Source of the DNA: Candidatus Iainarchaeum sp.
GTDB lineage: Archaea > Iainarchaeota > Iainarchaeia > Iainarchaeales > GCA-2688035
Direction: 5' to 3'
Assembly (NCBI GenBank): GCA_017610205.1
Contig: JAFCCL010000004.1
Location: 58,220-122,219 of the forward strand
DNA: 64,000 nucleotides
How positions within the stretch are numbered: the stretch's first letter is position 1; the number at the start of each line of letters is the position of its first letter. The notes under the pieces were generated by a model. That model ran no database searches. It was not told the origin of the DNA and saw only the letters and a program-made list of their open reading frames with translations. Made by a program: the position numbers and the translations under genes. This document shows positions 1 through 64,000 of the stretch, piece by piece.

Positions 1-2195
1 TGCGGGAGGCCGTTGAGGTCTAGGGAAATTGTTTTTCCATCTGTTTTAAATGAAAGAATATTTGGGCTAAAGGCAGTAACTGTTGCTGTATTTTTGTCAA
101 AGGGAAGTTGTATTGTAAGAGGCCCTGTAATTGAATATGGAAAAGTGTTGTCAAGCTCTATTTCAATGTCTTGGTTTGTTTCAATAATTGAAGCATTTTC
201 CTGCACAAAGGAATGAATTGCTGTGTTAAGTGTTTCTTCAAGCAATGCAAGAAATTCTGAAAGGCTTTGTTTAAGGTCAGGAAGAAGCGGCAGGGATTTT
301 TCAAAAATAAGGTTTTGGTTTGAAAAAAAGCTTTTAAAATAGGCTTTTTGCGATTCAATGTTTTTCATTTTTGTTTTGGAAACAAGGTCTTTAGATTCGG
401 CAATTTCTAGAGCTGAAAGCATTTGATTGGCTTGAAAAAATTGGCTTTCAATTTCTATTATAGCAGGCTGGTTTTGAAGAAATGTCCTAAGGTCGGTTTC
501 AAGTGCAGTGCAGATTCTTTTAACGGCTTCAAGGTTGGAGTAAGGCTGTTCAATATTTTTAAGTTGAAGAAACCTTAGGTTAAAATCGTCAAAGGAAATT
601 CCGCTTGCTTTGCTGCTTTCAAGGCTTTTGTTGATAAACGAAAGGCATTCTTCAAGTGCTGTTTCTTCAAGCAATTGGTATTCTTTAAAGTTTTGCAATG
701 CCAGAGAAAATCTTGAAAATTCGTCAACCATTTCAGCGCATTGAAAAAGCTTTTGTTCATTTTCTTTGGCTTGCCTAAACAAAGAAAGCTTAAATTTGGC
801 TCTTGCTTTTAGGTCTGATGCTGTTGAAATATAATCAGTTGGAAGTGAAGCCTGTTCAAGCTCTTGTTCAATAAAACCTGCTCTTTCGTTGCAAAGTACA
901 AGCAGTCCGCCTAGAACCTCATTTCTCAGGTATTCTGAATTTTCTTTAAGAAAGGAAAGGTCTGAGTTTAATTGTTTTAAGGATTCTGCCTTTTTGCCAA
1001 GACTTAGGTTGTTCAAGGAATCCTGCTGCCGGAGCAAGGCAAGCTCCTGTTTTAGTTCAGAAAGTTTTGCACTGGATTCTTCCCTTAGTTCGCCAAAGTC
1101 TCTGATACCATACTTTTGTGACGAAGCAATGCTTTCCTGATTCAAACCAGAGTAGAGTTTTTGGAAAAATTCACTGTCAAAGCCCGAATATTTTTCTGAA
1201 AGCAGGGCATTGATTTCTTTCTCGGTTTCAAGAATTGCCTTTGAAGCGCTTGCTTCAAGTTCTGCATTCCTTTGCATTAATTGCTTTCTGTGCAATGCAT
1301 TCTGTTCAATTAAAACAGAAAATTTGGCAAGGCAGGTGTTGTCTGTTCCCATAAAGTTGCTGTAAATTTGGATAAATTGAAATGCAGGAACCTTTTCAAG
1401 TTCACCAACGGCATTTTCTGCAGTTGAAAGATTTGCAAGGTATGACACAAAGGATGGAAGCAGTGGGTCAATAAATGGAATGCCAAATTCGCTGTTGAAA
1501 TATTTTGCAATTAATGAAGAAGGTTGGCTTAAAATTGAAAAAATATTTGATTCGCTTACAATGCTTTGACCAAAACCTGTTGAATTTGTAAGAGAGACAA
1601 AGCTTGATGTTTGAGTTAAGTAAAAACAAGAATAGCTTTCATTGCTTTGGCAGGTTTCAGGGCTGGAAAGCTGGCTTATGTTTAATGAAAGCAGTGCAAA
1701 ATCGTTAAACAATGGCTCTTCTTTTGCAAGATTTAAGTCCTCTTTTTCAAGATCTTCGTGTTCCAAAAACATGATTGCAAAACTTTCCCTGTTTGCCAAG
1801 TCACTGAATTCAAAGGCCTTTGACATATTGTGAGTTAACTCATTCAACTGAAAAATAAGACCTGAAAGACTTTTGTTTTTGCTGCAAATGCTATGAATGG
1901 CTGAAATGTTTTCTCTTGCCTTGTTGAAGTAAAGCCAGCTTAATGAGGCATTGTTTTTGTAACTGTAAAGCCTGTTTCTTACTTCGCTGCTGAAAACGCT
2001 TTGGTCAAAAGAAAAAAAGTTTGCTTCAAGTTTGGAAAAGCATTCCTTTTCATTATCGCATTCCGGAACAAACGCATAGCTTTTTTCAGTTAAGTCAAGG
2101 CAGTAAAACCTTTGCTCAGGGCTTAATGAATCAATGCAGCCGCTTAATGCAAGCAAAAGAGCAATTGCAAGCAAGGGCAGTATTTGCTTTAGCAT
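1..2195 (-). CDS. Large predicted lipoprotein, helical/coiled-coil rich (partial, runs off left edge)
   Basis: Not in the ORF track. Manual translation from ATG at 2195 gives MLKQILPLLAIALLLALSGC (hydrophobic signal plus lipobox LSGC), and the frame reads open toward the window edge. Confidence 0.75.
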   Translation of the reverse strand, partial: MLKQILPLLAIALLLALSGCIDSLSPEQRFYCLDLTEKSYAFVPECDNEKECFSKLEANFFSFDQSVFSSEVRNRLYSYKNNASLSWLYFNKARENISAIHSICSKNKSLSGLIFQLNELTHNMSKAFEFSDLANRESFAIMFLEHEDLEKEDLNLAKEEPLFNDFALLSLNISQLSSPETCQSNESYSCFYLTQTSSFVSLTNSTGFGQSIVSESNIFSILSQPSSLIAKYFNSEFGIPFIDPLLPSFVSYLANLSTAENAVGELEKVPAFQFIQIYSNFMGTDNTCLAKFSVLIEQNALHRKQLMQRNAELEASASKAILETEKEINALLSEKYSGFDSEFFQKLYSGLNQESIASSQKYGIRDFGELREESSAKLSELKQELALLRQQDSLNNLSLGKKAESLKQLNSDLSFLKENSEYLRNEVLGGLLVLCNERAGFIEQELEQASLPTDYISTASDLKARAKFKLSLFRQAKENEQKLFQCAEMVDEFSRFSLALQNFKEYQLLEETALEECLSFINKSLESSKASGISFDDFNLRFLQLKNIEQPYSNLEAVKRICTALETDLRTFLQNQPAIIEIESQFFQANQMLSALEIAESKDLVSKTKMKNIESQKAYFKSFFSNQNLIFEKSLPLLPDLKQSLSEFLALLEETLNTAIHSFVQENASIIETNQDIEIELDNTFPYSITGPLTIQLPFDKNTATVTAFSPNILSFKTDGKTISLDLNGLP

Positions 2196-2261
2196 AAAGA
2201 AAACTGCTTCCTGCAAAGCTTTTAAAACAAGCAAAAAATTCGGCAAAAAACGAAGGATGAA

Positions 2262-3437
2262 CTATCCCCGGCTATTGTAGGGGGTTTCCTGTTTCATCGG
2301 CAATACTTGCTTCGGGCTTATGCCGTCAGTAGAGGTTTCATCTCCAACAGGCGTTGATTTGGGTTGTTCCAACCCTATCCCAGTTATGAGTATATTTTGT
2401 GCAGCGTTTATATCTCGGTCTATTTCTAGACTACAATGATGACATTTGTGTATTCTCATTGTTAATGTTTTTCTAACAATCTCTCCACATCCACTGCATT
2501 TTTGACTTGTGTTTTTTGGATTCATTTTCACTATTTTTCCTCCAGCACTTTCAGCCTTGAAAAAAAGTTTGCTTGTGAAATCACTCCAAGAAACATCTGT
2601 TATTTCTCTTGCAAGATAATGATTTTTTAACATTCCTTTTACATTCAAATTCTCAATATATATTGTTCCATATTTTTCAATAAGTTTTCTGCATAGTTTC
2701 CAGCCAAAATCGTTTCTGGTGTTTGCTATTTGTTCGTCCATTATTGCTAACTTGACTCTCGCTTTGTTTCGGTTGTTGCTTTTTTTCTTTGTTTTGCTAA
2801 ACTTTTTTGCCAGAACCTTTCTTTTTTCTGACATTTTCCCAAGTGGCTTTGGATGATCAAAAAATTCACTATTGCTTGTGGTGATAAAATGATTTAAACC
2901 AAAATCTATACCAACTTCACCATTTCCAACCGTTATTTTTTCTTTAGGCATATTATCACAAAAAATCGTAACAAAGTATTTTCCGCTTTTCGCTTTCTTG
3001 ATTGTCATTATTTTTGGGGTTCCTTGTAGTACTCTGTGGTATTTTATGTTCAGCCAACCAATTTTTGGGAAACGAGTTTTCTTACCTATGTTCTTTGGTT
3101 TGGTTATTTGCGGAAGTGTGATGCTGTTATAAGTTCCATATTTTTTAAATCTTGGAAAGCCCTTTTTTCTTTCATCTCTCTTGATTCTTGCAAAAAAGTT
3201 TTTGTATGCTTTGTCAATCCTATCAGCCACATTCTGGCTGACTTGTGAGTACATTTCTTTGTTTCCCTTTACTCGTCTATATAGGTCTTTTCTTGATAGT
3301 CTAACACTCTTATTTTTATAAGCATCTTTTTTCAGGGCAAGAAGTTTGTTATACAATAATCTGCATTTTTCTATTTGCAAGTCTATTTCACTTGCCTGTT
3401 TTTTTGTTGGATAAACTCTATATTTATAGGTTTTCAT
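2262..3437 (-). CDS. tnpB: RNA-guided endonuclease TnpB
   Basis: N-terminal KTYKYRVYPT, GFPRFKK, RuvC motifs GIDFG / IENLN / DRDINAA, and Zn finger CSGC...CHHC. The catalytic D-E-D triad is intact. Confidence 0.95.
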   Translation of the reverse strand: MKTYKYRVYPTKKQASEIDLQIEKCRLLYNKLLALKKDAYKNKSVRLSRKDLYRRVKGNKEMYSQVSQNVADRIDKAYKNFFARIKRDERKKGFPRFKKYGTYNSITLPQITKPKNIGKKTRFPKIGWLNIKYHRVLQGTPKIMTIKKAKSGKYFVTIFCDNMPKEKITVGNGEVGIDFGLNHFITTSNSEFFDHPKPLGKMSEKRKVLAKKFSKTKKKSNNRNKARVKLAIMDEQIANTRNDFGWKLCRKLIEKYGTIYIENLNVKGMLKNHYLAREITDVSWSDFTSKLFFKAESAGGKIVKMNPKNTSQKCSGCGEIVRKTLTMRIHKCHHCSLEIDRDINAAQNILITGIGLEQPKSTPVGDETSTDGISPKQVLPMKQETPYNSRG

Positions 3438-3517
3438 TTTTCTTAACTCCTCGGAAATTTGAGAACTATTACAATTTTACTATTTTTTCTTTTTAAAGGC
3501 ACTGAAAGAGAGTGGAC

Positions 3518-3551
3518 TTCCGGTAAAAATTACTCCACAGAAATTTCCACT
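3518..3551 (-). promoter_or_regulatory. Candidate regulatory motif upstream of tnpB, shared with the LAGLIDADG gene
   Basis: 25 of 34 ungapped identities with 5827-5860. Both copies lie ~21-23 bp upstream of a TTTAAA/TTAAAG TATA-like box. Confidence 0.4.
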
Positions 3552-3692
3552 GAAGCTAGGTTCGCTTTCATCTAACTGCTAAAGCGGTTGATTTTCTTGC
3601 TCACACGATAAACATATCACATTTTAGCCTGCCTCTTAGAAGAAAAGTTCTCAGCGGAAAAGTTAAAAAAACTTGGAATACTAATTATTTTT

Positions 3693-4316
3693 ATGGGAGA
3701 AAAACTTTCCTTAAAACAGGGCGAAAAACTTACAAGGGTTGCAAGAAAAAGCATAGACTATTCACTTGCTTCAGGACTCAGACTTGCAGAAGCATGCGAC
3801 GACAAACAGCTTTTGGAGCAAAGAGGCGTTTTTGTTACATTGCATTCTTTTCCAGGAAAAGAACTCAGGGGATGCATTGGATTTCCTTACCCTGTAAAGC
3901 CTTTGTGGAACGCTGTTTTGGAAATGGCTGTTGAAGCCGCAATTCACGACCCAAGATTTTCGCCAATGACCTCGGACGAAATGAAAAATACTATTGTTGA
4001 AATAAGTGTTTTAACAAAACCTGAAGAAATTTTGTGCGAAAGGAAAAAGCTTCCGAAATTTGTCAAAATTGGCGAAGATGGATTGATTGCCCAAAGGGGA
4101 GGGCATTCCGGCCTTTTGCTTCCAATTGTGGGAGCTGAATTTAAATGGGATGCTGAAAATTTTTTGAAACAAACGTGCCGTAAAGCAGGGTTGCCTGAAA
4201 CTGCTTGGAGGATGACAGACACACAGGTGTTCAAGTTTCAAGCCCAAGTATTTTGCGAGGAAACACCAGGCAGAGATATTAGGGAGATAAACTTGCAAGA
4301 ATTATTAAATAAATAG
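3693..4316 (+). CDS. AMMECR1-domain protein (AmmeMemoRadiSam protein A / TIGR00296-like)
   Basis: Motifs RGVFVTL, LRGCIG, DPRF, EISVLT and GLLLP. Confidence 0.93.
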   Translation: MGEKLSLKQGEKLTRVARKSIDYSLASGLRLAEACDDKQLLEQRGVFVTLHSFPGKELRGCIGFPYPVKPLWNAVLEMAVEAAIHDPRFSPMTSDEMKNTIVEISVLTKPEEILCERKKLPKFVKIGEDGLIAQRGGHSGLLLPIVGAEFKWDAENFLKQTCRKAGLPETAWRMTDTQVFKFQAQVFCEETPGRDIREINLQELLNK

Positions 4317-4343
4317 ATTTCTTTTCTTTTTACAAGAACACTT

Positions 4344-5777
4344 TTAATCCATTGCGGCCTTAGCTGCCCTTATGCCACTCTTTTTGATTAAACGCTCTAG
4401 AGATTTGTACGGCGCACTATAATTGCCTGACAACCAATTCCACAAGGTGCTTTTGCTCATTCCACAGCAAAAGCAAGCATTTTTGAGAGAGGCGTACCTG
4501 TCAATTAAATGATTTGAAATTTGTTTACAGCCCAGTTCACTTAATTCAATAAAAATGCCGCCCTTAGAACCAAATCGGATTGTTTTTAATTGACTTGCAT
4601 TGACAGAGTCTAAAATTTTAATTAGACCTATTCTTACAAGAAAGTCTTTGTAGGGCAAAAGACTTTGAACAGAGTTTATGCGTGGAGACAGACTTTTTAA
4701 TAGAATTGGAAAATCGAACAGGGTTAATTCTTTACAGACCAGATTCAATTCACTTAAAGATACTTTAGCTTTTGGAAATAAATCATTGTAGGTTTGCAGG
4801 GGATTTTTTACTGTTAAACTGCCTTTGAAAAATTCTAGTCGTCTGTGCTTTGGGGTATCAACTTCAAGATAATTTAACATATTAGAGTTAAACCTTGTTT
4901 TAGTATTATTAACCCTTAAGATGTGTTTGCTGTTAGAATAGACAATGTTGCTGTTAATACTGTCCTTTAGCAAAATTTCTTGAATGCTTTTTAGCAACTG
5001 AAAACTACGACACTCAAGAGTAACACAACCACTTAAGGATACACTTCCATCAAATGTTAAAACTCCGAGAGCAAAAACCCTACGAAAATCTTGACCCGCT
5101 TCTCTTATTATTTTTGGTTCTTTAACAATTCTTGTTTTCTTCCCAAAAGGAAAACCAAAGAAAACATGCAAATATCTTGCCATTATTTTGTTATATTTAT
5201 CTGCCTTAAACGCATTCTCTCGTTTAGATTTTTTAACCTCAATTTTTATGCCAAACTCCTCTTTCAACCAATCAGCCCATTTCTTTACTGATTCCCTGCT
5301 TGAATCTATTAAACGAAGCCCATAGTCAGGGCTAAGCGAACCATCTGCTGCGTGAGCACCAGCAATTTTGCAAAGAGTTAGCGTCAAAAATTTTGGTGCT
5401 TTAACAGGTTTTGATTGTTGCTGCCCTACTTTTAAAAATTGTATTCCTTTAATAATTCTCCACTTTTTATTTTTGAAATCTCTTTCATTAACAGTATACA
5501 AATCTTTCCATATATCCAATAACAAGCTTATAATTTTCAAGGAAACCCAAGGTCGCCCTTTGTTTATATTTATAAGATGCCTCTTTGAGGTACTAAAAGA
5601 ACAATTCAGAAGAGAACACAACAATTTTGCAAAATTGTTTTGATTGCGCTCCTGATAAAGACAATGAAGTAACTCCTTTATTTCTTTATTTAGAACTGGT
5701 CCTTTTGCTTTTATCCAAGATCCTTGCATATTTTTGTCAATATTGTCATCGTGTAATTTAAGTATATCAAAGCACAT
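4344..5777 (-). CDS. Free-standing double-motif LAGLIDADG endonuclease-like protein with C-terminal HTH
   Basis: Motifs KIAGAHAADGSL and FALGVLTFDGSV, GFPFGKKT, and an XRE-like HTH at the C-terminus (SKSTLWNWLSG). Confidence 0.75.
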   Translation of the reverse strand: MCFDILKLHDDNIDKNMQGSWIKAKGPVLNKEIKELLHCLYQERNQNNFAKLLCSLLNCSFSTSKRHLININKGRPWVSLKIISLLLDIWKDLYTVNERDFKNKKWRIIKGIQFLKVGQQQSKPVKAPKFLTLTLCKIAGAHAADGSLSPDYGLRLIDSSRESVKKWADWLKEEFGIKIEVKKSKRENAFKADKYNKIMARYLHVFFGFPFGKKTRIVKEPKIIREAGQDFRRVFALGVLTFDGSVSLSGCVTLECRSFQLLKSIQEILLKDSINSNIVYSNSKHILRVNNTKTRFNSNMLNYLEVDTPKHRRLEFFKGSLTVKNPLQTYNDLFPKAKVSLSELNLVCKELTLFDFPILLKSLSPRINSVQSLLPYKDFLVRIGLIKILDSVNASQLKTIRFGSKGGIFIELSELGCKQISNHLIDRYASLKNACFCCGMSKSTLWNWLSGNYSAPYKSLERLIKKSGIRAAKAAMD

Positions 5778-5826
5778 GCAACTATATCAGTTTTTACCTT
5801 TAAGTAATTTTGGAGAGACAACAGGT

Positions 5827-5860
5827 TTCCGGTGAAAAATACTTCACTAGTGTTTCCAGT
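5827..5860 (-). promoter_or_regulatory. Candidate regulatory motif upstream of the LAGLIDADG gene
   Basis: Second copy of the 3518-3551 motif (TTCCGGTRAAAAWTACTYCAC-N5-TTTCCAST on +). Confidence 0.4.
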
Positions 5861-5888
5861 AATTGTCAAATCCTCTAATAAATAGCAG

Positions 5889-6164
5889 CTAGCTTTCAAT
5901 ACATTGGGTTAATTGGAATTTACAGGCTTGAAGTACATTGCTGCATTCAACAAAACGGTCATCCAAGACATCCTTTTGAGTAAGGCACCTTGCATACTTT
6001 TCTTCAACTGTTTCACCATATATCGGTTCTACCACAAAGTGCTGAATGCCCATTCCAATAATTAAAAGGGAAAAAATTGCAACCAAGACAAGGACCTGCT
6101 TTTTTGAAAAGCCCTTTCGCTTTTTTTTCCTTCGCTTTGGAACATCTTCTTCTTCATCAGACAT
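5889..6164 (-). CDS. Small single-pass membrane protein with Cys-containing helical ectodomain
   Basis: Acidic/basic N-terminus, one TM helix and four spaced Cys. Start placed at MSDEEE. Confidence 0.7.
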   Translation of the reverse strand: MSDEEEDVPKRRKKKRKGFSKKQVLVLVAIFSLLIIGMGIQHFVVEPIYGETVEEKYARCLTQKDVLDDRFVECSNVLQACKFQLTQCIES

Positions 6165-6203
6165 AAAAAACCACAAAGTATAATGACAATTTTAGTATTT
6201 ATA

Positions 6204-6253
6204 CTTTTGCTGTTATCTTTTTAGGATTCTTTTGCTGTTATCTTTTTAGGATT
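6204..6253. repeat. Perfect 25-bp tandem duplication spanning the tyw1 stop codon
   Basis: CTTTTGCTGTTATCTTTTTAGGATT x2 (6204-6228 and 6229-6253). Confidence 0.9.
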
Positions 6254-7177
6254 TTTCTTTTTGCTTAAAAGAACAACCCTGCTTGGCTTGCTTTCAGCTA
6301 TTAGGTAATATCCCAAATGTTCATTGATTTTTTCAGCAAAGCTTTTGACTTCTTCATGCAAGGGCATGTTTTCAATGGCAAGGCGCTTTCTGCTGTATCC
6401 CACAAACATGTAACTTTTCACTTCCACAAAATCAGGAGAAGCCTTTTCAATAAGCTTTGCAAATTCGTTTTCGCGGGACATGTTCTTGCCTTTAATTGCA
6501 GTAATCCTGATTGCCTTTCTTGTATTCAATGAAGGCATTAGCTCAAGGCTTTGATTAAGCTTTTGCCAACTGTCTTTAACAAGCGGGACATTAATTGTCT
6601 TGTGCATTTCCTTGTTTGGAGCTTCAAGTGAAAGATAAAGCTGTGTAGGCAAATACATTTCCGCAAGAGTTTTTGGATGCATGCCATTGCTTACAAGAAA
6701 TGTTGAAAATTTCCTTAGGTCAAATTCTTCAATTAATTCTCCAATTTTTGTGTAAAGTGTAGGTTCACCGGCCAAAGAAATTGCAACCTGATTTGGGTTG
6801 TTTGCCTCCCAAAGCTTTTTTTCACCAATTTTTTCTCTGAATTCACCATAGCCACTTAACAGAATGCGTTGCTGTTTTATTGCCTCGTCAATTATTTCAT
6901 CTGGCTCGTCAAACTCTTTTGGAAACTTTACATACTTTGTTAAAGGTCGCCAGCAAAACTGGCAGTTTTGGTCACACCAGGAAACAGCCGGAGTCATTTG
7001 AAGGCAGCGGTGGCTTTGAATTCCGTAAAACTTTTGCTTGTAACAAACCTCACTCTTGTAAATTGAGGCTTTGGTCCAATGGCAAAGTTTTACTGCGCTA
7101 TGGCCAAAGAGCTTGTAGTGCTGCCTTGCAAGCATTTCAATTGTTTCTTTAGGCAAATAGTCTTCTGTACAATGCAT
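6221..7177 (-). CDS. tyw1: tRNA 4-demethylwyosine synthase (radical SAM)
   Basis: HSAVKLCHW, CYKQKFYGIQSHRCLQMTP, CxxxCxxC (CDQNCQFC), AISLAGEPTLY and FVEVKSYM. Confidence 0.95.
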   Translation of the reverse strand: MHCTEDYLPKETIEMLARQHYKLFGHSAVKLCHWTKASIYKSEVCYKQKFYGIQSHRCLQMTPAVSWCDQNCQFCWRPLTKYVKFPKEFDEPDEIIDEAIKQQRILLSGYGEFREKIGEKKLWEANNPNQVAISLAGEPTLYTKIGELIEEFDLRKFSTFLVSNGMHPKTLAEMYLPTQLYLSLEAPNKEMHKTINVPLVKDSWQKLNQSLELMPSLNTRKAIRITAIKGKNMSRENEFAKLIEKASPDFVEVKSYMFVGYSRKRLAIENMPLHEEVKSFAEKINEHLGYYLIAESKPSRVVLLSKKKNPKKITAKES

Positions 7178-7300
7178 AAAAAGAAGAAGGAAGGGAATTC
7201 TTTTAAAAAAAGGCTTTTATGTATAAGCAGAAAAAAGCAACATTTAAATAGAAGTTTGTCTTTTATTTGTACAAGTTGATTTATTAACGGGGGAAAAATA

Positions 7301-7579
7301 ATGTATAAGTACACAATCGCAAGGCAATTAGCAACAAAAAAGGTTATTACCAACAGAGGAGATGAGGTTGGAAAGCTTTCAGACCTTATGATAGACGAAG
7401 GAAGCGGCGAAATAGAGCATTTGCTGGTAGAACTTGACAGGGAAAGTAAATTCATAAAAAAGGCAGAAGGAAGGGACAGGATAATAAAAATCCCTTACAG
7501 CGCTGTAACTGCAGTAAGTGACGTATTTATAGTTGATGAGCGTGAGATAGAGACTGCTGAAGCCGCACCTGAAAAGTAA
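7301..7579 (+). CDS. PRC-barrel domain protein
   Basis: KKVITNRGDEVGKLSDLMID...G.I, and IPYSAVTAVSDVFIV. Confidence 0.85.
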   Translation: MYKYTIARQLATKKVITNRGDEVGKLSDLMIDEGSGEIEHLLVELDRESKFIKKAEGRDRIIKIPYSAVTAVSDVFIVDEREIETAEAAPEK

Positions 7580-7611
7580 ATTTGAAAAGCTTTTTTTAGT
7601 CTTTTTTCTAA

Positions 7612-8727
7612 TTATTCTAATGATACAACTACTTTACCCTGTTTTAGGTTAAAACTTTTAAGAAAAGGAAACTCATTTTTTATCTTATACATAATCTCTT
7701 TTTCCCAGTTTTTTTCCTTTTTTGCAGAATTAAGAGATTGAATAAGTGGAAAAAGCCTGGAGTAGTTTGCATAAATTAGCTTGGCTTTTTTTGCGTTTAA
7801 CTCAATCTTTGAAAGAAAGGTTTCCAAAGCCTCTTTTTGCTGCTGGATGCTGTAATCCAGCTCTGCTTTTTTCTTTGAAACTGCATTTCTTTCATCTGCG
7901 CCTTTTGCTTCAGAAAACTGTTTTCCGTATGCCAAATCTATTGCCTCATTTAGAGAATTGAAGGATTCAAGTTTTGGAAGGCAGTTAAGTTCAAATGGAA
8001 GCAGTATTTCAGAACCGGCTTTTTCAGCAGTTGACACAGCCTCTTTTTTCAGGTCAACAGAGTAAAGTTCTTTTATTGCTGAAACAAGCTTTGCAATTTC
8101 TTTTTCAGTAATTTCTTTGGCTTGTTTTTCCTTTCCAACTGAGGCTTTAAGGCAGGCTTCTTCTGCAAATGAAGGAGCAATGTTTATGTCTTTTACAAGG
8201 GTTCTTACAAGGTCTGAATTGCTTTTCTTTAAAATGTTCTCCAAAGATTTGCTGTCAAGACCTGCAGGGCTTATTCCTTTTGACGAAGGAAATTTGTAGT
8301 CTTCTCCTTTTTTAAGAATTCTGTCCTTCCACCGCTCTTTTCTAAAAGCGGAAAGAATTATTTTTTTCTCATCAAGCAAAACTATATTTCCTTTTGCAAA
8401 AAGTTCAAAAATCAGGAAAAAACCCTCCAATTCTATTACAATAATTCTGTCAAAGCCATGCTGTTTGAAGGAAATAATTTTTTTGTTTGAAAGCCTTTTT
8501 CGAAGAAACGCCCCGTAACCTGACGTTGTCTGCCTTGCAGGCATGGAAAAGAATGTAAGAAACAATGCATCAGGCGCTGCTATCAAGTCCTTTGTGCCCT
8601 GCCTTGTCTGCAGCTTGAATTTTAGCCAGCCATTGTCAAGCTCTTGTACCCTGCGCACAATACAGCCGTCAATTAGGGGGCTTAATTCTGCCACAATATA
8701 CGCCAAAGAAATGTTTGGAATGTGCAT
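7612..8727 (-). CDS. Rqc2/NFACT family protein, N-terminal NFACT-N/HhH/coiled-coil part only
   Basis: FLRKRL, QHGFDRII, LIFELFAKGNIVLLD, W.DR.L..G..Y.FP and SLNEAID. No C-terminal NFACT-R domain is apparent. Confidence 0.85.
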   Translation of the reverse strand: MHIPNISLAYIVAELSPLIDGCIVRRVQELDNGWLKFKLQTRQGTKDLIAAPDALFLTFFSMPARQTTSGYGAFLRKRLSNKKIISFKQHGFDRIIVIELEGFFLIFELFAKGNIVLLDEKKIILSAFRKERWKDRILKKGEDYKFPSSKGISPAGLDSKSLENILKKSNSDLVRTLVKDINIAPSFAEEACLKASVGKEKQAKEITEKEIAKLVSAIKELYSVDLKKEAVSTAEKAGSEILLPFELNCLPKLESFNSLNEAIDLAYGKQFSEAKGADERNAVSKKKAELDYSIQQQKEALETFLSKIELNAKKAKLIYANYSRLFPLIQSLNSAKKEKNWEKEIMYKIKNEFPFLKSFNLKQGKVVVSLE

Positions 8728-8774
8728 TTAAACCAAAGTAAATTAAGACATAAATGGTTTAAAATTGTGTGATT

Positions 8775-9923
8775 TCAACAATTGCAGGCTACTCCAACAT
8801 TTGAAGAAAAGCGATTGCACTCAGTGCAAATTTCACTAGGACTTAAGGCACGGTTGTAAATTTTAGACTCATCAATGAACCCACTGAAATACTCGCCATC
8901 AGATGCTATGGTTTTTCCAATAAGTAAAGGGTGTAATGGATATGATGAGTTAGTAGATATACCGTCACTGCAGGGAATCGCTGTAGAAAGACTTAGTTCC
9001 TCTCCATTTTTATAAAAGTGAATAAGGTTATCTCCTGCATCGTCAAAAGTCATTGCAACAAAATACCAGCTATTTGGTTCAAAACCTGCGCCGTTAGATG
9101 TGCTTGTTGCAGATACTGTATTACAGTACACATAACCTCTTAGTTCAGTCGTTGTTAGGAAAAAAAAATTATTCCAGCTATTCTTTGCAAAAATTGAGTT
9201 ATAGGCTTTAAGGGAAGTTGGCTTAATCCAAGCAGTGTAAGTGAAAGCGTTTAAGTTGTCCAACCTGCCATTTGCAGGCGGTATGTCAGGGTCACAAGTT
9301 GTGCCATTACATTCAACATATTGAGTTAAGCCGTTAAATTGAAGGCATTTTCCATGTGGGCAATCTGAAACAAATGTTGGACTGCCAAAGGTGATAGCAT
9401 GAAGTTTGTTTCCACTACCATCTTTAGCATTTTCTTCAAAACCGTAGGATGCAATAAGCCCGGTAATTCCTCCTGAACCGCTGACTATGCTTGTATTCAT
9501 CTGCAAACCAATTGCATCCAAATAAGCTATTTCTATAATGCCATTTTCACCATTGTTTGACATAGTTATGCCCTCTAAATGTAACAAACCGCCTGCATTC
9601 ACGTTAACAGGAAAATCACTTGCCTCATCCAAAACTTGATTATTAAACTTAAACTTAGGACTGTCACCAAAATCACCTGAAAAAGTAATTGCGTTAATTA
9701 AAATCTTGCCACCTGTAATATTCTGCATCACTATATCAATATCATTTCCAGAAATGGTACTTCCCTTGAATAAAATCTTTGCAGGGTCAGAAGAATGAAA
9801 AATGGTTGTTTCACTAGGAGTACCTACAACAAAAACAAATACACTTACAACAGATGCTATTAGTATTAATGCCCAGCCATAAGTCATCAAATACTCCAAA
9901 GAAGCTTGAGCTTTGTTGTGCAT
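8775..9923 (-). CDS. Type IV pilin-like protein with C-terminal LamG domain
   Basis: Class III signal KA|QASLEYLMTYGWAL. LamG motifs LIASYGFE..KDGSGN, FTYTAWIKP, WYFVAMTFD and FSGFIDESKIYNRALS. Confidence 0.88.
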   Translation of the reverse strand: MHNKAQASLEYLMTYGWALILIASVVSVFVFVVGTPSETTIFHSSDPAKILFKGSTISGNDIDIVMQNITGGKILINAITFSGDFGDSPKFKFNNQVLDEASDFPVNVNAGGLLHLEGITMSNNGENGIIEIAYLDAIGLQMNTSIVSGSGGITGLIASYGFEENAKDGSGNKLHAITFGSPTFVSDCPHGKCLQFNGLTQYVECNGTTCDPDIPPANGRLDNLNAFTYTAWIKPTSLKAYNSIFAKNSWNNFFFLTTTELRGYVYCNTVSATSTSNGAGFEPNSWYFVAMTFDDAGDNLIHFYKNGEELSLSTAIPCSDGISTNSSYPLHPLLIGKTIASDGEYFSGFIDESKIYNRALSPSEICTECNRFSSNVGVACNC

Positions 9924-9958
9924 TGAAAAATAAAGGAGCAATCAAGTATTTAATTCTG

Positions 9959-11158
9959 TCATTTAAGATATTTTAGCATTACTTTTGCAAGCTTTGGGTG
10001 CTTTACAAGCTTTTTGATAACCATTTTCGCAGAAGACTTTAAGTCGCCTTCCGCAATAAGCATTATGTCTGAACCGGAAATGCTTTTTGCAAGTGTTTCA
10101 AAATTGTTGTCGTTTAATTCCTCCAGCATATGCCTTTGCTTTAGAATCCTTTTCAGTTTGTTGCCTCTTGTTTCATACCATTGAACAGTATACTGGTTTA
10201 GAAATTTGCTTCCAAAATTCTTTTCCGCAATTGCTTTTAGGGCAATTCCTGAAGCAATTGTTGCAGCCTCCATTGCAATTCCGATTCCTCCGCCATGAAT
10301 TGGATTTACCTGATGGGCTGCGTCTCCTACAACAAGCAAATTGTCTGCAGCCAGCTCGTCCAAAAATCCTCCAACAGGAATTGTTCCTGCATTTACCTCA
10401 ATAATGCTTCCGTTTCTAAGTCCAGGGTGTGCTTTGACAAACTTGTCAAGGTATTCCTTTGCAGTTTTTGGCTCCGAACCGGCAATTCCAATTCCAACAT
10501 TTGCACAATTTTTGCCTTTTGGAAATAACCAAAGATACCCCCTTGGCGCTATTTCCTTTCCGAAGAAAAAGTGAATGAAGTGAGGGTTTTCAAAAGAAAT
10601 GTTTGCCATTTCATACTGGTAACCTGAATCAATGTCATTCAAACCAATTTTGGTGTCAAAGCCAAGTTTTCTTGCAGTAAGACTTTCTGTTCCGTCAGCC
10701 GCAATAATTAATGGAGTAGCATATTTCACATTCTCACCTTGCTCTGCACAGCTTACAATTACTTTTCCGCCCTTTCTTTCAAAATCGGAAGCGTGACATT
10801 TTGTTCTAATCATTGCACCTTTGCTGGCTGCTTCTTTTGCAAGCTCTTTTTCAAAAACCCTTCGTTCAATTATATAGCCTGAAACTTTTTTGAAATCAAT
10901 TTTAACGCTTTTCATACTGGGGGCATATAAAGCTGCGCCATTTATGCTTTGAAGGCACCATTTGTTGTCAGGCTTTAATCCAAGCCTTTCCATCCAGCTT
11001 AAACCAAAGCCCTCTCCGCATCTTTTTGGAACGCCAATTTCCTGCTTTTTGTCAATGCACAAAACCTTGGCTTTTCCTTCAGCCAAAACCTTTGCAGCAC
11101 GCAGGCCAGCAGGACCTGCTCCAATAATTATTACGTCAAATTCCTGCATAAAATTCAC
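9959..11158 (-). CDS. Geranylgeranyl reductase family (digeranylgeranylglycerophospholipid reductase-like)
   Basis: GAGPAG FAD motif, PKRCGEG, IAADG, GYLWLFPKG..ANVGIG and VGDAAHQVNPIHGGGI. Confidence 0.92.
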   Translation of the reverse strand: MNFMQEFDVIIIGAGPAGLRAAKVLAEGKAKVLCIDKKQEIGVPKRCGEGFGLSWMERLGLKPDNKWCLQSINGAALYAPSMKSVKIDFKKVSGYIIERRVFEKELAKEAASKGAMIRTKCHASDFERKGGKVIVSCAEQGENVKYATPLIIAADGTESLTARKLGFDTKIGLNDIDSGYQYEMANISFENPHFIHFFFGKEIAPRGYLWLFPKGKNCANVGIGIAGSEPKTAKEYLDKFVKAHPGLRNGSIIEVNAGTIPVGGFLDELAADNLLVVGDAAHQVNPIHGGGIGIAMEAATIASGIALKAIAEKNFGSKFLNQYTVQWYETRGNKLKRILKQRHMLEELNDNNFETLAKSISGSDIMLIAEGDLKSSAKMVIKKLVKHPKLAKVMLKYLK

Positions 11159-11358
11159 TTCTTTTGTTCTTTTTTTATTTTTTCCGAAAGCATTTCGCCT
11201 CCAACAGCCCAGTTTTCAACAGGATTGTCATTGAAAACTATTGTAACCCATTCCTTTGGAATGTTGTTTTCCTCAAAAGCCTTGTACAATGACATAACAA
11301 GCTTTTCCTTTTGTTCTGCAGTCTTTCCTTCCAGCAAATCAATTTTTACAACCGGCAT
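11155..11358 (-). CDS. 4-oxalocrotonate tautomerase family protein
   Basis: N-terminal catalytic Pro (MPVVKI), G.T.EQK..L and NWAVGG. SD GAGGTGA upstream. Confidence 0.9.
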   Translation of the reverse strand: MPVVKIDLLEGKTAEQKEKLVMSLYKAFEENNIPKEWVTIVFNDNPVENWAVGGEMLSEKIKKEQKK

Positions 11359-11364
11359 TTTTAA

Positions 11365-11541
11365 TCACCTCTTAATACTCATTGCGCCAACAGGGCATAC
11401 CTTTACGCAGGCACCGCAATTTGTGCACTTTTCCTTGTCTATAACAACTATTCCATCAATTAGCTCTATTGCCCCAACAGGGCAAACAATGGGACAGCCT
11501 GCACAATAACAGCACTTGTTTCGGTCATTTACAGCAGTCAT
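11365..11541 (-). CDS. 2[4Fe-4S] ferredoxin (58 aa)
   Basis: Not in the ORF track. Manual translation MTAVNDRNKCCYCAGCPIVCPVGAI...KCTNCGACVKVCPVGAMSIKR has two CxxCxxCxxxCP motifs. Confidence 0.93.
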   Translation of the reverse strand: MTAVNDRNKCCYCAGCPIVCPVGAIELIDGIVVIDKEKCTNCGACVKVCPVGAMSIKR

Positions 11542-11614
11542 AGTCTTTAACTCTTTAAAAAAAATAGGTTAATAAACATTTTAAACCATTGTTTTTTGTA
11601 TAGGTGAAAGAAAA

Positions 11615-11821
11615 ATGTGTCTGGCAATAGCTGCAAAAGTGATTGAATTAAGGAACGATGGCAAAAAAGCTGTTGTGGAACAGGGTGAAACAAGGAGAGA
11701 AGTCCTTAATATGGCAAAGGCAGAAAAAGGCCAGTATGTTCTCGTTCAACAGGGTTTTGCCGTTGAAAAAATTTCAGAAAAAGAAGCAAGGGAAACTTTT
11801 GAGGCGCTTGCAGATGACTAA
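11615..11821 (+). CDS. hypC: HypC/HybG/HupF family hydrogenase chaperone
   Basis: N-terminal MCLAIA and GQYVLVQQGFA. The usual His of LVHxG is Gln here. Confidence 0.85.
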   Translation: MCLAIAAKVIELRNDGKKAVVEQGETRREVLNMAKAEKGQYVLVQQGFAVEKISEKEARETFEALADD

Positions 11822-11972
11822 GCCAAGGAAATTAAAGAAATTGGACAAAAGAAAACCAATACCAGTAGTAGTTAAAAGGAAGAAAAGAATACATCCAACA
11901 ATAGGTAAAATGGCTAGGCAGATATACAAAAAAGGACAAAAGCCTGGTCAAAATATGGATTTCACAGCCTGA
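11814..11972 (+). CDS. Possible small basic protein (52 aa)
   Basis: ATG overlaps the hypC end. Lys/Arg-rich ORF filling the gap to the convergent gene; no motif recognised. Confidence 0.35.
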   Translation: MTKPRKLKKLDKRKPIPVVVKRKKRIHPTIGKMARQIYKKGQKPGQNMDFTA

Positions 11973-12678
11973 TTGCTTCAAGGGTTGCCTTTGTATATTT
12001 TTCCAGGCGCTTTAATTCGTCTTCTGAAATTTGTTCAACAACATTGTTCCAATGCACTGACACAAGTTCACCTGGAGCAAGTTTCAAACCAAAAGAATTT
12101 TGCAGTGTTTTTTCTTTTTCCCTAAGCTTTAATTCACCTGATTCTGAAAAAAGCTCAATTCCTTTTGCCCTGATTCCTTTAGGTGTTTCCTCAAGCACTT
12201 TTGCCCACTGCACAAGGCAGCTTGAAAGGTTTTTCACAATAGGATCTACTTTTTGTGAAATAAAATTTACGTAAAGGACATGCATGCTGTGATGTGGAAT
12301 TATTCCATCTGGAAGCTCTTTTGCTTTTTTTTTCGCAATGCTGTGTGGCAAGCCAAAATGCTGAAAGGAAAGAATTGTTTTTTGAATTTCTCTAAAAGAA
12401 ACATTTTCAAGCAAGGAATTGCCAATCCAATAGGCTTCAATTACTTCAGAATCAAATGGCTGCAGATTGTTTTCGGTTGCAATCAGTTCAAGGTAAGGAA
12501 ATAATGCTGTGAAATGCGTTAGTTGTTCTTTTGCGATTTCTGCACTTTCTTCAGCCGGATTTGAAATGAATTCTTGAAGCAATTTCCGGCTTTCAACAGG
12601 ACCACAGTAGCCAAGTTTGTTTGGAGGAATTGAGTAAAAGCAGGCTCTTTTTAATGCATTAATTTCTTCTTGGGACAA
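11962..12678 (-). CDS. DUF6390-like protein (hydrogenase-cluster associated)
   Basis: PPNKLGYCGP, PYLELIA, VIEAYWIGNSLL, PHHSMHV and GELVSVHW. Confidence 0.8.
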   Translation of the reverse strand: MSQEEINALKRACFYSIPPNKLGYCGPVESRKLLQEFISNPAEESAEIAKEQLTHFTALFPYLELIATENNLQPFDSEVIEAYWIGNSLLENVSFREIQKTILSFQHFGLPHSIAKKKAKELPDGIIPHHSMHVLYVNFISQKVDPIVKNLSSCLVQWAKVLEETPKGIRAKGIELFSESGELKLREKEKTLQNSFGLKLAPGELVSVHWNNVVEQISEDELKRLEKYTKATLEAIRL

Positions 12679-13573
12679 TTGAAGGACCTTTTATTTTGCT
12701 TGCATGCAGGAAAAAGCCAACACCGAAGAGAAGGAAAACTCCCGAAATTATCAGCAGGAAGCCGAATCCTTGCTGGATTGAAACCTGTTTTCCAAGAAAG
12801 GCAAAGGAAAGGAGGGCTGTAATTGGCTGTGCAAGAAGCAGTACAGCTGTTGCTTTGTGAACTGGCAGGCGCTTCAAGCCGGAATAGAATGTGAAAACAA
12901 AGGCAAGGAGGAAGGCTGAAGAAATCAAAACCCATTGAATTTGCTGCATTGAAAGCACAAGAATTGAAACTCTCTGGCCTGTGAATGCAAGAAATGCAAG
13001 AATGAAAATGCTTCCGAAAAACATTCTTCCAAATGCAACAATTGTTCCGCTTAAATCTTTTAGTACATGCTTTGATAAGGTGTTTTCTGCAGCCCAAAGA
13101 ATGGTCGCGATTAAGATAAGCAACTCAGGCAAACCAAAAGCGTTGATGTTAAAAAGCAGAAAATTTCCTGCAAGCAAAAGCAATGCAGCTGCAATGAATT
13201 TTTTGTCAAGTTTTTCCTTTAAAAAGAAAAAGGCAAAAATCGAGGCCCAAAGGAAAAGGGTTTTGTGCAAAAAACCTGCGTTTAATGCGTTTGTAAGATT
13301 TAATGCATAAAAGAACAAAAGAAAGGGGATTGAACCGCCTATTAAGCCAATTGCTGCAAGCTGGCCAGCCTGCTTTTTTGAAATGGTTTTGATTGCCTTA
13401 AAGTCTTTGAGCAAAATGATTATTGAGAAAAGGAAAACTGCCACAACAGCGGTTTTGAGAAACGTAAATGTAAAAGTGTTAAAGCCCTGGACTGCAAAGC
13501 TGTTTGCAAAAATGCTTACCCCGCTAACAAGTGCAGTAAGCAATACAAGGATAAAACCAGTTCTTTGGCTCAT
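12659..13573 (-). CDS. EamA/DMT family transporter
   Basis: About 10 TM helices in two repeats, with FLKEKL and LLLAQPITA motifs. Confidence 0.9.
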   Translation of the reverse strand: MSQRTGFILVLLTALVSGVSIFANSFAVQGFNTFTFTFLKTAVVAVFLFSIIILLKDFKAIKTISKKQAGQLAAIGLIGGSIPFLLFFYALNLTNALNAGFLHKTLFLWASIFAFFFLKEKLDKKFIAAALLLLAGNFLLFNINAFGLPELLILIATILWAAENTLSKHVLKDLSGTIVAFGRMFFGSIFILAFLAFTGQRVSILVLSMQQIQWVLISSAFLLAFVFTFYSGLKRLPVHKATAVLLLAQPITALLSFAFLGKQVSIQQGFGFLLIISGVFLLFGVGFFLHASKIKGPSIVPRRN

Positions 13574-13623
13574 GGTAAGGATTAAAGGCTTAAAGGATTA
13601 AAAAGGTAAGTAAGTGAAGACCG

Positions 13624-13998
13624 GTGGCAAAAATTTTTGTTTTTGGAAATGAATTGGTTGAAAAAGACAGCCTTGCATTAAAGGTTGCAAAAAAGCTGAA
13701 AGGAAAGATTAAAGGAATTGAATTTGAAGCGGTTGAGTCATTGGACACAATAAAAAAAAGGCAAGACTTATACATAATGGATGTTGCTGTTGGTTTGGAA
13801 AAAGTGCAATTGATTGAGGATTTGAATAAACTGCAAACAAAGCAGCCTGTTTCAGGGCATGATTTTGATTTGGCAATGGAATTGAAGCTTTTGCGGAAAA
13901 TCGGAGAATTGGGCAAGGTTAGAATAATTGCGATTCCGGCAGAGTACGAGTTAAAAAATGCTGTTGGAGAAGTTAAAACATTAATTGAATCAAATTAG
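13624..13998 (+). CDS. Divergent hydrogenase maturation protease-like protein
   Basis: IFVFGNEL..KDS, IMDVA and SGHDF resemble the HycI/HyaD GN..D, D and H motifs. Next to the hydrogenase genes. Confidence 0.7.
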   Translation: MAKIFVFGNELVEKDSLALKVAKKLKGKIKGIEFEAVESLDTIKKRQDLYIMDVAVGLEKVQLIEDLNKLQTKQPVSGHDFDLAMELKLLRKIGELGKVRIIAIPAEYELKNAVGEVKTLIESN

Positions 13999-14139
13999 CA
14001 GTTGCAGGTGACAACAGGATTGGAAGCGTAACGCTTGCACTTGTTGCAGATTTCTCTTTTAGCCAAATCCCTGCCTGTCGCTGTTGTCTGCTACACTTCT
14101 ATCTAATGAATATGACACAGAAAGTCCTGCTATTTCTAG
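13995..14139 (-). pseudogene. Remnant of a deleted LamG domain and Cys tail belonging to the upstream pilin
   Basis: Past the TAA the frame reads LEIAGLSVSYSLDRSVADNS (cf. ITGLIASYGFEENAKDGS). Another frame then reads REICNKCKRYASNPVVTCNC* (cf. SEICTECNRFSSNVGVACNC* of 8775-9923). Confidence 0.75.
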
Positions 14140-14598
14140 TTAATTAGCACTACAACTTATCTTAACACTCCTGTTAAGTCCGTCGGCATCAGTGTAATCA
14201 ATTTCCATTGCACCACCTGTGCTGCAGTTGTCTGAAAGATTAATGTTTTCAAAACGCATTTCATCACCTGTGCCAACAGTTATTGGAAATGAGGATAGGC
14301 TTTCAGCATTTAGAAGACCGGAAGATGAACCATCCAAGCCCCCAAAAAAAGAAATTGACTTTATAGAAATTCTTCCACCTGTTAAATTCTTCAAAACTGC
14401 AGACAATTTGCTGGATGAATCAATACTTACCCCTTTAACAGGAAATATTGTAGGGTCGGAAGAAGAAAAAGTTACTTCCGGTATTGGGGCGTCTGCTACA
14501 AAAACAAGTATGCCTATAACGCCTGCTATTATTACCAATGCAAATCCATAAATCATCAAATATTCCAAAGAAGCCTGTGCTTTTCTTGATGAAAACAT
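14140..14598 (-). CDS. Type IV pilin-like protein (truncated paralog of 8775-9923)
   Basis: RKA|QASLEYLMIYGFAL, with shared SSSDP, NLTGG and IDYTD..GL motifs. Confidence 0.85.
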   Translation of the reverse strand: MFSSRKAQASLEYLMIYGFALVIIAGVIGILVFVADAPIPEVTFSSSDPTIFPVKGVSIDSSSKLSAVLKNLTGGRISIKSISFFGGLDGSSSGLLNAESLSSFPITVGTGDEMRFENINLSDNCSTGGAMEIDYTDADGLNRSVKISCSAN

Positions 14599-14641
14599 AT
14601 GTAGGGAATAAGTGTTTTTTTATTAAAAATGGTTTGCATTT

Positions 14642-15943
14642 TTATAAATTATATTTTGCATTTTTCCAATTAACTTTTAGAAAATGTGTTGCACAACTTA
14701 TGCAGGGGTCATAAGCGCGAACAATCTTTTCTATTTCCAAATTTGCCTTTTCCTGTTGCAAATCCAAAAGAGTTGGAATGAATTCGGCAAGGTCTTCTTC
14801 AATTGGGTGGTTGTTTTGGTTTGTTGGAACAACAATGTTTGCCTTTTTTACAAAACCTTTTTCGTCAAAAGAATACTGGTGGTAAAGTGTTCCTCTTGGA
14901 GCCTCGGTTACACCAATTCCAAAAGCCTCTTTTGGCTTAATTTTCTGCATTTCCTCCTTTTCAAGCTTCAGTTCTTTAATCAGCCTAATGCTTGAATCAA
15001 TTAAGTGAAGCAATTCAATTGCCTGTGCAATATTGTTGTAATAAATTTTGTCACTTGGAAATCTTAAGCCAAGGCCTTTGATAATGTCCTGTGCTGCAGG
15101 CTCAAGCGCTTTTTGGTTTAGGTTAATTCTTGCAAGTGAACCAACTCTGAAAGATTTTCCTTCAAAACTTGTTTGCGCAGCATTGCTGTAGGGGACAATA
15201 AATTCTTCAACATGCTTTAGCATATCTTCTTCTTCAATAACCAGTCCTGAAGCAAAATGAAGCTTTCCTTTGACAAAACTGTAGTTTGAATCAACAAGTG
15301 CCAGGTAATCTGTTTTTCTTTCAAAAGAAAGCTTTTCTGAAAATGAAGCAAAAAGTTTTATTGCATTAATTGCTGTTTTCCTTTCATTTTCAAGCAATGG
15401 AAGGCATTTGTCAAGCTGGCTTTTTTTTGGAAGAGTTGTAAAGCCACCTGGCCTTATGCTAACAGTTTGATAAATTCGCCCTCCCAAAAGCTTTATAATG
15501 TCAGTGCCTGACTTTTTTAGGCTAAGCCCCCAGTGAAGAAACTTGTTTTCTTCTTTGTTGAATTCAAGAACGGATTCCCTTCCAAGATAGTCCGGCAGGG
15601 CAAGGAAGAACAGGTGAAGTGCATGGCTTTTTAGAAATTCTCCGTTTGTTGCAAGGTCTCTAAGAATGTTTGTTTGCCTGCTTGCCTCAATGCCAAACGC
15701 ATTTTCAACCGCTTCAATTGAAGTGTTTAAATGGCTTACATTGCATAGCCCGCAGATTCTTGAAACAATCAGCGGAACCTGTGAAAAATGCCTTCCTTTA
15801 AGCATGTCTTCAAAAAACCTCTGCCCTTCATAAATTTTCAACTCGCATTTTTCAACCACGCCGTCTTTTAATTCAACATCAAGGTTTGCATGCCCTTCAA
15901 TTTTTGTAATTTCCTTTATTGAAAAATTGCATGTTTTGCGCAT
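14642..15943 (-). CDS. hydA: Group 3b [NiFe]-hydrogenase large (alpha) subunit
   Basis: TKIEGH, L1 SRICGLCNVSH, EAPRGTLYH and L2 RAYDPCISCATH, plus a cleavable C-terminal extension. Confidence 0.95.
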   Translation of the reverse strand: MRKTCNFSIKEITKIEGHANLDVELKDGVVEKCELKIYEGQRFFEDMLKGRHFSQVPLIVSRICGLCNVSHLNTSIEAVENAFGIEASRQTNILRDLATNGEFLKSHALHLFFLALPDYLGRESVLEFNKEENKFLHWGLSLKKSGTDIIKLLGGRIYQTVSIRPGGFTTLPKKSQLDKCLPLLENERKTAINAIKLFASFSEKLSFERKTDYLALVDSNYSFVKGKLHFASGLVIEEEDMLKHVEEFIVPYSNAAQTSFEGKSFRVGSLARINLNQKALEPAAQDIIKGLGLRFPSDKIYYNNIAQAIELLHLIDSSIRLIKELKLEKEEMQKIKPKEAFGIGVTEAPRGTLYHQYSFDEKGFVKKANIVVPTNQNNHPIEEDLAEFIPTLLDLQQEKANLEIEKIVRAYDPCISCATHFLKVNWKNAKYNL

Positions 15944-16711
15944 TCAGTTTTCACCCCTTAAATGACGCAATTCTTTTGGCAGTTGATTAAAATAGGTGAA
16001 AAAATTGTATCTTTCCTTTTTGCCGGAATCCATTTCTTTAAGCAAATTGTCCAATGACTTAAAATTGGCGTCTTTTGTAAAGCCCCTGCAGCCAATGCAT
16101 TGCACGTTCTGGCTTGGGCAGAGTGCATCACAACCTGCGTAGGTTACCGGGCCAAGGCATGGAATTCCTTTTAACAAAAGGCAGGAATTTCCTTTTAGTT
16201 TGCATTCAAAACACACAGGAACCTCTTCAAGCCTTGGAATAACACCGTGCAATACTTTGTTCAAAAAGTCAAGGAATTCAAGCTCGTTGACTGAACAGCC
16301 GTTAAGAATGTAGTCCACTTTTACAAAGGCTGACAAAGGACTTGCCTTTTCTTTAACAGGGGTTATTGCCTTTTGCCTTATTCTTTCCTGAAGCTCTTTA
16401 GGCAAAGCATTCCTAATACCGTTTATTCCAGCAGTTGCAGCGCAGGAACCAAGTGCCACAAGAAAACCTGTTTTTTCACGAATATAATTCAGCTTGTTAA
16501 GATCGTGCTTGCTTATTACACTTCCTTCAACAAATGCTATATCAAGCTTTAATGCCTCTGGCTTTATTTTTTCCATCAAAACACGGGATTCGACTATTTC
16601 AAGGTAATCAAATGCCTTGAGCAATTTTTCCTCAAGGTCAAGAACGGCAAACTCACAGCCTTCACAGCAGGTAAGTGAAAAAAATCCAACCTTAACTTTT
16701 TTTGCAGACAT
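15944..16711 (-). CDS. hydD: Group 3b [NiFe]-hydrogenase small (delta) subunit
   Basis: LTCCEGC, EGSV, ALGSCA, GC, VCFEC, CLGPVT.AGC.A.CP and CIGCRG. Confidence 0.93.
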   Translation of the reverse strand: MSAKKVKVGFFSLTCCEGCEFAVLDLEEKLLKAFDYLEIVESRVLMEKIKPEALKLDIAFVEGSVISKHDLNKLNYIREKTGFLVALGSCAATAGINGIRNALPKELQERIRQKAITPVKEKASPLSAFVKVDYILNGCSVNELEFLDFLNKVLHGVIPRLEEVPVCFECKLKGNSCLLLKGIPCLGPVTYAGCDALCPSQNVQCIGCRGFTKDANFKSLDNLLKEMDSGKKERYNFFTYFNQLPKELRHLRGEN

Positions 16712-16714
16712 TTT

Positions 16715-17542
16715 TTAATCCTCTTTTACAGGCAGTTTATTCAAATCTTTTGCATTAAAAACCGGCCCGTCAATACAGGTATACTTGTTTCCAATATTGC
16801 AGTGGCTGCAATAGCCTACACCGCATTGCATTAGCCTCTCCAAAGACGCAAACATCTGCTCATCCTTAAAACCTTTTTTTCTCAATTCAATTAAAGAAAA
16901 GTGAATCATTACAGACGGACCGCACATCATTACAACTGTGTTCTTAGAAGGAAGTTCAACATGTTTGAAAAGGGCTGTTACAAGACCGACATTTCCTTTC
17001 CAGGTTTTGTTTGGATTGTCAACTGTTGAAAGCACTTGGAAATCTTCCTTTTGCCATTGCTTCAGTTCCTCGTCAAATAAAACATTTTCAGGAGCTTTGC
17101 ATCCGAATAAAACAGAAACCTTGCCAAACTCGCTTTTCTTTTCCCGAACAGCATAAATTGCACTCCTTAAAGGTGCAAGCCCACAGCCTCCGCTTACAAA
17201 CAGGATGTTTTTTTTTCTGAATTTTTGCAAAGGAAAACTGTTTCCAAAAGGGCCTCTTAACCCAATTTTGTTTCCTTTTTTGAGCTTGTGCAGTGCATTT
17301 GTGACATTGCCAACATTTACAATGGTAAAGTTTATTGAATTGGTTTTGTAGGGAGAGGAAGAAATGCTTATTGGAATTTCTCCAAATCCAAAAACGCTTA
17401 CCATCATAAACTGGCCTGGCCTGAATTTGAATTTTTTCTGAAGATTTTTGTCAGAAAATTCAACTTCAAAAGTTTTTGTGTCAGAAGTATCCTGTGAAAC
17501 CGAAAGTATTTCAGCAACATTTGGCTTTTCAGGAATAATCAT
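16715..17542 (-). CDS. hydG: Group 3b hydrogenase gamma subunit (FAD/NAD(P)-binding)
   Basis: PGQFMM, GEIPISISS, LRGPFGN, GGCGLAPLRS, CGP and ERLMQCGVGYCSHC...CIDGPVF. Confidence 0.93.
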   Translation of the reverse strand: MIIPEKPNVAEILSVSQDTSDTKTFEVEFSDKNLQKKFKFRPGQFMMVSVFGFGEIPISISSSPYKTNSINFTIVNVGNVTNALHKLKKGNKIGLRGPFGNSFPLQKFRKKNILFVSGGCGLAPLRSAIYAVREKKSEFGKVSVLFGCKAPENVLFDEELKQWQKEDFQVLSTVDNPNKTWKGNVGLVTALFKHVELPSKNTVVMMCGPSVMIHFSLIELRKKGFKDEQMFASLERLMQCGVGYCSHCNIGNKYTCIDGPVFNAKDLNKLPVKED

Positions 17543-18558
17543 TTTTTAGCCCCCAAACCATGTTTTTGAATCTTGTTTGCAATTTCAACAAGGCTTATTT
17601 TAACAGGACAAACAGTAATGCATCTGCCACAGCCAATACACAAATGCACACCGTATTGTTCCCTGTAATAGGAAAGCTTGTGCAAAACAAACTGCCTTAA
17701 CCTTCCTTCTCTTGAAGGCCTAAAGACATGGTTTCCTGCAACCTCTGTAAAGCGTTTGAGTTGGCAACTGTCCAAAAATCTGAATCTTTCACTTTCAGTG
17801 TCTGAACCAAAAACAAATTCGTCTTTTGTAGTATAGCAATAGCAGGTTGGGCAGCTTTGAGTGCAGGAAGTGCAACTAAGACAGCGTTCTGATTCCTCTT
17901 TCCAAACAGGATGGTTAAAATTAGCATAAAGGTTTTCTTCAATGTCTTCGGTGTCAAGTGAATTTTTGCAGGAAATGTCAGCGGAAGGAAGTGCATCACT
18001 TGTATGTCTGAAAAATTTGCTGTCAATTAATTCCTTTCCTTTTTCAGTTTCCACTTTTACAAAAAAATCCGAGCCCCTTTCAAAAAATAAAAGATCGTGG
18101 CCTGTTGCCTGCGATGTACCAAGGCTTGTGCAAAATCCATTTTCGCATGCTTTGGAACATTGTAATGCAATTACCACTGTATTTTTGCGCCTAATGCTGT
18201 AAAATCGGTCTTCTCCAAAAAATTTTATAAAAAGTACGTCAAGCGCATGCAATGCATGTGTTTCACAAGGCCTTATTCCAAAAATAACACGCTTTGCAGT
18301 GTCAAAACAAGGTTCAACATTAAAGGAAGAATTCTTTTTCTTAAAGGAAAACATTTTTTCCTTTGCAGGTCTGAAGAATTCTTTTGCAGAAAAATCAGTT
18401 CTTGTTTCAAGAAAAAGTTCCTGTCCGCTATATTGCTGAAAGCAGGTTGCATCTGTTTTGTTTTTTGCCGGAACAATAACCTGGTCAAACTTTTTTTGAA
18501 GAAATTCGAGAAATTTTGGCAGGTCTTCTTTTTTTATGATATAATTCATGCTGTTCAC
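17539..18558 (-). CDS. hydB: Group 3b hydrogenase beta subunit (Fe-S)
   Basis: FGIRPCE, FCTS, RCLSCTSCTQSCPTCYC and CIGCGRCITVCP. Confidence 0.93.
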   Translation of the reverse strand: MNSMNYIIKKEDLPKFLEFLQKKFDQVIVPAKNKTDATCFQQYSGQELFLETRTDFSAKEFFRPAKEKMFSFKKKNSSFNVEPCFDTAKRVIFGIRPCETHALHALDVLFIKFFGEDRFYSIRRKNTVVIALQCSKACENGFCTSLGTSQATGHDLLFFERGSDFFVKVETEKGKELIDSKFFRHTSDALPSADISCKNSLDTEDIEENLYANFNHPVWKEESERCLSCTSCTQSCPTCYCYTTKDEFVFGSDTESERFRFLDSCQLKRFTEVAGNHVFRPSREGRLRQFVLHKLSYYREQYGVHLCIGCGRCITVCPVKISLVEIANKIQKHGLGAKK

Positions 18559-18561
18559 AAA

Positions 18562-19923
18562 TTAATTTTTCTGTGGCAATTTAGGCTGTTCAGCCACAGG
18601 CTGTTCAGCAGGCTCCTCAGCTTCAGGCTTTTCAGCCACAGACTCTTCCGTTGCCTCTTCTTTAGCAGGAGCTTCCTCAACTTTACGCTCTTCAGTGTCA
18701 GGCTGTGCAGGTTTAGATTTAGAGGTTTTGTTTTGAAGTGCAACAAGTCCAGGCAGTTCTTTTCCACTAAGGTATTGCAACAGTGCTTTGCCTGCAAGGG
18801 AAATGTGTGAAAAATCCTTTTCTGAAAAATCAACCTGCTCCAATGCTGTTTCAGTATCACCGCCCCCAATTATGGAAAATGCCCTGCTTTTGCTTATTGC
18901 ATTAAAAACCCTTTTTGTCCCAATTTCAAAATCCATTCTTTCAAATATTCCCATTGGCCCGTTTGCTACAACAAGTTTTGCTCCCTTTAATGCTTCCTTG
19001 AATTCTGCAACTGTTTCTGTTCCAATGTCAAAAATAGAATTTTCTTTTGGAAGCTCTGAAATTGAAATTTCTTCCCTTTCATCAGAATCATCCATTATTG
19101 CAACGTCAACAGGCAAAATAATTTTTTCGCCGTAATTTTCCAAAATCTGTTTTGCCGGTTCAACCAATTCATTGAATCCTTTTTCCTCAAAAAATTTGTC
19201 TTTTTCGCCAAGCACAATGCCTTTTGCTTTCAAAAACAGCTCGCCAAGCAAGCCACCTGCACAAATTTTGTCAGCTTTTTGTTTTCCAAAAAGCTCGTTT
19301 ATCAAATAAATACTGTCCTTTATTTTTGAACCGCCCAAAACAAAAACACAGGGCTTTTCATTTGAATCAAAGTGCTTTAATGCTTCAAGCTCTGCTTCAA
19401 GAACATGGCCAACAAAGGACGGAAGCAATGGAATAAATCCTATAACACTTGGCTGGCTTCGGTGGCAAACGCTTAAGGCATCCTCAACAAACATTTGGGA
19501 AACAGAAGCAATCTTTTGAACCCACTCAATCTTTGAAGCATCTTCCGGAGTAAAATCCTGCTCTTCGTTGTCATGAAAGCGCACATTTTCCATTAAAACA
19601 ATGCCACCTTTCTGCATTTCCTTAATGGTTGTTTCGTAATTTGAATCCCACGGCAAAAGCTTTACTTCTTTTTCAGCCATCTCAGACAATTCTTCGGCAT
19701 GTGGCTTTAGGGAAACACAGTCATCCTGCCCTTTTCTTCCCTGATGGGCAAGCACAACAAGCTTTGCATTCTTTTCAGACATTTCCTTTAATGTTTTGGA
19801 ATAGGCTCTAAGCCTTGCATTCTCAAACAGCTCTCCGTCTTCAACATTACTGTTTAAGTCAACTCTTATCACAATTGTTTTGCCAGAAATGTTTTCATCC
19901 TTTAAAAATTTGTAATCTCCCAT
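18562..19923 (-). CDS. pgk: Phosphoglycerate kinase with acidic C-terminal tail
   Basis: RVDLN, LAHQGR, MENVRF, LGGSK, NGPMGIFE, GGGDT and HISLAG.A. Confidence 0.95.
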   Translation of the reverse strand: MGDYKFLKDENISGKTIVIRVDLNSNVEDGELFENARLRAYSKTLKEMSEKNAKLVVLAHQGRKGQDDCVSLKPHAEELSEMAEKEVKLLPWDSNYETTIKEMQKGGIVLMENVRFHDNEEQDFTPEDASKIEWVQKIASVSQMFVEDALSVCHRSQPSVIGFIPLLPSFVGHVLEAELEALKHFDSNEKPCVFVLGGSKIKDSIYLINELFGKQKADKICAGGLLGELFLKAKGIVLGEKDKFFEEKGFNELVEPAKQILENYGEKIILPVDVAIMDDSDEREEISISELPKENSIFDIGTETVAEFKEALKGAKLVVANGPMGIFERMDFEIGTKRVFNAISKSRAFSIIGGGDTETALEQVDFSEKDFSHISLAGKALLQYLSGKELPGLVALQNKTSKSKPAQPDTEERKVEEAPAKEEATEESVAEKPEAEEPAEQPVAEQPKLPQKN

Positions 19924-20003
19924 TTTTTAACGCCTCCCGATAGGAATTTCTTCAAATGCCCCAATAAGAAAAGGGATTATGAGAATAAAAAGCTATTTGC
20001 TCT

Positions 20004-21008
20004 TTACAAGCCCTTTTTTGCAAGAAAAAGCACAAAATCAGCAAGCAATGAACTGTAACCCCACTCGTTGTCATACCATCCAAGTACTTTTACCTGCCGT
20101 CCATTAACTTTTGTTAGCTTGCTGTCAAAAATGCACCCGTGGGGGTTTGCAATAATGTCAGTGCTTACAAGGTCTTGTTCACTATATTCAAGATTTCTTG
20201 CCAAAGGACCTGAAGCAGCCTTTTTGAACAATGCATTGACTTCCTCAGCACTTGTTTCCTTTTTCATGCTACAGGTAAAGTCAGTAATGCTGCCTGTTGG
20301 AACAGGAACGCGAACAGCCATTCCATCAAGATTTCCCTTCAAATCAGTAAAAATTGTTGAAATTGCCTTTGTAGCACCTGTACCTGTCGGAATCATATTT
20401 ATTGCAGCAGCCCTTGCCCTTCTTGGATCAGAATGAGGGCCATCAACCAGATTCTGATCTGAGGTATAAGCATGAATTGTAGTAAGAAAACCTTTTTCAA
20501 TTCCAATATTTTCGTGCAAAACCTTTACCATTGGAGCAAGGCAATTTGTTGTACAGGAAGCCATGCTTACAACATCTTCTTTTGAAGAATTGTAATTTGC
20601 TGTGTTAATATTCAAAATATACTGGTTGCAAATTTGGCCTTTTGGAGGAGCACTAATAACCACCTTTTTTGCACCGGCGTTAACATGCACTCTTGCCTGA
20701 TCAGCACTCCTAAAAATTCCAGTGCTTTCCAAAACAACGTCAACTTTTAAAGCCTTCCAAGGAAGCTTGCCTGGATCTTTTTCTGCCAAGGCAGCAACAT
20801 TTTTTCCGCCAACAGTAATACTGTTCTTGTCGGATTTTACATCCTTGTCAAATTTTCCGTAAACGCTGTCAAATTGAAGAAGATTTGCAAGAGTTTCGTT
20901 TTCGGTCAAGTCATTTATTGCAACAACATCAATTCCTTTTGTTTCAAGCATTGCCTTAAATGCCTGCCTTCCAATTCTGCCAAAACCATTAATTGCAACC
21001 CTAACCAT
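20004..21008 (-). CDS. gap: Type I (bacterial-type) glyceraldehyde-3-phosphate dehydrogenase
   Basis: AINGFGRIGR, ASCTTNCLAP, RRARAAA.NMIPT.TGA and WYDNEWGYS. Confidence 0.97.
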   Translation of the reverse strand: MVRVAINGFGRIGRQAFKAMLETKGIDVVAINDLTENETLANLLQFDSVYGKFDKDVKSDKNSITVGGKNVAALAEKDPGKLPWKALKVDVVLESTGIFRSADQARVHVNAGAKKVVISAPPKGQICNQYILNINTANYNSSKEDVVSMASCTTNCLAPMVKVLHENIGIEKGFLTTIHAYTSDQNLVDGPHSDPRRARAAAINMIPTGTGATKAISTIFTDLKGNLDGMAVRVPVPTGSITDFTCSMKKETSAEEVNALFKKAASGPLARNLEYSEQDLVSTDIIANPHGCIFDSKLTKVNGRQVKVLGWYDNEWGYSSLLADFVLFLAKKGL

Positions 21009-21148
21009 AAAACCATCCCCTGCATTTGCCGCAAAAAAATAATGCTATAAAATTGACAGCTTTAAATAATAAAAAAGCTTGCTTTGAAAAAAAAGAAAAG
21101 GGTTTTTAATAACCTAAACAATACAACCTAAAAAAAGAGGCGCTTTTT

Positions 21149-22369
21149 TTGTTACTTGGCACAAAAAAAACATTCGTAAAAAAAACAGCAATAGTACTTG
21201 GATTAATGCTTGCATTTGCAGCATTAAGCACCTCAGGGTTTTGCAAAAGCGAAACAGGCTTTTCAATCATTGTGTTGCCAGACACCCAAAAATACAGCGA
21301 ATCATTTCCACAAATATTTGACATTCAAACAAATTGGATTGCGAACCAGGCAGGTGACCAAAACATTGTTTTTGTAATGCATTTAGGAGACATTGTTCAG
21401 GATTGGAATGACGAAAGCCAGTGGCAAAATGCAAGCAAAAGCATTGGTGTGCTTGACGGAAATGTTCCCAATTCAGTTCTGCCAGGAAACCATGATATGT
21501 CTTCCAAAGAAGAAACAGAAAAATTCAACCAGTACTTTGGCTTGGAACGCTATAAGGACTCTGAATGGTTCGGAGGAAGCTATCCTGAAGGAACAAATGA
21601 CAACAGCTACCAGTTTTTTTCTGCAGGAGGAAAAGATTACATAACAATAAGCCTAAAGTTTTGCCCTGATGAAAATGCGGTTAGATGGGCAAACAGTATT
21701 CTTCAAAGCAATTTGGACAAAAAGGCAATTGTTGCAACACACGGTTACCTTGGATATAATGGAGAAAGGCATATTCACAACAGAAACGACAATGCATGTG
21801 GTTCCGAAAAAGAAAATACTCAATACATTTGGGACGAAATAATTTATCCGAACGAAAATATATTTCTTGTCTTAAGCGGACATGTTCACGGTGCTGCAAG
21901 AAGAACAGACCCAAACATTGCCGGAACAGATGTTTACCAGATTTTATCAGACTACCAGAGTGAAAAAAATGGCGGAAATGGCTGGCTTAGAATAATGGAA
22001 TTTTTGCCAGGGGAAAACAGAATCAGGGTAAAAACCTTTTCGCCATATCTGAATGAATTCAAAAGCGATTCAAGAAACGAATTTTTTCTCGGAGAATGCC
22101 TTAAAAAAAGCGAATGCAGGGAAGAAGAACTGTGCTGTGAAGGCAAATGCACAAAGGCAAAATGCATTGCAGATGCAGATTGCCAATCAGGCCAAATTTG
22201 CCTCAATTCAGGAGAATGCAATTCAACATGTTATGAAAACATTAAAGAAAAAGAACTGGAAATTCAGTCATTTAAAACATTTTCTTTAATTGCAGCAATT
22301 TCAATAATTATTTTTGGAATAGTCCTAGTCATTTTTGGCAAACAAATAATTGACCAGGGCAAAAGCTAA
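21149..22369 (+). CDS. Secreted, membrane-anchored metallophosphoesterase with Cys-rich linker
   Basis: Signal peptide, motifs PDTQ, HLGDIV, GNHD, TH and SGHVH, Cys-rich repeat and C-terminal TM helix. Confidence 0.88.
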   Translation: MLLGTKKTFVKKTAIVLGLMLAFAALSTSGFCKSETGFSIIVLPDTQKYSESFPQIFDIQTNWIANQAGDQNIVFVMHLGDIVQDWNDESQWQNASKSIGVLDGNVPNSVLPGNHDMSSKEETEKFNQYFGLERYKDSEWFGGSYPEGTNDNSYQFFSAGGKDYITISLKFCPDENAVRWANSILQSNLDKKAIVATHGYLGYNGERHIHNRNDNACGSEKENTQYIWDEIIYPNENIFLVLSGHVHGAARRTDPNIAGTDVYQILSDYQSEKNGGNGWLRIMEFLPGENRIRVKTFSPYLNEFKSDSRNEFFLGECLKKSECREEELCCEGKCTKAKCIADADCQSGQICLNSGECNSTCYENIKEKELEIQSFKTFSLIAAISIIIFGIVLVIFGKQIIDQGKS

Positions 22370-22415
22370 CCGCTGCAATTGCAGCAAATACAAGGACAGT
22401 AAAGTAAGGCAGCAG

Positions 22416-24161
22416 CTAACTAAAATTACTTGCCTTAAATGTTTTGACATCCTTCCCGTCAAAAAACAGTAAAAATGCATTTTTGCAATCTTGCTCAGGC
22501 AAAGTTATTTCAATTGATTCAAACTCCAAAGTATGGTCAAAGTTTACGGTTATTTCCCTTGAATTAATTTGGCCCCTTGCCCAAAACATTGCCGGAAAAA
22601 TCCTTGCTGTTTTTCTATACAGGTCTTTTTTGCTTTCCAGCAAAAAAACACAATTGTCTTTCTGGCTGAAAGAAAACTGGTTTTCGTCCAAACCCAAATC
22701 CAAAATAGTAGAACTTGACAGGGAAAAGACATCCAAATTTTTTTGAGGAAAACTAAAATCAAGCATTGCCTGTACAGAAGCCCAGTTAACCATAAAAAAC
22801 TGGTAATCAAAACCCTTTTCAGGAAAAAATAAAATTGCAGGATAGTTTACCAAATAAATTGTACTCTCATCCGGAAGCATTTCAGCAGCATTCACTGTCT
22901 GACTCAAAACAGATTGAGTCATTTTTCCAGCAGCCAAAGGCTGTTCATAGCTTACAAAAAGCGGAGAAAACAAAAAAAAGGAAATGAAAAGAAAGGCAAT
23001 AAAAAATGAAAGAATTTTTGACAAATTGCTTTTGCAAAACCTTTTGCAATTCCTTTCAAGAAAAATTGACAAAAGAAGAACAAACGGAACAAGTGGAACA
23101 TAAGAATACCACGGCATCATAAGGCCAAAAGCTGAAAAGAAAAAAAGAAAAATGAAAAACCAAAGGAAAAGAAACAGTACAGGCTTGTCTTTCTTTTTCC
23201 TTGAAAAAAACCACAAAGCAAAAGCAGTAATTGCAATAACAGAAATTAAAACCGGTACAAATGCAAAAGGGTTAACCAGCAGGGCATAAATCGGTTTTAG
23301 TAAATCAATTTTGAGAAAACCAACCGGATAGAAAAGAAGTTTGAAAAAAATAATTGACGCCCTTGCATTGTTTGGAACAAACTGGTTTGTGTAACCGCCT
23401 ATTCTTCCAAGCGAAAAAAGCATTAAGGCAAAATACAATGCAATCAGGGAAAAAAACGGAACGCAGAGTTTTAAAGATCTGGTTAAACGCCTTAAAATGG
23501 TTTTTTCTTTTAAGAAAACAAAGCAGTAAGAAAAAAGAACAAACGGAATCAGACAGCCTGTTTCCTTTGAAAAAATGCCAAGCCCGCAGAAAAAAATTGA
23601 AATCAGGAAAAAACGTTGCTTTTTTTCCTCAAAAAATTTCTTCAAAAACAATAAAGATGCAAGCAAAGCAAAAAGAATAAGTGGTTCATGAAGCCTTGAA
23701 ATAAACAAAACGCTGTTCAGGTTAATTGGATTGAGAGCAAAAGCAAGTGCTGCAATAAGGGAAAAAAAACCGCTTTTGTCCCTGATAAGTTTTCTTGCAA
23801 GAAAAAAAACAAGAACACTATTTAACGCATGCAAAGCAAAGCAAAGCAGGTGAAAGGCTGAAAAATTCAGACCGTATAGCATGAAAACAAACCAGTAAAG
23901 CAGGCTTCCAACAGGCCTGTAATTCACACTAATGAAAAAAAAATTCTCCTCAGGCTGGGTAAAAATATTTACCACCTCGCCAAAATCAGTGCCACTATGA
24001 GAAACTATTTTTATTACAGAATCAAACTCCATCAGCTGCATTCCAAAAAACTGGCTGTATGCAAGCATGGAAACAGCCGCAATAAAAAAAACAAGTGTAA
24101 GGGTTTTATTTTTTCCACAAGACATACCATTAACTCTTGTATTAAGTTTAATAAAAAGCAT
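22416..24161 (-). CDS. Multi-pass membrane glycosyltransferase (GT-C/PMT-like)
   Basis: NYRPV, LHALNSVLVF, ALNP, SKE motif and many TM helices. Start codon uncertain. Confidence 0.75.
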   Translation of the reverse strand: MLFIKLNTRVNGMSCGKNKTLTLVFFIAAVSMLAYSQFFGMQLMEFDSVIKIVSHSGTDFGEVVNIFTQPEENFFFISVNYRPVGSLLYWFVFMLYGLNFSAFHLLCFALHALNSVLVFFLARKLIRDKSGFFSLIAALAFALNPINLNSVLFISRLHEPLILFALLASLLFLKKFFEEKKQRFFLISIFFCGLGIFSKETGCLIPFVLFSYCFVFLKEKTILRRLTRSLKLCVPFFSLIALYFALMLFSLGRIGGYTNQFVPNNARASIIFFKLLFYPVGFLKIDLLKPIYALLVNPFAFVPVLISVIAITAFALWFFSRKKKDKPVLFLFLWFFIFLFFFSAFGLMMPWYSYVPLVPFVLLLSIFLERNCKRFCKSNLSKILSFFIAFLFISFFLFSPLFVSYEQPLAAGKMTQSVLSQTVNAAEMLPDESTIYLVNYPAILFFPEKGFDYQFFMVNWASVQAMLDFSFPQKNLDVFSLSSSTILDLGLDENQFSFSQKDNCVFLLESKKDLYRKTARIFPAMFWARGQINSREITVNFDHTLEFESIEITLPEQDCKNAFLLFFDGKDVKTFKASNFS

Positions 24162-24197
24162 CCTATTTTAAAAAAAAGACTTGGCATAAAAGCAAAA

Positions 24198-24905
24198 TCA
24201 AAAAACCAAACCTTCTTTTTGAAGCATTTTCTTCAGCTTATACAAAGAAAAAGCAAACGAGAGTGTTTCCATGTTTATCTTCATTTTGCTTCCGTGAACA
24301 TAGCTCCAGTTAATAGGAATCTCGCCAATTGAAGAATTTTTTGCTTTTAATCTTGCAAGCAATTCAACATCAAAAATCCACCTGTCTGAAACCAATGAAG
24401 GCAAAACATGCTTTGCAATTTCACTTCTAAAGCCCTTAAAGCCGCATAACAAATCACTGCAGCCAAAGCCAAAAAGCCAATCAGCATAAAAATTAAAAAG
24501 TTTGCTTAAAACCATTTTCACAAAAGGCTTTTTTGAAATAATTTTAGAATCAGGCAGGTTCCTTGAACCAAACACTGCATCAAATTTTCTTAAAGCAGAA
24601 CGCATCTTTGGAAGCTGGGAAGCAGACGTTGCCCCATCAGCATCTGCAATCACAATAAAATCACCTTTGGCAGCCATTATTCCGGTTCTAACCGCAGCTC
24701 CCTTTCCAAGATTTCTTTCATGCTTCAAAATCCTAACCTGTTTTTTAAAACTGTTTAAAATCTGCAATGTTGCATCAGAACTTCCGTCGTCAACAACAAT
24801 CAGCTCGCCAACCCAGGAATTCTTTTCCGCAAAATCAACAAGCTCTTTGAGAAATGGCACAATTCTATCCTGCTCATTAAATGCCGGAACAACAACAGAA
24901 AGCAT
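24198..24905 (-). CDS. GT2 glycosyltransferase (dolichyl-phosphate glucosyltransferase-like)
   Basis: VVVPAFNE, VDDGSSD, NLGKGAAVRTG, DADG, CGFKGF and FDVELL. Confidence 0.93.
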   Translation of the reverse strand: MLSVVVPAFNEQDRIVPFLKELVDFAEKNSWVGELIVVDDGSSDATLQILNSFKKQVRILKHERNLGKGAAVRTGIMAAKGDFIVIADADGATSASQLPKMRSALRKFDAVFGSRNLPDSKIISKKPFVKMVLSKLFNFYADWLFGFGCSDLLCGFKGFRSEIAKHVLPSLVSDRWIFDVELLARLKAKNSSIGEIPINWSYVHGSKMKINMETLSFAFSLYKLKKMLQKEGLVF

Positions 24906-24997
24906 GAGTATTTACCTTTTGAAAACTGTTAATAATCAAAACCAAAACATTTTATTGCAGTTTTCATCTTTATTTGCACCACTGGCAATTGAACATA

Positions 24998-25711
24998 TTA
25001 AGGATAACCATAGACGTCACAAGAATAATCCGAAAAACAATCAGAGTCATCACAGTCAGGAAGACTGTCAGCGTCATTGTCAAACGAGTCAGAACAATTA
25101 TACTCAGTTCCATACTCACAGGTTCCACCACCAGGACCAGCTAGACCGTCACAGTCTTCATCAGCACAATCTATATCACCGTCACCGTCATCATCAATGC
25201 TATTGTTGCAGATTTCTGTTGGAGATGGGGGAGAAACTACTTCACCAGAAGATAATCCGGTAATCACAACAGATTGTTCAAGTTCAAAAATGTCAGTATA
25301 GTCCATGTTAATTGTTCCTGAACCACTGCCTGAATAGTTGATTCCTGCAAACAACAATTCACCACCTGCCAAAATCACAATATCGTATTCACCATTATCA
25401 CTAATCGACACATCATTCAAAAAAACCGACGGGCTAAAGCCAAAACTTCCCTTAAGGTCAACATCGGTAACAGTAATTCTTCCACCAGTAGCATTTTGAA
25501 GCAAAACAGTTACTTGGCCTCCATCAGTACTGTTGCCTTTGACCAGTATTTTTCCAGGGACTGATGATGAAAAAGAAAGAGTCTCTGTTGGTGGCGAAAT
25601 AATGAAAACCATGACCCCTATAATTGTTGCGATTATTATAAGCGCCCATCCATAAGTTACTAAATATTCAAGACCAGCCTGGGCTTTTGAACTAAGGGGA
25701 TTTAAAACCAT
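24998..25711 (-). CDS. Type IV pilin-like protein with C-terminal Cys/Asp-rich Ca-binding-type repeats
   Basis: KA|QAGLEYLVTYGWAL, followed by two C..DxDxDGxxDCxDxDC repeats. Confidence 0.85.
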   Translation of the reverse strand: MVLNPLSSKAQAGLEYLVTYGWALIIIATIIGVMVFIISPPTETLSFSSSVPGKILVKGNSTDGGQVTVLLQNATGGRITVTDVDLKGSFGFSPSVFLNDVSISDNGEYDIVILAGGELLFAGINYSGSGSGTINMDYTDIFELEQSVVITGLSSGEVVSPPSPTEICNNSIDDDGDGDIDCADEDCDGLAGPGGGTCEYGTEYNCSDSFDNDADSLPDCDDSDCFSDYSCDVYGYP

Positions 25712-25951
25712 AGCTAAAATATAAAAAGCAAACTAATATATAAAAGCTTATTTTATCAAACTTTGAGAAAAAAATTATTTAAAACAATAAACAGGTTTCA
25801 AGAACAGGCCTTGCCTGGGGTTTTTTTGCATTCAAAAAAAGAGAAGCAGGAAGAAGTATTTAATTATTACATTGCTCAAAGGATAGCTATTTTTAAACTT
25901 TATAATAATAATAATATCATTAATGAACTTCTTTTTGAAGAGGTGTTTTTT

Positions 25952-27385
25952 TTGAAGATTAACCCGTATATTTTTAGAAACTATGACATTCGAGGCATTG
26001 TTCCAGACGAATTAAATGACAAAGAAGTTGAAGCCATAGGAAAGGCTTTTGGAACCTTTTTGCGAAGAAGAAAAATACTGCAGGCAGTAGTAGGCAGGGA
26101 TTGCCGTTTAAGCGGAAAAAAATTTCAAAAAATATTCATCAAAGCTTTGACTGAAATTGGAATTGATGTCATAGACATTGGAATGGTTATGACTCAAATG
26201 GTTTACTATGGGCAATACAGATTCCAGACTAATGGAGGAACCATGATTACCGCATCCCACAACCCGCATAATTTTAATGGATTTAAACTGTGCATTGGTT
26301 TTTCCAAAACCACTGAAATTAAGGAATTGGAGGAAATAAGAAAAACTGTGGAAACTGAAAATTATTTCAAATCCGAAAAAAAGGGAACAGTGGTAAAAAA
26401 AGACATCAAAGACGATTACAACAATGATGTCCTGAAAAGAGTGAAGATTAAAAAAAAGTTTAAAGTGGTTGTTGATTTTAGGCACGGTACACCTGCACTC
26501 TATGTGCCTGAGTTGTTCAAAATGGCTGGCTGTGAAGTAATTAGTAAAAGAGCCAATGTTGACGGAAGCTTTCCTGATGGAACACCTGACCCTACAGACG
26601 AACGTTTTATGAAAGAACTGGCTAAAAGCGTTGTGGAAGAAAAAGCCGATTTTGGAATGGCTTTTGACGGAGACGGGGACAGAATTGGCACAGTTGACGA
26701 AAAAGGAAGGATTTTGTGGAACGATGTGCTTGTAGCAATTTTTGCAAAAGAAATACTTGGAAGGTTTCCTAAATCAAAAATAATTTACAACACGCTTTGT
26801 TCACAGGTTGTTAAAAAAGTCATTGAAAAAAATGGCGGAATTCCAATTATGTGGCTGACAGGACATGCATTCATTAAATCCAAAATTGCTGAAGAAGACG
26901 CCGCTTTTGGCGGGGAATTATCAGGGCACTTCTTTTTCAACGAAAACGCTTACGGCCATGATGACGGCACCTACGCCGCTCTGAGGCTAATGGAATATTT
27001 GTCTGAAAAAAACCAGTCACTAAGCCAATTGTATGAAAGTTTTCCGGCATATATTTCTTCGCCTGAAATAAAAATAGGCTGCCCAGATGACAAAAAGGTT
27101 GAGATAATAAAGGATGTGTCTAAAAAATTCAAAAAGAAATTTCCAAACGCAACAATCACCGATGAAAACATTATACCAGACGATGACGGAACAAGAGCTG
27201 ATTTCGATGACGGAATGATTATTTTTAGACACTCACAAAACGGCCCTTATATTACAATTAAATTTGAGGCAAAAGACCAAAAAACATATGACGAAAGAAA
27301 AGTCTATGTCAGAAAAATGCTTGAAAGCTATCCTGAAATGATTTGGAAAGACCAATTATGCGTTAACTTGGATTCATTGAAATAG
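25952..27385 (+). CDS. Phosphomannomutase/phosphoglucomutase
   Basis: IFRNYDIRG, TASHNP, FDGDGDR and GELSGH. Start placed at TTG 25952, after SD GAGGTG. Confidence 0.93.
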   Translation: MKINPYIFRNYDIRGIVPDELNDKEVEAIGKAFGTFLRRRKILQAVVGRDCRLSGKKFQKIFIKALTEIGIDVIDIGMVMTQMVYYGQYRFQTNGGTMITASHNPHNFNGFKLCIGFSKTTEIKELEEIRKTVETENYFKSEKKGTVVKKDIKDDYNNDVLKRVKIKKKFKVVVDFRHGTPALYVPELFKMAGCEVISKRANVDGSFPDGTPDPTDERFMKELAKSVVEEKADFGMAFDGDGDRIGTVDEKGRILWNDVLVAIFAKEILGRFPKSKIIYNTLCSQVVKKVIEKNGGIPIMWLTGHAFIKSKIAEEDAAFGGELSGHFFFNENAYGHDDGTYAALRLMEYLSEKNQSLSQLYESFPAYISSPEIKIGCPDDKKVEIIKDVSKKFKKKFPNATITDENIIPDDDGTRADFDDGMIIFRHSQNGPYITIKFEAKDQKTYDERKVYVRKMLESYPEMIWKDQLCVNLDSLK

Positions 27386-27398
27386 AGGACAGGATGAA

Positions 27399-28175
27399 AT
27401 GAAGAAATCCATTGAATTGGAAACCGCGATTAAGGCAGCAAAGGAAGCCGGAAAAATTCTTTACGAGAGTGCGCAGACAGCAGTTGTTGTGGAAAAAAAA
27501 GACAGGCAGGATATTTGTACTGACGCTGATTTGAAGTCCGAAAAGAAAATAATTGAAATTCTGGAAAAGCAGTTTCCAGAACACAACATTGTTTCAGAGG
27601 AAAAGGGAAGGATTGAAAAGGAATCAGAATTTACATGGATAATTGACCCATTAGATGGAACAAAGAACTATATTAGGGGCATGACTATTTTCACTGTTTC
27701 AATTGCTTTGGCAAAAGGCAGCGAAATAATTCTTGGGGCGGTCTTTGAGCCGGCAACAGGCAGAATGTATTATGCCGAGAAAGGCAAAGGTGCCTTTGTA
27801 GATGGACAAAAGATGAAGGTCTCAAAAATTTCTGAATTGGAAGATGCTCTGGTATATTTTGATAAGGGAAACTTATCCAACCTTGACAAAAATGAATGGG
27901 AAAAAGTAAACAGCCTGCAAAAATCTGTTTACAGAATAAGGGATTTTGGATTAGGGTCACTTGCACTATGCTATCTTGCACTAGGCGGTTATGATGCCTA
28001 CATTGGCGGCAATACAACTAAGATAATGGATATTGCAGCAGGAATAATTATTGCACAGGAAGCAGGTGCAAAAATTAGCGACCAAAAAGGCGGAAAGATT
28101 AACTTGTTTGAAAGCAGGAAGATAATTGCAAGCAATGGCCTTTTGGACAAACAGTTGTTGAAAATTTTTGAGTAG
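27399..28175 (+). CDS. Inositol monophosphatase family protein
   Basis: SEE, WIIDPLDGTKNY and DIAAG..IA.EAG. Confidence 0.93.
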   Translation: MKKSIELETAIKAAKEAGKILYESAQTAVVVEKKDRQDICTDADLKSEKKIIEILEKQFPEHNIVSEEKGRIEKESEFTWIIDPLDGTKNYIRGMTIFTVSIALAKGSEIILGAVFEPATGRMYYAEKGKGAFVDGQKMKVSKISELEDALVYFDKGNLSNLDKNEWEKVNSLQKSVYRIRDFGLGSLALCYLALGGYDAYIGGNTTKIMDIAAGIIIAQEAGAKISDQKGGKINLFESRKIIASNGLLDKQLLKIFE

Positions 28176-28181
28176 AAAATT

Positions 28182-29147
28182 CTATTCGGATTCTTCTCTA
28201 AAAAATTCTGCAGCGTGCTCTGGAGAAACGGTGTTTATGATGCAGCCAGTGCAGTTTTCAAAACCACCCCAGGTAATTAAACGCGGTACAATTTTTACGT
28301 GAATGTGGTGTTTTTTTCCAGGAGGTGCTTCGTGAAAGTAAACATTGAACGGAGCCTGCAATTCTGAAATTTTTGAAAGAGTTTTTTTCAAAAGCTCTGC
28401 AAGTTGCAATATCTCGTCATTGTTCAAATCTGAAAAATGGTTAACGTGTTTTTTTGGAAAAATGCCTGCTTCAAACTCAAAAATCGAAGCATAAGGAGTA
28501 AATGCAAGAAATGAATCATTTTCAGAAATTCTTCTAGGCCCCTTTCTTTCAAGACTAACAACCTTGCAATAGGGGCATTTCCTATGCTTTTTATGATACT
28601 TTGCAATTGCCTTTATTTCCCTTTCAATATTTGCAGGAAGCTTGTTGTAGGCAATTGTTTGCGTGTGCTCGTGCACTAATGAAGTGCCTGCTTCAAGCCC
28701 GTGATTTTTAAACATTGCCACAAATTTTATGCCTGGAATTTTATACAGGGCATCACGCCTTTTGAACAAAAGGCTCAAATACTTTGCAATTCTTTCAACA
28801 GGCAATTCATGAAATTGCTGCTTGTGTCGTGGAGTTTCAACAATAACTTCGTGCTTTCCAAAAGCGTCTCCTTTAGTAAAAAACTCGCCCTCGGTTTTGA
28901 CCTGCGGCTTTCCTTCAGTTGTAACCGCAGGAAACTTGTTTTCAAAAACTCTTAGAACCCACTCCCCGTTTTCTTCAACGCGGGCAATCTCAGGAGGAGT
29001 CATTTTTTCATTTCCCTGACAAAAAGGACAGGGGCCTGAATCATTAATCTTTGGATGTTGTTTGATGAAATCACGCGGCCTTTTGGCCCGCTCGGTGTTG
29101 ACAATCACCCATCTGTCAAAAATATAATCCTTTCTAAGCTCGTGCAT
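28182..29147 (-). CDS. galT: Galactose-1-phosphate uridylyltransferase (GalT family)
   Basis: ELRKD, RAKRP, CPFC, NKFPA, HEVIVETP.H and NHG..AGTSL.HEHTQ. Confidence 0.9.
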   Translation of the reverse strand: MHELRKDYIFDRWVIVNTERAKRPRDFIKQHPKINDSGPCPFCQGNEKMTPPEIARVEENGEWVLRVFENKFPAVTTEGKPQVKTEGEFFTKGDAFGKHEVIVETPRHKQQFHELPVERIAKYLSLLFKRRDALYKIPGIKFVAMFKNHGLEAGTSLVHEHTQTIAYNKLPANIEREIKAIAKYHKKHRKCPYCKVVSLERKGPRRISENDSFLAFTPYASIFEFEAGIFPKKHVNHFSDLNNDEILQLAELLKKTLSKISELQAPFNVYFHEAPPGKKHHIHVKIVPRLITWGGFENCTGCIINTVSPEHAAEFFREESE

Positions 29148-29287
29148 TAATGGCTCACTAAGGCAATTATAATACGGAAAGGGCATTTAAATCTTGCCCA
29201 ACTCCAAAAAGAATAAAAACACGGAATTGCCGGCTATTGTCTAAGGCAAAAGGAATAAAAAGAGGGAAACTGTTACTTGTTTTGATT

Positions 29288-30277
29288 ATGGCTTTTGACA
29301 TTGTAAGCATTGGAAATGCAACAATTGACGCTTTTATCTGCGTTGATGGAAAGGTCAAAGAAGGCAATTTGCTTTTACCTGTTGGTTCAAAGAAAGAAAT
29401 ACAAAGCATTTTTTACAGCACAGGCGGCGGAGCAACAAACACTGCTGTTGGATTCAAAAGGCTTGGATTAAAGACAGGGATTTTGGCGGCGGTTGGAAAT
29501 GACCCAGGCGGAAAAATTGTACTGCGTGAGTTGAAAAAAGAGGGGATTAGCACAAGGCTTATTTCAAGGCTGCAAAATTATGAAACAGCTTACAGTGCAA
29601 TTTTAACAGGTTTTGGACACGACAGAATTATCCTGGTTTATGGAGGGGCTATAAGGCATTTGGGAGAAGAAAGACAGGTGCATTGGTCATGGCTAAGCCA
29701 AACAAAGTGGATGCATATAACAAGTTTTCATGCAAAACTGGAAATTATGAAAAAGATTCTTGGCTTTGCCGAGAAAAAAGGAATAAGTGTTTCATTCAAC
29801 CCAGGAATGAGCGAAATAAGCCTTGGACTAAAAAAAATAATCCCGTTGCTAAAAAAAGTTGACATTCTTCTGCTTAACAGAAAGGAAGCTAAAATTTTAA
29901 CAAAAGAAAAGAACGTGAAAAAACAACTGCAAAAACTTCAGGAAATTGTCCCACTTGTTGTTGTAACAGAAGACAAAAAGGGCGCGCATGCATTTGACGG
30001 AAGCTTTTACTACTACAAGCCTGCATTAAATGCAAAAATTGCTGACACAACAGGCGCAGGAGACGCATTCCACGCAGGGTTTGTTTCACAAATAGTAAAA
30101 GGAAGAAGCGTTGAAAAGGCCTTGAATGCAGGAACTGCAAATGCAACAAGCACAATAATGCATTTTGGTGCAAAAAACAAATTGCTTACACAACACGGAA
30201 TTGAAGAATTCCTTGAAAAGCATGAAACAAACAGGACAAAAGTTAAAAAAAACAGAATGACTTACAAAGCCCACTAA
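29288..30277 (+). CDS. PfkB/ribokinase family carbohydrate kinase
   Basis: GGGATNTA, G.D..G, N..EA and DTTGAGDAF. Confidence 0.93.
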   Translation: MAFDIVSIGNATIDAFICVDGKVKEGNLLLPVGSKKEIQSIFYSTGGGATNTAVGFKRLGLKTGILAAVGNDPGGKIVLRELKKEGISTRLISRLQNYETAYSAILTGFGHDRIILVYGGAIRHLGEERQVHWSWLSQTKWMHITSFHAKLEIMKKILGFAEKKGISVSFNPGMSEISLGLKKIIPLLKKVDILLLNRKEAKILTKEKNVKKQLQKLQEIVPLVVVTEDKKGAHAFDGSFYYYKPALNAKIADTTGAGDAFHAGFVSQIVKGRSVEKALNAGTANATSTIMHFGAKNKLLTQHGIEEFLEKHETNRTKVKKNRMTYKAH

Positions 30278-30290
30278 AAAACAGAATGGC

Positions 30291-30719
30291 TTATACATAA
30301 TCTATTTTTTCTTTTAAAAAATCAATTGCCTTTTTAAGAACTGTTTTTGTATTTTTGAAGGAGAGCCTTTTCATTGCCTTTTCATAGGAAAGCCATTCAA
30401 AGCCCTTGTGCTCGTGTGAAATTTCCACATTTCCGGCAGGCGATTCTGCAAGGTAGAATGCAACTTCTTTGAATACTGTTTCTTTTCCTCTTCTGAAATA
30501 GTATTTTGTATACTGTCTAAAGCCTTTGGCTATAAGAATGTTCTGCAGGAAGGTTTCTTCTTGTACCTCGCGCCTTAGGGTTTGTTCCTCTGTTTCGCCT
30601 TGTTCAACGTGGCCTTTTGGAAAACCCCAGTGCCCTGCTTTATAATGCAACAGCAAAAATTCTTTTCCAGAATCCTTTTTTCTGAACAAAGCACATCCTA
30701 CTGATTTTTCTTTGACCAT
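30291..30719 (-). CDS. NUDIX hydrolase, Ap4A hydrolase-like
   Basis: HWGFPKGHVEQGE...RREVQEET Nudix box and SHEH..FEW. Confidence 0.92.
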   Translation of the reverse strand: MVKEKSVGCALFRKKDSGKEFLLLHYKAGHWGFPKGHVEQGETEEQTLRREVQEETFLQNILIAKGFRQYTKYYFRRGKETVFKEVAFYLAESPAGNVEISHEHKGFEWLSYEKAMKRLSFKNTKTVLKKAIDFLKEKIDYV

Positions 30720-30768
30720 TTAGATAAAAAAAGGGGGAAAATTATTTTAAGGGAATTGAACAGCCTGC

Positions 30769-30909
30769 TGTATTATCGAGCATCCGAAGGATGTGAAGAT
30801 GGTACTCGCGCCAGCCCCGCGTGTGGGTTGCCGGGCGTGACGGCTTAGTTGAGATTGTGTCATTGAGTTCAAACGAAAATGGCACCCGCACCAGCCGGGC
30901 GTGACGGCT
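30769..30909 (+). repeat. Structured repeat locus A (two full units plus one partial unit)
   Basis: GC-rich. Units are GTRTYATY-GA-stem-GAA-RATGGYAC, a 7-nt linker, then AGCCS-N7-SGGYT. Homologous to 38625-38816 and 41401-41465. Confidence 0.88.
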
Positions 30910-30910
30910 G

Positions 30911-31564
30911 CTATATGAATTGTTCATAAATTGTGTTGTTGAATTTGTATAGGAATTTTTTTATTTTTGAGCCTTTGAAATCGTATTTTTGCAGGGCCTC
31001 TTCTTTTGTTCCGGAAAAGTCTGCAAATGAATGCTTTTGGCTTGGGTCAAGGGCATAAAATTTTCCCTTGAATTCTGTTGCAACAAATGCGTGGGTTCTC
31101 AGGCTGTCGAGTTCGGAAATTATTACCGATGCCTTTTCATCTCCCAGTGCAAAAAGCAGGGAGCAGAGAAATACTGCAAGGTCTTCGTCATCCCCTACTT
31201 TTGAGGAAAAGATTTCTTTTGGTGAAAGCCAGTAGTTTAGGTTTATTTCTGGTTCAACGTAGCTTATTTTGTTTTGAACAAATGAAATTGCTTTTTCTGC
31301 TGATGCAAGGTAATCTTTTGGAAAGGCGTATTCCTGCGGTTTTAGGTCTGAGAGAATTGCTTGAATTGTTAGGTCGTCTTTGTTTACTAGAATTTTTATT
31401 TCGCCTATTGTCCTTCTTTCCTTCTCATTTATCAATTCAGCATGTTTTTCAAGTAAAAGTCTGTATAGCTTGCATTGGTTTAATTTTTCTTTGACGGATG
31501 ATTCTTCAGCTTGCGCTGGGTCTTCTCCTTCTTCAAAAAACACTTCTTCATTTTCAGGTGGCAT
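30911..31564 (-). CDS. Transglutaminase-like domain protein, catalytic Cys replaced
   Basis: YWLSPKE...GDDEDLA (canonical GDCED), HAFV and ALDP. Confidence 0.75.
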   Translation of the reverse strand: MPPENEEVFFEEGEDPAQAEESSVKEKLNQCKLYRLLLEKHAELINEKERRTIGEIKILVNKDDLTIQAILSDLKPQEYAFPKDYLASAEKAISFVQNKISYVEPEINLNYWLSPKEIFSSKVGDDEDLAVFLCSLLFALGDEKASVIISELDSLRTHAFVATEFKGKFYALDPSQKHSFADFSGTKEEALQKYDFKGSKIKKFLYKFNNTIYEQFI

Positions 31565-31655
31565 TTTTGATTATTGTGCCTAAAACTGCTTTAAAAAAGA
31601 TGCTTTTGGCTTGAAAGGGGAAAATGTTTTATTTGGGAAAATAGGTAATAATTGC

Positions 31656-33200
31656 ATGAATTTTAAGTGGTTTGAGGACTTTGCACAAAAAAAAATTTCC
31701 TCTTTGGAAAACAGCAAGCTTTCTTTTAAATATTTTGCTGCGGCGTTCTTTTTTGCGGTTGTTTTAAGAATTTTTTTGGAAAGCTTTTCAGCCCACACTT
31801 CAATCAGCTTAAATATCGTGTCTCATTTTTTTCTGTTTTACGTTTCTGTTGCAATGTCGGTAATTATTCTTTTTTGGCTGGCAACAGGTGAAAAAATAAA
31901 AAAAAGTGCCATGGTTGTATTGCCTTCTTTTATTGTGCTGATTGTTGTGCCAATAGTGGACCTTTTGGTTACAGGCGGAAAAGGGCAGCAAATTACATAT
32001 TTGCTTCCGGGAATTCATGAAAATCTGTTACTGCGTTTTTTTACATTCACAGGCGAATTTGGGAAGTGGGGGATAAGTTCAGGGATAAAGGTTGAGGGAG
32101 CAATAGTTCTTGTTGCTGCGTTTGTATACTTTTTTGCAAAAAGCAAAAAGGCTGCGCCTGTTTTTAAAATTGCAAAAGGTGTTTTTTGGACCTTTGTATT
32201 GTATGTTCTTATTTTTTCTTACAGTGCAATCCTTTTTCCAATAACCTGGTTTTTTGACTTTGCAGGCATTAATTATGACACAGTGGGATTTGCTCCGCCA
32301 TATGTTTATCTTATTCTTATTTTACTTCAGGCAATAGTTCTGGCATGGGTTGCTAACAAAAATTATTTCAAGGCAATTATTAGGGAAAGGCAATTGCTTA
32401 GGTTAATTCACTTTGAAGCAATGTTTGTTTTGGGAATTGCACTTGGTCTTTATGGAAACATTATGTTTAGGCTGCAGGCTGAACAGGCATTTAGTTTTGC
32501 AATCACTACAATTGCAATTGCATTAACCTGTTTTTATGCAATGTTTTCAAACAATATTGCAGACAGGGAAATTGACATTGTTTCAAACAAAAAAAGGGCA
32601 ATTGTAAGCAAATCTATAGAGATTGCCAAATATAAGAAAATGGCGCTGGCTTTTTTGTTGGGAGGGCTTTTTTATGCGGCAATGGCAGGCTTTGAAACAT
32701 TTTTCTTTATGCTGGTTTTTGCAGGAAACTATTTCCTTTATTCAATGCCTCCGTTCAGATTGAAAAGAATTCCAATAATTTCAAAGGCATTAATTTCTTT
32801 CAATTCCCTTATCCTTATCCTTCTTGGATTCGTTTTCATAACTGGAAACCTTGCAGACTTTCCAATCGCAATAATAGCAATTTTTCTCATTGGTTTTACC
32901 TTTTCAATAAACTTCATTGACTTAAAAGACACAAAAGGAGATAAAAAAACAGGAATAAAAACACTGCCGGTTCTGGTTGGAATCAGAAACGCAAAAATTA
33001 TTACAGGAATTTTCTTTGCAGCAACCTACCTTTCGTTTACTGCAATTGTAAAAGAATGGTGGGCATTACCAACCCTTGTAATTCTTGCTATAATACAATT
33101 TATTCTAATAAACAGGAAAACTTGCAATGAAAAGCCTGTTCTTGGACTCTACATCCTAAGCATTATTGCCCTAATAATTTATCTTGTACTAGGCACCTAG
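31656..33200 (+). CDS. UbiA prenyltransferase family protein with extra N-terminal membrane domain
   Basis: NNIADREID..SNKKR, YSMPPFRLK and DLKDTKGDKKTGIKTLP in the C-terminal half. About 15 TM helices in total. Confidence 0.85.
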   Translation: MNFKWFEDFAQKKISSLENSKLSFKYFAAAFFFAVVLRIFLESFSAHTSISLNIVSHFFLFYVSVAMSVIILFWLATGEKIKKSAMVVLPSFIVLIVVPIVDLLVTGGKGQQITYLLPGIHENLLLRFFTFTGEFGKWGISSGIKVEGAIVLVAAFVYFFAKSKKAAPVFKIAKGVFWTFVLYVLIFSYSAILFPITWFFDFAGINYDTVGFAPPYVYLILILLQAIVLAWVANKNYFKAIIRERQLLRLIHFEAMFVLGIALGLYGNIMFRLQAEQAFSFAITTIAIALTCFYAMFSNNIADREIDIVSNKKRAIVSKSIEIAKYKKMALAFLLGGLFYAAMAGFETFFFMLVFAGNYFLYSMPPFRLKRIPIISKALISFNSLILILLGFVFITGNLADFPIAIIAIFLIGFTFSINFIDLKDTKGDKKTGIKTLPVLVGIRNAKIITGIFFAATYLSFTAIVKEWWALPTLVILAIIQFILINRKTCNEKPVLGLYILSIIALIIYLVLGT

Positions 33201-33265
33201 TAAAAAAAAACCGCTTTTGGAAAAAAAGCGAAATGTTTTATTTAAAGATACTCTATATATAGCAC

Positions 33266-33757
33266 ATGAATAATGAAAAAGCACAGGTTGCAACAGAATA
33301 TATTATAATAACAGGATTCATTCTGGCGGTAGTAACCATCATTTTTGCCTATGCATATATTTCAAACAACGAAAATATCAAAGTAAACCAGGCAAGCACA
33401 GCTTTGGACAAAATGGTTAACGCCGCAAACCTTGTATACGCACTTGGCCCAGGAAACATTCAATATATTGAGGTAACATTTCCACAGGGAATTACAGAAA
33501 TTCAAGATGTCACAGTATGCAACAGCGGAATACAAAACTACAATCAGGATTGTACAGAAGAGGACGGAGTAAATTTTGGTGCAATAGAAATGACAGCGGA
33601 ACTTTTAAGCGGAGAAACATCAATCATGAGAGGGGCAAAAACAGAACTTGAACTTGATGGAGAAATTCCTGAAGATGAACGAATTCCGGAAAATGCAGGA
33701 GTGTACAGAATAAAAATTGAATGGTGCGACGACAAAATCTGCTTGAAGAGTGCTTAA
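33266..33757 (+). CDS. Minor pilin A1 (class III signal peptide)
   Basis: EKA|QVATEY followed by a hydrophobic helix. Paralog of 39843-40361. Confidence 0.88.
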   Translation: MNNEKAQVATEYIIITGFILAVVTIIFAYAYISNNENIKVNQASTALDKMVNAANLVYALGPGNIQYIEVTFPQGITEIQDVTVCNSGIQNYNQDCTEEDGVNFGAIEMTAELLSGETSIMRGAKTELELDGEIPEDERIPENAGVYRIKIEWCDDKICLKSA

Positions 33758-33758
33758 T

Positions 33759-34211
33759 ATGTCCAGTCTGAAAGAAAAGGGGCAGACGCCCATTGAAGTA
33801 ATTGCAATTGCAGTAATTATTGTAGCCCTGCTTTTGCTTGTATTTACTACAACAATGAGTAGAAATATGGAAACAGACAGAGTTCTTATAGCAGGAAAAA
33901 GCAGCATCCAATGCAATGCAATGGCTTCTACAATTGCAAGGTTGTACAACAACCGGGCAACAACACAAGAAACATTAAACCTTGAACTAGAAGCAAGACT
34001 TAGGAGAGTGGAAGGAAAACAAGGCGGAATAAATGTAGGAGAAGTAAGCTGCAGTTATATTGGAAGTGTAGCAATGTATCCAGAAGATGGAAAAAAAGAC
34101 AGCAACCCAGACGATACAGGAACTGACGGAATAACTCTTGCTATAGGCAACTGGTGTTTTGAAAAAAACCCTGATACAAATATTGTAATAACGCCGGGGG
34201 AGTGCACTTGA
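33759..34211 (+). CDS. Minor pilin B1
   Basis: EKG|QTPIE followed by a hydrophobic helix. Paralog of 40364-40768. Confidence 0.85.
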   Translation: MSSLKEKGQTPIEVIAIAVIIVALLLLVFTTTMSRNMETDRVLIAGKSSIQCNAMASTIARLYNNRATTQETLNLELEARLRRVEGKQGGINVGEVSCSYIGSVAMYPEDGKKDSNPDDTGTDGITLAIGNWCFEKNPDTNIVITPGECT

Positions 34212-34708
34212 ATAAAAAAGGCCAGGGTATTGCAATAGACTTCCTTTTTGCAGTTATGATATTCCTACTTGTACTCAATGCAAGCCTTACATTGATTGAC
34301 AGCAACAATTCAACAGCCATGGACAAAAACCTCATAGGCGAACTTCAAGCCACTACAAGCCAATCAGTTGACGCACTTGTAAGAACAGAGGGTTCGCCAA
34401 AAGACTGGCAAAACAGAAGTATTGACGAAGCAGTCATAATCGGACTGGCAAAAAGTGACAGGGTTCTTGACAACGACAAGGTTAATACATTTATTACATG
34501 GTCAAAAACTTACAGCAGTAGTGATTACAACATGGTAAAAACATTATTATTAAGTGGTTACGACTTTCATTTCAAGATAGGCGGACTTGAAGCCCCAGAA
34601 GCAAAGCCGCCTATTTGGAACGATATGACAGCAGTAAGAATAAAAAGAATTGTAAATTTTAACGGAGAGGAAGCAATTGCAGAATTCACAATATACTACC
34701 CACAATAA
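34208..34708 (+). CDS. Minor pilin C1
   Basis: KKG|QGIAIDF, G.P.DW and GLA..DRVLD..KV. Paralog of 40770-41354. Confidence 0.85.
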   Translation: MNKKGQGIAIDFLFAVMIFLLVLNASLTLIDSNNSTAMDKNLIGELQATTSQSVDALVRTEGSPKDWQNRSIDEAVIIGLAKSDRVLDNDKVNTFITWSKTYSSSDYNMVKTLLLSGYDFHFKIGGLEAPEAKPPIWNDMTAVRIKRIVNFNGEEAIAEFTIYYPQ

Positions 34709-37700
34709 AAAAGGAATGGCAATATCCATTGACGCATTGCTTGCGCTGATAATATTTGTAGCAATGGTTGCATTCATTTCAACAGACCCTGCAAGCAACC
34801 TAACAACAATACAACCAACGCTTGCAACAAATCAATTGATTGACGACGCAATTGCTGCAATGGATAGAACAGGATTTATAATGGAGTGCATTGAAAATGG
34901 TGAATTTGAGGAAATGGAAACAAAACTTGAAGCCATGCTGCCAGAAATCATGGACTACAATATTGAAATTATAAGATATGAGTCACCGCTGGACAAGGCT
35001 CCGGACAAGCCTTGCAGAGACATTGATTTAGGCCAAGATTTTGAAACATGCTTTCCATACGACACAAATGTTTACAGCATAGGAAGTGAACGGCCAACAG
35101 ACAAAGACATTTTTCACGGGCAAAAAATATTCATAAAAAAAGAATCAGGCGACTGCAGCATTGTATCCGGTTTTGAAGAAAAGAAAAAATGGCTGGAATT
35201 AATATTTGCAGGGGATAACCTACCAGAAGCAAGGGATGTAAACATTACAACAGCAGGCTCATGCCCTGGAAAAAGAAACCCCTGCCCTGCAATAGAAGAA
35301 GGGCAGATGAGATGCTGCTATACATATTACGATGAAGATATCCCACAAAACCCAGAGACTGGTGTTGAATACAAATGGTATATGTATGATGAGGACACAG
35401 ATTTGTGGGAACCGACAGGCGCAGATTTGCCAACACTTGATTTTGACGAAACTGACGACGCAAAAAGGTTCAAATGCTCTGTAAGAGTAAGAGATGGTCC
35501 AAACCCGTGGGATTGGGGAGCTGACACCAACAGCCCTCTTGCAATAATAGGCGGGCCATGCTTTGTATTTGAATCAGAAGTAACACAGGGAGAAGAACAA
35601 GTAACAGAATACAAGTGCGGAGAAACATACGACATAGATTTCAGCATTTCCGGAAGCTCAGGTGAAAGGATGGAACCTGTTGACATAATGCTTTCCTTGG
35701 ACAGAAGCGGAAGCATGAGCTGGCTTGGATTCAATGATGACACAACCGAACTTGCAAAAAGCATTTTTATTGACTCAAGCGGAGCAAGTGATATTGCATA
35801 CTTTGGAACAAACAACCAGGTATACAAATTTGGAATAAATAACCAAACAGGAGACCTTACAACACTTACAAATACAAGTTCAATAGACGACGCACAAGGG
35901 CTCTTTGTTGATGACAGCTATGTATATGTTGCCGATGATGAAAGAGGGCTTACAATACTGGACAAAGACGACTTAAGCATTGTAAGAATAATGGGTAATG
36001 ACAGCGGGAAAGAGATTACAACAGCAAAAAGCGTCTTTGTTGAAGGAGATTACATTTACCTTGCAGCAGCAGGAACCTACATACCCGGAACTGAAAAAAA
36101 ATATGACGCTGAAATGTACGCGGAAAGAAATCAGGAAGATATAAACATAGGCTATAGCTCAACAGGAAGCTGGGCAGCACAATCGTTTATACCAAATGTG
36201 CATGACATAAACGGAATAGAACTTGAGGTAAAAAAAATTGCCGGGAGAATTAATCCTGGAAACCTGACAGTTCACATTAGGCAAACACAAACAGGAACTG
36301 ACCTGACAAACGGAACAGTGGAAATTGCAGCAGGGGATATTCCAACAAACTGGGATGAATGGATTACAGCCAATTTTAATCCTTCAGTAAGCGTAACGCC
36401 TGAGCAAACCTATTACATTGCACTTACCACAACAACAGAAGGCATAGGGCCTTACTATAAATGGGGAAGCAGGCTAATCAATCCAGACCCATACAGCGAA
36501 GGAGCACTCTATGCATGCACCTCAGGCGGAATCTGCACAGAGCAATGGATTGAAGGCGAAGGATGGGAGCCTAACGAGTATGAAGACGCAAGATTCAGGA
36601 CTTTTTACTATTCTTCAATTGTAGGAGGATTAATAATAATAGACAAAAGCGACCCAGACCCAAATAATTGGAATATTTTAAGCAATATGTATAACACAGG
36701 AATCGGATTAATAGACAGACCTCAGGATGTTGTTGTCTCAGGAAATTATGCATATTTAACAGACAGAAGCGGCGGAGACGGTACACAAGGCCTTTGGATA
36801 ATTGACATAACAGACAAGTTAAGCCCTTCAATGAAAGGATTTGTAGAAGCAAGCAACCCGAATTCAGTGGAAGTTTCAGGAAACTATGCATATGTAACAG
36901 ACGGCGGAAACGGAGTAATGGTAATTGATGTAACAAACAAGTCAAACCCTTTGATTGCTCCACCAATAACCGGACTTGGCACAGTTGACGACATTGCCCT
37001 ATATGGAACAAAAATATATGTAAATGCAAATACCCCTGAAGGAGGGGCAAAAAATTACGGAGTGCATGTTATTGACATAACAACTCCTGCAGACCCTGTG
37101 CTGCAGCAAACATTTTACACACAATTTGTAATTGCAGGAGAAAATGAATATGCATTGGATGTAAGCCCTAACTGGATGGCATTGGCAAATGAATATGACC
37201 CAGACTTCTTTGAGAATTATAGTGCAATGACATTAAGCAGACAGTTTGGCAACAAAATGAACATTGCAAAGGAGTCCTCAAAAGAATTTGTCATGTTTGA
37301 AGATTGGAAGTCACCGGAAGACCAAATAGGAATCGTCAGCTACGGAGGCAGCCCTGATGTTAACTTAAACAGCGAATTGAATGAAGCAAGTACTGAAAAC
37401 AAGATAGAATTAAACGGCAAGATAGACTTTATAGAGGCATATATGGGAACTCCTATGACAAGCGGCTTGCAGACAGCAGTAGACGAGCTAAAGCTTCCGC
37501 CAACAGGAAATGGAAGCGAGGATGCAATGCAGTTTATAGTTTTGCTGGCAGATGGACAAAACGACGAAGGCGGCTTGAACGTGGCATACGATGATGCCAG
37601 AGCCAATGAGATATATATTTTCACAATAGGATTTGGAGGAGACGTTGACACAACGCAGTTGGAAAACATTTCAAAATGTGCTTACTGCCCTGATAATACT

Positions 37701-38603
37701 GATACTGAAGCAGACTGCACTGACTTTGTGCTTACAGAAAGCTCGGATTGCGGCAGCTATCACCATATAAGCGACCCGGAAGCATTAAGTGAAGTATACC
37801 AGGTTATTGCACAGAGAATTGCTGAACTTTCAGGAAAGCTTCCTGACGGTGCAACAACAGACATAGCTCTTGAGTTCAACAGATTTGGAAACGGAATGAA
37901 GATAACAGATTACACACCGGTTGAAACAGGCAACTGGGATTCTGACAACAACATTCTGAACTTTGAAAATATCGACATAAGATTTGGGTGGGAAGGCAGT
38001 TTTGAAGCAACAATAGCATGCGATTATGTAGGATGCGGCGAAGAATTTGTTGAAGGAAGCAGTATAAGCTTTCCTCCGAAAGACACTATGATTTCATACT
38101 CGCTTGACGGAATTGAACAGGACCCGATTCTATGGCCTTACAAGTTTGAAGTTGAAAAAGAAGTATATTACAATGACCTTGGCATTGAATTTGATGAAGG
38201 AAAATTTATTCCTCCAAGTGATGCATGGGTAAAATACAATGTTTTAAATGAAGGATACAAAAGCATTGACCTTGGCGACATAATTCCGACAGTAAACTTT
38301 TACAACGGAGAAACTTCTGAAACCGCATGTATTGGCAATCCTGAGAGCAGAGTTGGCGAACAACAGATTGACAAAATTGTTGAAGCAGCTTATGGCACAG
38401 ATTTCGTAAGCGAAGACAGAACAAGTGAAACAGGAGAAACAAACCTAAGTGGAAGCGGATATATTTGCCTCTGGGTAAATCAAACGCGTGGCGATGGAGA
38501 ACAGGATGTTGTTGAATGTGCCGAAAACAATCAGGCTATAATAAACTGTGACATTCCTGAAACATATATATACACCATGGATTACTGGGCGTGGCAAAAA
38601 TGA
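34677..38603 (+). CDS. Pilin-like vWA adhesin D1 with LVIVD-repeat payload
   Basis: KKG|MAISIDALL, MIDAS DRSGS, LVIVD repeats (V.VSGNYAYV.D...G..VIDV), remainder of vWA (IGIVSY, IVLLADG, IFTIGFG) and C-terminal DYWAWQK. Confidence 0.88.
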   Translation: MQNSQYTTHNKKGMAISIDALLALIIFVAMVAFISTDPASNLTTIQPTLATNQLIDDAIAAMDRTGFIMECIENGEFEEMETKLEAMLPEIMDYNIEIIRYESPLDKAPDKPCRDIDLGQDFETCFPYDTNVYSIGSERPTDKDIFHGQKIFIKKESGDCSIVSGFEEKKKWLELIFAGDNLPEARDVNITTAGSCPGKRNPCPAIEEGQMRCCYTYYDEDIPQNPETGVEYKWYMYDEDTDLWEPTGADLPTLDFDETDDAKRFKCSVRVRDGPNPWDWGADTNSPLAIIGGPCFVFESEVTQGEEQVTEYKCGETYDIDFSISGSSGERMEPVDIMLSLDRSGSMSWLGFNDDTTELAKSIFIDSSGASDIAYFGTNNQVYKFGINNQTGDLTTLTNTSSIDDAQGLFVDDSYVYVADDERGLTILDKDDLSIVRIMGNDSGKEITTAKSVFVEGDYIYLAAAGTYIPGTEKKYDAEMYAERNQEDINIGYSSTGSWAAQSFIPNVHDINGIELEVKKIAGRINPGNLTVHIRQTQTGTDLTNGTVEIAAGDIPTNWDEWITANFNPSVSVTPEQTYYIALTTTTEGIGPYYKWGSRLINPDPYSEGALYACTSGGICTEQWIEGEGWEPNEYEDARFRTFYYSSIVGGLIIIDKSDPDPNNWNILSNMYNTGIGLIDRPQDVVVSGNYAYLTDRSGGDGTQGLWIIDITDKLSPSMKGFVEASNPNSVEVSGNYAYVTDGGNGVMVIDVTNKSNPLIAPPITGLGTVDDIALYGTKIYVNANTPEGGAKNYGVHVIDITTPADPVLQQTFYTQFVIAGENEYALDVSPNWMALANEYDPDFFENYSAMTLSRQFGNKMNIAKESSKEFVMFEDWKSPEDQIGIVSYGGSPDVNLNSELNEASTENKIELNGKIDFIEAYMGTPMTSGLQTAVDELKLPPTGNGSEDAMQFIVLLADGQNDEGGLNVAYDDARANEIYIFTIGFGGDVDTTQLENISKCAYCPDNTDTEADCTDFVLTESSDCGSYHHISDPEALSEVYQVIAQRIAELSGKLPDGATTDIALEFNRFGNGMKITDYTPVETGNWDSDNNILNFENIDIRFGWEGSFEATIACDYVGCGEEFVEGSSISFPPKDTMISYSLDGIEQDPILWPYKFEVEKEVYYNDLGIEFDEGKFIPPSDAWVKYNVLNEGYKSIDLGDIIPTVNFYNGETSETACIGNPESRVGEQQIDKIVEAAYGTDFVSEDRTSETGETNLSGSGYICLWVNQTRGDGEQDVVECAENNQAIINCDIPETYIYTMDYWAWQK

Positions 38604-38837
38604 AATTACAAACACAAGCAAGCCTGTGTCATCGAGCCAAAGCGAATTGTGTCATCAAGTCCAAACGAAAATGGCACCCAGACCAGGCGAGTTGTGTCAT
38701 CAAGTCCAAACGAAAATGGGACTCTGACCAGCCGGCAGTGGCGGCTCTCGCACCAACTAGGCCGTGTCATCAAGTCCAAACGAAAATGGCACCCGCACCA
38801 GCCGGGCGTAACGGCTACTGGGCGTGGCAAAAATGAA
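38583..38837 (+). mobile_element. Structured-repeat concatemer (locus B) between 22-bp direct repeats
   Basis: TACTGGGCGTGGCAAAAATGAA at 38583-38604 and 38816-38837 (233 bp apart), enclosing four full or truncated units. Confidence 0.85.
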
Positions 38838-39819
38838 CCAACGAGGAATTTTCATAACATTCATGGTATTTTTGCTTGTCGGAAGCGTTATTGCATTGCA
38901 TGATACTACAAAAAAAACAGATTTAAGGCAGGAAAAAAAATATATTGAGGAAGCAGCCTTTAACAATATAAACAATGCTTTCAACAACGTTTACGAAGAA
39001 GTTATTTCACTAAACAAGGAGGGGAACGCAAGAATTATACAGATTCGGTCACTTCCTTTTTCATACGACTTTAACAAAAATTCAATTATTCTAAGCCAAC
39101 AGATTCCAATAAGATTAAGCGTACTTGACGCATATATTGATACATTAAACGTTTACCGCATTTTTACCGGAAGTGGACTTACAACAGACCTTAACATTGT
39201 TACAGGAACACTTCAAAACACAGCATGGGATGGAGGAGAAGACTATCCAGACTTCAATTATGCAATTCTGCCACAATGCCTTTTGTACGACGTAAACGCA
39301 GACAGCACAATGGTTTTAAGGGAACTTGAAGCAGGGCAGTTTGGATGCGAAAAAGGATTCAATTACACAGACCTTAACATAATTGATATAAACATTTCAA
39401 TTGACTCAAGTCTGTGTACAGCAGGATCTCATCTTGGGACATTGGAACTAACAGGTTTGTCTAAACCTTACCCAGAGTATAGAATAACAGTAAATGAAAC
39501 AAACCCAAGTTATCCAATAACAGGAGGAGGCAAGCTTGAATACTATGGCCACTTTGACCCGGAAAGTTATGGCCCTGGAGAAGACTGGTTTACAATAAAA
39601 TGTAATACAGGCGGCAGTGAAGAACCATGGCTTAGAGTAAAACTTGGAATGGAAAGTGCAAACGACCCGTTTCCATTTGTTGCAAAAAACTTTATTCCTG
39701 CACAGCCAGTGGATATTGATTTAAATATGGTATTTGATACAAAAGTGGACCTGTTTTACTTTACAGGGTTTTCCATAAGCGTTAATAAGGTAAACTTTCC
39801 AATAAAAAGGACTACATAA
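38833..39819 (+). CDS. Pilin-like protein E1
   Basis: NQRG|IFITFMVFLL and LQNTAWDGGEDYP..Y.I.PQCL. Paralog of 46457-47482. Confidence 0.82.
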   Translation: MNQRGIFITFMVFLLVGSVIALHDTTKKTDLRQEKKYIEEAAFNNINNAFNNVYEEVISLNKEGNARIIQIRSLPFSYDFNKNSIILSQQIPIRLSVLDAYIDTLNVYRIFTGSGLTTDLNIVTGTLQNTAWDGGEDYPDFNYAILPQCLLYDVNADSTMVLRELEAGQFGCEKGFNYTDLNIIDINISIDSSLCTAGSHLGTLELTGLSKPYPEYRITVNETNPSYPITGGGKLEYYGHFDPESYGPGEDWFTIKCNTGGSEEPWLRVKLGMESANDPFPFVAKNFIPAQPVDIDLNMVFDTKVDLFYFTGFSISVNKVNFPIKRTT

Positions 39820-39842
39820 AAGGAAAAAAAGGAGGAAATTAA

Positions 39843-40361
39843 ATGGCTGGAAAAAAGGCACAAATTGCAATGGAATACCTTATTCTAACAGGCTTTATTC
39901 TTGTAGCAGTGGCATTGATTTTTGGATTTTCATTCATAAACTATAATCAAAACATCAGAATTGCAAAAACAAGCGAAGCCATTTCAAAGCTTTCAAACGC
40001 AGTTGATGACATTTATACAAGAGGCGAAGGAAACACCAGGTTTGTAAAAATATCATGGCCTGACGGAATGAAAAACATTAGCATAGTGTACAAATGCCTT
40101 AATGGAACCCAACAAGACAATGCAGAAGGCTGTGGTGACAGCGAATATGGCGATGTAGAATTCAGCGTAATTTCCATGGAAGTGCAATTACTTGGAGAGG
40201 ACGTAATTGTGATGGAGAGAACCAAGGCAAAAATAAAAGAAAAACTTGACGGCATGGACGACATGGACATACATGGAAACTTTAACCAGTACTCTGGAAG
40301 CACGTACATTGTAAAAGTAAGCTGGACTAGCTCAGGGCTAATACAACTTGAGAGGGTATAA
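39843..40361 (+). CDS. Minor pilin A2
   Basis: KKA|QIAMEYLILTGFIL. Confidence 0.88.
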   Translation: MAGKKAQIAMEYLILTGFILVAVALIFGFSFINYNQNIRIAKTSEAISKLSNAVDDIYTRGEGNTRFVKISWPDGMKNISIVYKCLNGTQQDNAEGCGDSEYGDVEFSVISMEVQLLGEDVIVMERTKAKIKEKLDGMDDMDIHGNFNQYSGSTYIVKVSWTSSGLIQLERV

Positions 40362-40363
40362 AA

Positions 40364-40768
40364 ATGCAAAATAAAGGCCAGGTTTCAATCGAAGTAATGT
40401 TAATTGTCATAATTCTCCTTGGATTATTGCTTGCAACCTCGTACATAATGATGCAAAGAAGCAATGATATAAACAGGCTTGCGACAATTCAAAGAGACAC
40501 ACAAAAATGCGACAATATTGCTTCAGCAATAGTAAGTTTGAGTTCAAACACAGGCTATAGCGAAATGATTGTAACAGGATTTGAAAAGGATGTAAGAATT
40601 GAAAAAGGAAGCGTTATTGTTGGAAATGTTGGATGCAGCTACAAAGGAGATGTGTGGTTTGGTAATAAAAGTGCTGAAAATGAAGACATTTGGCTGCTTA
40701 AGAATCAAACATATTTTATAAAAAAAATAGGTGAAAAAGTGAAGTTTGAATTAGTTGAGGAGGAATAA
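40364..40768 (+). CDS. Minor pilin B2
   Basis: NKG|QVSIE, with C..IAS.I and VG.V.CSY.G shared with B1. Confidence 0.85.
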   Translation: MQNKGQVSIEVMLIVIILLGLLLATSYIMMQRSNDINRLATIQRDTQKCDNIASAIVSLSSNTGYSEMIVTGFEKDVRIEKGSVIVGNVGCSYKGDVWFGNKSAENEDIWLLKNQTYFIKKIGEKVKFELVEEE

Positions 40769-40769
40769 C

Positions 40770-41354
40770 TTGAACAAAAAAGGTCAAGGAATAGCAATTG
40801 ACCTTATGGCAGGTGTTCTGATATTCATAATTATAGGCTCAAGTATTATGTTTGTGTGGGGAGACAAATCGTTTGAAGTGGAAGAAAACCTTTTTGAAAA
40901 TGAAAGAATTGCAATGGCTGAAAGGACTCTTGACACAATAGTAATAAGCAAGGGCCTGCCAACAGATTGGGAAAAATACATTGGAACAGAAGAGGAGATT
41001 GCCAACAACATTAAAATGCTTGGACTTGCAAGAAGAGACAGGGTTCTTGACAAAAAAAAGGTTGAAAAATTTGCAGAATTAAGCAATTTTGAAGATAATT
41101 ACGCAATTCTGAAAACAAAACTATTAATTGGAGGAAACGAGTACTATTTTAGGATTTTGGATCCGAAAAGGGAAAATGTTGACGAACAAATAATCAGCGC
41201 AGGAGAAAGTCCAACAGGCAATGTAGTAGAAATCAGAATCGAAAGAGCGGTGATATACAGCTATCACAGAGACGGAGTAGATGAAGGAGATACAAACAGT
41301 CAGCATGAAGCAATAGCTGAACTGATATTATACTCATCATACTGGAGGAGATAA
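40770..41354 (+). CDS. Minor pilin C2
   Basis: KKG|QGIAIDL. TTG start after SD GAGGAGG. Confidence 0.85.
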   Translation: MNKKGQGIAIDLMAGVLIFIIIGSSIMFVWGDKSFEVEENLFENERIAMAERTLDTIVISKGLPTDWEKYIGTEEEIANNIKMLGLARRDRVLDKKKVEKFAELSNFEDNYAILKTKLLIGGNEYYFRILDPKRENVDEQIISAGESPTGNVVEIRIERAVIYSYHRDGVDEGDTNSQHEAIAELILYSSYWRR

Positions 41355-41357
41355 GGA

Positions 41358-44300
41358 ATGAAAAAGAAATGTTTTGCAAAGCAAACTTCCAAAAACCAGA
41401 AGATTGTGTCATCGAGCAACCAAAGGTTGCGAAGATGGCACTCTGACCAGCCGGCAGGGGCGGCTAAAGGATTTGCTATTGCGGTTGATGCATTACTTGC
41501 AACAGTGCTTACAATAACAGTGCTTACAGTTATAGGCTTTGGAATGCAATCAAACGAAGACATAATAACGTCATCAGAAATAAGAATAAAACAAACTGTT
41601 GACGACACATTCACCGCCCTTAACAACAGTGGAACTATTGCAAAATATCTGGCAGACCCACAACTAACCCAGACTAGCATTTTTAATCCAGACGACCCAG
41701 AAAATCCAGGAATCTACACAGAAGCACAACAGCTTCTGCCGAAAAACATTGGCTTGAAAGTAAAAGTAAGCGAGTACTTGGCAGCTGAAGGCACGGATTT
41801 AGACACCTGCAAAGCAACCAAAAATTTTTCCGACTGCTTTGGCGTACCAACAGGCACTCCATTTGAAGAAGTAGAATGGCCTCTAGAAAGCCTGCCAAAC
41901 AATGAAATTGTACACGGCAGAAAAATTGCAATAACGAAAGAAATATCAACAGGCGAAACTGCAGAAGGAAAAGAATGTGTTCCTGTTGAAAATCTGGAGC
42001 TTAAAGAGTCAATAAAAGAAAAAGTAAACGCTGTGTTTTTAGAAGGCGAAACAGGTATTGAAACATGGATTGAAATAACCGACACAGATGACACGCCAAT
42101 AGACGAACTCTCCTGCGACCAAATTGCAAAAGTTACCATAAGGGCAAGAAACCAAGCCAGAGACCCTGTTGCAATAGTGCTTGCAATGGACGAAAGCGGA
42201 AGCATGAGCACATACGATGCACTAACCCAAGAAGCAACAGGAACATTCAATGCAGGAACATGCAACGACGAACCAGTTTGGGTTGGAGGAAGATTTGAAA
42301 ATGGGTTGGAATTCAACGGCATAACAAACTATGTTAACTGCGGAAACGACTCAGCATTCAATATCCTGGGACAGCTTACAATTGCAGCATGGATAAAGAT
42401 AGATAATGTTGACGAAGACAAATGGATGGTGATTATCAAAAAAAAATATGCCTATTACACTGAAGAAAAAGGCTACGAAATGCTGTACAACCCAGGCCTT
42501 AATGAAGTAAGGCTTGTTGGAGGCGGAGGCGCCTATGCAAAAGCCATAGGCGTTGACCTTGACACAGGATGGCATTTTATAGTAGGAACCATAGACAACG
42601 AAACAGGCGAAATTTACGTTGACACAATAAAAAAGACTACCTGGTATATAATTAGCAGCCTTAAAAGTGGCGCAGACCCAGTAGAAATAGGAAACAGGGA
42701 ACGAAGTCTGAGCAATGGAGACAGGTTCGGCGGAATAATAGACGAAATAAGGCTGTATAATAGGGTACTTACTTCTGAAGAAATAAACGGGCTTTTCGCA
42801 AGCAACACAGAGGTTGGAGATGCAGCAACATCCTTGGTTGCACACTGGGCATTTAATGAAACAGAAAATTTGATTGCAGCAGACAGCAGCGGAAACGGCA
42901 GAAATTGCTCCCTTCAAAACTGGTCCCACTATTATCCAGAAGGAGCAACAGAGTGCATATGGGAAGCAGGGCAAGCAGCAAATCCAGTTACAAACTGCCC
43001 TGCAACAAAATGCGATTACGCAGAATTCACAGACGAGGAAATTGCATTAACCTACGAGATTACACCAAGCTTTTTTGAGAAGATTGTTCCACCATACGAC
43101 AGCCTGAGTTTTTTAGGAGATAGTACATTATACGAAGGAATTTGTACAGACCCTGCAGAGATGAGATTGTGGATAGAAAGGCCTGATGGAGAAGTAGAAT
43201 GTGAAAGTTCAGGAGATGGCGAAACAATAAATAATAGCCAAATTGAAACCGGCGTATACAAAATAAACGTCTGGAGCGATGCACCAGTCGACTACGATAT
43301 CAGGCTTGTACAAAATCTAAAGCGATATGTATATGATAGGCCTTTTGGGGGCGGAGGACATTCAGGCAGTTATAATCCAGGAGAAAGTGAGTGTACAGAC
43401 TTTACAGGATGGGATGAGTTAACAAGCTTTGACTTTTCAGATTACAACAGCCTTCGCTATGTATACTTCAGAATCTTATACGACGCATATACTTCAATTG
43501 GAGGGGCATGTGGAACGCCAAGGTTTAGAGTAAGCTATGAAAGCAATGGCAGTGAATGGATACCTGCAAAATTTGGCAACGGCATGGATTTCAAACACAA
43601 ACAAACATGGGCTAATAATGATAATGCAAACTATATAGAACTTCCAAGCGGTGTAAACCCTGGTATAACAGACAGTTTTAGCTTTTCAACATGGTTTAAG
43701 GGAGGAGAAAGAGTAATTTATGACTACTATCCAACAATGTTCAATTGGGAAAATGACGCAGGAGACAGCAAGCTCTGGATTGGAATACCTAGCAGGAATG
43801 AGGATACTGTTGGCGTTGAACTTAACGGCTTTTTATACTTTTTTAGCGGAGATACATACTTGTATGACATGGCATGGCATCATTTGGTTTTTACCTACGA
43901 TAAGCCAAGCAAAACACTCACAGCATACATAGACGGAGAAGTTTACGCCACCCCAAAATCAGGATTTGTTGACCGAAGCTTTGACTTCACCAACAGCAGT
44001 GCATGGATTGGAACCAACAGAGAAGCCACCGAAGGCTACTTATATCGATCATGGTTTGGCGGGCTTGATGAAGTAAGGCTTTACAACAAAGCACTTACCA
44101 CCGAAGAAATAAGCGAACTTTTCACAAGCAATACAGCTGGAGGTGCAACCACCTCATTGGTTGCACACTGGGCACTAAATGAAAGCACTGGCTACAGTGT
44201 AGCAGACTCCTCAGGAAATGGAAACAATGGAACAGCAGTCCTTGACCAGGAATGGATTATAGGCCCTTGTGGAACAGGTGATTTCAGCGGTTGCGTTCCA

Positions 44301-46460
44301 GGAATAAATACCTGGAGTGGTGCTTACGGACCATTTCTAAGGCAAGGGACTTACAAAGTTGAGGGATGGAGTGATACAGTTACTGATACATCAGCAGATG
44401 TTGAATTATACAGAGGATACCAAGAATGGGGCTATATTTACGGAGACTGGACTAAATCCGAACTTATTGACGGAGGCACATGCAGCAATACGACATGCCA
44501 GTATCAAACAACACCTTCAACAACAGCAAATACAAACTGTCCAATTACAAGCAACGTAAACCCTTATTTCTACAATTATTCAAGGCTCCCAGGGGCAACA
44601 GGCACGCAAACAATTGACACATACAATGTTTCTATAAACCACTACGGATTGCAGGCAGAAGTTACCTTTGACTACACAAATTACACAGACGCAGTATGCC
44701 AAGGAGCAGGAATGGGATTGCAAAACGCTTTTGAAACAGACCCAAACTGGCATTATCCAACCCCGGTGAAAGGAAGCAGTCTAACAAAAACATTTTATAT
44801 AAACGACGGGCCAAGCACACCTTCAGGGCAAGAATATTACAACCATGCTGACGGGCCGCCAATAACAAAAGGAGACTATGACATTTTAGGATGGGCAGAA
44901 GAGGATGTAAGCTACGACATTAAATGGATTCTTCAAAGAATTGATGGAGCAAAAAAGGCAGCAACCAACTTTATGAATAATGCTAGCTGGCAGGCAGATG
45001 ACGAAATAGGCCTTGTTTCTTTTTCAAACACAGCAGAAATAGACCAAGAGCTTACAATAGACAAGGATGCAGTAAAAAATGCAATAGAAGCTCTTGTTCC
45101 AAGTGATGAAACAGGAATAGCCAACGCAATAAATAAATCGATAGAAGAATTAGAACTCAACGCAGAAGCAGGAGTAGCAAGGTTTGTTATATTGCTTACA
45201 GACGGACGGGCAAATGTTTGCAGTGACGGAAGCGTATGCGATGAGGCAGTGGCAATAGATGAGGCAATAGCAGCAGCCAATGACGCAAGAGACAATCATC
45301 AAACAATAATTTATGTTATTGGATTTGCAGAGCCGTCACTAATTGATGAAAACAGTATGAAACAAATTGCCAAGGACAAAGATGCCTTTCCTGAAGAATG
45401 TATAGATAGTGAAAGCAGGTGCGGCAAATATTACTATGCTGAAGATGCAAAAACCCTTGAAGAAATGTATACTTTGATTTCGTTTGAAATAGCAAGGGTT
45501 GTTGGAAACATTGACATAAAAATCCCCATCCCGGCAGGAATAGAACTAAGCAATTATGGCAGTGAAACAGAGAAAAAATGCGGACTTTGGAATGAGGCAG
45601 GAGAAGTTTTCTTGGATCCAGAAGTAGAGTGTTATGGAAAATGCAGCAGCGGGGAAAGCACATGTGTTAGTGGAGAAGAACTTATTTACAGCAATCAGGG
45701 AATAAGCTACTGGTGGCTGGCTGAATTTGATATGGTATCGCCATGCGATGCAGAAAATTGTGAAGAAAGCTATGTTCTCTTTCCTCCAATTGACACAGAA
45801 ATTATAGATAATGCTGACGAAAGCAGTGTCAGTTGGGATGGAAGCGAAATAGAAACTCTGGAATGTGGAGTAGGAGAAAACACTAAATGTCACAAAAGAA
45901 TAAAAATAAAGTATGCCGACCTTAATGTAGCCTTCACATATGGATTACTGAAAACAGGACCGCCGGAAACAGTAACAATTAATTTCGAAATAGGAAACGA
46001 CGGCTACACAAATATAGACCTACCTACAGTTATAGGAAATGGACTGGATGTCTGCTTTTATAAAAAAGAGATAATTCCGGGCAACGAGATATCAATAAAA
46101 TCTGCTTCATTACCTCTTGCAATCTTGGGAGAGAAAAGCAGTATTACTTTAGATAGAGAAATATCAAGCAACTGCCTAAAAATTTCCATTCCAGGCACAG
46201 CAGTAGTTGATGGAACCTGTTCCTGGAAAGAAGACCTATGCACAGTTCCATACGATGAAACATACTGGAAAATTAAAATAGATGACCTTGTTCTCAACGG
46301 CTGTCCAAATGATAATTGCACAGGAACAATAATCGCAGAAATAAATCAAAATCACTACAACAATGTTAGTGAATGCCAGCTACACAATCAGGGCAGGATT
46401 ATCTGCAGCGGAGAACGCCTAAGATTCTTTACCATAGACTATTATGCGTGGATAAAATGA
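41358..46460 (+). CDS. Pilin-like vWA adhesin D2 with two LamG domains in its payload
   Basis: KG|FAIAVDALL, MIDAS DESGS, two LamG domains, remainder of vWA (IGLVSF, VILLTDG, IYVIGF) and C-terminal DYYAWIK. Confidence 0.88.
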   Translation: MKKKCFAKQTSKNQKIVSSSNQRLRRWHSDQPAGAAKGFAIAVDALLATVLTITVLTVIGFGMQSNEDIITSSEIRIKQTVDDTFTALNNSGTIAKYLADPQLTQTSIFNPDDPENPGIYTEAQQLLPKNIGLKVKVSEYLAAEGTDLDTCKATKNFSDCFGVPTGTPFEEVEWPLESLPNNEIVHGRKIAITKEISTGETAEGKECVPVENLELKESIKEKVNAVFLEGETGIETWIEITDTDDTPIDELSCDQIAKVTIRARNQARDPVAIVLAMDESGSMSTYDALTQEATGTFNAGTCNDEPVWVGGRFENGLEFNGITNYVNCGNDSAFNILGQLTIAAWIKIDNVDEDKWMVIIKKKYAYYTEEKGYEMLYNPGLNEVRLVGGGGAYAKAIGVDLDTGWHFIVGTIDNETGEIYVDTIKKTTWYIISSLKSGADPVEIGNRERSLSNGDRFGGIIDEIRLYNRVLTSEEINGLFASNTEVGDAATSLVAHWAFNETENLIAADSSGNGRNCSLQNWSHYYPEGATECIWEAGQAANPVTNCPATKCDYAEFTDEEIALTYEITPSFFEKIVPPYDSLSFLGDSTLYEGICTDPAEMRLWIERPDGEVECESSGDGETINNSQIETGVYKINVWSDAPVDYDIRLVQNLKRYVYDRPFGGGGHSGSYNPGESECTDFTGWDELTSFDFSDYNSLRYVYFRILYDAYTSIGGACGTPRFRVSYESNGSEWIPAKFGNGMDFKHKQTWANNDNANYIELPSGVNPGITDSFSFSTWFKGGERVIYDYYPTMFNWENDAGDSKLWIGIPSRNEDTVGVELNGFLYFFSGDTYLYDMAWHHLVFTYDKPSKTLTAYIDGEVYATPKSGFVDRSFDFTNSSAWIGTNREATEGYLYRSWFGGLDEVRLYNKALTTEEISELFTSNTAGGATTSLVAHWALNESTGYSVADSSGNGNNGTAVLDQEWIIGPCGTGDFSGCVPGINTWSGAYGPFLRQGTYKVEGWSDTVTDTSADVELYRGYQEWGYIYGDWTKSELIDGGTCSNTTCQYQTTPSTTANTNCPITSNVNPYFYNYSRLPGATGTQTIDTYNVSINHYGLQAEVTFDYTNYTDAVCQGAGMGLQNAFETDPNWHYPTPVKGSSLTKTFYINDGPSTPSGQEYYNHADGPPITKGDYDILGWAEEDVSYDIKWILQRIDGAKKAATNFMNNASWQADDEIGLVSFSNTAEIDQELTIDKDAVKNAIEALVPSDETGIANAINKSIEELELNAEAGVARFVILLTDGRANVCSDGSVCDEAVAIDEAIAAANDARDNHQTIIYVIGFAEPSLIDENSMKQIAKDKDAFPEECIDSESRCGKYYYAEDAKTLEEMYTLISFEIARVVGNIDIKIPIPAGIELSNYGSETEKKCGLWNEAGEVFLDPEVECYGKCSSGESTCVSGEELIYSNQGISYWWLAEFDMVSPCDAENCEESYVLFPPIDTEIIDNADESSVSWDGSEIETLECGVGENTKCHKRIKIKYADLNVAFTYGLLKTGPPETVTINFEIGNDGYTNIDLPTVIGNGLDVCFYKKEIIPGNEISIKSASLPLAILGEKSSITLDREISSNCLKISIPGTAVVDGTCSWKEDLCTVPYDETYWKIKIDDLVLNGCPNDNCTGTIIAEINQNHYNNVSECQLHNQGRIICSGERLRFFTIDYYAWIK
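41401..41465 (+). repeat. Structured repeat locus C, a single unit in frame within the adhesin signal peptide
   Basis: AGATT-GTGTCATC-GA-GCAACC-AAA-GGTTGC-GAA-GATGGCAC-TCTGACC-AGCCG-GCAGGGG-CGGCT. Confidence 0.88.
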
Positions 46461-47482
46461 GAAAAAGTATTGGACAGCAGGGAATATTTATAACCTTCAT
46501 GGCTTTTTTGCTGGTAAGCACAGTGCTTACCCTAAGCGTTTTAGTAAACCAGACTGAAATAGGCCAGGGAAGAAATCTTGTCAACGAAATTGCTTTTAAG
46601 AATGTAAACAACAGATTCAACAACATGGAACAGCAAATCATGATTGTAAAAGAAGGTTATGCAGGCGAAACCTATGGTAGATTCATGCCATTTGAAAAAT
46701 TTATAGTAGACAAAAACGTGATTGAAATAGAACAAAAATTTCCTATAAGCGGAAAAGTTTTGGAAAAAACATATGATGCACTAAACCTTTTTACAGTGTT
46801 TGCAGAAGAAAAAGGCTCTGAAGGAACCAATGTCAACATATATGAAGTACTGCAAAACACAGCGTGGAACGGAGAAGAGGACTATCCAAAAATAAGCTAT
46901 ATTGTTTTTCCACAGTGTCTAAAAATTTCTGTTGGAAGCGAAAGCATCCCAGGAATGATGGAATTTGAAGGCGGCAGCATAGCAAGTGGAGACCCATGCG
47001 ATTTTGACCCAAATTCTATTGAAGGCTACGAAATCGAAATACGTTTGGATGCAGACAAGTTTACACCTCCGCCTCCACTGGAATGCAGCGGAGTTTTCAA
47101 TCCCTGCGGAGAAAATGGAGACCCTGAACTGAAAAACGAACCTTATACAAAAATAGTTCTGGTACTTGACAGATACACAAACTGCCCACGTGACGGATTT
47201 GATGCAGAAGGAAAGAGAACTATTTCAGGAAACCTGGACAACATACCAGACATTGACTATATTAAGGCTGTTTTTGATAGTGGATTAAGCTTTAAGCTGG
47301 AATTTGACAACAACAAAATGAAAATAATCAAGAATAATGATGAAGTCGAAATATTTAACTCAAAAATCATCTTCAAAGAGCCGGTTGAAGAAGTTGTGCT
47401 TGCACCGGGCTCTTTCGGTTTTTCTGTGAAAAACCCAGGTTTTAAGATATGCAGGGCAACGGAAGAAGAAGGCTGCAATTAG
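46457..47482 (+). CDS. Pilin-like protein E2
   Basis: ATGA overlap with the D2 stop, GQQG|IFITFMAFLL and LQNTAWNGEEDYP. Confidence 0.82.
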   Translation: MRKSIGQQGIFITFMAFLLVSTVLTLSVLVNQTEIGQGRNLVNEIAFKNVNNRFNNMEQQIMIVKEGYAGETYGRFMPFEKFIVDKNVIEIEQKFPISGKVLEKTYDALNLFTVFAEEKGSEGTNVNIYEVLQNTAWNGEEDYPKISYIVFPQCLKISVGSESIPGMMEFEGGSIASGDPCDFDPNSIEGYEIEIRLDADKFTPPPPLECSGVFNPCGENGDPELKNEPYTKIVLVLDRYTNCPRDGFDAEGKRTISGNLDNIPDIDYIKAVFDSGLSFKLEFDNNKMKIIKNNDEVEIFNSKIIFKEPVEEVVLAPGSFGFSVKNPGFKICRATEEEGCN

Positions 47483-47558
47483 TTGCACAAAGAAGCTTTA
47501 GTAACATTTAAATTTTATAAACACTTAATAAAGTAGAACAATTGCAGGTTTTTTAAAA

Positions 47559-50501
47559 ATGCCACCGATTAAAAAAATGCCCGAAGAAAAAGACAAAAAT
47601 AGCGAAGAAAACGCCTGGAAGAACTATCTTTCATCCATTGAAAAAAAGCCGCAAAAACCTGCAAAAAAAGGCGTTTCAATAGGTCAAAGATTCAAAATAT
47701 TTCTAAAAAAGGTTGGAATTGGAAAGTCAAAAAAAGGCAGCGGAGAAGAAATAAAAAAACAAATTGAAATTTCAGCAAAAGAAGCAAGAGAAAGAACAGC
47801 CACAGCAATCACCAAAAAAAGAGCCGCTGGCAAAAGCAGTTATGACAAGCCTGCGGCAAAAAGCATTTATGAAAAGAAACCAAGTTATGAAAAACCAACA
47901 ATTGCCACAAAGCCAATTTTTGAAAAACTAAAAGGAAAAATTTCCGAAAAAAAAGAAAAAAAACCTGCTCTAAAAATTGAAAAAGGTTATGTTGATAAAA
48001 AAAGTTTTCCAAGCAGAATGGAAAAATATATTAGCAAAATAGAAGAGAAACAGGCGGAGAAAAAAAAAGTAGAAACATTTGAAAAACTGCTTGAAGAAAA
48101 AAGAATTGAAGAAAAACAAAAAGAAAGAAAGAAAGTAGAAAAGTTTGAAAAACTGCTTGAAGAAAAAAGAATAGCTGAAGAAAAGAAAAAAAGGTTTGTG
48201 AAAAAGGCAGGAAAAGCCATTCCTAAAAAAATTTCAAAGACAGTAAAAAAGAAAAAAGAAAAAAAGGAATACGGTGTTTCAAAAAAGATTTCCTTTATGC
48301 CAAAAGTCAAAAAGAAAAAGGCAGCAAAGGAAAAAAAGACCAACGCTGTTCCTTTAACAAAAGTAAAACAGGAAGAAGCTGAACGCGAAAAAACTGTTAA
48401 AGCATTTTTTAAGGAAGAACCAAGCATTGCAAAAAAATCTGTTGAAGAAATAAAAAAGTTGACACCAAAGCAGATAAAAAAAGAGGTAAATAATGAAAAA
48501 ATTGAAAAAAAAGCAAGAGGCTGGTATGGAGATTCTTTGAAACACAAAAAGGCAGCAGTATCAGGATGGCGGCTTAGAAAAAAAATAAAACTGCACCAGC
48601 TGAAGAAAAAAGAAAAAACTAAACCACTCACAGCCAAAGAAAAAAAGGCAAAGAAAAAACTTATTTACGAAGACAGAGAACTCAGATTAAAGGTACAGGA
48701 GCTTGACCAAAAAATCAAGTCTTTGAAAAAGATTTCAAAGAAAAAAAACAAGGAAAGCAAGGATTTTGAAAAAAAAATAAAAGCCGTCGGGATAAAAATT
48801 TCAAAAGGCGAGATAAAGGGTGTTGAAAAAGTAGAGGTTGCTCCAACAAGAAAAGAAGACATGCGGCAAGTTGTTGGGGTAATGAAAAAAATTGCCAGCG
48901 AAATGGCTATGGCTGCATCAAGCCAAAAATTTCCCACAATTGGAAAAAAAGATGCAACAGCACCAATTGAGGACCTTATAAAAGCCCGGGAAAAACTCAT
49001 CAAAAATCTTGAAAGGGCATTTTACAAAAGAAAAATTGACTTTAATCAGTTCAGAGAAAAAATGTTTGATTACCAATCCAAACTAACCGAACTTAAAATC
49101 AATAAAAAAATGCGTGACGAAAGAATTGCTAACATGAGCCCTGAAGAAAGGCAATTAATGAAAGAACAAGCCGCAGGCAAAAAAAAAATAACAGGAGTTG
49201 GTCTGACTCAAAAAACTGCTGAAGCACTGGAAAAGATGACAACAGAAAAGCAAAAAAAGGGACTTGAAGAAAAGACTGCTGAAGCAATAAAAAAGCTTTC
49301 TGAAAAAGAAACAGAAAGAGGGGGAAGAGAAACTGAAGAAAAAAAGTTTGTTAAAAAAACAGCTTCAGCACTTGAAAAAATTGCAACCAAACTAGGAAGT
49401 GTTCGAGAAAAACCATATAGAGCAACAGGCAGAATTCCAACAGCAAAATCTAAAGAAATTGTTTCAAAGGCAAGGCCTGTACAACCACAGACTATTTATA
49501 CAGGGCCTGTTTATGTAGGACCTGGACAAGCTCCACGTGCTCCAATAACTACTAGGCCAACTATAGTAAAAGGCAGGAACAAAAAGAAAGGGGCAAAAGC
49601 ACAGCCAATGCAACGTGCGCCACCATATACAGGCCAGGGATATTCAGGACAAGTTCAACCATATCCCGCTCCTCCAGCATATGTTCCAACAGCAGGAAAA
49701 AAAGTAAAAGGTAAAAGGACCATGATTGGAGTTACACCACAGGCCACTGCTGAACAAGAAACAGCATATCAAAGACAGTTTGAACACCCAGAAAGAAGAA
49801 TGAAGGGAATGCCAAAACCTGCTGCTGATTTTTATGACAAAGAGCCAGTAAGGAAAAAAGGATTTTTAGGAAAACTTAAGGAAAGGGTTGCTTATGGAAA
49901 AAAACCTGTTGCTAAAGAAGTTAATAGAGCAGTAAGAGAAAAAATCTCTGATGCATCAACTTCAATTAGCAAAAAACAGGTTGACGAAGTTGAGCAAAAG
50001 CTTAGTAATTTGGTTAAAAAATACAATATTCCAAAGCAGACAATGGAAGCACACATAAAAACGCTTGACAGCAACAGGCTTTTAAGCGATTTTCACAAGC
50101 TAATAAACCTAATTGAAACAAAAAAGGGATTGAAAACAAACGGAATTATAAAGCCTGCAACAGGATTTGATATAAATGCAGGAGTTATTTCAAAGAAAAA
50201 AGAACGCCTTGTTGGAAAAGAAAAAGAAATCAGAAGAGCAAGGATTGAAACATCGTTTGACAGGGTTCTTACTCTTGTTCAATTAAAAGGCATTATAAAT
50301 GTAAAGGACGCTGCACAACAGCTTGGAATGAAGAAAAAAGAACTGCAGGACTGTGCCGAAATTCTTGAAAGAAGCAACCTAATAAAGCTAAATTATCCGC
50401 CAATAGGTCCAATAAAACTTATTTACCCAGATTACCTTAAATGGAAGATTGCTGAAAAGAAAAAAAAGCGCGAAATGAAAAAGAAGAAGAAGGGATTGTA
50501 A
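47559..50501 (+). CDS. Very Lys-rich low-complexity protein with C-terminal winged-helix-like domain, upstream of the pilus ATPase
   Basis: 980-aa ORF with an internal 22-aa repeat and C-terminal IETSFDRVL.LV...I.V.DAA..LG......AEILE...LIKLNYP. Its stop overlaps the ATPase start. Confidence 0.75.
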   Translation: MPPIKKMPEEKDKNSEENAWKNYLSSIEKKPQKPAKKGVSIGQRFKIFLKKVGIGKSKKGSGEEIKKQIEISAKEARERTATAITKKRAAGKSSYDKPAAKSIYEKKPSYEKPTIATKPIFEKLKGKISEKKEKKPALKIEKGYVDKKSFPSRMEKYISKIEEKQAEKKKVETFEKLLEEKRIEEKQKERKKVEKFEKLLEEKRIAEEKKKRFVKKAGKAIPKKISKTVKKKKEKKEYGVSKKISFMPKVKKKKAAKEKKTNAVPLTKVKQEEAEREKTVKAFFKEEPSIAKKSVEEIKKLTPKQIKKEVNNEKIEKKARGWYGDSLKHKKAAVSGWRLRKKIKLHQLKKKEKTKPLTAKEKKAKKKLIYEDRELRLKVQELDQKIKSLKKISKKKNKESKDFEKKIKAVGIKISKGEIKGVEKVEVAPTRKEDMRQVVGVMKKIASEMAMAASSQKFPTIGKKDATAPIEDLIKAREKLIKNLERAFYKRKIDFNQFREKMFDYQSKLTELKINKKMRDERIANMSPEERQLMKEQAAGKKKITGVGLTQKTAEALEKMTTEKQKKGLEEKTAEAIKKLSEKETERGGRETEEKKFVKKTASALEKIATKLGSVREKPYRATGRIPTAKSKEIVSKARPVQPQTIYTGPVYVGPGQAPRAPITTRPTIVKGRNKKKGAKAQPMQRAPPYTGQGYSGQVQPYPAPPAYVPTAGKKVKGKRTMIGVTPQATAEQETAYQRQFEHPERRMKGMPKPAADFYDKEPVRKKGFLGKLKERVAYGKKPVAKEVNRAVREKISDASTSISKKQVDEVEQKLSNLVKKYNIPKQTMEAHIKTLDSNRLLSDFHKLINLIETKKGLKTNGIIKPATGFDINAGVISKKKERLVGKEKEIRRARIETSFDRVLTLVQLKGIINVKDAAQQLGMKKKELQDCAEILERSNLIKLNYPPIGPIKLIYPDYLKWKIAEKKKKREMKKKKKGL
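48066..48175 (+). repeat. Intragenic 66-bp tandem repeat (KVExFEKLLEEKRI)
   Basis: AAAGTAGAAA..TTTGAAAAACTGCTTGAAGAAAAAAGAAT at 48066 and 48132. Confidence 0.8.
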
Positions 50502-53500
50502 TGGTTGAAGATTTTGAAAGGAAAGAAGAGCTGAAAAAGGCAAAGGTTATTGAAACATATGCAATCAAGGTTGAAAACGTTGACCTCGAAGTCAACATAA
50601 TTGATGATGAAAAAGCATTTGTAAGGCGTTATTTCCTAAACTTTCCGGCATATGGACCTGGCACAACTGCATTGCTTAACAATTTAAGAGGAAGCATTTT
50701 AAGCGATAGCTCAGTAGGGCTTACAAGAGACAGCGGCAAAAAAAGCATGATGCATACAAGGAAAAAATTCAGGGAAAAAGCAGAAAGACTTCTTGGAAAA
50801 GAATATGGAATTCCTGAAGACGCAAAAAATCAACTTATTGCAATTCTTTTAAACGAAATGCTTGGTCTTGGAAAAATAGAATTTTTGCTTTCAGACCCAA
50901 ACCTTGAAGAAATTGTTGTAAACAGCAGCAAAACACCTGTGTGGGTTTACCACAAAAAATACGGGTGGCTTCTTACAAACATAAAAATGAAGAATGAGGA
51001 GGAAACAGAAAACTACAGCAGCATAATTGCAAGAAGAATTGGAAAACAAATAACAATACTTAATCCATTACTTGACGCACACCTTGTTACAGGAGACAGG
51101 GCAAATGCAACATTGTTCCCTATTTCAAGTGCCGGAAACACAATCACAATCAGAAAATTCAGACGTGAACCATGGACACTAACAGATTTCATAAACAACA
51201 AAACAGCAACAACAGAAGTAATGGCATTGATATGGCTCATAATTGAATATGAAATGAACATGATTGTATCAGGAGGAACAGGTTCAGGAAAAACAAGTTT
51301 TTTGAATGTCTGTGTTCCATTTATCCAGCCAAACCACAGAATACTAACTATTGAAGACACAAGAGAGCTTATGCTGCCGCCGTTTCTGCACTGGGTTCCG
51401 CTGACAACAAGAGAACCTAATCCCGAAGGAAAAGGAGGGGTCTGCCTCTACCCTGGAACATGGTTTGTTGCTGGCAATGGTGAAATAAACGAGATATCAG
51501 AATACGTGGAAAAACGGCTTGAAAGCAGGCCAACACAAAAAATGGAGTCAAACGTTCTGGCAGCAGAAGGAAAAAACGACACTGTTCTGGCAGGAGACCC
51601 AAAAAAAATGGATTACAAACGCGAAAAAATCGGCTTTGTGTCAAGAGTAACAGAAAGGGAATTTGTTTGCAGAGTAGAATGCGAAAACGGAGAAACTATG
51701 GTGTTAACAGAAAACACTAAGCTGCCGGTTGTTGGAAAAAACGGAAAAATTGAATTGCTTACGCCAAAAGAGATAAAGCAGGGGCAGTATTACTTACCTG
51801 CTTTCACAAAAATTGATGTAGAGGGAAGCGTTCAAGAAATAAACACGTTGAAGTTGTTTGCAGAAGGCGAGTTTTATGCTATTGGCAAGCTTGACTTGTT
51901 TTTGGACTTGCTTAGAGAACAAAAAGAAAAGGGCCTGACCCTCAAGGAAATAGCAAAAAAATGCAGAATGAAAAGGCAGGCATTCAATTGGTACAAGAAA
52001 ACAGGAATTGTAAGACTAAGTGTGTTGAAAAAACTTGTTGAAGAAAGCAAGCTAATGACCCTAGAACAACTGGAAAAAGAGATTACCCACCTAAAAGCAA
52101 GAGGGTGGGGTGCAAAGACAGTAACAATACCAAAATTCATTGACGAAGACCTGGCATACCTTGCAGGTTTTGTGTTAGCAGAAAAAACCATTGGCAAAAA
52201 CGGCATACACATTGCGCAAAAAAATGAACTGCCAGAAATAGAACGCCTTGTTGAAAAGATATTTGGCATTAAGCTAATCTGCAAAAAGAAAGAGTACAAC
52301 TATTACAGGATTCTTTCCCAAATTGTCACAAAAATAATGGTTGAAGTCTTCGGGGCAACGAAATCAAAGAAAATAAGGGTTCCAAAGTGCATTATGCGAA
52401 GCCCAAACAAGGCAATAGCATCGTTTTTGGCAGGATACATTGATGGAGATGGCACAGTTGGCAAAAGACGCGTTTCCTTGGCCACAGGAAACAAGGAAGC
52501 TGCAATAGAATTCAAGTATCTCTTAACAAGGCTGGGCATCTGGAGTAGAATCCAGCAGGCAAAAAGGGCTTGGCTTGTAAACATTTGCACAAGAGAAGAT
52601 GTGGCAAAATCATGCAAAGAAATTACGTTCAGGCTGGAAAAAAACGATGCAAAGGCAAACGAAGTGAAAAAGACCAAGTATGGGTTCAACACCAAAAGAA
52701 ACAGGATTCCGGCAATGCTTCTGCACTCCTACCTGAAAAGCCTAATGGCACCACTAAACACTGAAGAGAAAATGAAACACTTTTACCACACAACAGATAA
52801 TCAAACAAGCGTCCCAAAAGGTTATCTGCAAAAAACACTAATGCACTCAAAACTCTCAGAAAAACAGCTTGCCAACCTTCAATTGTTCCTAAGAGAAGAC
52901 CTGGAATTTGTCAAAATAACAGGTGTGAAAATAACCAAAAACCTGAAAAATATTCCAAGCTATGATGTTACGCCGGAAAAATCAACCTATTTCATTGCAG
53001 GAATAAACAACCTGACACTTGTCATGGACACAATGCTTGACCTGCTTGTAAACAGCCTTAGGATGAGACCTGACAGAATAATTGTCGGAGAAATAAGGCG
53101 TCAGGCAGAAGCAGAGGTAATGTTTGAAGCAATGCACACAGGACACAGCGTTTACACAACATTCCACGCAAATACTGCAGATGAAACAATTAGAAGATTT
53201 ATCAATCCGCCAGTAAGCGTGCCGTCAACAATGCTTGAAGCCGTTCACTTAAACATTGTAATGTTCAGAAACAGAAGACTGGGAGTTAGAAGAATACTTC
53301 AGGTTGCAGAATTCATTCCTGAAAGAAGGGGCGACAAAGAAATAGTAAAAGCAAACGTGCTTTACAGATGGCGTGGAAGTGATGATAAGATTGTGCCACA
53401 CGGGGAAAGCATAAGGTTGTTTGACGAGCTTTCATTGCACACTGGTTTTAGCCGAAACGAAATAAATGAAGAGTTGAAGAAAAAAGAAAAAGTAATTGAA

Positions 53501-53659
53501 TGGATGCTTAAATTCAATGTAAGGAACGTAATTGATGTTGGCAGAATTATAGCAAAATATTACAGGGATTCTGAAGATGTTATGAACATGGTTCAAAAAG
53601 GAACTCCTTTCAAAAAGAAAACAGATGAACCAAAAAAAGAAAGCAATCAATGGAAATAA
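50501..53659 (+). CDS. Type IV pilus/T2SS assembly ATPase (VirB11/TadA/FlaI-like), intein-containing
   Basis: Walker A GGTGSGKT, Asp box TIEDTREL, Walker B LRMRPDRIIVGEIR and His box TGHSVYTTFHA. A 529-aa insertion lies between the Asp box and Walker B. Confidence 0.95.
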   Translation: MVEDFERKEELKKAKVIETYAIKVENVDLEVNIIDDEKAFVRRYFLNFPAYGPGTTALLNNLRGSILSDSSVGLTRDSGKKSMMHTRKKFREKAERLLGKEYGIPEDAKNQLIAILLNEMLGLGKIEFLLSDPNLEEIVVNSSKTPVWVYHKKYGWLLTNIKMKNEEETENYSSIIARRIGKQITILNPLLDAHLVTGDRANATLFPISSAGNTITIRKFRREPWTLTDFINNKTATTEVMALIWLIIEYEMNMIVSGGTGSGKTSFLNVCVPFIQPNHRILTIEDTRELMLPPFLHWVPLTTREPNPEGKGGVCLYPGTWFVAGNGEINEISEYVEKRLESRPTQKMESNVLAAEGKNDTVLAGDPKKMDYKREKIGFVSRVTEREFVCRVECENGETMVLTENTKLPVVGKNGKIELLTPKEIKQGQYYLPAFTKIDVEGSVQEINTLKLFAEGEFYAIGKLDLFLDLLREQKEKGLTLKEIAKKCRMKRQAFNWYKKTGIVRLSVLKKLVEESKLMTLEQLEKEITHLKARGWGAKTVTIPKFIDEDLAYLAGFVLAEKTIGKNGIHIAQKNELPEIERLVEKIFGIKLICKKKEYNYYRILSQIVTKIMVEVFGATKSKKIRVPKCIMRSPNKAIASFLAGYIDGDGTVGKRRVSLATGNKEAAIEFKYLLTRLGIWSRIQQAKRAWLVNICTREDVAKSCKEITFRLEKNDAKANEVKKTKYGFNTKRNRIPAMLLHSYLKSLMAPLNTEEKMKHFYHTTDNQTSVPKGYLQKTLMHSKLSEKQLANLQLFLREDLEFVKITGVKITKNLKNIPSYDVTPEKSTYFIAGINNLTLVMDTMLDLLVNSLRMRPDRIIVGEIRRQAEAEVMFEAMHTGHSVYTTFHANTADETIRRFINPPVSVPSTMLEAVHLNIVMFRNRRLGVRRILQVAEFIPERRGDKEIVKANVLYRWRGSDDKIVPHGESIRLFDELSLHTGFSRNEINEELKKKEKVIEWMLKFNVRNVIDVGRIIAKYYRDSEDVMNMVQKGTPFKKKTDEPKKESNQWK
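51443..53029 (+). mobile_element. Intein with LAGLIDADG homing endonuclease and atypical splice motifs
   Basis: Begins CLYPGT. Endonuclease blocks LAYLAGFVLAE and FLAGYIDGDG, block F SYDVT. Ends FIAG...LVMD|T. Removing it restores EGKGGV-TMLDLL. Confidence 0.9.
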
Positions 53660-53674
53660 GTTTATGAGTGAAAA

Positions 53675-54919
53675 ATGATGGCAAAAATTATTCCAATAGC
53701 TCCAATACCGCTTCCGATTCTCAATGCAATAAGTAAACCCTTTCAGCGTTTTAGCGCAAATATAGGAAAAATGTTTCCAAACCTTAAATTTCAATTAAGG
53801 CAGGCGGAAATTGGACTTAATGAAAAAGAATACGGCGCAATAATGATTTTTCTCATTATATTTTATACAATTTTCTTTGGAGGGCTGCTGAGCCTTGTCT
53901 TGGGAAAAATGATGCCGGAAAATGGAATTACTTTAGGAATAGGACTGGGCCTTTTTATGGGCGCAATGGTATTGGTACAGGTTATAATGTATCCAACCCT
54001 GATTGTAAGAAATAAGGTTAACAATGTTGAAAAAAATCTTGTTTTTGCTCTTCGTGCAATATTGGTACAGCTCAAAAGCGGAATTTCACTATTTGAGAGC
54101 ATGACAATGGTTGCAAGAGGAGATTATGGATTAATAAGCGAAGAATTTCAAAAAGCAGTGGATGAAATAAACACAGGAACTCCTGAACAGGAAGCTTTGG
54201 AAAGAATGAGTAAAAACAACCCAAGCCCGTTCTTGAGAAAATCCTTGTGGCAGATTGTAAACGGAATGAATGCAGGCGCAGACATAAGCGATATTTTGGC
54301 TGAAACCGTTAGCTCAATGTTAAGAGAGCAAAAAATTGCAATAAACAAATACGGTGCACAGCTTAGAGTACTAAGCCTGATGTACATGATGATTGGAGTA
54401 ATAATGCCTGCTTTAGGCGTTACCCTGCTTATAATACTTTTTACTTTTCCAATGGTTGGAGACGCTATTGCAAGACAGCCTCAATTAAATGATATTACGG
54501 CAATACTGCAGGATGTTATTCCTGGAGAAACATATATGCAAGGCAATTACATAACCAACCTTGGAGGAAAACAGGATTATTCAGGAGAAGAGCTTAAAAT
54601 AAAGGTTGAAAAAATTGAGGGAAAGAGTGCACTGCTTATTCTTATGAGCAAAGATGGCAAGACAATTGAGGGAAAAACCGTTTACGATATTGAACTAAAT
54701 TTGCGTGACGAATTCAAATCATCAAACGATATAACCCTTTTTGGAGAAAGCTTAAAGGTAAAATCTATTGGCAAAAATCTCTTTGGAGAGGACCAGATTG
54801 AAATAACAAGAATTGAGCCAACCCACCTTATTTTTTGGGGGCTTTTGGGATTGGTTGCAGTAATGGAATTTATGTACATTGGCATTATTAAAAGCAGGAG
54901 ACCAAGTATTATAGGGTGA
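53675..54919 (+). CDS. TadB/TadC-like type II secretion system F domain protein with inserted soluble domain
   Basis: L.FALR.I..QLKSGISL, GDYG.ISEEF..AV.EINTG and C-terminal IKSRRP. Confidence 0.9.
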   Translation: MMAKIIPIAPIPLPILNAISKPFQRFSANIGKMFPNLKFQLRQAEIGLNEKEYGAIMIFLIIFYTIFFGGLLSLVLGKMMPENGITLGIGLGLFMGAMVLVQVIMYPTLIVRNKVNNVEKNLVFALRAILVQLKSGISLFESMTMVARGDYGLISEEFQKAVDEINTGTPEQEALERMSKNNPSPFLRKSLWQIVNGMNAGADISDILAETVSSMLREQKIAINKYGAQLRVLSLMYMMIGVIMPALGVTLLIILFTFPMVGDAIARQPQLNDITAILQDVIPGETYMQGNYITNLGGKQDYSGEELKIKVEKIEGKSALLILMSKDGKTIEGKTVYDIELNLRDEFKSSNDITLFGESLKVKSIGKNLFGEDQIEITRIEPTHLIFWGLLGLVAVMEFMYIGIIKSRRPSIIG

Positions 54920-55929
54920 AAAAAATGGGCATATACCGACGAATTGCAACTTTTGTTCCCTTAAATATAAAAAACGCTTTTGAACGCGAGCTTCGGTATG
55001 TTGGAATAGACGTTGAAGGAAAAAAGTTTGTTGGGTTTATAGTAATATTCGGCATTGGAATGGCACTTGCTGTTACAATAAACGGATGGCTTTTTTGGGG
55101 GTTTTCACCAATAATTACATTCATTATAACATTTGCAGCAGTTGTTGGCGGAATCTATTTTGTTATAAGCCAGGCGGCTGAAAAGGAAGGAAAAACAGTT
55201 GAACGAATTTTGCCGGATGTGTTTGAGCTTATTTCAAGCAATGTAAAATCAGGGCTTACAACTGAACGAGCATTGTTTGCAGCAGCAAGACCTGAATTTG
55301 GAGCCATTTCAAAGGAACTAAAAACTGCAAGCAGGGAAATAATGTCCGGAAAAAGAATGGATTATGCATTAATGGAAATTCCTTTAAGAATTAAAAGCAA
55401 GGTTCTTGAAAGAGGAATCTGGCTTTTGGTGCAGGGAATCAAAAGCGGGGGAGAGGTAGCAGGGCTTTTGCTTCAGCTAGGGTCAGACCTCAGGGAAGAA
55501 AATGCAATGAAGGACGAAATTTCAGCAAATGTCAGCATGTACATAATCCTTATTTTTGCCGCGGCATTGATAGGTGCTCCTCTTTTGTTTGGAATAAGCA
55601 GCATTATTGTAGGAATAATGGTGGAACAAACAGGAAGCATTAGCATTACACCAACAGAAATGTCAGAATACAGCTCACGAAGCCAGGTTGGAAGATTTAT
55701 GGGGCTTCCAACAGTAAACATTACTGAATCATTTATTGTGGGCTTTTCAACAATTGCACTGATTGTAACAGGAGTTTTTGCATCCTTAACAACAGGAGCA
55801 ATGGTTGCAGGAAGCGAAAAAGAGGGGGTTAAATACATTCCAATAATGGTAATCGGAGCCCTCGGCATATTCTTTGCAGTAAGAATAGTACTAGGCGGGT
55901 TGCTTGGCGGAATGGCAGGAATGATGTAA
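54916..55929 (+). CDS. TadC-like type II secretion system F domain protein
   Basis: LPDVFELISSNVKSGLT.ERAL..AARPEFG and SGGEVA.LL. Confidence 0.92.
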   Translation: MKKMGIYRRIATFVPLNIKNAFERELRYVGIDVEGKKFVGFIVIFGIGMALAVTINGWLFWGFSPIITFIITFAAVVGGIYFVISQAAEKEGKTVERILPDVFELISSNVKSGLTTERALFAAARPEFGAISKELKTASREIMSGKRMDYALMEIPLRIKSKVLERGIWLLVQGIKSGGEVAGLLLQLGSDLREENAMKDEISANVSMYIILIFAAALIGAPLLFGISSIIVGIMVEQTGSISITPTEMSEYSSRSQVGRFMGLPTVNITESFIVGFSTIALIVTGVFASLTTGAMVAGSEKEGVKYIPIMVIGALGIFFAVRIVLGGLLGGMAGMM

Positions 55930-56143
55930 CATCAAAGAAAAGTAAGCAAACAACTATGCCAATGTGCAGATTAAACTATCAACTATCTTATTAGCACAAC
56001 TTAATCTATAAGCCAACTTATCTTATTTGAACAAGCTTACCACTATTTGCATAAAAAGATAAAGAAAATGGCCTGCGGCAAGTGGCAAGCCTAAGTAAAA
56101 ATAAAAAAAAGAAGAAGAAAATAAAGCGATTTATTCAACCGCT

Positions 56144-56629
56144 TTATGCATCCATTGTTACAGTAGCACCCTGGCAAGTAATTGAAGCTGTTTGAACCAA
56201 TTGCGCAGAGTCAGTATATTGGATAGTGATTGTTGCTGTTGATGTATTATCACCAAGCGCCTTAGTGTTTGACAATATAGTAATTGGTGTGTTTCCAACA
56301 GGCAAATTCACAGTACCATCGTAGGTGGCGTTTGGAGTGGCATTAATAAAACCGGTTCCGTCTGTTGACATTGAAACATATTGTGCAACTCCACCAGTCA
56401 GATTAGTGATTACTATAGTACCAAGACTGTCAGTACCACCTACTGCTACGTTGGTTGCAAGGTTGTTTGATACAACGTTGATTTTTCCAGGACCACTGCT
56501 TGTACACTGTAAGCTTCCTGTAGGTGTTGCAACAATGAAGACCAATACTCCGACCACGATTGCAATTACAATCAATGCCCAGCCATAAGTCATCAAGTAT
56601 TCTAATGCTGCTTGTCCTCGTGAGTTCAT
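56144..56629 (-). CDS. Probable major type IV pilin
   Basis: SRG|QAALEYLMTYGWALIVIAIVVGVL, Thr/Gly-rich head, strong SD GGAGGT and its own upstream region next to the pilus locus. Confidence 0.85.
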   Translation of the reverse strand: MNSRGQAALEYLMTYGWALIVIAIVVGVLVFIVATPTGSLQCTSSGPGKINVVSNNLATNVAVGGTDSLGTIVITNLTGGVAQYVSMSTDGTGFINATPNATYDGTVNLPVGNTPITILSNTKALGDNTSTATITIQYTDSAQLVQTASITCQGATVTMDA

Positions 56630-56812
56630 CTTTTTTTACCTCCTATTGATTTTTTTAAATATTCAAAAATTTATCCCAATTAAACATTCTATGCTTTGCA
56701 TTGGGACCGAATTCTTCGTTATATAAGATGTATTTCTAGTTTAAAAAGCTTTCCTTGAGGGCTTGAGGCATTTAAATATATTGCCAAAACCTTTAGCAGT
56801 TGCACTCTGTGT

Positions 56813-57292
56813 TTACTTGAATTTTTTCTTTAAAGAAGATAAAACAACTTTGGGAACAAAACAATCAATCTTTCCATGCATTGAAGCAATTTCCTTTACC
56901 ATAGTGCTGTTCAAATGAAAATATTTTGGGCTTGTTGCAACAAAAACAGTTTCAAGTAAAGGCGCAAGCTTTCTGTTAACAATAGCCTGCTGAAATTCAA
57001 CCTCAAAATCTGAAAGCTCACGAAGACCCCTTACTATGGCACCAGCCTTTTCCTTTTTTGCAAAATCAACCAAAAGGCATGAAAAAGGCTTGACCTCAAT
57101 CCTGTTGAATCTGGCAGTGCATTGCTTGAGCAAGGCAACCCTTTCCTCCAACGAAAACAAAGGCTTTTTGCCGGACTTTGTAGTAACTGCAACAATAACT
57201 TTGTCAAACAATTTAAGACTGCGTTCAATTACATCAAGATGGCCAAGAGTAACAGGGTCAAATGTTCCAGGGTAAACAACAACGCGCTTCAT
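56813..57292 (-). CDS. coaD: Phosphopantetheine adenylyltransferase, bacterial type
   Basis: YPGTFDPVTLGH.D.I.R, KKPLFSLEER, IVRGLR..SDFE.E and SxxVKEIA. Confidence 0.96.
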   Translation of the reverse strand: MKRVVVYPGTFDPVTLGHLDVIERSLKLFDKVIVAVTTKSGKKPLFSLEERVALLKQCTARFNRIEVKPFSCLLVDFAKKEKAGAIVRGLRELSDFEVEFQQAIVNRKLAPLLETVFVATSPKYFHLNSTMVKEIASMHGKIDCFVPKVVLSSLKKKFK

Positions 57293-57852
57293 TTCATCAA
57301 ATCCTTAATTAAAAGCAAAACCTGCTTTTTTGTATTTGCAGGAGTCTTGCCATTATCAATAATGTAATGTGCTCTTTTAATCTTTTTCTTTGAAGGAAGC
57401 TGGGCATTCCAGCGCAGAAGGGCATGCTTTCTTGCAAGTCCTTTTTCTGCAAGCCTTTCAAGGCACTTTTTCTTAGAAGCCCTTACAAAGAGAACTGAAT
57501 CAAACCTTTTTTCCCAGCTTGCTTCAAACAACAAAGGAACTTCAACAACTGCAAGTTCTGCTCCTCGTTTTCTGAAAACCGAAAGCTTTTTCTTTACAGC
57601 ACGCCAAACAAGAGGGTGAAGGATTTTTTCAAGCTTTCTTCGCTTTGAAGGAGAAGAAAAAATAATGGAAGCGATTTCGTCTCGCTTGCAGGTGCCGAAA
57701 ATGAGAAGGATTTTTTTCTGTACTTCGATATCCTTGTAAAGCAAAGCAACAATCTTATCAGAGTCAACAACCGGCACGAGCATTGAACGCACAAATTTTA
57801 GGACAGTTGTTTTTCCAGAACCAATATTTCCTGTAAGAGCAATCAATTTCAT
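57289..57852 (-). CDS. coaE: Dephospho-CoA kinase, bacterial type
   Basis: LTGNIGSGKTT, D.D.I, LE.ILHP.V, EVPLLFE and IIDN. Confidence 0.94.
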   Translation of the reverse strand: MKLIALTGNIGSGKTTVLKFVRSMLVPVVDSDKIVALLYKDIEVQKKILLIFGTCKRDEIASIIFSSPSKRRKLEKILHPLVWRAVKKKLSVFRKRGAELAVVEVPLLFEASWEKRFDSVLFVRASKKKCLERLAEKGLARKHALLRWNAQLPSKKKIKRAHYIIDNGKTPANTKKQVLLLIKDLMK

Positions 57853-57966
57853 TCAAAATGAATTGATGAAAAGTTAATTTAAACCGCGCGCTGTTGATTA
57901 AAAACATTTAAATTGGAGTTGCGCGTTAGATATATATTAACTAATTGTTTTGCGAGAGGCGATTGA

Positions 57967-59163
57967 TTGAAAATAGTGATGGTAACAAGTTGGCCGCCAA
58001 GACATTGCGGAATTGCAACATATAGTCAGGATGTTGTAAGAGCTTTGAGAAAGGAGGGGCACGAAGTTCATATTGTTACCTTTTCTGATTGCAAGGGCAA
58101 AAAGAACAAAAAGTTTGTGCACCCTGTTTTGAAGGTTAGAAAGAACAGGGAACTTAAGAGCGCTGGCTGGGACCAGAAACTTTTTGAAACCATTGCAAGA
58201 ATTGAACCAGATGTTATTCACATTCAGCATGAGTATGGGCTTTACCTTTACGATGACGATTACAGCACAGGACTTTTGAGGCCTTTCTTTAAATGGAAGG
58301 TTGAAACCGAAATTCCAACAGTTGTTACATACCACAGTGTTTACACAGTGCTTGATAGGGCTGAGGCAATTTATATGGATGCTGCATTAAAGCTGACTAA
58401 TGCATGCATTGTGCATGAAGAATATCAAAAAAACAATTTGCCTATTAATATTGGAAGGGTTCCAAACAACGTTTATGTTATTCCGCATGGTGCAAAGGAC
58501 ATTGTTCCGTTTATAGGGGCAAAGGAAAAGTTTAATCTTTCAGGAAAAAAGGTTGTTGGACTTATTGGTTGGTGGGAACCAAACAAGGGATTTGAACGCG
58601 TTGTAAAGGTCTGGCCAAAAATTAAGAAAGAGCTTGGGCCAAAGGCAATGCTTGTTGTTGCAGGCGATGCAAGACCTGGAAGCAGTTCTGGTCAGATTTA
58701 TAAGCCAAAGCTTTTGAAAGCGATTGAAAAAAGTTCTGCAAAGAAAAGCATTAAGGTTATTACAGGTAGTTTTTCGCCGGAACAATATGACGAGGTTTTG
58801 TCAACATTTGATTTGATGGTTTTGCCTTACAGCAGGGCTTCACAATCAGGAAATTTGGCACATTCGTTTGCTTTGGGAATTCCGTGTGTTGCAACTGCGA
58901 TGGAGGGACTTAAAGCAGAGGTTGAAGCAAGCAAAGCAGGACTTACGGTTCCACCTGGAGATGATTTAGAGTTGACTGTTGCAATAACGCATATAATGAA
59001 ACACGAAGCCCTTAGGAAAAGATATGCAAAAAATGCTGCAAAGTATGTTACAAAAAAGCTTACATGGGGAATTGTTGCAAGAAAGCATATTGCGCTTTAC
59101 GAAAAGCTCATTAAAGATTTGGCTGAGGAAAGGCAGCCAAAGAAAAAAGAAAATCCTTTTTAG
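57967..59163 (+). CDS. Glycosyltransferase family 4
   Basis: WPPRHCGIATY, HIQHEYGL, VIPHG, NKG.E and LPY....SG. Confidence 0.92.
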   Translation: MKIVMVTSWPPRHCGIATYSQDVVRALRKEGHEVHIVTFSDCKGKKNKKFVHPVLKVRKNRELKSAGWDQKLFETIARIEPDVIHIQHEYGLYLYDDDYSTGLLRPFFKWKVETEIPTVVTYHSVYTVLDRAEAIYMDAALKLTNACIVHEEYQKNNLPINIGRVPNNVYVIPHGAKDIVPFIGAKEKFNLSGKKVVGLIGWWEPNKGFERVVKVWPKIKKELGPKAMLVVAGDARPGSSSGQIYKPKLLKAIEKSSAKKSIKVITGSFSPEQYDEVLSTFDLMVLPYSRASQSGNLAHSFALGIPCVATAMEGLKAEVEASKAGLTVPPGDDLELTVAITHIMKHEALRKRYAKNAAKYVTKKLTWGIVARKHIALYEKLIKDLAEERQPKKKENPF

Positions 59164-59175
59164 TGGTGTTGGGAA

Positions 59176-60345
59176 TTGAGAAAAACTGACTGGATTCATT
59201 TCCTCGGCAGTTATCCGCCGCGCGAGTGCGGAATTGCTACTTTTACACAGGATATAGTAAATTCAATTGAAAGAAAAAAAAACACCGGGTTTGAATGTAA
59301 AGTTACGGCAATGAATGAAAACCTTTACAGTACATACAGTTATCCAAAAAATGTAACTATGCAAATTGACCAGGATGACCAGGAGTCGTATTTAATTGCT
59401 GCTGAAAAACTCAATAGGGGAAAGAGAAGCAGGGTTGTGTGCTTGCAGCACGAATTTGGCTTGTTTGGAGGAGACTTTGGAGAATATATTATTCCTTTTT
59501 TGGAAGAGCTTGAAAAGCCGGTTGTTACAACATTTCACAGCATTCTGCCAGGAAGCCCGGATATTGAAAGGCAGCGCAAATATGTTGTAAAAAAAATTTG
59601 CCAGAATTCTGCAAAAGTTGTTTCAATAAGTGGCTACGGCAAGGACATTTTAATGAACAAATACGGAATTCCAGAGAGTAAAATTGCGGTAATACCACAC
59701 GGAGTTCCTCATATTCCATTCAGAGAAGAGGCAAAGGCAAAAAAAGATCTTGGAATCCAGGATAGGAAAGTTTTGTCAACTTTTGGCCTGATGGACAGAA
59801 GAAAGGGAATTCATTTTGCCATAAGAGCAATGCCTCGTATAATAGAGGAAAATCCAAATGCATTGTATATGGTAATAGGCGAAACACACCCTGTAGTTAG
59901 AAAGCATCAGGGAGAAAGGTATAGGAATTATCTTAAAACACTTGTAAAACAGCTTGGCTTAAAAGACCACGTCAAATTTGAAAACAGATTCCTTTCCCTC
60001 GAAGAGTTATGCAAATATATACAGGCTACCGATGTGTACCTAACTCCGTACTATGACCCAAACCAGATAAGTTCCGGGACACTGGCATATGCAGTTGGTT
60101 CTGGCACTGCCTGTGTTGCAACGCCTTTCCTTTACGCAAAAGATGTTTTAAGGCATGGCAGGGGTTCTCTTGTGAAATTCAAAAGCAGCAAGTGCATGGC
60201 AACAGCAGTTAACAAAATACTTTCAAACAGGAAACTCAGATTAAGGCTTGAAAGAAATGCATTTAATTATACAAAGGGCTGGCACTGGCCAGAAATAAGT
60301 GCAAGCTATATTGACCTTTTTAACCATGTTTGCGATGCAAAATAG
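59176..60345 (+). CDS. Glycosyltransferase family 4
   Basis: YPPRECGIATFT, LQHEFGLFGG, VIPHG, KG and TPY....QISSGTLAYA. Confidence 0.93.
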   Translation: MRKTDWIHFLGSYPPRECGIATFTQDIVNSIERKKNTGFECKVTAMNENLYSTYSYPKNVTMQIDQDDQESYLIAAEKLNRGKRSRVVCLQHEFGLFGGDFGEYIIPFLEELEKPVVTTFHSILPGSPDIERQRKYVVKKICQNSAKVVSISGYGKDILMNKYGIPESKIAVIPHGVPHIPFREEAKAKKDLGIQDRKVLSTFGLMDRRKGIHFAIRAMPRIIEENPNALYMVIGETHPVVRKHQGERYRNYLKTLVKQLGLKDHVKFENRFLSLEELCKYIQATDVYLTPYYDPNQISSGTLAYAVGSGTACVATPFLYAKDVLRHGRGSLVKFKSSKCMATAVNKILSNRKLRLRLERNAFNYTKGWHWPEISASYIDLFNHVCDAK

Positions 60346-60457
60346 GCAAAACAAACTTTTGGTAATCTTCTTTTTAATTGGCTTTGAAGCAGTGGGTTAG
60401 CTTTTTAAAGAAGTTAATGCCTATATCTTCAAAGAATTAAAAAAGCGGTGCAGGCAG

Positions 60458-61156
60458 ATGGTTGAACCAATTAGGACAAAAACAGGCGTTCCAGGTCTTG
60501 ACGAAATACTTTACGGTGGCATACCGCAAAATAATCTTGTTGTTATAAGCGGAGACCCTGGTTCAGGAAAAACAGGGCTTGTAATTGAATATCTTTACAA
60601 TGGAGTAATAAAGTATAATGAGCCAGGGTTGTATATTTCGCTTGAAGAATCAGCAGAGGACATAATCGGATTTGCAGAGCTTTTTGGGTGGGATATCAGG
60701 GCACTTATTAACAAAAAATTGCTTAACATTATTACGATTGAATTGTATGATTTTGATAAGCTTAAGAACACAATTGAAGACGAAGCAAAAAGGCTTGGAG
60801 CAAAAAGGCTTGTTATTGACCCAGGGGTTGTTTTTAGGCTTTATTTTGACAGAGAGCTTGATGCAAGAAAAAGAATTCTTTCATTGGGAAGGATGCTGAA
60901 AAGAATTGGATGCACAGCAATAATAACAAACGAAATAAGCCTTGAAAAGTCAAGCAGCCTTTTTGGTCTTGAAGAATATGTAGCTGATGGAGTAATATTG
61001 TTATACCACACAAAATTGGAGGACAGGTTTATTAGAAGCATTGGAATTTTAAAAATGCGGGGAACAAAAATTAGCGAGAAATTGCACCCTATAAGAATTA
61101 CCAGTACCGGGGTAAAGGTTTTGGCAAAACAGGAACTGTTTGAGGACGTGAAGTAA
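60458..61156 (+). CDS. KaiC/RAD55-like single-domain ATPase
   Basis: TGVPGLDE...GG.P, GDPGSGKT, SLEE, RLVID, DGVI.L and ILKMRGT. Confidence 0.92.
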   Translation: MVEPIRTKTGVPGLDEILYGGIPQNNLVVISGDPGSGKTGLVIEYLYNGVIKYNEPGLYISLEESAEDIIGFAELFGWDIRALINKKLLNIITIELYDFDKLKNTIEDEAKRLGAKRLVIDPGVVFRLYFDRELDARKRILSLGRMLKRIGCTAIITNEISLEKSSSLFGLEEYVADGVILLYHTKLEDRFIRSIGILKMRGTKISEKLHPIRITSTGVKVLAKQELFEDVK

Positions 61157-61801
61157 ATGCCTGAACTTGTTAAGCAAAAGAAAAGTCAGGCTGAAGAAAT
61201 TGACGAGTTGATGGCATATATTGAACAAGGCGGTTCTATTGGAATGGAAATGGAAAAAAAGTTAGAGGACATGCCTGAAAAGTATGTTGTTTTGCTTGTA
61301 ATAAACAAAGATAAGTATGACCTGCTTATTGCAAACGTTGTCAAGAATTTTGCCAAAAAAGGGTTTTCAGGAATTTTTGTAAGCTTGAACAAAAGCAGTG
61401 AAGAGCTTATTAGAATGCTGGAAAAAAACGGAATAGGTTGCAGTGGACTTTTTGTTATTGATGCAGTTTCAAAAGAGGAATCAAGGTCAAAAGCAAGTAA
61501 AAATATTTCCTACGTTGATTCACCACAGGACCTTACAGAAATGGAGGCACAAATAATTGATTTTGCCAAAGATATGGAGATGGGAAAAAGTTTTCTTGTA
61601 CTGGACAGCCTTTCAACATTACTTGTTTACAATGCAGAAAAAACTGTTGAAAAGTTTGTGCACGGACTTGGAGAAAAAATGAAGGAACTTGGTTTCAAAA
61701 CCGTTTTTACTATACGAAGCAAAACCAGACCAGAAATAATGGATGTGTTGATACAATTTTGCGACAAAGTTGTAAGATCCGAACCAAGTATTAATCCTTA
61801 A
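61157..61801 (+). CDS. Degenerate RecA/KaiC-fold protein lacking Walker A
   Basis: GIFVSLNK, FVIDAVS, SPQDLT, LVLDSLSTLLVYN and FCDKV. Confidence 0.75.
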   Translation: MPELVKQKKSQAEEIDELMAYIEQGGSIGMEMEKKLEDMPEKYVVLLVINKDKYDLLIANVVKNFAKKGFSGIFVSLNKSSEELIRMLEKNGIGCSGLFVIDAVSKEESRSKASKNISYVDSPQDLTEMEAQIIDFAKDMEMGKSFLVLDSLSTLLVYNAEKTVEKFVHGLGEKMKELGFKTVFTIRSKTRPEIMDVLIQFCDKVVRSEPSINP

Positions 61802-61835
61802 ACAGGAATAAAATAGTAATCCTTAAACAAGTAAA
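61786..61835. repeat. Degenerate 25-bp tandem duplication spanning a stop codon
   Basis: TAATCCTTAAACA at 61792 and 61817; about 20 of 25 identity over the full unit. Confidence 0.65.
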
Positions 61836-61846
61836 ATTGAAGAAAA

Positions 61847-63133
61847 TTAATTCTTGAGCAAAATCTTTTTTTCAAAAACTCTGCTTAAAAGCGTTTGAAT
61901 TTCAAGCTTTGAATCTGCAACAGAAGAAAGCGCATTTTTATGGCCATTCTTTGCCCCGATAATGTCACTTTCTGTTTGGCGCTGTTTTTCAGCAAGTTCC
62001 TTCAGCAAAGCAAGAAGCTTTGATTCATTTTCACTTGCTGGTGAGCAGGAAAGCTGTTTTTCAATTGCCAAAATTTCAGAATCAATTTTGTTTAATTTCC
62101 AAAACAGGTCTGAAAAAAAATCAAATGAAAGAAGTTCTGAAATGACTGCAAGCTTTTTTTCTTTTTCCTTTGGCTTAAGCTCTATTAGGCCTGAATCAAT
62201 CGCGCTTTTTGCTTCAAGCAAAACTAATTTGAGAGTTTCTGCTTTTGGATCAAGCTTTAACGCTTTTACAGGATTAAGCAAAAGCCTGCTTAGGAAAGAA
62301 GCCTGCTTTTCAGGCAGTAAAATTTTGCCTGCTTTTACGGCTTTTCCAAGCCTGTGAAGCGGCTTTTCAATTTTTGCAAAAATGTCAAGCAGTTCTGTTT
62401 TTGCATTCTGTTTTTCCCGCAAAAGCTTTGCCTTTTGTTCATTCAAAGAAGCAATTTCCTTAAATTCAGAGCCTTGCCTTAACTCATTTAAATCAGACTC
62501 AAGCCTTGTTTTTTTTACAGTGATTGTTTTAATGTTTTTTTCAAATTCTGCAATTGACACCAACGCAGCAGCAGAAGTTTTTTCTTTTTCGTCAATTAAA
62601 ACAAGCAGTTTGTTCAGCTTTTCTCCGGCAAAAACAGCGCTGTTTTTGTCAAACGAATTTTTAAGTTTGTGAAAGGTGTTATTTACCTGTTTTAGATTTT
62701 CTCCAATGCTTTTCATTTCTTCCTTAAATGAAATTCCTGCATATGCAACGTTTTTTCCAAAATGGCCTGCCTGCTGCATTGCCTGAATTGATTCTATGCA
62801 AAAAGCCCTTAGCTCTACAAGGTTTTCTGTGTTTGGAGGGTCCAATTTTTTAAGCAAGGGAAACAACTGCTTTAATGCATTGGATTTTGCAGTGCTTACA
62901 ATTCTGTCAATTCTTCCACTTTTTTTTAACTGTTCGGCAACGCCAAGGCTTTCAAGCATTTCCTTTGTTTCTCGCAAAAGATGCCTTATTTCAGCAAGGC
63001 TTTTTCCGGCCTCTTCAAGCAGTTTTTTTTTCCTTGACAAGGCCTCTTTTTCAAGAAATTCCCTTGTTTGACCAAGCTCTAGCTCAATTTGTTCTGCTTC
63101 CTTCTTTCCAAAAATGTTTCCAAAAAAACCCAT
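61847..63133 (-). CDS. Coiled-coil hypothetical protein
   Basis: 428-aa ORF starting MGFFGNIFGKK, with heptad-rich helices. Confidence 0.8.
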   Translation of the reverse strand: MGFFGNIFGKKEAEQIELELGQTREFLEKEALSRKKKLLEEAGKSLAEIRHLLRETKEMLESLGVAEQLKKSGRIDRIVSTAKSNALKQLFPLLKKLDPPNTENLVELRAFCIESIQAMQQAGHFGKNVAYAGISFKEEMKSIGENLKQVNNTFHKLKNSFDKNSAVFAGEKLNKLLVLIDEKEKTSAAALVSIAEFEKNIKTITVKKTRLESDLNELRQGSEFKEIASLNEQKAKLLREKQNAKTELLDIFAKIEKPLHRLGKAVKAGKILLPEKQASFLSRLLLNPVKALKLDPKAETLKLVLLEAKSAIDSGLIELKPKEKEKKLAVISELLSFDFFSDLFWKLNKIDSEILAIEKQLSCSPASENESKLLALLKELAEKQRQTESDIIGAKNGHKNALSSVADSKLEIQTLLSRVFEKKILLKN

Positions 63134-63359
63134 TGCAATAAAAATAAGGGATAAAAGGGATTTAAAGCAATTGCTTGCAAAACAGCACTTAATTGAACCG
63201 TTTGCAAGACCAACTTTCCTACGAAAAAGTGAAAAGTGGCTTAGATGCTGTCAGGAGAGATTGTAAAAAAAATGAACAGGAAAAGATAATCTAATTAACC
63301 ACCTTTCAGACTCCAGTTAGCTAATTAAATAAGAGAATTCGACTTCTTTTTAACTTTTT

Positions 63360-63619
63360 TTATCTGAACAGTTTTCTTTTCTTAACAGTAATTATTCCAT
63401 CATCTATATACTTCGTTTTGCTAAATTGTTTTTTGCTAGAGGTTCGTCTTGAGTTTATCTTAGCTATTTCCTTTTTAAGAAAATTCTCTGTTGCAGTTAC
63501 CATTTTTTTAATCCTAACAGTGTCAATGCCTTCAATTTTTGCCTTCCACCAAATTCTTCTCATAAGTCTTGTCGCGACTTTTTTTCCTCTAAAACCCTCC
63601 TTTATATAGATTCCCTGAA
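63360..63619 (-). pseudogene. 3' fragment of a GNAT acetyltransferase-like gene cut by the IS200 element
   Basis: LQGIYIKEGFRGKKVATRLM resembles GNAT motif A and begins exactly at the IS right end. Confidence 0.55.
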
Positions 63620-64000
63620 GTGAACTACCTGCCCGTGAAGGGGCAGGGGTCCGCGGGTCCAAATCAGTTACAGTTTAACAGTGTTGTTTGTGCTTGAACT
63701 GGTTTGTTTGCTGTCCAGTGTTTTTTCTGGCTTTCGTTGACGTATTTTTTCATGGTTTCTGCTGTTACTGCTCCGACTGTTTTGTGGAAGTATCCGTCGC
63801 TCCACATGCTGTCACCATACAGGCCTTTAACTGTTAGTCTGACGGGAAGTTTTTGTCTTATGACTCTTGCACTTGCACCCTTGAATCTTTGAGCGAGTTC
63901 TGCTATGCTGTAATTTTTCCAGTCTGCAACAAATATGTGAGCATTGTCTGGTCCCAACCCCATGCCAACAAGTTGCACATGGAGCCTTGCAGCAATCTCT
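63620..64000 (-). mobile_element. IS200-type element (right part)
   Basis: The tnpA 3' end is followed by the hairpin CTGCCC-CTTCAC-GGGCAG and terminal TAGTTCA(C). Confidence 0.8.
63664..64000 (-). CDS. tnpA: IS200/IS605 Y1 HUH transposase (partial, start beyond right edge)
   Basis: FKGASAR, WSDGYF..TVG and KKYV..SQ (catalytic Tyr). The HUH position reads PDNAHIF. Frame is open to the window end. Confidence 0.9.
   Translation of the reverse strand, partial: EIAARLHVQLVGMGLGPDNAHIFVADWKNYSIAELAQRFKGASARVIRQKLPVRLTVKGLYGDSMWSDGYFHKTVGAVTAETMKKYVNESQKKHWTANKPVQAQTTLLNCN

Follow-up and report, generated by a model that had tools for sequence, protein, structure and literature searches.

The window analysed here, a 64,000-nt stretch of a Candidatus Iainarchaeum sp. 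genome, contains five full and three partial copies of a small repeat unit at three loci, every one on the + strand, in keeping with the five full and several partial units counted in a preliminary description. At locus 1, the first full unit (30771–30829; model match of 54.9 bits at 30770–30829) is directly followed by an extra tail piece, the last hairpin minus its first base (30830–30845). This 'double-tail' form also occurs at C1:57221 and C17:91242 of the same genome. The first copy is a variant in its P1 and apical stems, and its last hairpin is degenerate. The second full unit (30857–30909; 75.3 bits) ends 1 nt short of the low end of a minus-strand ORF (30911–31564) for a transglutaminase-like protein (Pfam), the stop-codon complement of which lies at 30911–30913. 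A short palindrome follows the unit at this locus, and the site of the second copy is filled by differing variants in G001, G003, G004 and G005.

Locus 2 is an array flanked by a 21-nt target-site duplication. The left copy (38584–38604) contains the last codons and stop of a 1308-aa ORF and is followed by a 21-nt 5′ filler (38605–38625), which is missing from empty sites and in which the left GCRAGC motif recurs in degenerate form. Next come a head-only partial unit (38626–38648), composed of the P1 5′ strand and apical stem and cut after the GAA loop, and a unit truncated within the last hairpin (38649–38693; 45.8 bits). A full unit with a CUG/CAG pseudoknot (38694–38746; 70.1 bits) is separated by a 17-nt spacer resembling a linker remnant (38747–38763) from a full unit with a CGC/GCG pseudoknot (38764–38816; 74.6 bits). 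The last base of the latter adjoins the right duplication copy (38817–38837), which contains the ATG (38833–38835) of the next gene, whose product has a class-III-signal-like N-terminus. At locus 3, a full 60-nt unit (41406–41465; 67.7 bits) forms an in-frame 20-codon insertion in the N-terminal region of the signal peptide of a 1700-aa LamG/VWA protein (Pfam; ORF 41358–46460), upstream of a Lys-Gly/Phe motif. The window has no tRNA gene.

The unit is GC-rich, with a core of ~43–60 nt, or ~80–100 nt including the left part, and consists of an optional left module, hairpin 1 and then a compact H-type pseudoknot. The left module reads GCGAGC, 3–8 nt, GCGAGC. Hairpin 1 is composed of an 8-bp P1, a GA/GAA internal loop that is absent in minimal 43-nt forms, and a variable apical stem. 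A 7-nt linker then leads to a hairpin with a 5-bp stem and a 7-nt loop, and three linker bases pair with positions 2–4 of this loop to make the pseudoknot. This last hairpin is the invariant 3′ end of the unit; terminal inverted repeats are absent. The P1, internal loop, apical stem, linker and last hairpin of the preliminary description all match the sequences, and RNAfold recovers the nested portion of the structure. The tail motif AGCCG-N7-CGGCT occurs four times in the window, compared to 0.01 expected, and none of 100 shuffled windows reached four. Hairpin 1 does not fit an L7Ae-binding kink-turn. The kink-turn consensus has a 3-nt bulge followed by invariant tandem G·A/A·G pairs, and the would-be first sheared G covaries here as a Watson–Crick partner (column 8 with 94: C–G 44, U–A 23, G–C 5).

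All four helices of the unit, including the linker–loop pseudoknot, are backed by covariation over 97 copies from 30-odd genomes. In these copies, 96.2% of cells are paired versus 76.4% in shuffles, and double changes occur in 17 of 18 pairs, with slid controls pairing at 26–54%. The 15 copies of the own genome gave 94.7% paired cells (85.4% in shuffles) and both-sided changes in 10 of 22 pairs, values reached by none of 500 shuffles. The pseudoknot helix was left out of the covariance model and still pairs in 94.2% of cells. Four perfectly complementary types, CGC/GCG (35 copies), CGU/ACG (30), CUG/CAG (10) and CAG/CUG (4), together make up 79 of the 97 copies; variants of the AAUU type are also present. 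The fold had further been proposed to be selected in one strand. Paired columns contain 39 G–U/U–G cells versus 17 A–C/C–A cells, and the locus-3 unit folds with z = −4.4 on the + strand and z = −1.8 on the complement, which favors the proposal, but this strand signal is modest and two shorter units had no significant z on either strand.

The covariance model found 26 matches (E < 0.01) in the own genome. They lie on both strands, and the tail motif occurs 8 times forward and 9 times in reverse, so the uniform + orientation reported earlier holds inside the window but not genome-wide. Of 61 related genomes, 30 have the unit, as do 32 of 151 genomes from a phylum-wide sample, at 1–27 copies each. 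The genome with 27 matches, G037, is 97% complete, and several 93–99%-complete genomes are without any unit. The hosts belong to one DPANN-type order of archaea, with related copies in MAGs labelled Candidatus Iainarchaeum. Compared with Rfam 15 at gathering thresholds, the whole window gave no matches, and a search of 30600–41700 with E up to 10 returned just two chance-level matches, elsewhere in the stretch. All 18 viral contigs matching the tail pattern score ≤26 bits with the covariance model; in the nine that were read, the first hairpin was found in none, and eight loci have 62–73% GC and one 44%. No description of this repeat was found in the literature searched. These results support an undescribed multi-copy family, as had been claimed, and none of the outcomes named beforehand as counting against it (a known family or IS end, no further copies, no covariation) occurred.

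The element also behaves as a mobile one, as first suggested: it is mobile, given its empty sites in congeners and its target duplications. Locus 2 is empty in G004 and G006, as well as in G003 by overlapping match coordinates, and the 21-nt target is present once in the empty-site congeners (G004, G006) and twice in the window. The G004 orthologue of the locus-3 gene is without the unit. A copy in the leader of tRNA-Gly(GCC) is missing in G004 and G006, and differing unit variants occupy that same spot in G000 (the own genome), G002 and G003. Direct repeats of 14–34 nt beginning 0–1 nt past the unit end were found for 11 of 97 copies, compared to 0 of 97 with a control probe shifted by 60 nt. 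Target duplication is undetectable in the other 86 copies, and copies adjoining tRNA 5′ ends or opposite-strand tRNA 3′ ends have none. Duplicated targets include unrelated non-tRNA sequences, at locus 2 of the window and at L045, L241, L231, L060 and L264. Inserts are just ~60–210 nt long. Copies sit at gene boundaries with the unit 3′ end towards the neighbour, including at 3′ ends of protein genes, and rarely (three copies) in frame within tolerant parts of surface-protein genes. The units are a lineage-specific family of small non-autonomous mobile elements.

The most striking insertion sites are exactly the ends of tRNA exons, a feature overlooked in the earlier reading, as was the in-frame position of the locus-3 unit in a signal peptide. 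tRNA genes were called with relaxed aragorn settings and curated by eye. Among 105 matches, which in relatives are the best-scoring per genome and not an unbiased sample, 19 have the unit 3′ end −1 to 6 nt ahead of the 5′ end of a same-strand tRNA, nine have it against the 3′ end of an opposite-strand tRNA, and three, from three relatives (L040, L049 and L046), have it within a tRNA intron, at the end of an exon. Nine matches lie ≤100 nt after a same-strand tRNA; six of these have a duplicated tRNA 3′ part, and that of a seventh (C17:89846) has diverged. The unit 5′ end is <3 nt from a tRNA end in none of the 105. Within a genome, just a minority of tRNAs bear the unit, and leader units occur on the same tRNAs across genera: Gly-GCC and Tyr in G000 and G014, and His in G014 and G018. 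The tRNA-Gly insert of G000 starts at the expected transcription start and stops 1 nt before the tRNA +1. In G004 and G006, which have no leader copy, a TATA-like box lies ~27 nt upstream of this +1. Some copies elsewhere are positioned just upstream of ribosome-binding sites (C20:13500), units in G037 are often directly followed by small hairpins with an ACGAAA loop, and tRNA-Ala fragments are repeated at C16.

The reading we favor, with confidence about evenly balanced for and against, is a new non-autonomous element that spreads via a folded single strand, probably pre-tRNA leader RNA. The folded strand would be the transposition intermediate, most likely RNA, which would explain why the fold is selected in a single strand. 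A copy between a tRNA promoter and position +1 would be transcribed from its first base as pre-tRNA leader; both this transcription and the RNA ends are inferred from promoter spacing alone. RNase P, the RNA of which was found in the own genome (93.6 bits), would remove the leader carrying the unit, and its cut would account for the sharp 3′ end that the copies share. For units in tRNA-Tyr introns, this part would fall to the splicing endonuclease. The freed RNA would then serve as template for DNA synthesis at nicked targets, a target-primed form of copy-and-paste. Target-primed copying agrees with the insertion signature, in which the 3′ junction is invariant while the 5′ filler and the 14–34-nt duplications vary. 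A more specific version, which we offer only tentatively, is an archaeal SINE counterpart: an element coextensive with a pre-tRNA leader or tRNA-Tyr intron, excised by RNase P or splicing endonuclease, whose pseudoknotted 3′ end would recruit a non-canonical polymerase that copies RNA into nicked DNA at transcript ends.

The polymerase or nuclease involved is neither a canonical RVT_1 reverse transcriptase nor a Y1 HUH transposase. RVT_1 was found neither in the own genome (92% complete), nor in G037, nor in any of 22 further genomes from the same family, and it shows no co-occurrence with the unit (3 of 30 unit-bearing versus 4 of 31 unit-free genomes). Y1 transposases likewise show no co-occurrence (11 of 30 versus 10 of 31). 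They are absent from the unit-rich genomes G002, G003, G017, G033 and G037 and present in all four genomes of a genus without units. In the own genome, the ends of four TnpB and seven Y1 loci (300 nt downstream) do not have the unit. The earlier proposal of a SINE- or retrozyme-like or REP-like element is partly supported: the insertion signature speaks for a SINE-like element and the RVT_1 results speak against it, and a REP-like element is left without the mobiliser typical of such repeats.

Several observations run against an RNA intermediate. When target-primed copying aborts, units should be truncated at the 5′ end, the reverse of the head-only and 3′-truncated pieces at locus 2. Units that face an opposite-strand tRNA or protein gene at that gene's 3′ end cannot owe their own 3′ end to RNase P acting on a sense tRNA. 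Since G–T pairs are tolerated in DNA too, a single-stranded DNA intermediate would suit the fold equally. The strongest rival, though we consider it rather improbable, is a DNA-level element that would move in single-stranded form, like REP/BIME, PATE or MITE elements, and be mobilised in trans. A host or mobile-element enzyme might, at the same low probability, recognize the hairpin–pseudoknot end, and insertion could conceivably occur where DNA forms stable hairpins, at their base: at tRNA genes in either strand or at small terminator-like hairpins, for example at stalled replication forks. The abutment to tRNA genes in both orientations agrees with this, as either strand could fold as single-stranded DNA, and so do the ACGAAA-loop hairpins after G037 units, the palindrome after the locus-1 unit, the BIME-like mosaic of head-only and tail-only pieces and the lack of RVT_1. 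However, Y1 transposases do not track the unit, the TnpB and Y1 locus ends are without it, and there are no terminal inverted repeats. To our knowledge, no HUH or DDE element combines a variable 5′ boundary with long variable duplications.

We regard as unlikely a functional RNA module, a structured 5′ leader, trailer or intron element that would help tRNAs and some mRNAs to be expressed, processed or stabilised, for example as a protein-binding or exonuclease-blocking structure, and that would have spread by duplication and be kept by selection. The covariation conserves the fold over many genera, the same three tRNAs bear leader units in different genera, some copies lie right before ribosome-binding sites, and the GA/GAA loop and tandem-GA left module may resemble protein-binding motifs. 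Such a role is harder to reconcile with the patchy distribution, the empty near-complete genomes, copy numbers of 0 to 27, the few tRNAs with a unit per genome, the variable presence at the same tRNA in congeners and the in-frame coding copies. Scars or attachment-site neighbours of plasmids or viruses integrated in tRNA genes, with the duplicated tRNA 3′ parts as att cores, are very improbable. The duplicated pieces often span the T-loop to the tRNA 3′ end, which is integrase att-site geometry, three of the five tyrosine-recombinase genes of the own genome are near tRNA genes, and tRNA-Ala fragments recur at C16. The duplications differ in sequence and share no common core, however, and an integrase core could not have matched all the unrelated non-tRNA targets beforehand; the short inserts and the low model scores of the viral contigs also argue against it. 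Comparably remote is a self-cleaving ribozyme, which would cut at the 3′ end of the unit and so make tRNA 5′ ends or free itself. Its appeal lies in the compact pseudoknotted fold, the conserved unpaired purines and the position directly at tRNA 5′ ends, and ribozymes adjoining tRNAs are known in phages. Yet the distance to the tRNA +1 varies, indicating that the cut is set by the tRNA and not by the unit, RNase P RNA is present, minimal forms are missing the internal loop, and no Rfam ribozyme family matches.

Little is known of small interspersed repeats in archaea, and next to nothing of those in DPANN genomes, which are regarded as streamlined. The unit combines a covarying fold, presence/absence polymorphism, long variable duplications and near-nucleotide precision at tRNA exon ends on either strand, and no known mobiliser accounts for this combination. 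Should a leader RNA cut out by RNase P prove to be the intermediate, SINE retroposition would have its first prokaryotic analogue, and a hitherto unrecognised activity of RNA-templated DNA synthesis would be indicated; the SINE-counterpart reading, if true, would mean that RNA can mediate transposition in a prokaryote with no retroelement protein dedicated to it. If the unit instead moves as DNA, a structure-directed insertion mechanism of unknown kind would be implied. Copies between promoter and tRNA extend pre-tRNA leaders from a few to ~100 nt, and copies can be tolerated inside a cleaved signal peptide and surface proteins, so that very small genomes gain both regulatory and coding variation from the element. 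The element can also serve as a practical marker when strains of these uncultured archaea are compared.

Among known systems, MITEs share with the unit its small size, non-autonomy, multiple copies and presence/absence polymorphism among close relatives, but the unit has no inverted termini, its duplications (14–34 nt, 11 of 97 copies) are not of fixed length and its 5′ end is variable. Integron attC sites have R″/L″...L′/R′ boxes with a GTTRRRY core, which was not seen at unit ends. IS200/IS605 ends, PATEs and TnpB omega-RNAs resemble the unit in their asymmetric, hairpin-defined ends and single-strand logic, with one sharp end and then flanking DNA. The TnpA and TnpB loci here have other ends, however, and the unit has target duplications, does not co-occur with them and is far shorter than omega-RNA scaffolds. 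Rickettsia palindromic elements are also small palindromic repeats of a reduced genome, found in frame in genes as well as between them, but differ in sequence, size and host; we know of no pseudoknot or tRNA-end preference in these elements. REP, BIME and REPIN repeats of bacteria, which are mobilised by RAYT (Y1 HUH) transposases, are closer: the unit is likewise a short, imperfect, GC-rich palindrome repeated at gene boundaries, in mosaic arrays of whole and partial units where fold outweighs sequence. RAYT mobilisation does not apply, as Y1 genes neither co-occur with the unit nor have it in their seven flanks, and the unit is set apart by its pseudoknot, its two- or three-domain fold, its archaeal host, its long variable duplications and its precise abutment to tRNA exon ends. 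From SINEs it differs in its prokaryotic host, a core that is not tRNA-derived, 3′-truncated pieces, and the lack of an A-rich tail and of an RVT_1 enzyme tracking it in the same genomes. Yet like SINEs and other target-primed retroposons, it is small, structured and non-coding; its 3′ junction is invariant, its 5′ side varies, and its duplications differ in length within a range of 14–34 nt. As with the tRNA-gene-targeting retroelements Ty3 of yeast and TRE of Dictyostelium, it inserts at the starts of tRNA genes, where the tRNA promoter would drive the source copies.

The window holds five full units, at 30771-30829, 30857-30909, 38694-38746, 38764-38816 and 41406-41465, together with a tail-only piece (30830-45), a head-only piece (38626-48) and a copy that breaks off within the last hairpin (38649-93), all on the + strand. 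A repeat finder and direct reading agree on these positions and bear out those of the preliminary description. The units have a G+C content of 57–62%, compared to ~38% for the window, and the tail motif AGCCG-N7-CGGCT occurs 4 times compared to 0.01 expected. RNAfold recovers P1, the GA/GAA internal loop, the apical stem and the last hairpin. With the pseudoknot outside the folding model, the 60-nt copy at locus 3 (41406-41465) gave z = −4.4 on the + strand and −1.8 for its complement, while the z-scores of the 53-nt copies did not reach significance. The preliminary description held that units occupy the + strand only. This is so inside the window, but genome-wide the tail motif is found on both strands, and the pattern is therefore local. 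In the genome of the window (G000; 1.37 Mb, 24 contigs) the motif is present 17 times, 8 forward and 9 reverse, and a reversed control pattern is absent.

A covariance model was built from 15 aligned units of this genome, using nested pairs only. It returned 26 matches at E<0.01 in the same genome and matches in 30 of 61 related genomes, with 1–27 copies per genome. The unit is present in all six congeners and in 13 of the 22 genomes of the family, and is scattered outside the family. In a phylum-wide sample the model found it in 32 of 151 genomes and 23 of 62 genera, and several genomes that are 93–99% complete carried no unit in the model scan. A search of Rfam gave no match to the unit at gathering thresholds, and relaxing the E value to 10 brought up no relevant family. 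No description of it was found in a literature search or in passages of bioRxiv 10.64898/2026.09.22.753630. A degenerate tail pattern was also matched to public contigs. Among the matches listed, 76 of 80 were bacterial, representing chance matches to a GC-rich pattern, and the genuine copies by the model lay on two contigs of a Candidatus Iainarchaeum MAG and in one other archaeal MAG; 15 further loci were put to the model besides these. The archaeal copies identify the host lineage as DPANN-type, in line with the preliminary description. In viral contigs, 18 stretches fit the tail pattern, every one scoring at most 26 bits with the model. Nine of these were read, eight at 62–73% GC and one at 44%, and the first hairpin was in none, so that the tail pattern and model scan of viral contigs found no unit-bearing virus.

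The fold of the unit is under selection. Across 97 model matches (94 distinct rows), standard pairs fill 96.2% of cells, compared to 76.4% in shuffled alignments and 26–54% with partners slid, and both-side changes occur in 17 of 18 pairs. P1 takes many different spellings among the copies. The pseudoknot pairs in 94.2% of cells, although it was left out of the model. Its linker and loop triplets are CGC/GCG (35 copies), CGU/ACG (30), CUG/CAG (10) and CAG/CUG (4), accounting for 79 of the 97, and AAUU-type variants were also seen. The minimal forms, 43 nt long, consist solely of the pseudoknot and an 8-bp hairpin capped by a GAA loop. We read the pseudoknot as a compact classical H-type, with loops 1, 2 and 3 of 3, 1 and 3 nt. 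Paired columns contain 39 G-U cells versus 17 A-C cells, which modestly favours the unit strand as the one that folds. A kink-turn in the GA/GAA loop was ruled out, since the G proposed to be sheared takes part, by covariation, in a Watson-Crick pair, the one closing P1.

Where a promoter-like region lies upstream, most copies have in addition a left module, composed of GCGAGC, 3–8 nt, a second GCGAGC, A and a pyrimidine. This module may fold into a hairpin containing tandem G.A pairs. A pairing between the left module and the linker, suggested by RNAfold for two leader copies, was set aside because, by eye, other linker types occur without a matching change in the module; it would also compete with the well-supported pseudoknot. 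In one 105-nt model match (C17:91259-91363 of G000), the first hairpin of the unit is broken by an apparent nested second unit-like hairpin.

The unit is mobile. Locus 2 (38584-38837 with its duplications) is empty in congeners G004 and G006, where the 1308-aa gene ends in a stop codon that overlaps the next ATG and the surrounding 21 nt are single; match coordinates indicate the same empty arrangement in G003. In the window, this 21-nt stretch flanks a 212-nt insert (38605-38816) on both sides, and the final base of the insert is the final base of a unit. At locus 3, the orthologue in G004 is uninterrupted, and in the window a 60-nt unit and ~9 nt of filler replace ~15 nt of the G004 sequence, in frame. 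Locus 1 (30771-30909) is filled in the four congeners read (G001, G003, G004 and G005), with unit variants and numbers that differ, and its units always lie against the stop codon of a minus-strand gene. Direct repeats of 14–34 nt, starting 0–1 nt past the unit end and recurring at most 160 nt upstream, were detected at 11 of 97 matches, compared to 0 of 97 when the probe was shifted by 60 nt. This count omits locus 2, which is an array. It also leaves out L047:1273 and L262 in relatives and a diverged pair at C17:89846 of G000, three cases recognised by eye. On the left side no junction is sharp: P1 is separated from the upstream repeat by 2 to ~50 nt of unrelated, often A+T-rich sequence, by the left module, or by both.

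A link between units and tRNA ends is a new observation. The window itself has no tRNA genes in a tRNA scan, and we examined 105 matches, 26 from G000 and the 79 best-scoring from 27 relatives. The tRNAs were called by aragorn at a relaxed threshold and curated by eye, dropping calls that overlapped units and adding three missed tRNAs. The unit 3′ end lies −1 to 6 nt before the 5′ end of a same-strand tRNA in 19 of the 105, and 0–2 nt from the 3′ end of an opposite-strand tRNA in 9. A further 3 of the 105 sit at an exon end within a tRNA intron, and 9 lie 3–77 nt past a same-strand tRNA. The abutting end is always the unit 3′ end; the nearest unit 5′ end is 3 nt off. Because the 7 nt before ~45 tRNAs in 1.2 Mb on one strand make up ~0.01% of positions, the excess over chance is enormous, in what is a sample of best-scoring rather than unbiased matches. 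The tRNAs with a same-strand unit at the 5′ end are Gly, Ile and Tyr in G000, and Ile, Ala, Asp, Tyr, Pro, His, Met, Arg, Gly, Ser and Leu in relatives. For six of the nine units past a same-strand tRNA, the final 14–24 nt of the tRNA, usually from the T-loop on, are repeated behind the unit, and a seventh (C17:89846) has a diverged copy of the tRNA 3′ part there. One locus in a relative (L242) has two units facing inward around a single tRNA-Ser. In G000, two tRNA-Ala(GGC) genes (C16:89169-89658) enclose units and two copies of a ~100-nt repeat, each starting with a 21-nt piece of the tRNA-Ala 3′ end, an arrangement that looks like integration or duplication having recurred at this tRNA.

The tRNA-Gly(GCC) gene allows filled and empty leaders to be compared. 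G004 and G006 have a TATA-like box ~27 nt before tRNA position +1. In G000, G002 and G003, ~70–100 nt, comprising a left part and a unit, are placed exactly between the promoter spacing and the tRNA, so that the insert is predicted to be coextensive with the pre-tRNA leader. RNase P RNA was found in G000. The inserts diverge far more than their flanks, and the site may be either a hot spot or one of fast turnover. Within introns, the unit adjoins the 3′ exon of tRNA-Tyr at two loci (L040 and L049) and is antisense, adjoining the 5′ exon, at a third (L046). By our reading, the last bases of the unit can pair with anticodon-loop positions 32–35 and so make up the 4-bp helix of a bulge-helix-bulge site, which may account for the sense intron copies being in tRNA-Tyr. 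The tRNA-Tyr genes have long introns of ~65–225 nt (C24:5146-5290 in G000, L040:1393-1596 and L049:1289-1580), and the tRNA-Tyr unit occupies the leader in G000 but the intron in G001, a member of the same genus.

Protein genes offer similar contexts. Several units, including those of locus 1, reach to within 0–2 nt of the stop codon in an opposite-strand gene or overlap it, and others follow a same-strand gene with duplicated last codons (locus 2, and L060 and L231 in relatives). Three G000 copies are translated, in frame and all in one and the same frame: locus 3, C3:9451 and C3:9796. The latter two are within a 345-nt repeat in an open frame at least 1183 aa long, whose glycine-rich repeats resemble those of the LamG protein of the window. 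The locus-3 insertion precedes the Lys-Gly/Phe motif, within the N-terminal portion of a class-III-type signal peptide, and thus, by the cleavage rule for such peptides, should be removed with the signal peptide. Bulge-helix-bulge splicing of this copy was rejected, as the exon flanks show no pairing by eye. The surrounding region (34677-46460) is a cluster of class III (pilin-like) signal-peptide genes and two giant surface proteins, of 1308 aa (LVIVD and VWA) and 1700 aa (LamG and VWA). Distant parts of the cluster have ~50-nt stretches in common (34442-34492 and 41022-41072; 35673-35720 and 42162-42209). Elsewhere in G000, a 178-aa open frame (C3:209429-209965), similar by eye to the N-terminal region of a transposase, enters a degenerate unit and stops just past it; the gene downstream is a paralogue of that downstream of the C17:91242 unit.

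The preliminary description pointed to a reverse transcriptase or HUH enzyme as a possible partner, and neither co-occurs with the unit. RVT_1 is present in 3 of 30 unit-bearing and 4 of 31 unit-free genomes, with none in G000, in any of the 22 genomes of its family or in the near-complete, unit-rich relative G037; the corresponding values for Y1 transposases are 11 of 30 and 10 of 31. A TnpB omega-RNA or IS200/605 end was rejected, as the flanks of the four TnpB and seven Y1 loci of G000 carry no unit. Integrase scars cannot account for duplications at unrelated, non-tRNA targets. The window has a TnpB-type gene on the minus strand (2391-2588, equivalent to C19:60610-60807; Cas12f1-like_TNB, 76 bits, in a 404-aa open frame) with typical IS200/605-like flanks and no relation to the units. 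A partial Y1 transposase gene truncated by the contig end, also on the minus strand (63733-63999; C19:121952-122218), has a GC-rich hairpin directly after its stop codon. Two divergent paralogues with Y1_Tnp-like open frames of 196 and 198 aa (C10:42002-42700 and C16:52000-52630) are each followed by the same ~95-nt GC-rich sequence, apparently a distinct structured element associated with an HUH gene. In G037 (L050, L248, L253, L254 and L255), the unit is often directly followed by a small ACGAAA-loop hairpin, and another repeated GC-rich palindrome precedes it, so that this genome has additional small repeat families occurring in combination with the unit.

We consider the chances that the unit spreads by an RNA route to be roughly even. 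The fixed 3′ junction, the loosely defined 5′ side and duplications whose length varies freely up to 34 nt most closely match the signature of target-primed RNA copying. Leader copies would provide a ready source RNA, with ends set by the promoter and RNase P, and the duplications are exactly what lets insertions near gene ends survive in a compact genome. However, an RNA route has no polymerase to hand, most copies are without a duplication, and 3′-truncated pieces exist. It also leaves the opposite-strand abutment to tRNA and protein gene ends unaccounted for. That two-orientation pattern is better fit by a single-stranded-DNA route, with insertion at the base of stable hairpins, whichever strand they lie on. 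Such a route likewise has no candidate enzyme, and we regard it as possible but rather unlikely. A purely functional module ranks lower because of the patchy distribution, the presence/absence polymorphism and the coding insertions.

The preliminary description likened the unit to SINE/retrozyme-like or REP-like non-autonomous elements. The unit does work like REP/BIME, RPE and SINE-type elements, but it fails defining tests of each family that could be put to the test. In kind it is a small non-autonomous structured repeat, and there is a real chance that its mechanism is new.

Follow-up and report, generated by a model that had tools for sequence, protein, structure and literature searches.

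A composite structured repeat inserted with target-site duplication at an overlapping gene junction of Candidatus Iainarchaeum sp.

Two adjoining genes of a Candidatus Iainarchaeum sp. genome, here termed D1 and E1, are separated by a composite of structured repeat units (locus B) that was inserted with duplication of its target site. The empty allele implied by an initial annotation of this DNA exists in relatives: the orthologous D1/E1 junction is uninterrupted, with a single copy of the duplicated 22-mer, in five of six same-genus genomes (G001, G003, G004, G005, and G006), and locus B is thus an insertion. In the sixth, G002, the orthologous junction holds 17 extra nt. We read locus B as a composite member, recently inserted, of a family of non-autonomous, structured mobile elements, with target-primed copy-in from the fixed 3′ end of the element as the most likely mechanism, and we give the two claims jointly a probability of roughly 45%. 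Retroposition in eukaryotes is marked by small non-autonomous elements with long, variable duplications and a fixed, structured 3′ end, a signature met here in very small DPANN genomes in which no gene for reverse transcriptase was found. To our knowledge nothing comparable has been described in archaea, and the papers searched describe no such element.

The window, the whole stretch of DNA analyzed, comprises 64,000 nt of contig JAFCCL010000004.1 (assembly GCA_017610205.1; forward-strand positions 58,220–122,219), and coordinates are window positions unless a contig is named (Table 1). The source genome (G000) is 1.37 Mb long, 92% complete, and assembled in 24 contigs; G001–G006 are the six same-genus genomes compared with it.

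Locus B as an insertion with target-site duplication

Within the 1.37-Mb genome the 22-mer TACTGGGCGTGGCAAAAATGAA has exactly two copies, one at each end of the insert, and none of 200 random genome positions had a flanking repeat as long. Since the D1 stop codon (38601–38603) lies in the left copy and the E1 start codon (ATG from 38833) in the right one, each copy preserves one gene end and both genes are intact, as the initial annotation had stated when it described a perfect duplication containing the ATGA overlap of the two genes. The uninterrupted ATGA that it reported at the paralogous D2/E2 junction was located as well. Such a long duplication rebuilds overlapping gene ends, which explains how a compact genome tolerates insertions of this kind.

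The interior of the insert likewise reads, by sequence, as the annotation had parsed it, with a leader, two 3′-truncated units, two full units, and a linker. The leader may be a degenerate form of the 5′ module found in full-length copies (GCGAGC-N4-GCGAGC-C), altered by G-to-A changes. Similar pieces occur elsewhere in the genome: a partial unit like unit 1 stands before a full unit at G000:C16:89296, and the unit at G000:C1:57280 is preceded by CCAGCTAGGGC, which resembles the linker. The three hairpins of locus B share one and the same 26-nt sequence, which has no other occurrence in the genome, and the right duplication copy begins with the final T of unit 4 (38816). No inverted-repeat pairs were detected in 38300–39100, and the insert ends, GTGTCATC and GACGGCT, are not complementary. 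The proposal that the insert arose by template switching among different family members is not supported, the upstream units being truncated at their 3′ ends; end-to-end template jumping would leave the opposite outcome, namely upstream units with intact 3′ ends.

Two further loci in the window carry the same family. The locus A array is also present in G004, G002, and G003, with differing numbers of units. Neither G004 nor G002 has the locus C unit in its D2 orthologue; at locus C there is no duplication, and about 15 nt were replaced.

Table 1. Positions of family units, duplication copies, and host genes within the window
Feature	Position	Strand	Remarks
Locus A, two tandem family units	30765..30909	+	Antisense to both flanking genes
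D1, intact	34677..38603	+	1308-aa surface-type protein with LVIVD repeats and VWA domain
Left 22-nt target-site duplication copy	38583..38604	+	D1 final codons and TGA stop; single copy at the orthologous site in five congeners
Locus B insert, 211 nt, composite of family units	38605..38815	+	Missing at the orthologous junction in G001, G003, G004, G005, and G006
C/A-rich leader ATTACAAACACAAGCAAGCC, 20 nt	38605..38624	+	Visual comparison with the sequences of full-length copies
Partial unit 1, 23 nt	38625..38647	+	Stem 5′ strand and GA motif; lacks 3′ strand and tail
Partial unit 2, 45 nt	38648..38692	+	Complete hairpin; tail stops after CACCCAGACCAG
Full unit 3	38693..38746	+	Hairpin and pseudoknot tail; stem-1 pair CTG/CAG; GGCT end
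Linker CTCGCACCAACTAGGCC, 17 nt	38747..38763	+	Similar to the beginning of a second (CGC-type) tail
Full unit 4	38764..38816	+	Hairpin and pseudoknot tail; stem-1 pair CGC/GCG
Right 22-nt duplication copy	38816..38837	+	17 nt upstream of the E1 start, plus ATG
E1, intact	38833..39819	+	Hydrophobic N-terminus resembling a class III signal; start conserved in congeners
Locus C, single unit	41405..41465	+	In frame within the D2 5′ end, upstream of KGFAIAVDALLA class III signal
D2/E2 paralogue, ATGA stop/start overlap	46457..46460	+	Uninterrupted

Structure, spread, and targets of the element family

A unit of the family consists of an optional 5′ GA-motif hairpin (GCGAGC-N4-GCGAGC), at least one variable hairpin with the same GA-motif cap, and a compact H-type pseudoknot whose final bases are GGCT. 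All three stem-1 pairs of the pseudoknot are present in 83 of 96 tails; the 5′ strand of this stem lay outside the search pattern used to collect them. Its two variable pairs occur as GC 47, AU 11, and UA 11, and as CG 43, GC 20, and UA 8, a level of covariation reached by none of 500 shuffles. On this comparative sequence evidence, the predicted pseudoknot is real and strongly covarying. The main hairpin retains a T-G wobble and the plus strand folds better than the minus strand, both of which indicate that folding takes place in the sense strand. The structural evidence would be equally compatible with an intermediate of single-stranded DNA. Distinct subfamilies carry compensatory changes.

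The family was found only in Iainarchaeum-like DPANN archaea, with 14 element-bearing relatives besides G000. Tail-motif copies number 23 in G000, and the richest genomes hold 13 to 35, the upper figure, obtained with a looser pattern, coming from G037 (97% complete, two contigs). A scan of a genome collection gave matches of which 10 of 41 measured below 50% G+C, these belonging to Iainarchaeum or "archaeon" metagenome-assembled genomes or to bins mislabelled as Chloroflexi or Thaumarchaeota; most of the others, under high-GC bacterial names and measured in two cases only (62 and 67% G+C), were read as chance. Both matches in a scan of viral contigs fell in contigs of 60–70% GC without the hairpin and were likewise attributed to chance. 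Rfam returned no match in the window at the gathering score, and only chance-level ones at E values up to 10.

Had other copies never had flanking duplications, the initial annotation's reading of locus B would have been refuted, yet such duplications accompany 13 of the 89 copies examined (20, 20, 20, 21, 22, 22, 22, 23, 29, 33, 33, 46, and 55 nt). All 13 begin 0–2 nt past GGCT, and the score of each was matched by none of 100 shuffles; a further duplication, of 18 nt, lies in one metagenome contig. The remaining 76 copies lack a clear duplication, two of them having weak, ambiguous repeats. Junctions at the 5′ side are ragged, the first recognizable base of the element being separated from the left duplication copy by 0–34 extra nt, and 5′-truncated copies reduced to tails of 16, 25, and 30 nt retain the exact 3′ end. 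Two stretches of this 5′ filler, from G006 and G033, were considered as transduced flanks of a source copy; each matched only itself in its own genome, which gives no sign of 5′ transduction.

Like the D1/E1 junction, a second site, G000:C16:75219-75263, exists in both states: G000 lacks an element there, whereas G004 and G006 carry one, with duplications of 46 and 55 nt. Target sites are also hit repeatedly and independently, members of different subfamilies occupying the junction between a TP_methylase gene and a DUF357 gene in G002, G006, and two metagenome contigs. At such repeatedly hit targets the insertions lie within ±2–4 nt of one another. Highly expressed operons were considered as the basis of these hot spots, but the TP_methylase/DUF357 pair, struck at least three times, is not obviously highly expressed. 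Microhomology at the 3′ junction is apparent in 18 of 123 copies, where an open frame of 60 or more codons, convergent with the element, terminates in TAG, the AG being the complement of the terminal CT of the element; in the stop-offset control, three copies showed such a frame at offset 3 and none at seven other offsets tested.

The association with tRNA genes is close, and the family favours their ends. Contacts were seen for 27 of 114 copies, at the tRNA 5′ end, at the 3′ end, over the T54-to-3′-end segment, or within an intron. Nine of the 114 precede a tRNA 5′ end by 0–3 nt, two stand at the 3′ end of tRNA introns, and several duplications correspond to the T54-to-3′-end segment. In G031 the tRNA-Tyr intron has a family member as its 3′ end, and in G006 one copy sits within a tRNA intron. 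Template jumping onto mature tRNA 3′ ends is not supported, CCA being absent from every tRNA-element junction.

Insertion mechanism and candidate enzymes

Target-primed copying predicts an exact 3′ end, a variable 5′ junction and duplication length, and no inverted termini, and the observed anatomy fits this prediction. We propose that a polymerase would initiate copying at the fixed 3′ end of the element on a nicked target strand, and that a second nick in the opposite strand, 20–55 nt away, would give rise to the flanking duplication. The ragged 5′ ends, and the fact that it is the sense strand that folds, make RNA the probable template. In the case of D1/E1, a 22-nt stagger would have happened to cover both the D1 stop and the E1 start, so that both genes survived.

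The initial annotation had attributed the insertion to a reverse transcriptase. Its anatomical side is supported by insertion and duplication, a fixed 3′ end, a variable 5′ end and length, and no inverted termini, whereas its enzymatic side found no counterpart: RVT_1 was not found in G000 at 92% completeness or in any of the 14 element-bearing relatives, G037 included, and the five relatives that do encode RVT_1 all lack the element. The one weak RVT_1 candidate in G000 is a TadC/FlaJ-like membrane protein. Copying of the elements would then be due either to an unrecognized enzyme or to an activity supplied from outside the cell. In the search for protein-primed PolB, the control matched nowhere.

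The absence of a reverse transcriptase gene also speaks for insertion at the DNA level, by a host or trans-acting nuclease or transposase that would read the folded 3′ hairpin and pseudoknot as DNA and cut with a long, loose stagger filled in by repair. The structure could form equally in single-stranded DNA, the same targets are struck repeatedly within a few nucleotides, and the clustering of 8 of 13 duplications at 20–23 nt could reflect a ruler. Set against this are the lack of terminal inverted repeats, the contrast between an exact 3′ end and ragged 5′ ends with up to 34 nt of filler, and duplication lengths that reach 55 nt. Nor do the enzymes examined point that way. Y1_Tnp occurs in 15 of 41 genomes and is absent from the element carriers G037, G033, and G001–G003. 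G000 encodes TnpB and Y1 transposase genes, none within 18 kb of any of its 23 tail-motif copies; TnpB, considered as mobilizer in G000 only, adjoins no element. Searches for Cas1 and Prim-Pol, made in G000 alone, found neither. We regard DNA-level transposition as rather unlikely. A tyrosine integrase inserting a small circle that already bore a copy of the target, as with elements that integrate in tRNA genes, would account for duplications equal to the T54-to-3′-end segment, a classic att core, and three integrase genes of G000 do adjoin tRNA genes. However, near-identical elements are flanked by unrelated duplications at gene junctions and at different tRNAs, so the element cannot carry its target; moreover, G037 has no tRNA-linked tyrosine integrase and many element-free genomes have one. 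This explanation is very improbable, and of the families checked across relatives, Y1 and integrase, neither tracks the element.

It could also be that no dedicated machinery exists, and that an abundant small structured RNA, or its DNA, is passively captured, as filler or as a switched template, during repair of staggered breaks or stalled forks. The families searched yielded no dedicated enzyme, locus B has a mosaic interior that includes partial units, such as templated-insertion repair produces, footprint-like remains are seen at D1/E1 of G002 and at C10 of G000, and many copies (the nine upstream of tRNA genes and the two at intron 3′ ends) are so placed that an RNA with precisely this 3′ end would be freed by tRNA processing. 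Yet the 3′ junction is exact in all cases, the same junctions are struck repeatedly, and the high copy numbers of the richest genomes, along with the compensatory subfamilies, argue for selection on a structure required for spread. Passive capture appears improbable. An artefact of metagenome assembly is barely credible: although the assembly is fragmented and the three identical 26-mers could have led to a wrong number of units, the insert lies in the interior of a 122-kb contig, and like insertions with duplications occur in the independent assemblies G001, G002, G004, G006, and G033 and in metagenome contigs.

Beyond the preferred reading of target-primed copy-in, we speculate, while leaning against it for now, that the family is the first SINE-like mobile RNA of archaea, one with no recognizable reverse transcriptase gene, whose ends would be set by cuts of RNase P, the splicing endonuclease, or RNase Z and which would insert at tRNA boundaries, introns, and operon junctions. 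If so, it would provide archaeal tRNA genes with a concrete way of acquiring leaders and introns, and would point to a so far unrecognized RNA-copying or nick-and-copy activity in DPANN archaea. The close association of the family with the ends and introns of tRNA genes also bears on how archaeal tRNA genes come by their introns.

Comparison with known systems

The closest parallels are eukaryotic SINEs and other retroposons mobilized by target-primed reverse transcription, which are likewise small and non-coding, with an exact 3′ end, a variable 5′ end, 5′-truncated copies, duplications of variable length, microhomology at the 3′ junction, and an affinity for tRNA genes. Unlike these, the family resides in archaea, has no reverse transcriptase or partner element in the host genomes searched, and ends in a pseudoknot instead of a poly(A) or simple-repeat tail, and its duplications are longer (20–55 nt). 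A tRNA-derived origin, as in SINEs, was not supported by ARAGORN or Rfam. We know of no SINE-like elements in archaea, and literature searches likewise found none.

Small interspersed repeats of prokaryotes include MITEs, REP/BIME, BOX, Correia, and Rickettsia palindromic elements, and the family shares with them a multi-copy, non-coding, structured, and modular character and frequent placement at gene ends. The in-frame copy at locus C recalls the Rickettsia palindromic elements, which also lie in frame inside genes. The family differs from these repeats in that it lacks terminal inverted repeats and a matching transposase, and in that its duplications are long and variable, not short and fixed. 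IS200/IS605 derivatives (PATEs) and REP-RAYT systems are similarly hairpin-based and strand-specific, but these make no target duplication, whereas the family duplicates its target, does not co-occur with Y1 transposase genes, and in G000 has no TnpB or Y1 nearby; the initial annotation is supported in setting IS200/IS605 transposition aside. With integrative elements at tRNA 3′ ends and with casposons the family has in common direct repeats of a tRNA 3′ segment and a preference for gene 3′ ends, and it departs from them in duplications that vary by site, no Cas1 in G000, no inverted repeats, and no co-occurrence with integrase.

Two known types carry a tRNA-like 3′ structure. The Mauriceville retroplasmid enzyme starts at one and makes hybrid cDNAs with tRNAs, and that of the turnip yellow mosaic virus type includes an acceptor pseudoknot. 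By analogy, and as a lead only, the layout of the viral pseudoknot may be compared with that of the family tail, both having stems of 3 and 5 bp, short loops, and a position at the extreme 3′ end. The family differs from both in that it has no encoded CCA and none at its junctions. A last comparison is offered by the mobile or "transposed" tRNA introns of archaea (PMC3293823; preprint 10.64898/2026.10.13.758758). The intron-borne members in G031 and G006 resemble them, whereas the majority of family copies lie outside introns.

Insertion at the D1/E1 junction

The initial annotation had described a perfect 22-bp duplication at 38583-38837, between the neighbouring genes D1 and E1, that keeps the D1 stop and the E1 start, and had read this composite insert (locus B) as an insertion with target duplication. 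A reading of 38000-39400 and a repeat scan bear out the duplication: the 22-mer TACTGGGCGTGGCAAAAATGAA lies at 38583-38604 and 38816-38837, with 211 nt between, and these are exactly its two occurrences in the whole source genome (G000; 1.37 Mb, 24 contigs). A flanking repeat as long was found at 0 of 200 random positions, and the repeat scan returned no terminal inverted repeats at locus B. The paralogous D2/E2 pair, previously taken as the uninterrupted state, indeed has a plain ATGA overlap (46457-46460).

The empty allele was sought in the six other genomes of the genus (G001-G006). With 37900-39500 as DNA query, the flanks match neighbouring stretches, overlapping by 22-23 nt, in G004, G006, G001, and G003, and the junction GA(T/C)TACTGG..AAA(A/G)TGAA.. 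is unbroken in these four and in G005. An empty site with a single target copy is present in five of the six congeners, indicating that the duplication arose upon insertion. At the G002 junction (C83, L050), 17 extra nt separate AAATGAA repeats with no element inside, and may be the remnant or footprint of a lost insertion. Barring an assembly error, the insertion is confirmed as real, as is its duplication.

Structure and distribution of the unit family

The locus B insert is built from units of a repeat family. The minimal unit is 53 nt, with an 8-bp stem (GTGTCATC/GATGGCAC) containing a T-G wobble, a GA-motif cap (GAG-CCCAAG-CGAA), and, after 3 or 4 nt, the tail CYCGCA-CCAGCCGGGCGTGACGGCT; longer copies have a separate small 5' hairpin (GCGAGC-N4-GCGAGC) and other or extra hairpins of very different sequence. 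The tail is an H-type pseudoknot, in which stem 2 is AGCCG/CGGCT and stem 1 joins a triplet in the stem-2 loop to an upstream triplet. Of 96 tails, drawn from 13 genomes, 83 have stem 1 fully paired, with the triplets CGC/GCG (43), CTG/CAG (16), CGT/ACG (12), CAG/CTG (9), and TGC/GCG (3). In the alignment the two variable pairs are GC 47/AU 11/UA 11 and CG 43/GC 20/UA 8, with 52 cells changed on both sides versus 13 expected (0 of 500 shuffles as high), a signal lost when the partner is slid by 1-3 columns. Because the upstream strand of stem 1 lies outside the search pattern, this covariation is no ascertainment effect; stem 2 is part of the pattern, and its pairing says little. The + strand of the element folds, while its complement folds worse than shuffles. 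Truncated copies retain the 3' end (16-nt GCCGGGCGTGACGGCT pieces, 25- and 30-nt tails), tandem arrays are common (locus A, L105, L111, L133, C22), and an Rfam search gave nothing resembling the element. That the family is a new structured mobile element is well supported.

Allowing at most one mismatch, the tail pattern occurs in 14 of 41 genomes (G000 and 40 relatives): all seven of the genus, plus members of further genera in the family and of two additional families in the order. A reversed-pattern control returned 0 for every genome. A looser pattern gives 35 (G037), 24 (G000), 23 (G006), 17, 15, 14, and 13 copies in the richest genomes, against 0-3 per genome for the control. When one genome per prokaryotic species was scanned, 41 contigs contained the exact tail. 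G+C was measured for 15 of these, and the 10 below 50% are 'Candidatus Iainarchaeum'/archaeon MAGs or Chloroflexi/Thaumarchaeota-labelled bins identical to G002-G004. Most other matches carry high-GC bacterial names (two measured, 62% and 67%) and were dismissed as chance, as were two viral-contig matches. Thirteen metagenome contigs (35-53% GC) all contain complete elements.

Within locus B, one 26-mer hairpin sequence, found nowhere else in the G000 genome, recurs at 38649, 38694, and 38764, each time with a different stem-1 type (CAG, CTG, CGC). The 20-nt leader reads, on its sequence, as a putative decayed 5' module. A partial-plus-full layout like that of units 1-3 recurs at G000:C16:89296-89395, and the linker is similar to a piece at G000:C1:57280.

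Two further element loci lie in the window. Locus A is retained in position in G004, G002, and G003, with 1-3 units of differing types, and the convergent gene's TAG is 1 nt from the array's 3' end. Locus C sits within a class III (pilin-like) signal-peptide leader, which it makes 18 residues longer than in G004; it has no flanking duplication, replaces ~15 nt, and is missing in the orthologues of G004 and G002. All three loci fall within 11 kb around two paralogous cassettes (34677-46460), whose giant surface proteins, D1 and D2 (Laminin_G_3 + VWA), have small class III signal-peptide proteins between them.

Features of the window (coordinates) and copies with flanking duplications (identical/total nt); L numbers and C16/C17 denote copies by locus or contig
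Feature	Genome	Position	Duplication	Context
D1	G000	34677-38603		LVIVD + VWA domains; TGA stop inside left 22-mer copy
E1	G000	start ATG 38833		ATG inside right 22-mer copy
Locus A array	G000	30765-30909		antisense to both neighbours
Locus C unit	G000	41405-41465		inside D2 (41358-46460), in frame, no stop
TnpB (Cas12f1-like_TNB) gene and Y1 transposase fragment, IS200/IS605 type	G000	~2391-2588 and 63733-63999		both (-), opposite window ends
Locus B	G000	38583-38837	22/22	D1/E1 junction
C16 copy	G000		21/22	tRNA-Ala 3' end
C17 copy	G000		17/21	tRNA-Leu 3' end
L043	G006		22/22	tRNA 3' end
L127	G002		22/23	tRNA 3' end
L112	G004		19/20	tRNA 3' end
L128	G002		20/20	gene junction
L143	G006		20/20	gene junction
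L121	G001		29/29	target not classified
L035	G033		31/33	target not classified
L129	G002		29/33	tRNA 3'-end-like fragment (our reading)
L111	G004		41/46	gene junction
L137	G006		48/55	gene junction

Duplications and target sites

Duplications were expected at other family copies. For each copy, the 28-35 nt 3' of the terminal GGCT were aligned with the 250-280 nt upstream and compared with 100 shuffles; 13 of 89 copies have a direct repeat starting 0-2 nt after GGCT that no shuffle equalled, and two more are ambiguous. A further 18-nt duplication lies on a metagenome contig, and the L111/L137 target site is empty in G000 (C16:75219-75263). Unrelated filler of 0-34 nt separates the left repeat from the first recognisable element base; two such fillers, searched in their own genomes, matched only themselves. 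None of nine sampled G037 copies has a duplication, suggesting that copies there may be old.

All four same-orientation tRNA-end duplications run from T-loop base T54 to 0-4 nt beyond the discriminator, and the sole inverted one (G000:C16, tRNA-Ala) from G53 to 2 nt beyond the 3' end. Gene-junction duplications begin near the downstream gene's ribosome-binding site and reach a few nt beyond the upstream gene's stop, leaving both genes whole. At the TP_methylase/DUF357 junction, at least three different subfamilies have inserted, in G002, G006, and two metagenome contigs, with boundaries concordant within 2-4 nt; in G000 (C10:10523-10560) two target-like copies ~20 nt apart, with no element between, may be the footprint of a lost insertion. 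With a ~20-nt duplication, selection alone would confine surviving junction insertions this narrowly, and targeting and survival are not separable there. The association with tRNA genes is too tight to be survival alone: among 114 copies, the 3' end comes within 0-2 nt of a convergent tRNA 3' end in 10, another 9 precede a same-strand tRNA 5' end by 0-3 nt, 6 follow a tRNA, and 2 are inside tRNA introns, although a few ARAGORN intron calls may be spurious.

One subfamily, with tail CGTA-CCTGCCGGACGTGACGGC(A/G), includes a G000 unit abutting base 1 of an intron-bearing tRNA-Tyr (L157, C24:5068-5285), a G031 unit forming the 3' end of a 216-nt tRNA-Tyr intron and abutting the 3' exon (L173, C37), and a near-identical G015 unit that abuts tRNA-Asp (L174, C9). 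In its copies the first stem-2 pair changes from A-U to U-A or U-G; further copies have C-G. At G000:C16:89150-89660 (L149), two tRNA-Ala(GGC) genes flank two 98-nt units in tandem, each made up of a variant element that ends in AGCCTTTTTCTAAAAGGCT and a 22-nt tRNA 3'-end copy, together with a standard unit in opposite orientation, which looks like repeated insertion at one 22-nt target.

In 18 of 123 copies a convergent ORF (at least 60 codons) ends in TAG, the flanking T and the element's opposite-strand AG, complement of its last two bases, forming the stop codon. The convergent stop is at offset 3 in three copies and at offsets 1, 2, and 4-8 in none; GGCT is followed by A in 54 copies and by T in 43. 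A DNA end ...AG-3' priming on a template ...CU-3' would be expected to yield this junction, but selection for an immediate stop would favour TAG too.

Mechanism and comparison with known systems

The exact 3' end, ragged 5' end, 5'-truncated copies, and variable duplications all point to copying initiated at the 3' end, as do the 3'-junction microhomology, folded sense strand, and lack of inverted repeats. Copying would start on a target strand, from the 3' end of the element, and the second strand would be cut at a loosely set distance, producing the variable duplication. The best reading is a target-primed mechanism, probably mediated by RNA, with a probability of roughly 0.45. Of the reverse transcriptase-mediated insertion originally proposed, the junction anatomy fits and the enzyme is missing: an RVT_1 profile search found no reverse transcriptase in G000 or any element-bearing relative, the single weak G000 match (E = 0.027) being a TadC/FlaJ-like membrane protein. 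Clear RVT_1 genes occur in G023, G024, G027, G028, and G034, none with the element above control level. G037 (97% complete, two contigs, 35 copies) has no reverse transcriptase, Y1 transposase, or tRNA-linked integrase family member, and neither Cas1 nor Prim-Pol was found in G000. The activity may come from an unrecognised protein or a host polymerase, or may originate outside the bins, in a plasmid, virus, or host cell. As to the proposed template switching among family members, 5'-to-3' jumping would leave intact upstream 3' ends, and the pieces upstream of each full unit in locus B lack theirs; the array is therefore not accounted for by simple end-to-end jumping. The composite may be inherited from a source copy, or made by local duplication, nested insertion, or gene conversion.

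G000 has four TnpB and seven Y1 matches in total. It also encodes three tyrosine integrases (400-470 aa) directly downstream of tRNA-Tyr, tRNA-Arg, and tRNA-Ser genes (C24:5356-6663, C18:40305-41390, and C3:179304-180242, respectively), which are probably integrated elements. A preprint on Asgard tRNA introns leaves the route of tRNA intron arrival open (2026, 10.64898/2026.10.13.758758), and an earlier paper puts forward the integration of mobile elements as one way in which tRNA genes become disrupted (2012, PMC3293823).

Literature searches found no description of such an element. It does not show the features that define MITEs, IS200/IS605 derivatives, integrase-borne elements, and casposons, and was rejected as each. 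Closest in working are SINEs, although the element fails the SINE test of an available reverse transcriptase. As leads only, the tRNA-like structures of tymoviruses, with their acceptor pseudoknot, and the Mauriceville retroplasmid may offer parallels.

Follow-up and report, generated by a model that had tools for sequence, protein, structure and literature searches.

How does a structured repeat come to lie inside the coding sequence of a surface protein, and what, if anything, does it do there? The question is raised by the gene D2 (41358..46460, plus strand, like the leader elements, hairpins, flanking repeats and repeat loci described below) in the window analysed here, a stretch of 64,000 nucleotides from the archaeon Candidatus Iainarchaeum sp. 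Defined by open reading frame call, Pfam and the orthologs P0002-P0005, D2 encodes a candidate pilin-like adhesin of 1700 aa that carries two Laminin_G_3 domains and one VWA domain (PF13385, 4.2e-37; PF00092, 4.1e-12). The reading that we favour, at a rough probability of 0.68, is that the repeat copy in its leader is a tolerated insertion resembling the Rickettsia palindromic elements (RPEs), which is read through by the ribosome, removed together with the leader and has no job at this site.

The Shine-Dalgarno-like GGAGGAG upstream of the D2 start (41344..41350) is followed by the stop codon of the preceding gene (TAA, 41352-41354), and the ATG at 41358 comes 3 nt past this stop, an arrangement also present in the same-genus orthologs L006 and L011. 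Read from this ATG, the D2 protein begins MKKKCFAKQTSKNQKIVSSSNQRLRRWHSDQPAGAAKG|FAIAVDALL. The rules for class III signal peptides given in PMC4371748 ask for Gly, Ala or Ser at -1, for charge at -2 and for processing ahead of the hydrophobic domain, and D2 conforms to them: K37-G38|F39 is followed by 24 mostly hydrophobic residues (FAIAVDALLATVLTITVLTVIGFG, 41472..41543), and codons M1-G38 (41358..41471), which end on K37-G38, would form the n-region of a class III-type signal peptide, 38 aa long from the ATG to the K-G|F site.

The repeat unit lies at 41406-41465, where covariance model R1 matches with 65.6 bits (E 8.5e-13). Its 60 nt make 20 codons in phase 0, free of stops in the D2 frame and bounded by codon boundaries at both ends (GTG, V17; GCT, A36), which bears out the first-pass annotation in placing a unit in frame within the leader. 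In the first of its two hairpins, H1 (41406..41441), an 8-bp outer and a 6-bp inner stem are separated by a GA/GAA internal loop, and the hairpin is capped by an AAA loop; the linker TCTGACC (41442..41448) joins it to H2 (41449..41465), whose AGCCG/CGGCT stem closes a 7-nt loop and forms the sharply defined 3′ end of the unit. Interpretation of the GA/GAA loop as a K-turn was rejected by eye, as the register needed would break the stem. Rfam returned no family within the window at gathering score and, at E≤10, nothing meaningful near the D2 unit or at tRNA-linked copies in six related loci; the literature searched contained no description of this repeat family.

The family to which the unit belongs counts 30 model matches in this 1.37-Mb genome and is present in 46 of 101 related genomes; all seven genomes of the same genus carry 11-27 units each. 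Throughout the family, the unit measures 53-60 nt and forms two hairpins. These hairpins are maintained by compensatory changes. Indeed, 94.7% of the cells in 14 aligned copies are base-paired, against 26-56% in slid controls, and both sides have changed at 8 of 19 pairs. Of 500 shuffles, none came up to the real copies on four of five measures, and 5 did so on the fifth, the number of further pair types. Conservation across the order extends to the bases of the loops and the linker. Units often adjoin the 5′ ends of tRNA genes, and one copy lies in an rRNA spacer. Copies that keep the frame inside genes occur in the leaders of D2 and P0005 and twice in a second giant LamG surface protein (at least 3446 aa), where two sense copies read ..PDQPAVAA... 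An exact-pattern scan of species-representative genomes found five loci, three of them in one MAG labelled 'archaeon' and two on short contigs binned as Chloroflexota.

Elsewhere in the family the marks of insertion are distinct. Duplications of 10-29 nt accompany 6 of 29 copies in relatives vs 0 of 106 control windows; the target duplications recorded outside D2 measure 10, 12, 15, 20, 20, 21 and 29 nt, they adjoin the 3′ end of the unit, and the 5′ leader pieces between left duplication and unit run from about 8 to 48 nt. Within the window, locus A (30770..30909) holds two copies between two minus-strand genes. Locus B (38584..38837), in the paralogous cluster, holds an array of units plus partial units (38620-38816) bounded by an exact 21-nt duplication (38584-38604 and 38817-38837) that retains both the stop of D1 and the start of the next gene, while the counterpart of this stop/start junction in cluster 2 (46455-46461) is single-copy.

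The D2 copy is built in the same manner, with a fainter duplication. As first annotated, two direct-repeat copies start at 41367 and 41466, exactly 99 nt apart: the left one (AAATGTTTTGC, 41367..41377) is identical at 9 of 11 positions to the right one (AAAGGATTTGC, 41466..41476), which encodes K37, G38 and F39, the presumed cleavage site. The proposal that they are a decayed target duplication (9-11 nt) around a C/A-rich leader and one unit agrees with the build of other family copies, but the 9/11 repeat taken alone is weak evidence, being little above chance (0.8-4.6%): an equal match arose in 152 of 20000 shuffles, in 525 of 20000 random genome windows and in 24 of 523 windows starting ATGAAAA. 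Between left repeat and unit stands the C/A-rich leader module (AAAGCAAACTTCC...GATT, 41378..41405), which together with the GC closing the left repeat reads GCAAAGCAAAC and resembles the GCGAAGC and GCAAAGCGAAC boxes found 5′ of units at other loci. The 48 nt from the D2 ATG to the unit have no other copy in this genome, the sole real match being the G004 ortholog, and this stretch is thus not a dispersed module in its present form. According to the favoured reading, a copy of the two-hairpin repeat would have inserted into the few codons between the D2 ATG and the Lys-Gly|Phe site, bringing a short 5′ leader module with it and duplicating the target AAAGGATTTGC. Translation would still start at the ancestral ATG 41358 and the ribosome would pass through the insert (20 codons for the unit, 33 for the whole), giving a strongly basic n-region of 38 residues instead of roughly 5-20.

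Comparison with orthologs supports an added segment. Where the ATG is clear, ortholog leaders span 4-21 aa (P0002 8, L006 11, L012 6, L013 10, L016 7, L017 10, L018 6, L010 5, L085 4, L081 9, L011 20 and L009 21), well below the 38 aa of the D2 n-region, so that the shorter leaders anticipated for orthologs without the repeat were indeed observed; a model search (E≤1) found the full unit in none of 36 ortholog loci. Two orthologs of the same genus are informative on the history of the site. In G004 the unit is absent, 35 of the first 39 leader nucleotides are shared with D2 and the codons of the leader module are kept (MKKKCFTKQTPKN); since this ortholog has the C/A-rich part without the unit, the 99-nt event must be old, and what sets the two apart more recently comes down to the unit, a net 54 nt. 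In G006 only a decayed H2 is left, flanked by duplicated AAAGGATT, the two copies being AAAGGGATTT and AAAGGATTC and the translation KGF...KGF. Of 196 genomes in the order, two, G000 and G006, join an H2 end to AARGGNTTYGC. The metagenomic ortholog P0005, read from its protein sequence, has the leader KWHSCPHKPGVTAKG|FAISID, which corresponds to the unit's long-linker variant in translation; its site and its frame are those seen in D2. An intergenic copy in the present genome (C17:121937-121975) reads RWHSCPH*PGVTA, and its stop codon is a Lys codon in the coding copy of P0005. Scanning of metagenomes with the N-terminal alignment recovered seven loci, P0005's contig not among them, and a search of shorter proteins with D2 residues 1-60 gave no match at E≤10.

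Among the alternatives, retention of the unit in the D2 mRNA for the sake of its RNA structure, acting on translation, on mRNA stability or through a factor that recognises the tRNA-linked copies, is unlikely, though several features speak for it. Folded alone, the D2 unit is the more stable as sense strand, with -29.1 kcal/mol (z -4.4) against -20.5 kcal/mol (z -1.8) for the antisense strand, U.G, a pair that works on the sense strand alone, is the commonest pair at one helix position (9 of 14 copies), and loop and linker bases have been kept over an order in which 46 of 101 genomes have matches. The unit of D2 is moreover structurally perfect while its flanking duplication has decayed, with one change in about 45 comparable nt vs about 10% divergence of the shared leader (two lineages), a disparity that could hint at selection on the unit and is not significant. 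However, neither the ribosome-binding site nor the AUG is paired in the predicted fold, and the hairpins begin 48 nt past the AUG, so the suggestion that structure near the start tunes translation of the adhesin found no support, the more so as relatives have lost or degraded the unit. The G004 site without unit, the decayed half in G006, the want of a full unit at every one of the ortholog loci, the rarity of the junction within the order and the antisense orientation of locus A to both its flanking genes likewise speak against a role in the RNA.

Initiation within the unit, which would restore an ordinary leader of 22 residues from GTG 41406 or 15 from TTG 41427 and leave the upstream part untranslated or as a separate short product, appears very unlikely. 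Both codons are in the D2 frame, the GTG being the first codon of the unit, and several family variants, as well as the leader of P0005 (..AMPLSEAKWH..), have ATG as the opening codon of H1. Neither has a good ribosome-binding site, though, and both are buried in hairpin H1, whereas ATG 41358 has GGAGGAG and a conserved position 3 nt past the upstream stop, and the frame that it opens continues across the leader module, whose codons G004 conserves. Past the unit, no canonical start codon (ATG, GTG or TTG) is met before the K-G|F codons.

Still more doubtful is the view of D2 as an N-terminally anchored surface protein that escapes prepilin-peptidase cleavage, in which the unit would lengthen a retained cytoplasmic tail. 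The hydrophobic stretch could serve as a signal anchor, and D2, D1 and two orthologs matched no class III profile (Pfam at E≤10, NCBIfam at E≤1, including PF04021 and archaeal pilin models), so that the case for processing is built on rule-like features and operon context. Against the anchored form speak several observations: in the ortholog alignment (A2) the Gly at -1 is invariant, as are D9, A10, L11, L12 and A13, and K or R is usual at -2; the genome contains three A24 peptidase genes (PF01478 matches above cut-off); and the genes clustered around D2 are small and of class III type, the neighbours at 39843 and 40364 matching PF04021 (Class_IIIsignal), one with 24.6 bits (cut-off 23.7) and one, below it, with 21.4. 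From Lys at -2, Gly at -1, the hydrophobic stretch and the A24 genes, we infer that a prepilin peptidase would remove the D2 leader.

Excision of the insert from the mRNA before translation, with the tRNA-splicing endonuclease cutting at a bulge-helix-bulge as one example, is extremely improbable. The predicted fold does allow the insert flanks to pair around the unit, and losing 99 nt keeps the frame, but the predicted minimum-free-energy and centroid structures contain no bulge-helix-bulge, H1 having a symmetric-position 2x3 internal loop rather than two 3-nt bulges 4 bp apart. The coding copies, moreover, keep an open frame and whole codons, with Lys replacing the intergenic stop in P0005, which would be unnecessary in a spliced-out insert.

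Tolerated insertion remains the preferred reading. The stretch encoded by the insert would stay on the cytoplasmic side, to be cut off by an A24 prepilin-type peptidase or kept as a tail if unprocessed, and the exported LamG/VWA protein would be the same either way; the leader has been lengthened several-fold and the finished D2 protein probably left unchanged. The copy would persist because the site tolerates it, as genes harbouring in-frame RPEs tolerate theirs.

How the family moves is a separate matter. A Y1 transposase was rejected as mobiliser: the seven Y1_Tnp matches in this genome adjoin no unit by coordinates, one 97%-complete genome has 29 units and zero Y1 matches, and unit and Y1_Tnp do not co-occur over 101 genomes (both in 17, unit alone in 29, Y1 alone in 16, neither in 39). 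Reverse transcriptase was rejected likewise, as PF00078 was absent from all 23 genomes searched in this taxonomic family, own included (61-93% complete), though same-genus genomes carry units. The profile of a MITE (miniature inverted-repeat transposable element) does not fit either: the ends of the D2 insert (GCAAAGCAAAC... and ...GGGGCGGCT) are not mutually inverted by eye, its hairpins being internal and not at the ends, and the target duplications vary in length. No parent insertion sequence was identified for the family. With SINEs the family shares a defined 3′ end, a variable 5′ extent and target duplications of variable length, and it is conceivable, if quite improbable, that it represents an RNA-defined element at home in the 5′ leaders of tRNA precursors, with SINE-like spread, rather than a DNA transposon of the classical kind. 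The sharp 3′ end of the unit (…CGGCT) would then coincide with tRNA +1, the RNase P cut site, and freed leader RNAs, or DNA copies of them, might occasionally be patched into staggered breaks, the D2 insert being one such event in archaea lacking a recognisable reverse transcriptase. The variable 9-29-nt duplications at the 3′ end, like the raggedness of the 5′ leader module, would be explained by patching of this kind.

The D2 locus suggests that sequence discarded after use offers structured, (semi-)selfish repeats a lasting place in a very compact archaeal genome, such as the leader of a pilus-type adhesin here and, elsewhere in the family, the stretch directly 5′ of tRNAs and once an rRNA spacer. 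Annotators need not take an exceptionally long leader in such a gene for a start-codon error. The unit also supplies natural presence/absence variants for gauging the length of n-region that archaeal prepilin peptidases accept, and the family as a whole is order-wide, conserved in structure, tRNA-adjoining and marked by long variable duplications, with no link to reverse transcriptase or Y1.

Several classes of dispersed repeats offer a comparison. Like REP/BIME sequences associated with RAYT (Y1) proteins, whose genes such repeats typically flank, the archaeal units are short GC-rich imperfect palindromes that occur in many copies and are often grouped in short arrays where genes end. REP elements lie outside genes and do not duplicate their targets, whereas the archaeal family has target duplications and does not track with Y1_Tnp. 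Prokaryotic MITEs, including those of the archaea Sulfolobus and Halobacterium, are outlined in PMC10969869 as non-autonomous, multicopy and sometimes intragenic elements with flanking direct repeats, traits that are shared here; they differ from the D2 insert, the ends of which show no visible terminal inverted repeats, and from its family, in which duplication length varies. Closer in position is the enterobacterial RU-2, which in Yersinia YPO1552 is reported to make up part of the predicted signal peptide (PMC2759123): in both cases an intergenic repeat, small and mobile, has been joined in frame to the 5′ end of a gene, within a predicted signal peptide. By the account given there, however, RU-2 supplies the hydrophobic core of a Sec-type peptide, while the D2 unit lengthens the charged n-region only, the hydrophobic domain being the gene's own and preceded by a prepilin-type site.

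The RPEs, in-frame repeats inside protein genes (Ogata et al., 2000; reviewed in PMC10969869), provide the nearest functional parallel. As described in the review, they are dispersed hairpin repeats found both between genes and in frame within them, where they are read through as extra peptide and leave the gene intact. They belong to another domain of life, are presumably unrelated in sequence and measure about 150 bp vs 53-60 nt here; the archaeal unit differs from RPEs as there portrayed in its sharp 3′ end, its 9-29-nt duplications and its frequent placing directly 5′ of tRNA genes, and the D2 insert lies in a probably cleaved leader, not in a folded protein. Membership in the RPE sequence families of Rickettsia is not claimed for a repeat whose host is an archaeon. 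At the level of functional class, the analogy drawn by the first-pass annotation holds: the family is multicopy, its hairpins are conserved in structure, and copies lie in frame within genes.

The unit within the D2 leader is real and belongs to a dispersed family of structured repeats, each copy consisting of two hairpins (H1 and H2) joined by a linker. Related copies were recovered in the window by repeat finding at 30770-30909 (locus A) and 38620-38816 (locus B), and on ten other contigs of the same genome (G000; 1.37 Mb in 24 contigs, 38% GC, the window lying on contig C19) by BLAST and motif scans. Across 14 aligned copies, H1 consists of an 8-bp outer stem and an inner stem of 2-6 bp with a conserved GA/GAA internal loop between them, the linker reads TCTGA or TCGCA followed by CC, and H2 is an AGCCG/CGGCT stem with a 7-nt loop. 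Pairing holds in 94.7% of cells, against only 26-56% in slid controls, and double-sided changes affect 8 of 19 pairs; since the aligned copies all come from one genome, these counts describe conservation of structure and not independent events. None of 500 shuffles reached the observed values on four of five measures, and five did so for the count of further pair types. U.G is the commonest pair state at one stem position, and the D2 copy folds at -29.1 kcal/mol (z -4.4) in the sense orientation vs. -20.5 (z -1.8) on the other strand. The covariance model built from the alignment yielded 30 hits in the own genome (65.6 bits for the D2 copy) and, at E<=0.01, hits in 46 of 101 related genomes, the own genome counted. 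All six other species of the genus carry the unit (11-22 hits each), and as many as 29 hits are reached in a genome further removed (97% complete); no Rfam family matched the unit. Exact copies of its 3′ half also occur on 2.5- and 3.5-kb contigs (L088, L092) of MAGs labelled Chloroflexota, which are probably mis-binned archaeal contigs.

D2 (41358..46460, + strand; 1700 aa, two Laminin_G_3 domains and one VWA domain) begins with MKKKCFAKQTSKNQKIVSSSNQRLRRWHSDQPAGAAKG|FAIAVDALLATVLTITVL in ORF translation, and the unit occupies 41406-41465 of its leader. As the first-pass annotation had noticed, two similar 11-mers, AAATGTTTTGC at 41367 and AAAGGATTTGC at 41466, lie 99 nt apart. Their interpretation as a decayed duplication is weak when the 9/11 match is taken alone (chance 0.8, 2.6, or 4.6%, according to which background is used), but gains weight from the family, whose other loci display duplications and box pieces in the same order of duplicate, C/A-rich leader, unit and duplicate. 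Within the window, the family has left its clearest insertion scar at locus B, where an exact 21-nt duplication (38584-38604 and 38817-38837) flanks the array. The duplication copies the overlapping stop/start junction of D1, a giant VWA protein gene, and the next gene, so that both genes are intact; the junction is single-copy in the paralogous cluster at 46455-46461 (…GCGTGGATAAAATGAG…). A search for direct repeats of at least 10 nt beginning 0-3 nt past the 3′ end of the unit and recurring at most 200 nt upstream, with each locus or array represented by a single row and lower-scoring secondary hits omitted, was positive at 1/24 own-genome loci, at 6/29 loci of relatives (10, 12, 15, 20, 20, and 29 nt) and in 0/106 control windows, which were set 60 and 100 nt further downstream. 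Two more own-genome loci, C16 and C17:89846 (16/20), show mismatched tRNA 3′-end duplications by eye. At L052 (G001:C46), the locus with the longest duplication (29 nt), the unit and a 27-nt leader are inserted within a 179-aa open frame on the opposite strand. The piece between left duplicate and unit varies from ~8 to 48 nt and in most cases is closed by a box resembling GCGAAGC or GCGAGCAT, a pattern to which the GCAAAGCAAAC… of D2 conforms; L058 carries GCAAAGCGAAC. Duplication length is variable among family copies rather than fixed, and no terminal inverted repeats were seen at the insert. A search of 23 genomes of this taxonomic family recovered no reverse transcriptase (PF00078), and Y1 transposases do not track the unit (both in 17 genomes, unit only in 29, Y1 only in 16, neither in 39). 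None of the seven Y1 and four TnpB matches of the own genome adjoins a repeat unit. The window itself has a TnpB-like gene close to its beginning (2391-2588) and ends in a fragment of a Y1 (IS200/IS605-type) transposase (63733-63999).

Orthologs of D2 were compared at 20 loci from 101 related genomes, at 7 metagenome loci and in 4 database proteins, with the invariant Gly taken as the end and the nearest in-frame ATG as the beginning of each leader. The anticipated shorter leaders of orthologs without the unit are indeed found wherever the ATG is clear, with 4 aa in L085, 5 in L010, 6 in L012 and L018, 7 in L016, 8 in P0002, 9 in L081, 10 in L013 and L017, 11 in L006 (= P0003), 12 or 17 in L003, 20 in L011 (genome G004) and 21 in L009 (= L079; genome G006). 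In several further orthologs the start is unclear because the frame overlaps the upstream gene. L080 and P0005 are exceptions. The leader of L080, on a metagenome contig, spans about 46-52 aa and contains four (K/Q)GF(A/F) motifs with other small hairpins in between (e.g., TTGCGG-TGAAG-CCGCAA), a pattern suggestive of repeated insertions that each duplicated the codons of the presumed cleavage site. In P0005, a metagenomic ortholog 35% identical to D2 whose leader is known from protein sequence alone, 64 residues precede the Phe, ending KWHSCPHKPGVTAKG|FAISID. By tblastn this leader matches an intergenic own-genome copy (C17:121937-121975, reading RWHSCPH*PGVTA), with Lys in the coding copy where the intergenic one has a stop; it is a different variant of the unit family (long linker, type-b H2) in the same site and frame as in D2.

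At E<=1, the full unit was detected in 0/36 ortholog loci. The leader of G004 is identical to that of D2 at 35/39 nt and has 15 unrelated nt where D2 has CAGAAGATT and the 60-nt unit. The N-terminus of G006 reads MAGKSRGKGF-LNLKPAVAA-KGFAISID, its middle stretch being a decayed H2 (…AACCGGCAGTGGCGGCC) that aligns to the H2 of D2 and lies between AAAGGGATTT and AAAGGATTC; among 196 genomes of the order, the pattern “H2 end + AARGGNTTYGC” is confined to two, namely G000 and G006. The simplest history would be one old insertion in the genus, intact in the own genome, half-decayed in G006 and with the unit lost in G004, and on that history the unit of P0005 would be a separate insertion event. Independent insertions at the same site of the D2 leader are a conceivable alternative.

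The unit lies in frame in the D2 leader, as first proposed, with codon boundaries at both ends (V17 to A36) and no in-frame stop. No ATG, GTG or TTG separates it from the K-G-F codons, so that the D2 N-terminus requires a start in or before the unit. Judged from sequence, initiation at ATG 41358 is favoured because of its strong ribosome-binding site (GGAGGAG at 41344-41350), its ortholog-matching position and the codons conserved in G004, where MKKKCFTKQTPKN is kept. The stop of the upstream gene lies 3 nt before this ATG, and the start region is arranged alike in the same-genus orthologs L006 and L011. Minor starts at the in-frame GTG 41406 or TTG 41427 are possible, although both lie within H1 and lack a ribosome-binding site. 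Two more sense in-frame copies occur near the N-terminus of a LamG-repeat surface protein (L093, C3:1-10341, - strand; at least 3446 aa, 10 Laminin_G_3 stretches, gene cut by the contig end), within a duplicated segment (…VQPPERGLYPDQPAVAA…), and their …PDQPAVAA… is in the same frame as the DQPAGAA of D2. Because the coding copies keep open frames, they argue for translation rather than excision from the RNA, and predicted folds around the D2 unit contain no bulge-helix-bulge.

Two paralogous gene clusters lie in tandem (33266-39819 and 39843-47482), the second having D2 as its fourth gene. Each comprises two small class III-type (pilin-like) genes, a 168-199-aa protein, a giant VWA adhesin-like protein and a 331-369-aa protein beginning M..(Q/R)G|IFITFM. 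The giant proteins differ, D1 having LVIVD repeats and D2 LamG domains. Three of the repeat loci of the own genome fall within about 11 kb in this region. Two small cluster genes match PF04021 (Class_IIIsignal), one above the cut-off; class III profiles gave no match to D2, D1 or two orthologs. The D2 site carries Lys at position -2 and Gly at -1 and is directly followed by a hydrophobic domain, in conformity with the class III processing rules quoted in PMC4371748, and the own genome has three A24 peptidase genes. If D2 were membrane-anchored without cleavage, the extra residues would form a harmless cytoplasmic tail. As for the suggestion that the unit tunes translation, nothing in its favour was found in the predicted fold of 41340-41500, where the first 24 nt (ribosome-binding site and AUG) are unpaired and the hairpins begin 48 nt past the AUG, or in relatives with the unit lost or degraded. 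The D2 unit is probably a tolerated passenger.

Elsewhere, the family is often found beside tRNA genes. In the own genome, 4/25 loci lie within 3 nt of an ARAGORN-called tRNA gene, and a further one, on C24, is directly next to what resembles a tRNA start but has no such call. Among 29 best-per-genome hits in relatives, 11 (L051, L053-L055, L061, L062, L064, L069, L071, L074, and L076) end 0-6 nt ahead of a tRNA gene on the same strand, as do the own-genome copies at C10:83325-83383 and C20:10200-10257, and these units would therefore be transcribed in pre-tRNA 5′ leaders; one other hit in relatives lies 3′ of a tRNA and one on the opposite strand. The tRNAs abutted are Ile, Ala, Tyr, Asp, His, Val, Cys, and Phe. 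L053 (G017:C26, about 1426-1558) sits in an rRNA operon, in the 16S-23S spacer just before tRNA-Ala. A copy precedes tRNA-Ile(UAU) in G000, G006, G002, G001, and G092; in G003 and G004 the BLAST alignments start at this tRNA itself, and presence at the site varies among species of one genus. What tRNA leaders, rRNA spacers and gene ends share with a presumably cleaved peptide leader is trimming by the cell, which fits survival in tolerated sites; the unit could still act at the RNA level, or its sharp 3′ end could have an RNA-defined origin.

This tRNA-abutting placement and the long duplications of variable length are the more interesting, unexplained part of the family, compared with the D2 locus itself. 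For repeats of this kind, whether in class III signal peptides or in DPANN archaea, we found no description in the open full-text literature. The closest known behaviour to that of the D2 insert is that of the Rickettsia palindromic elements, as presented in a review (PMC10969869), and an enterobacterial repeat described as forming part of a predicted Sec signal peptide (PMC2759123) also comes near the D2 case.
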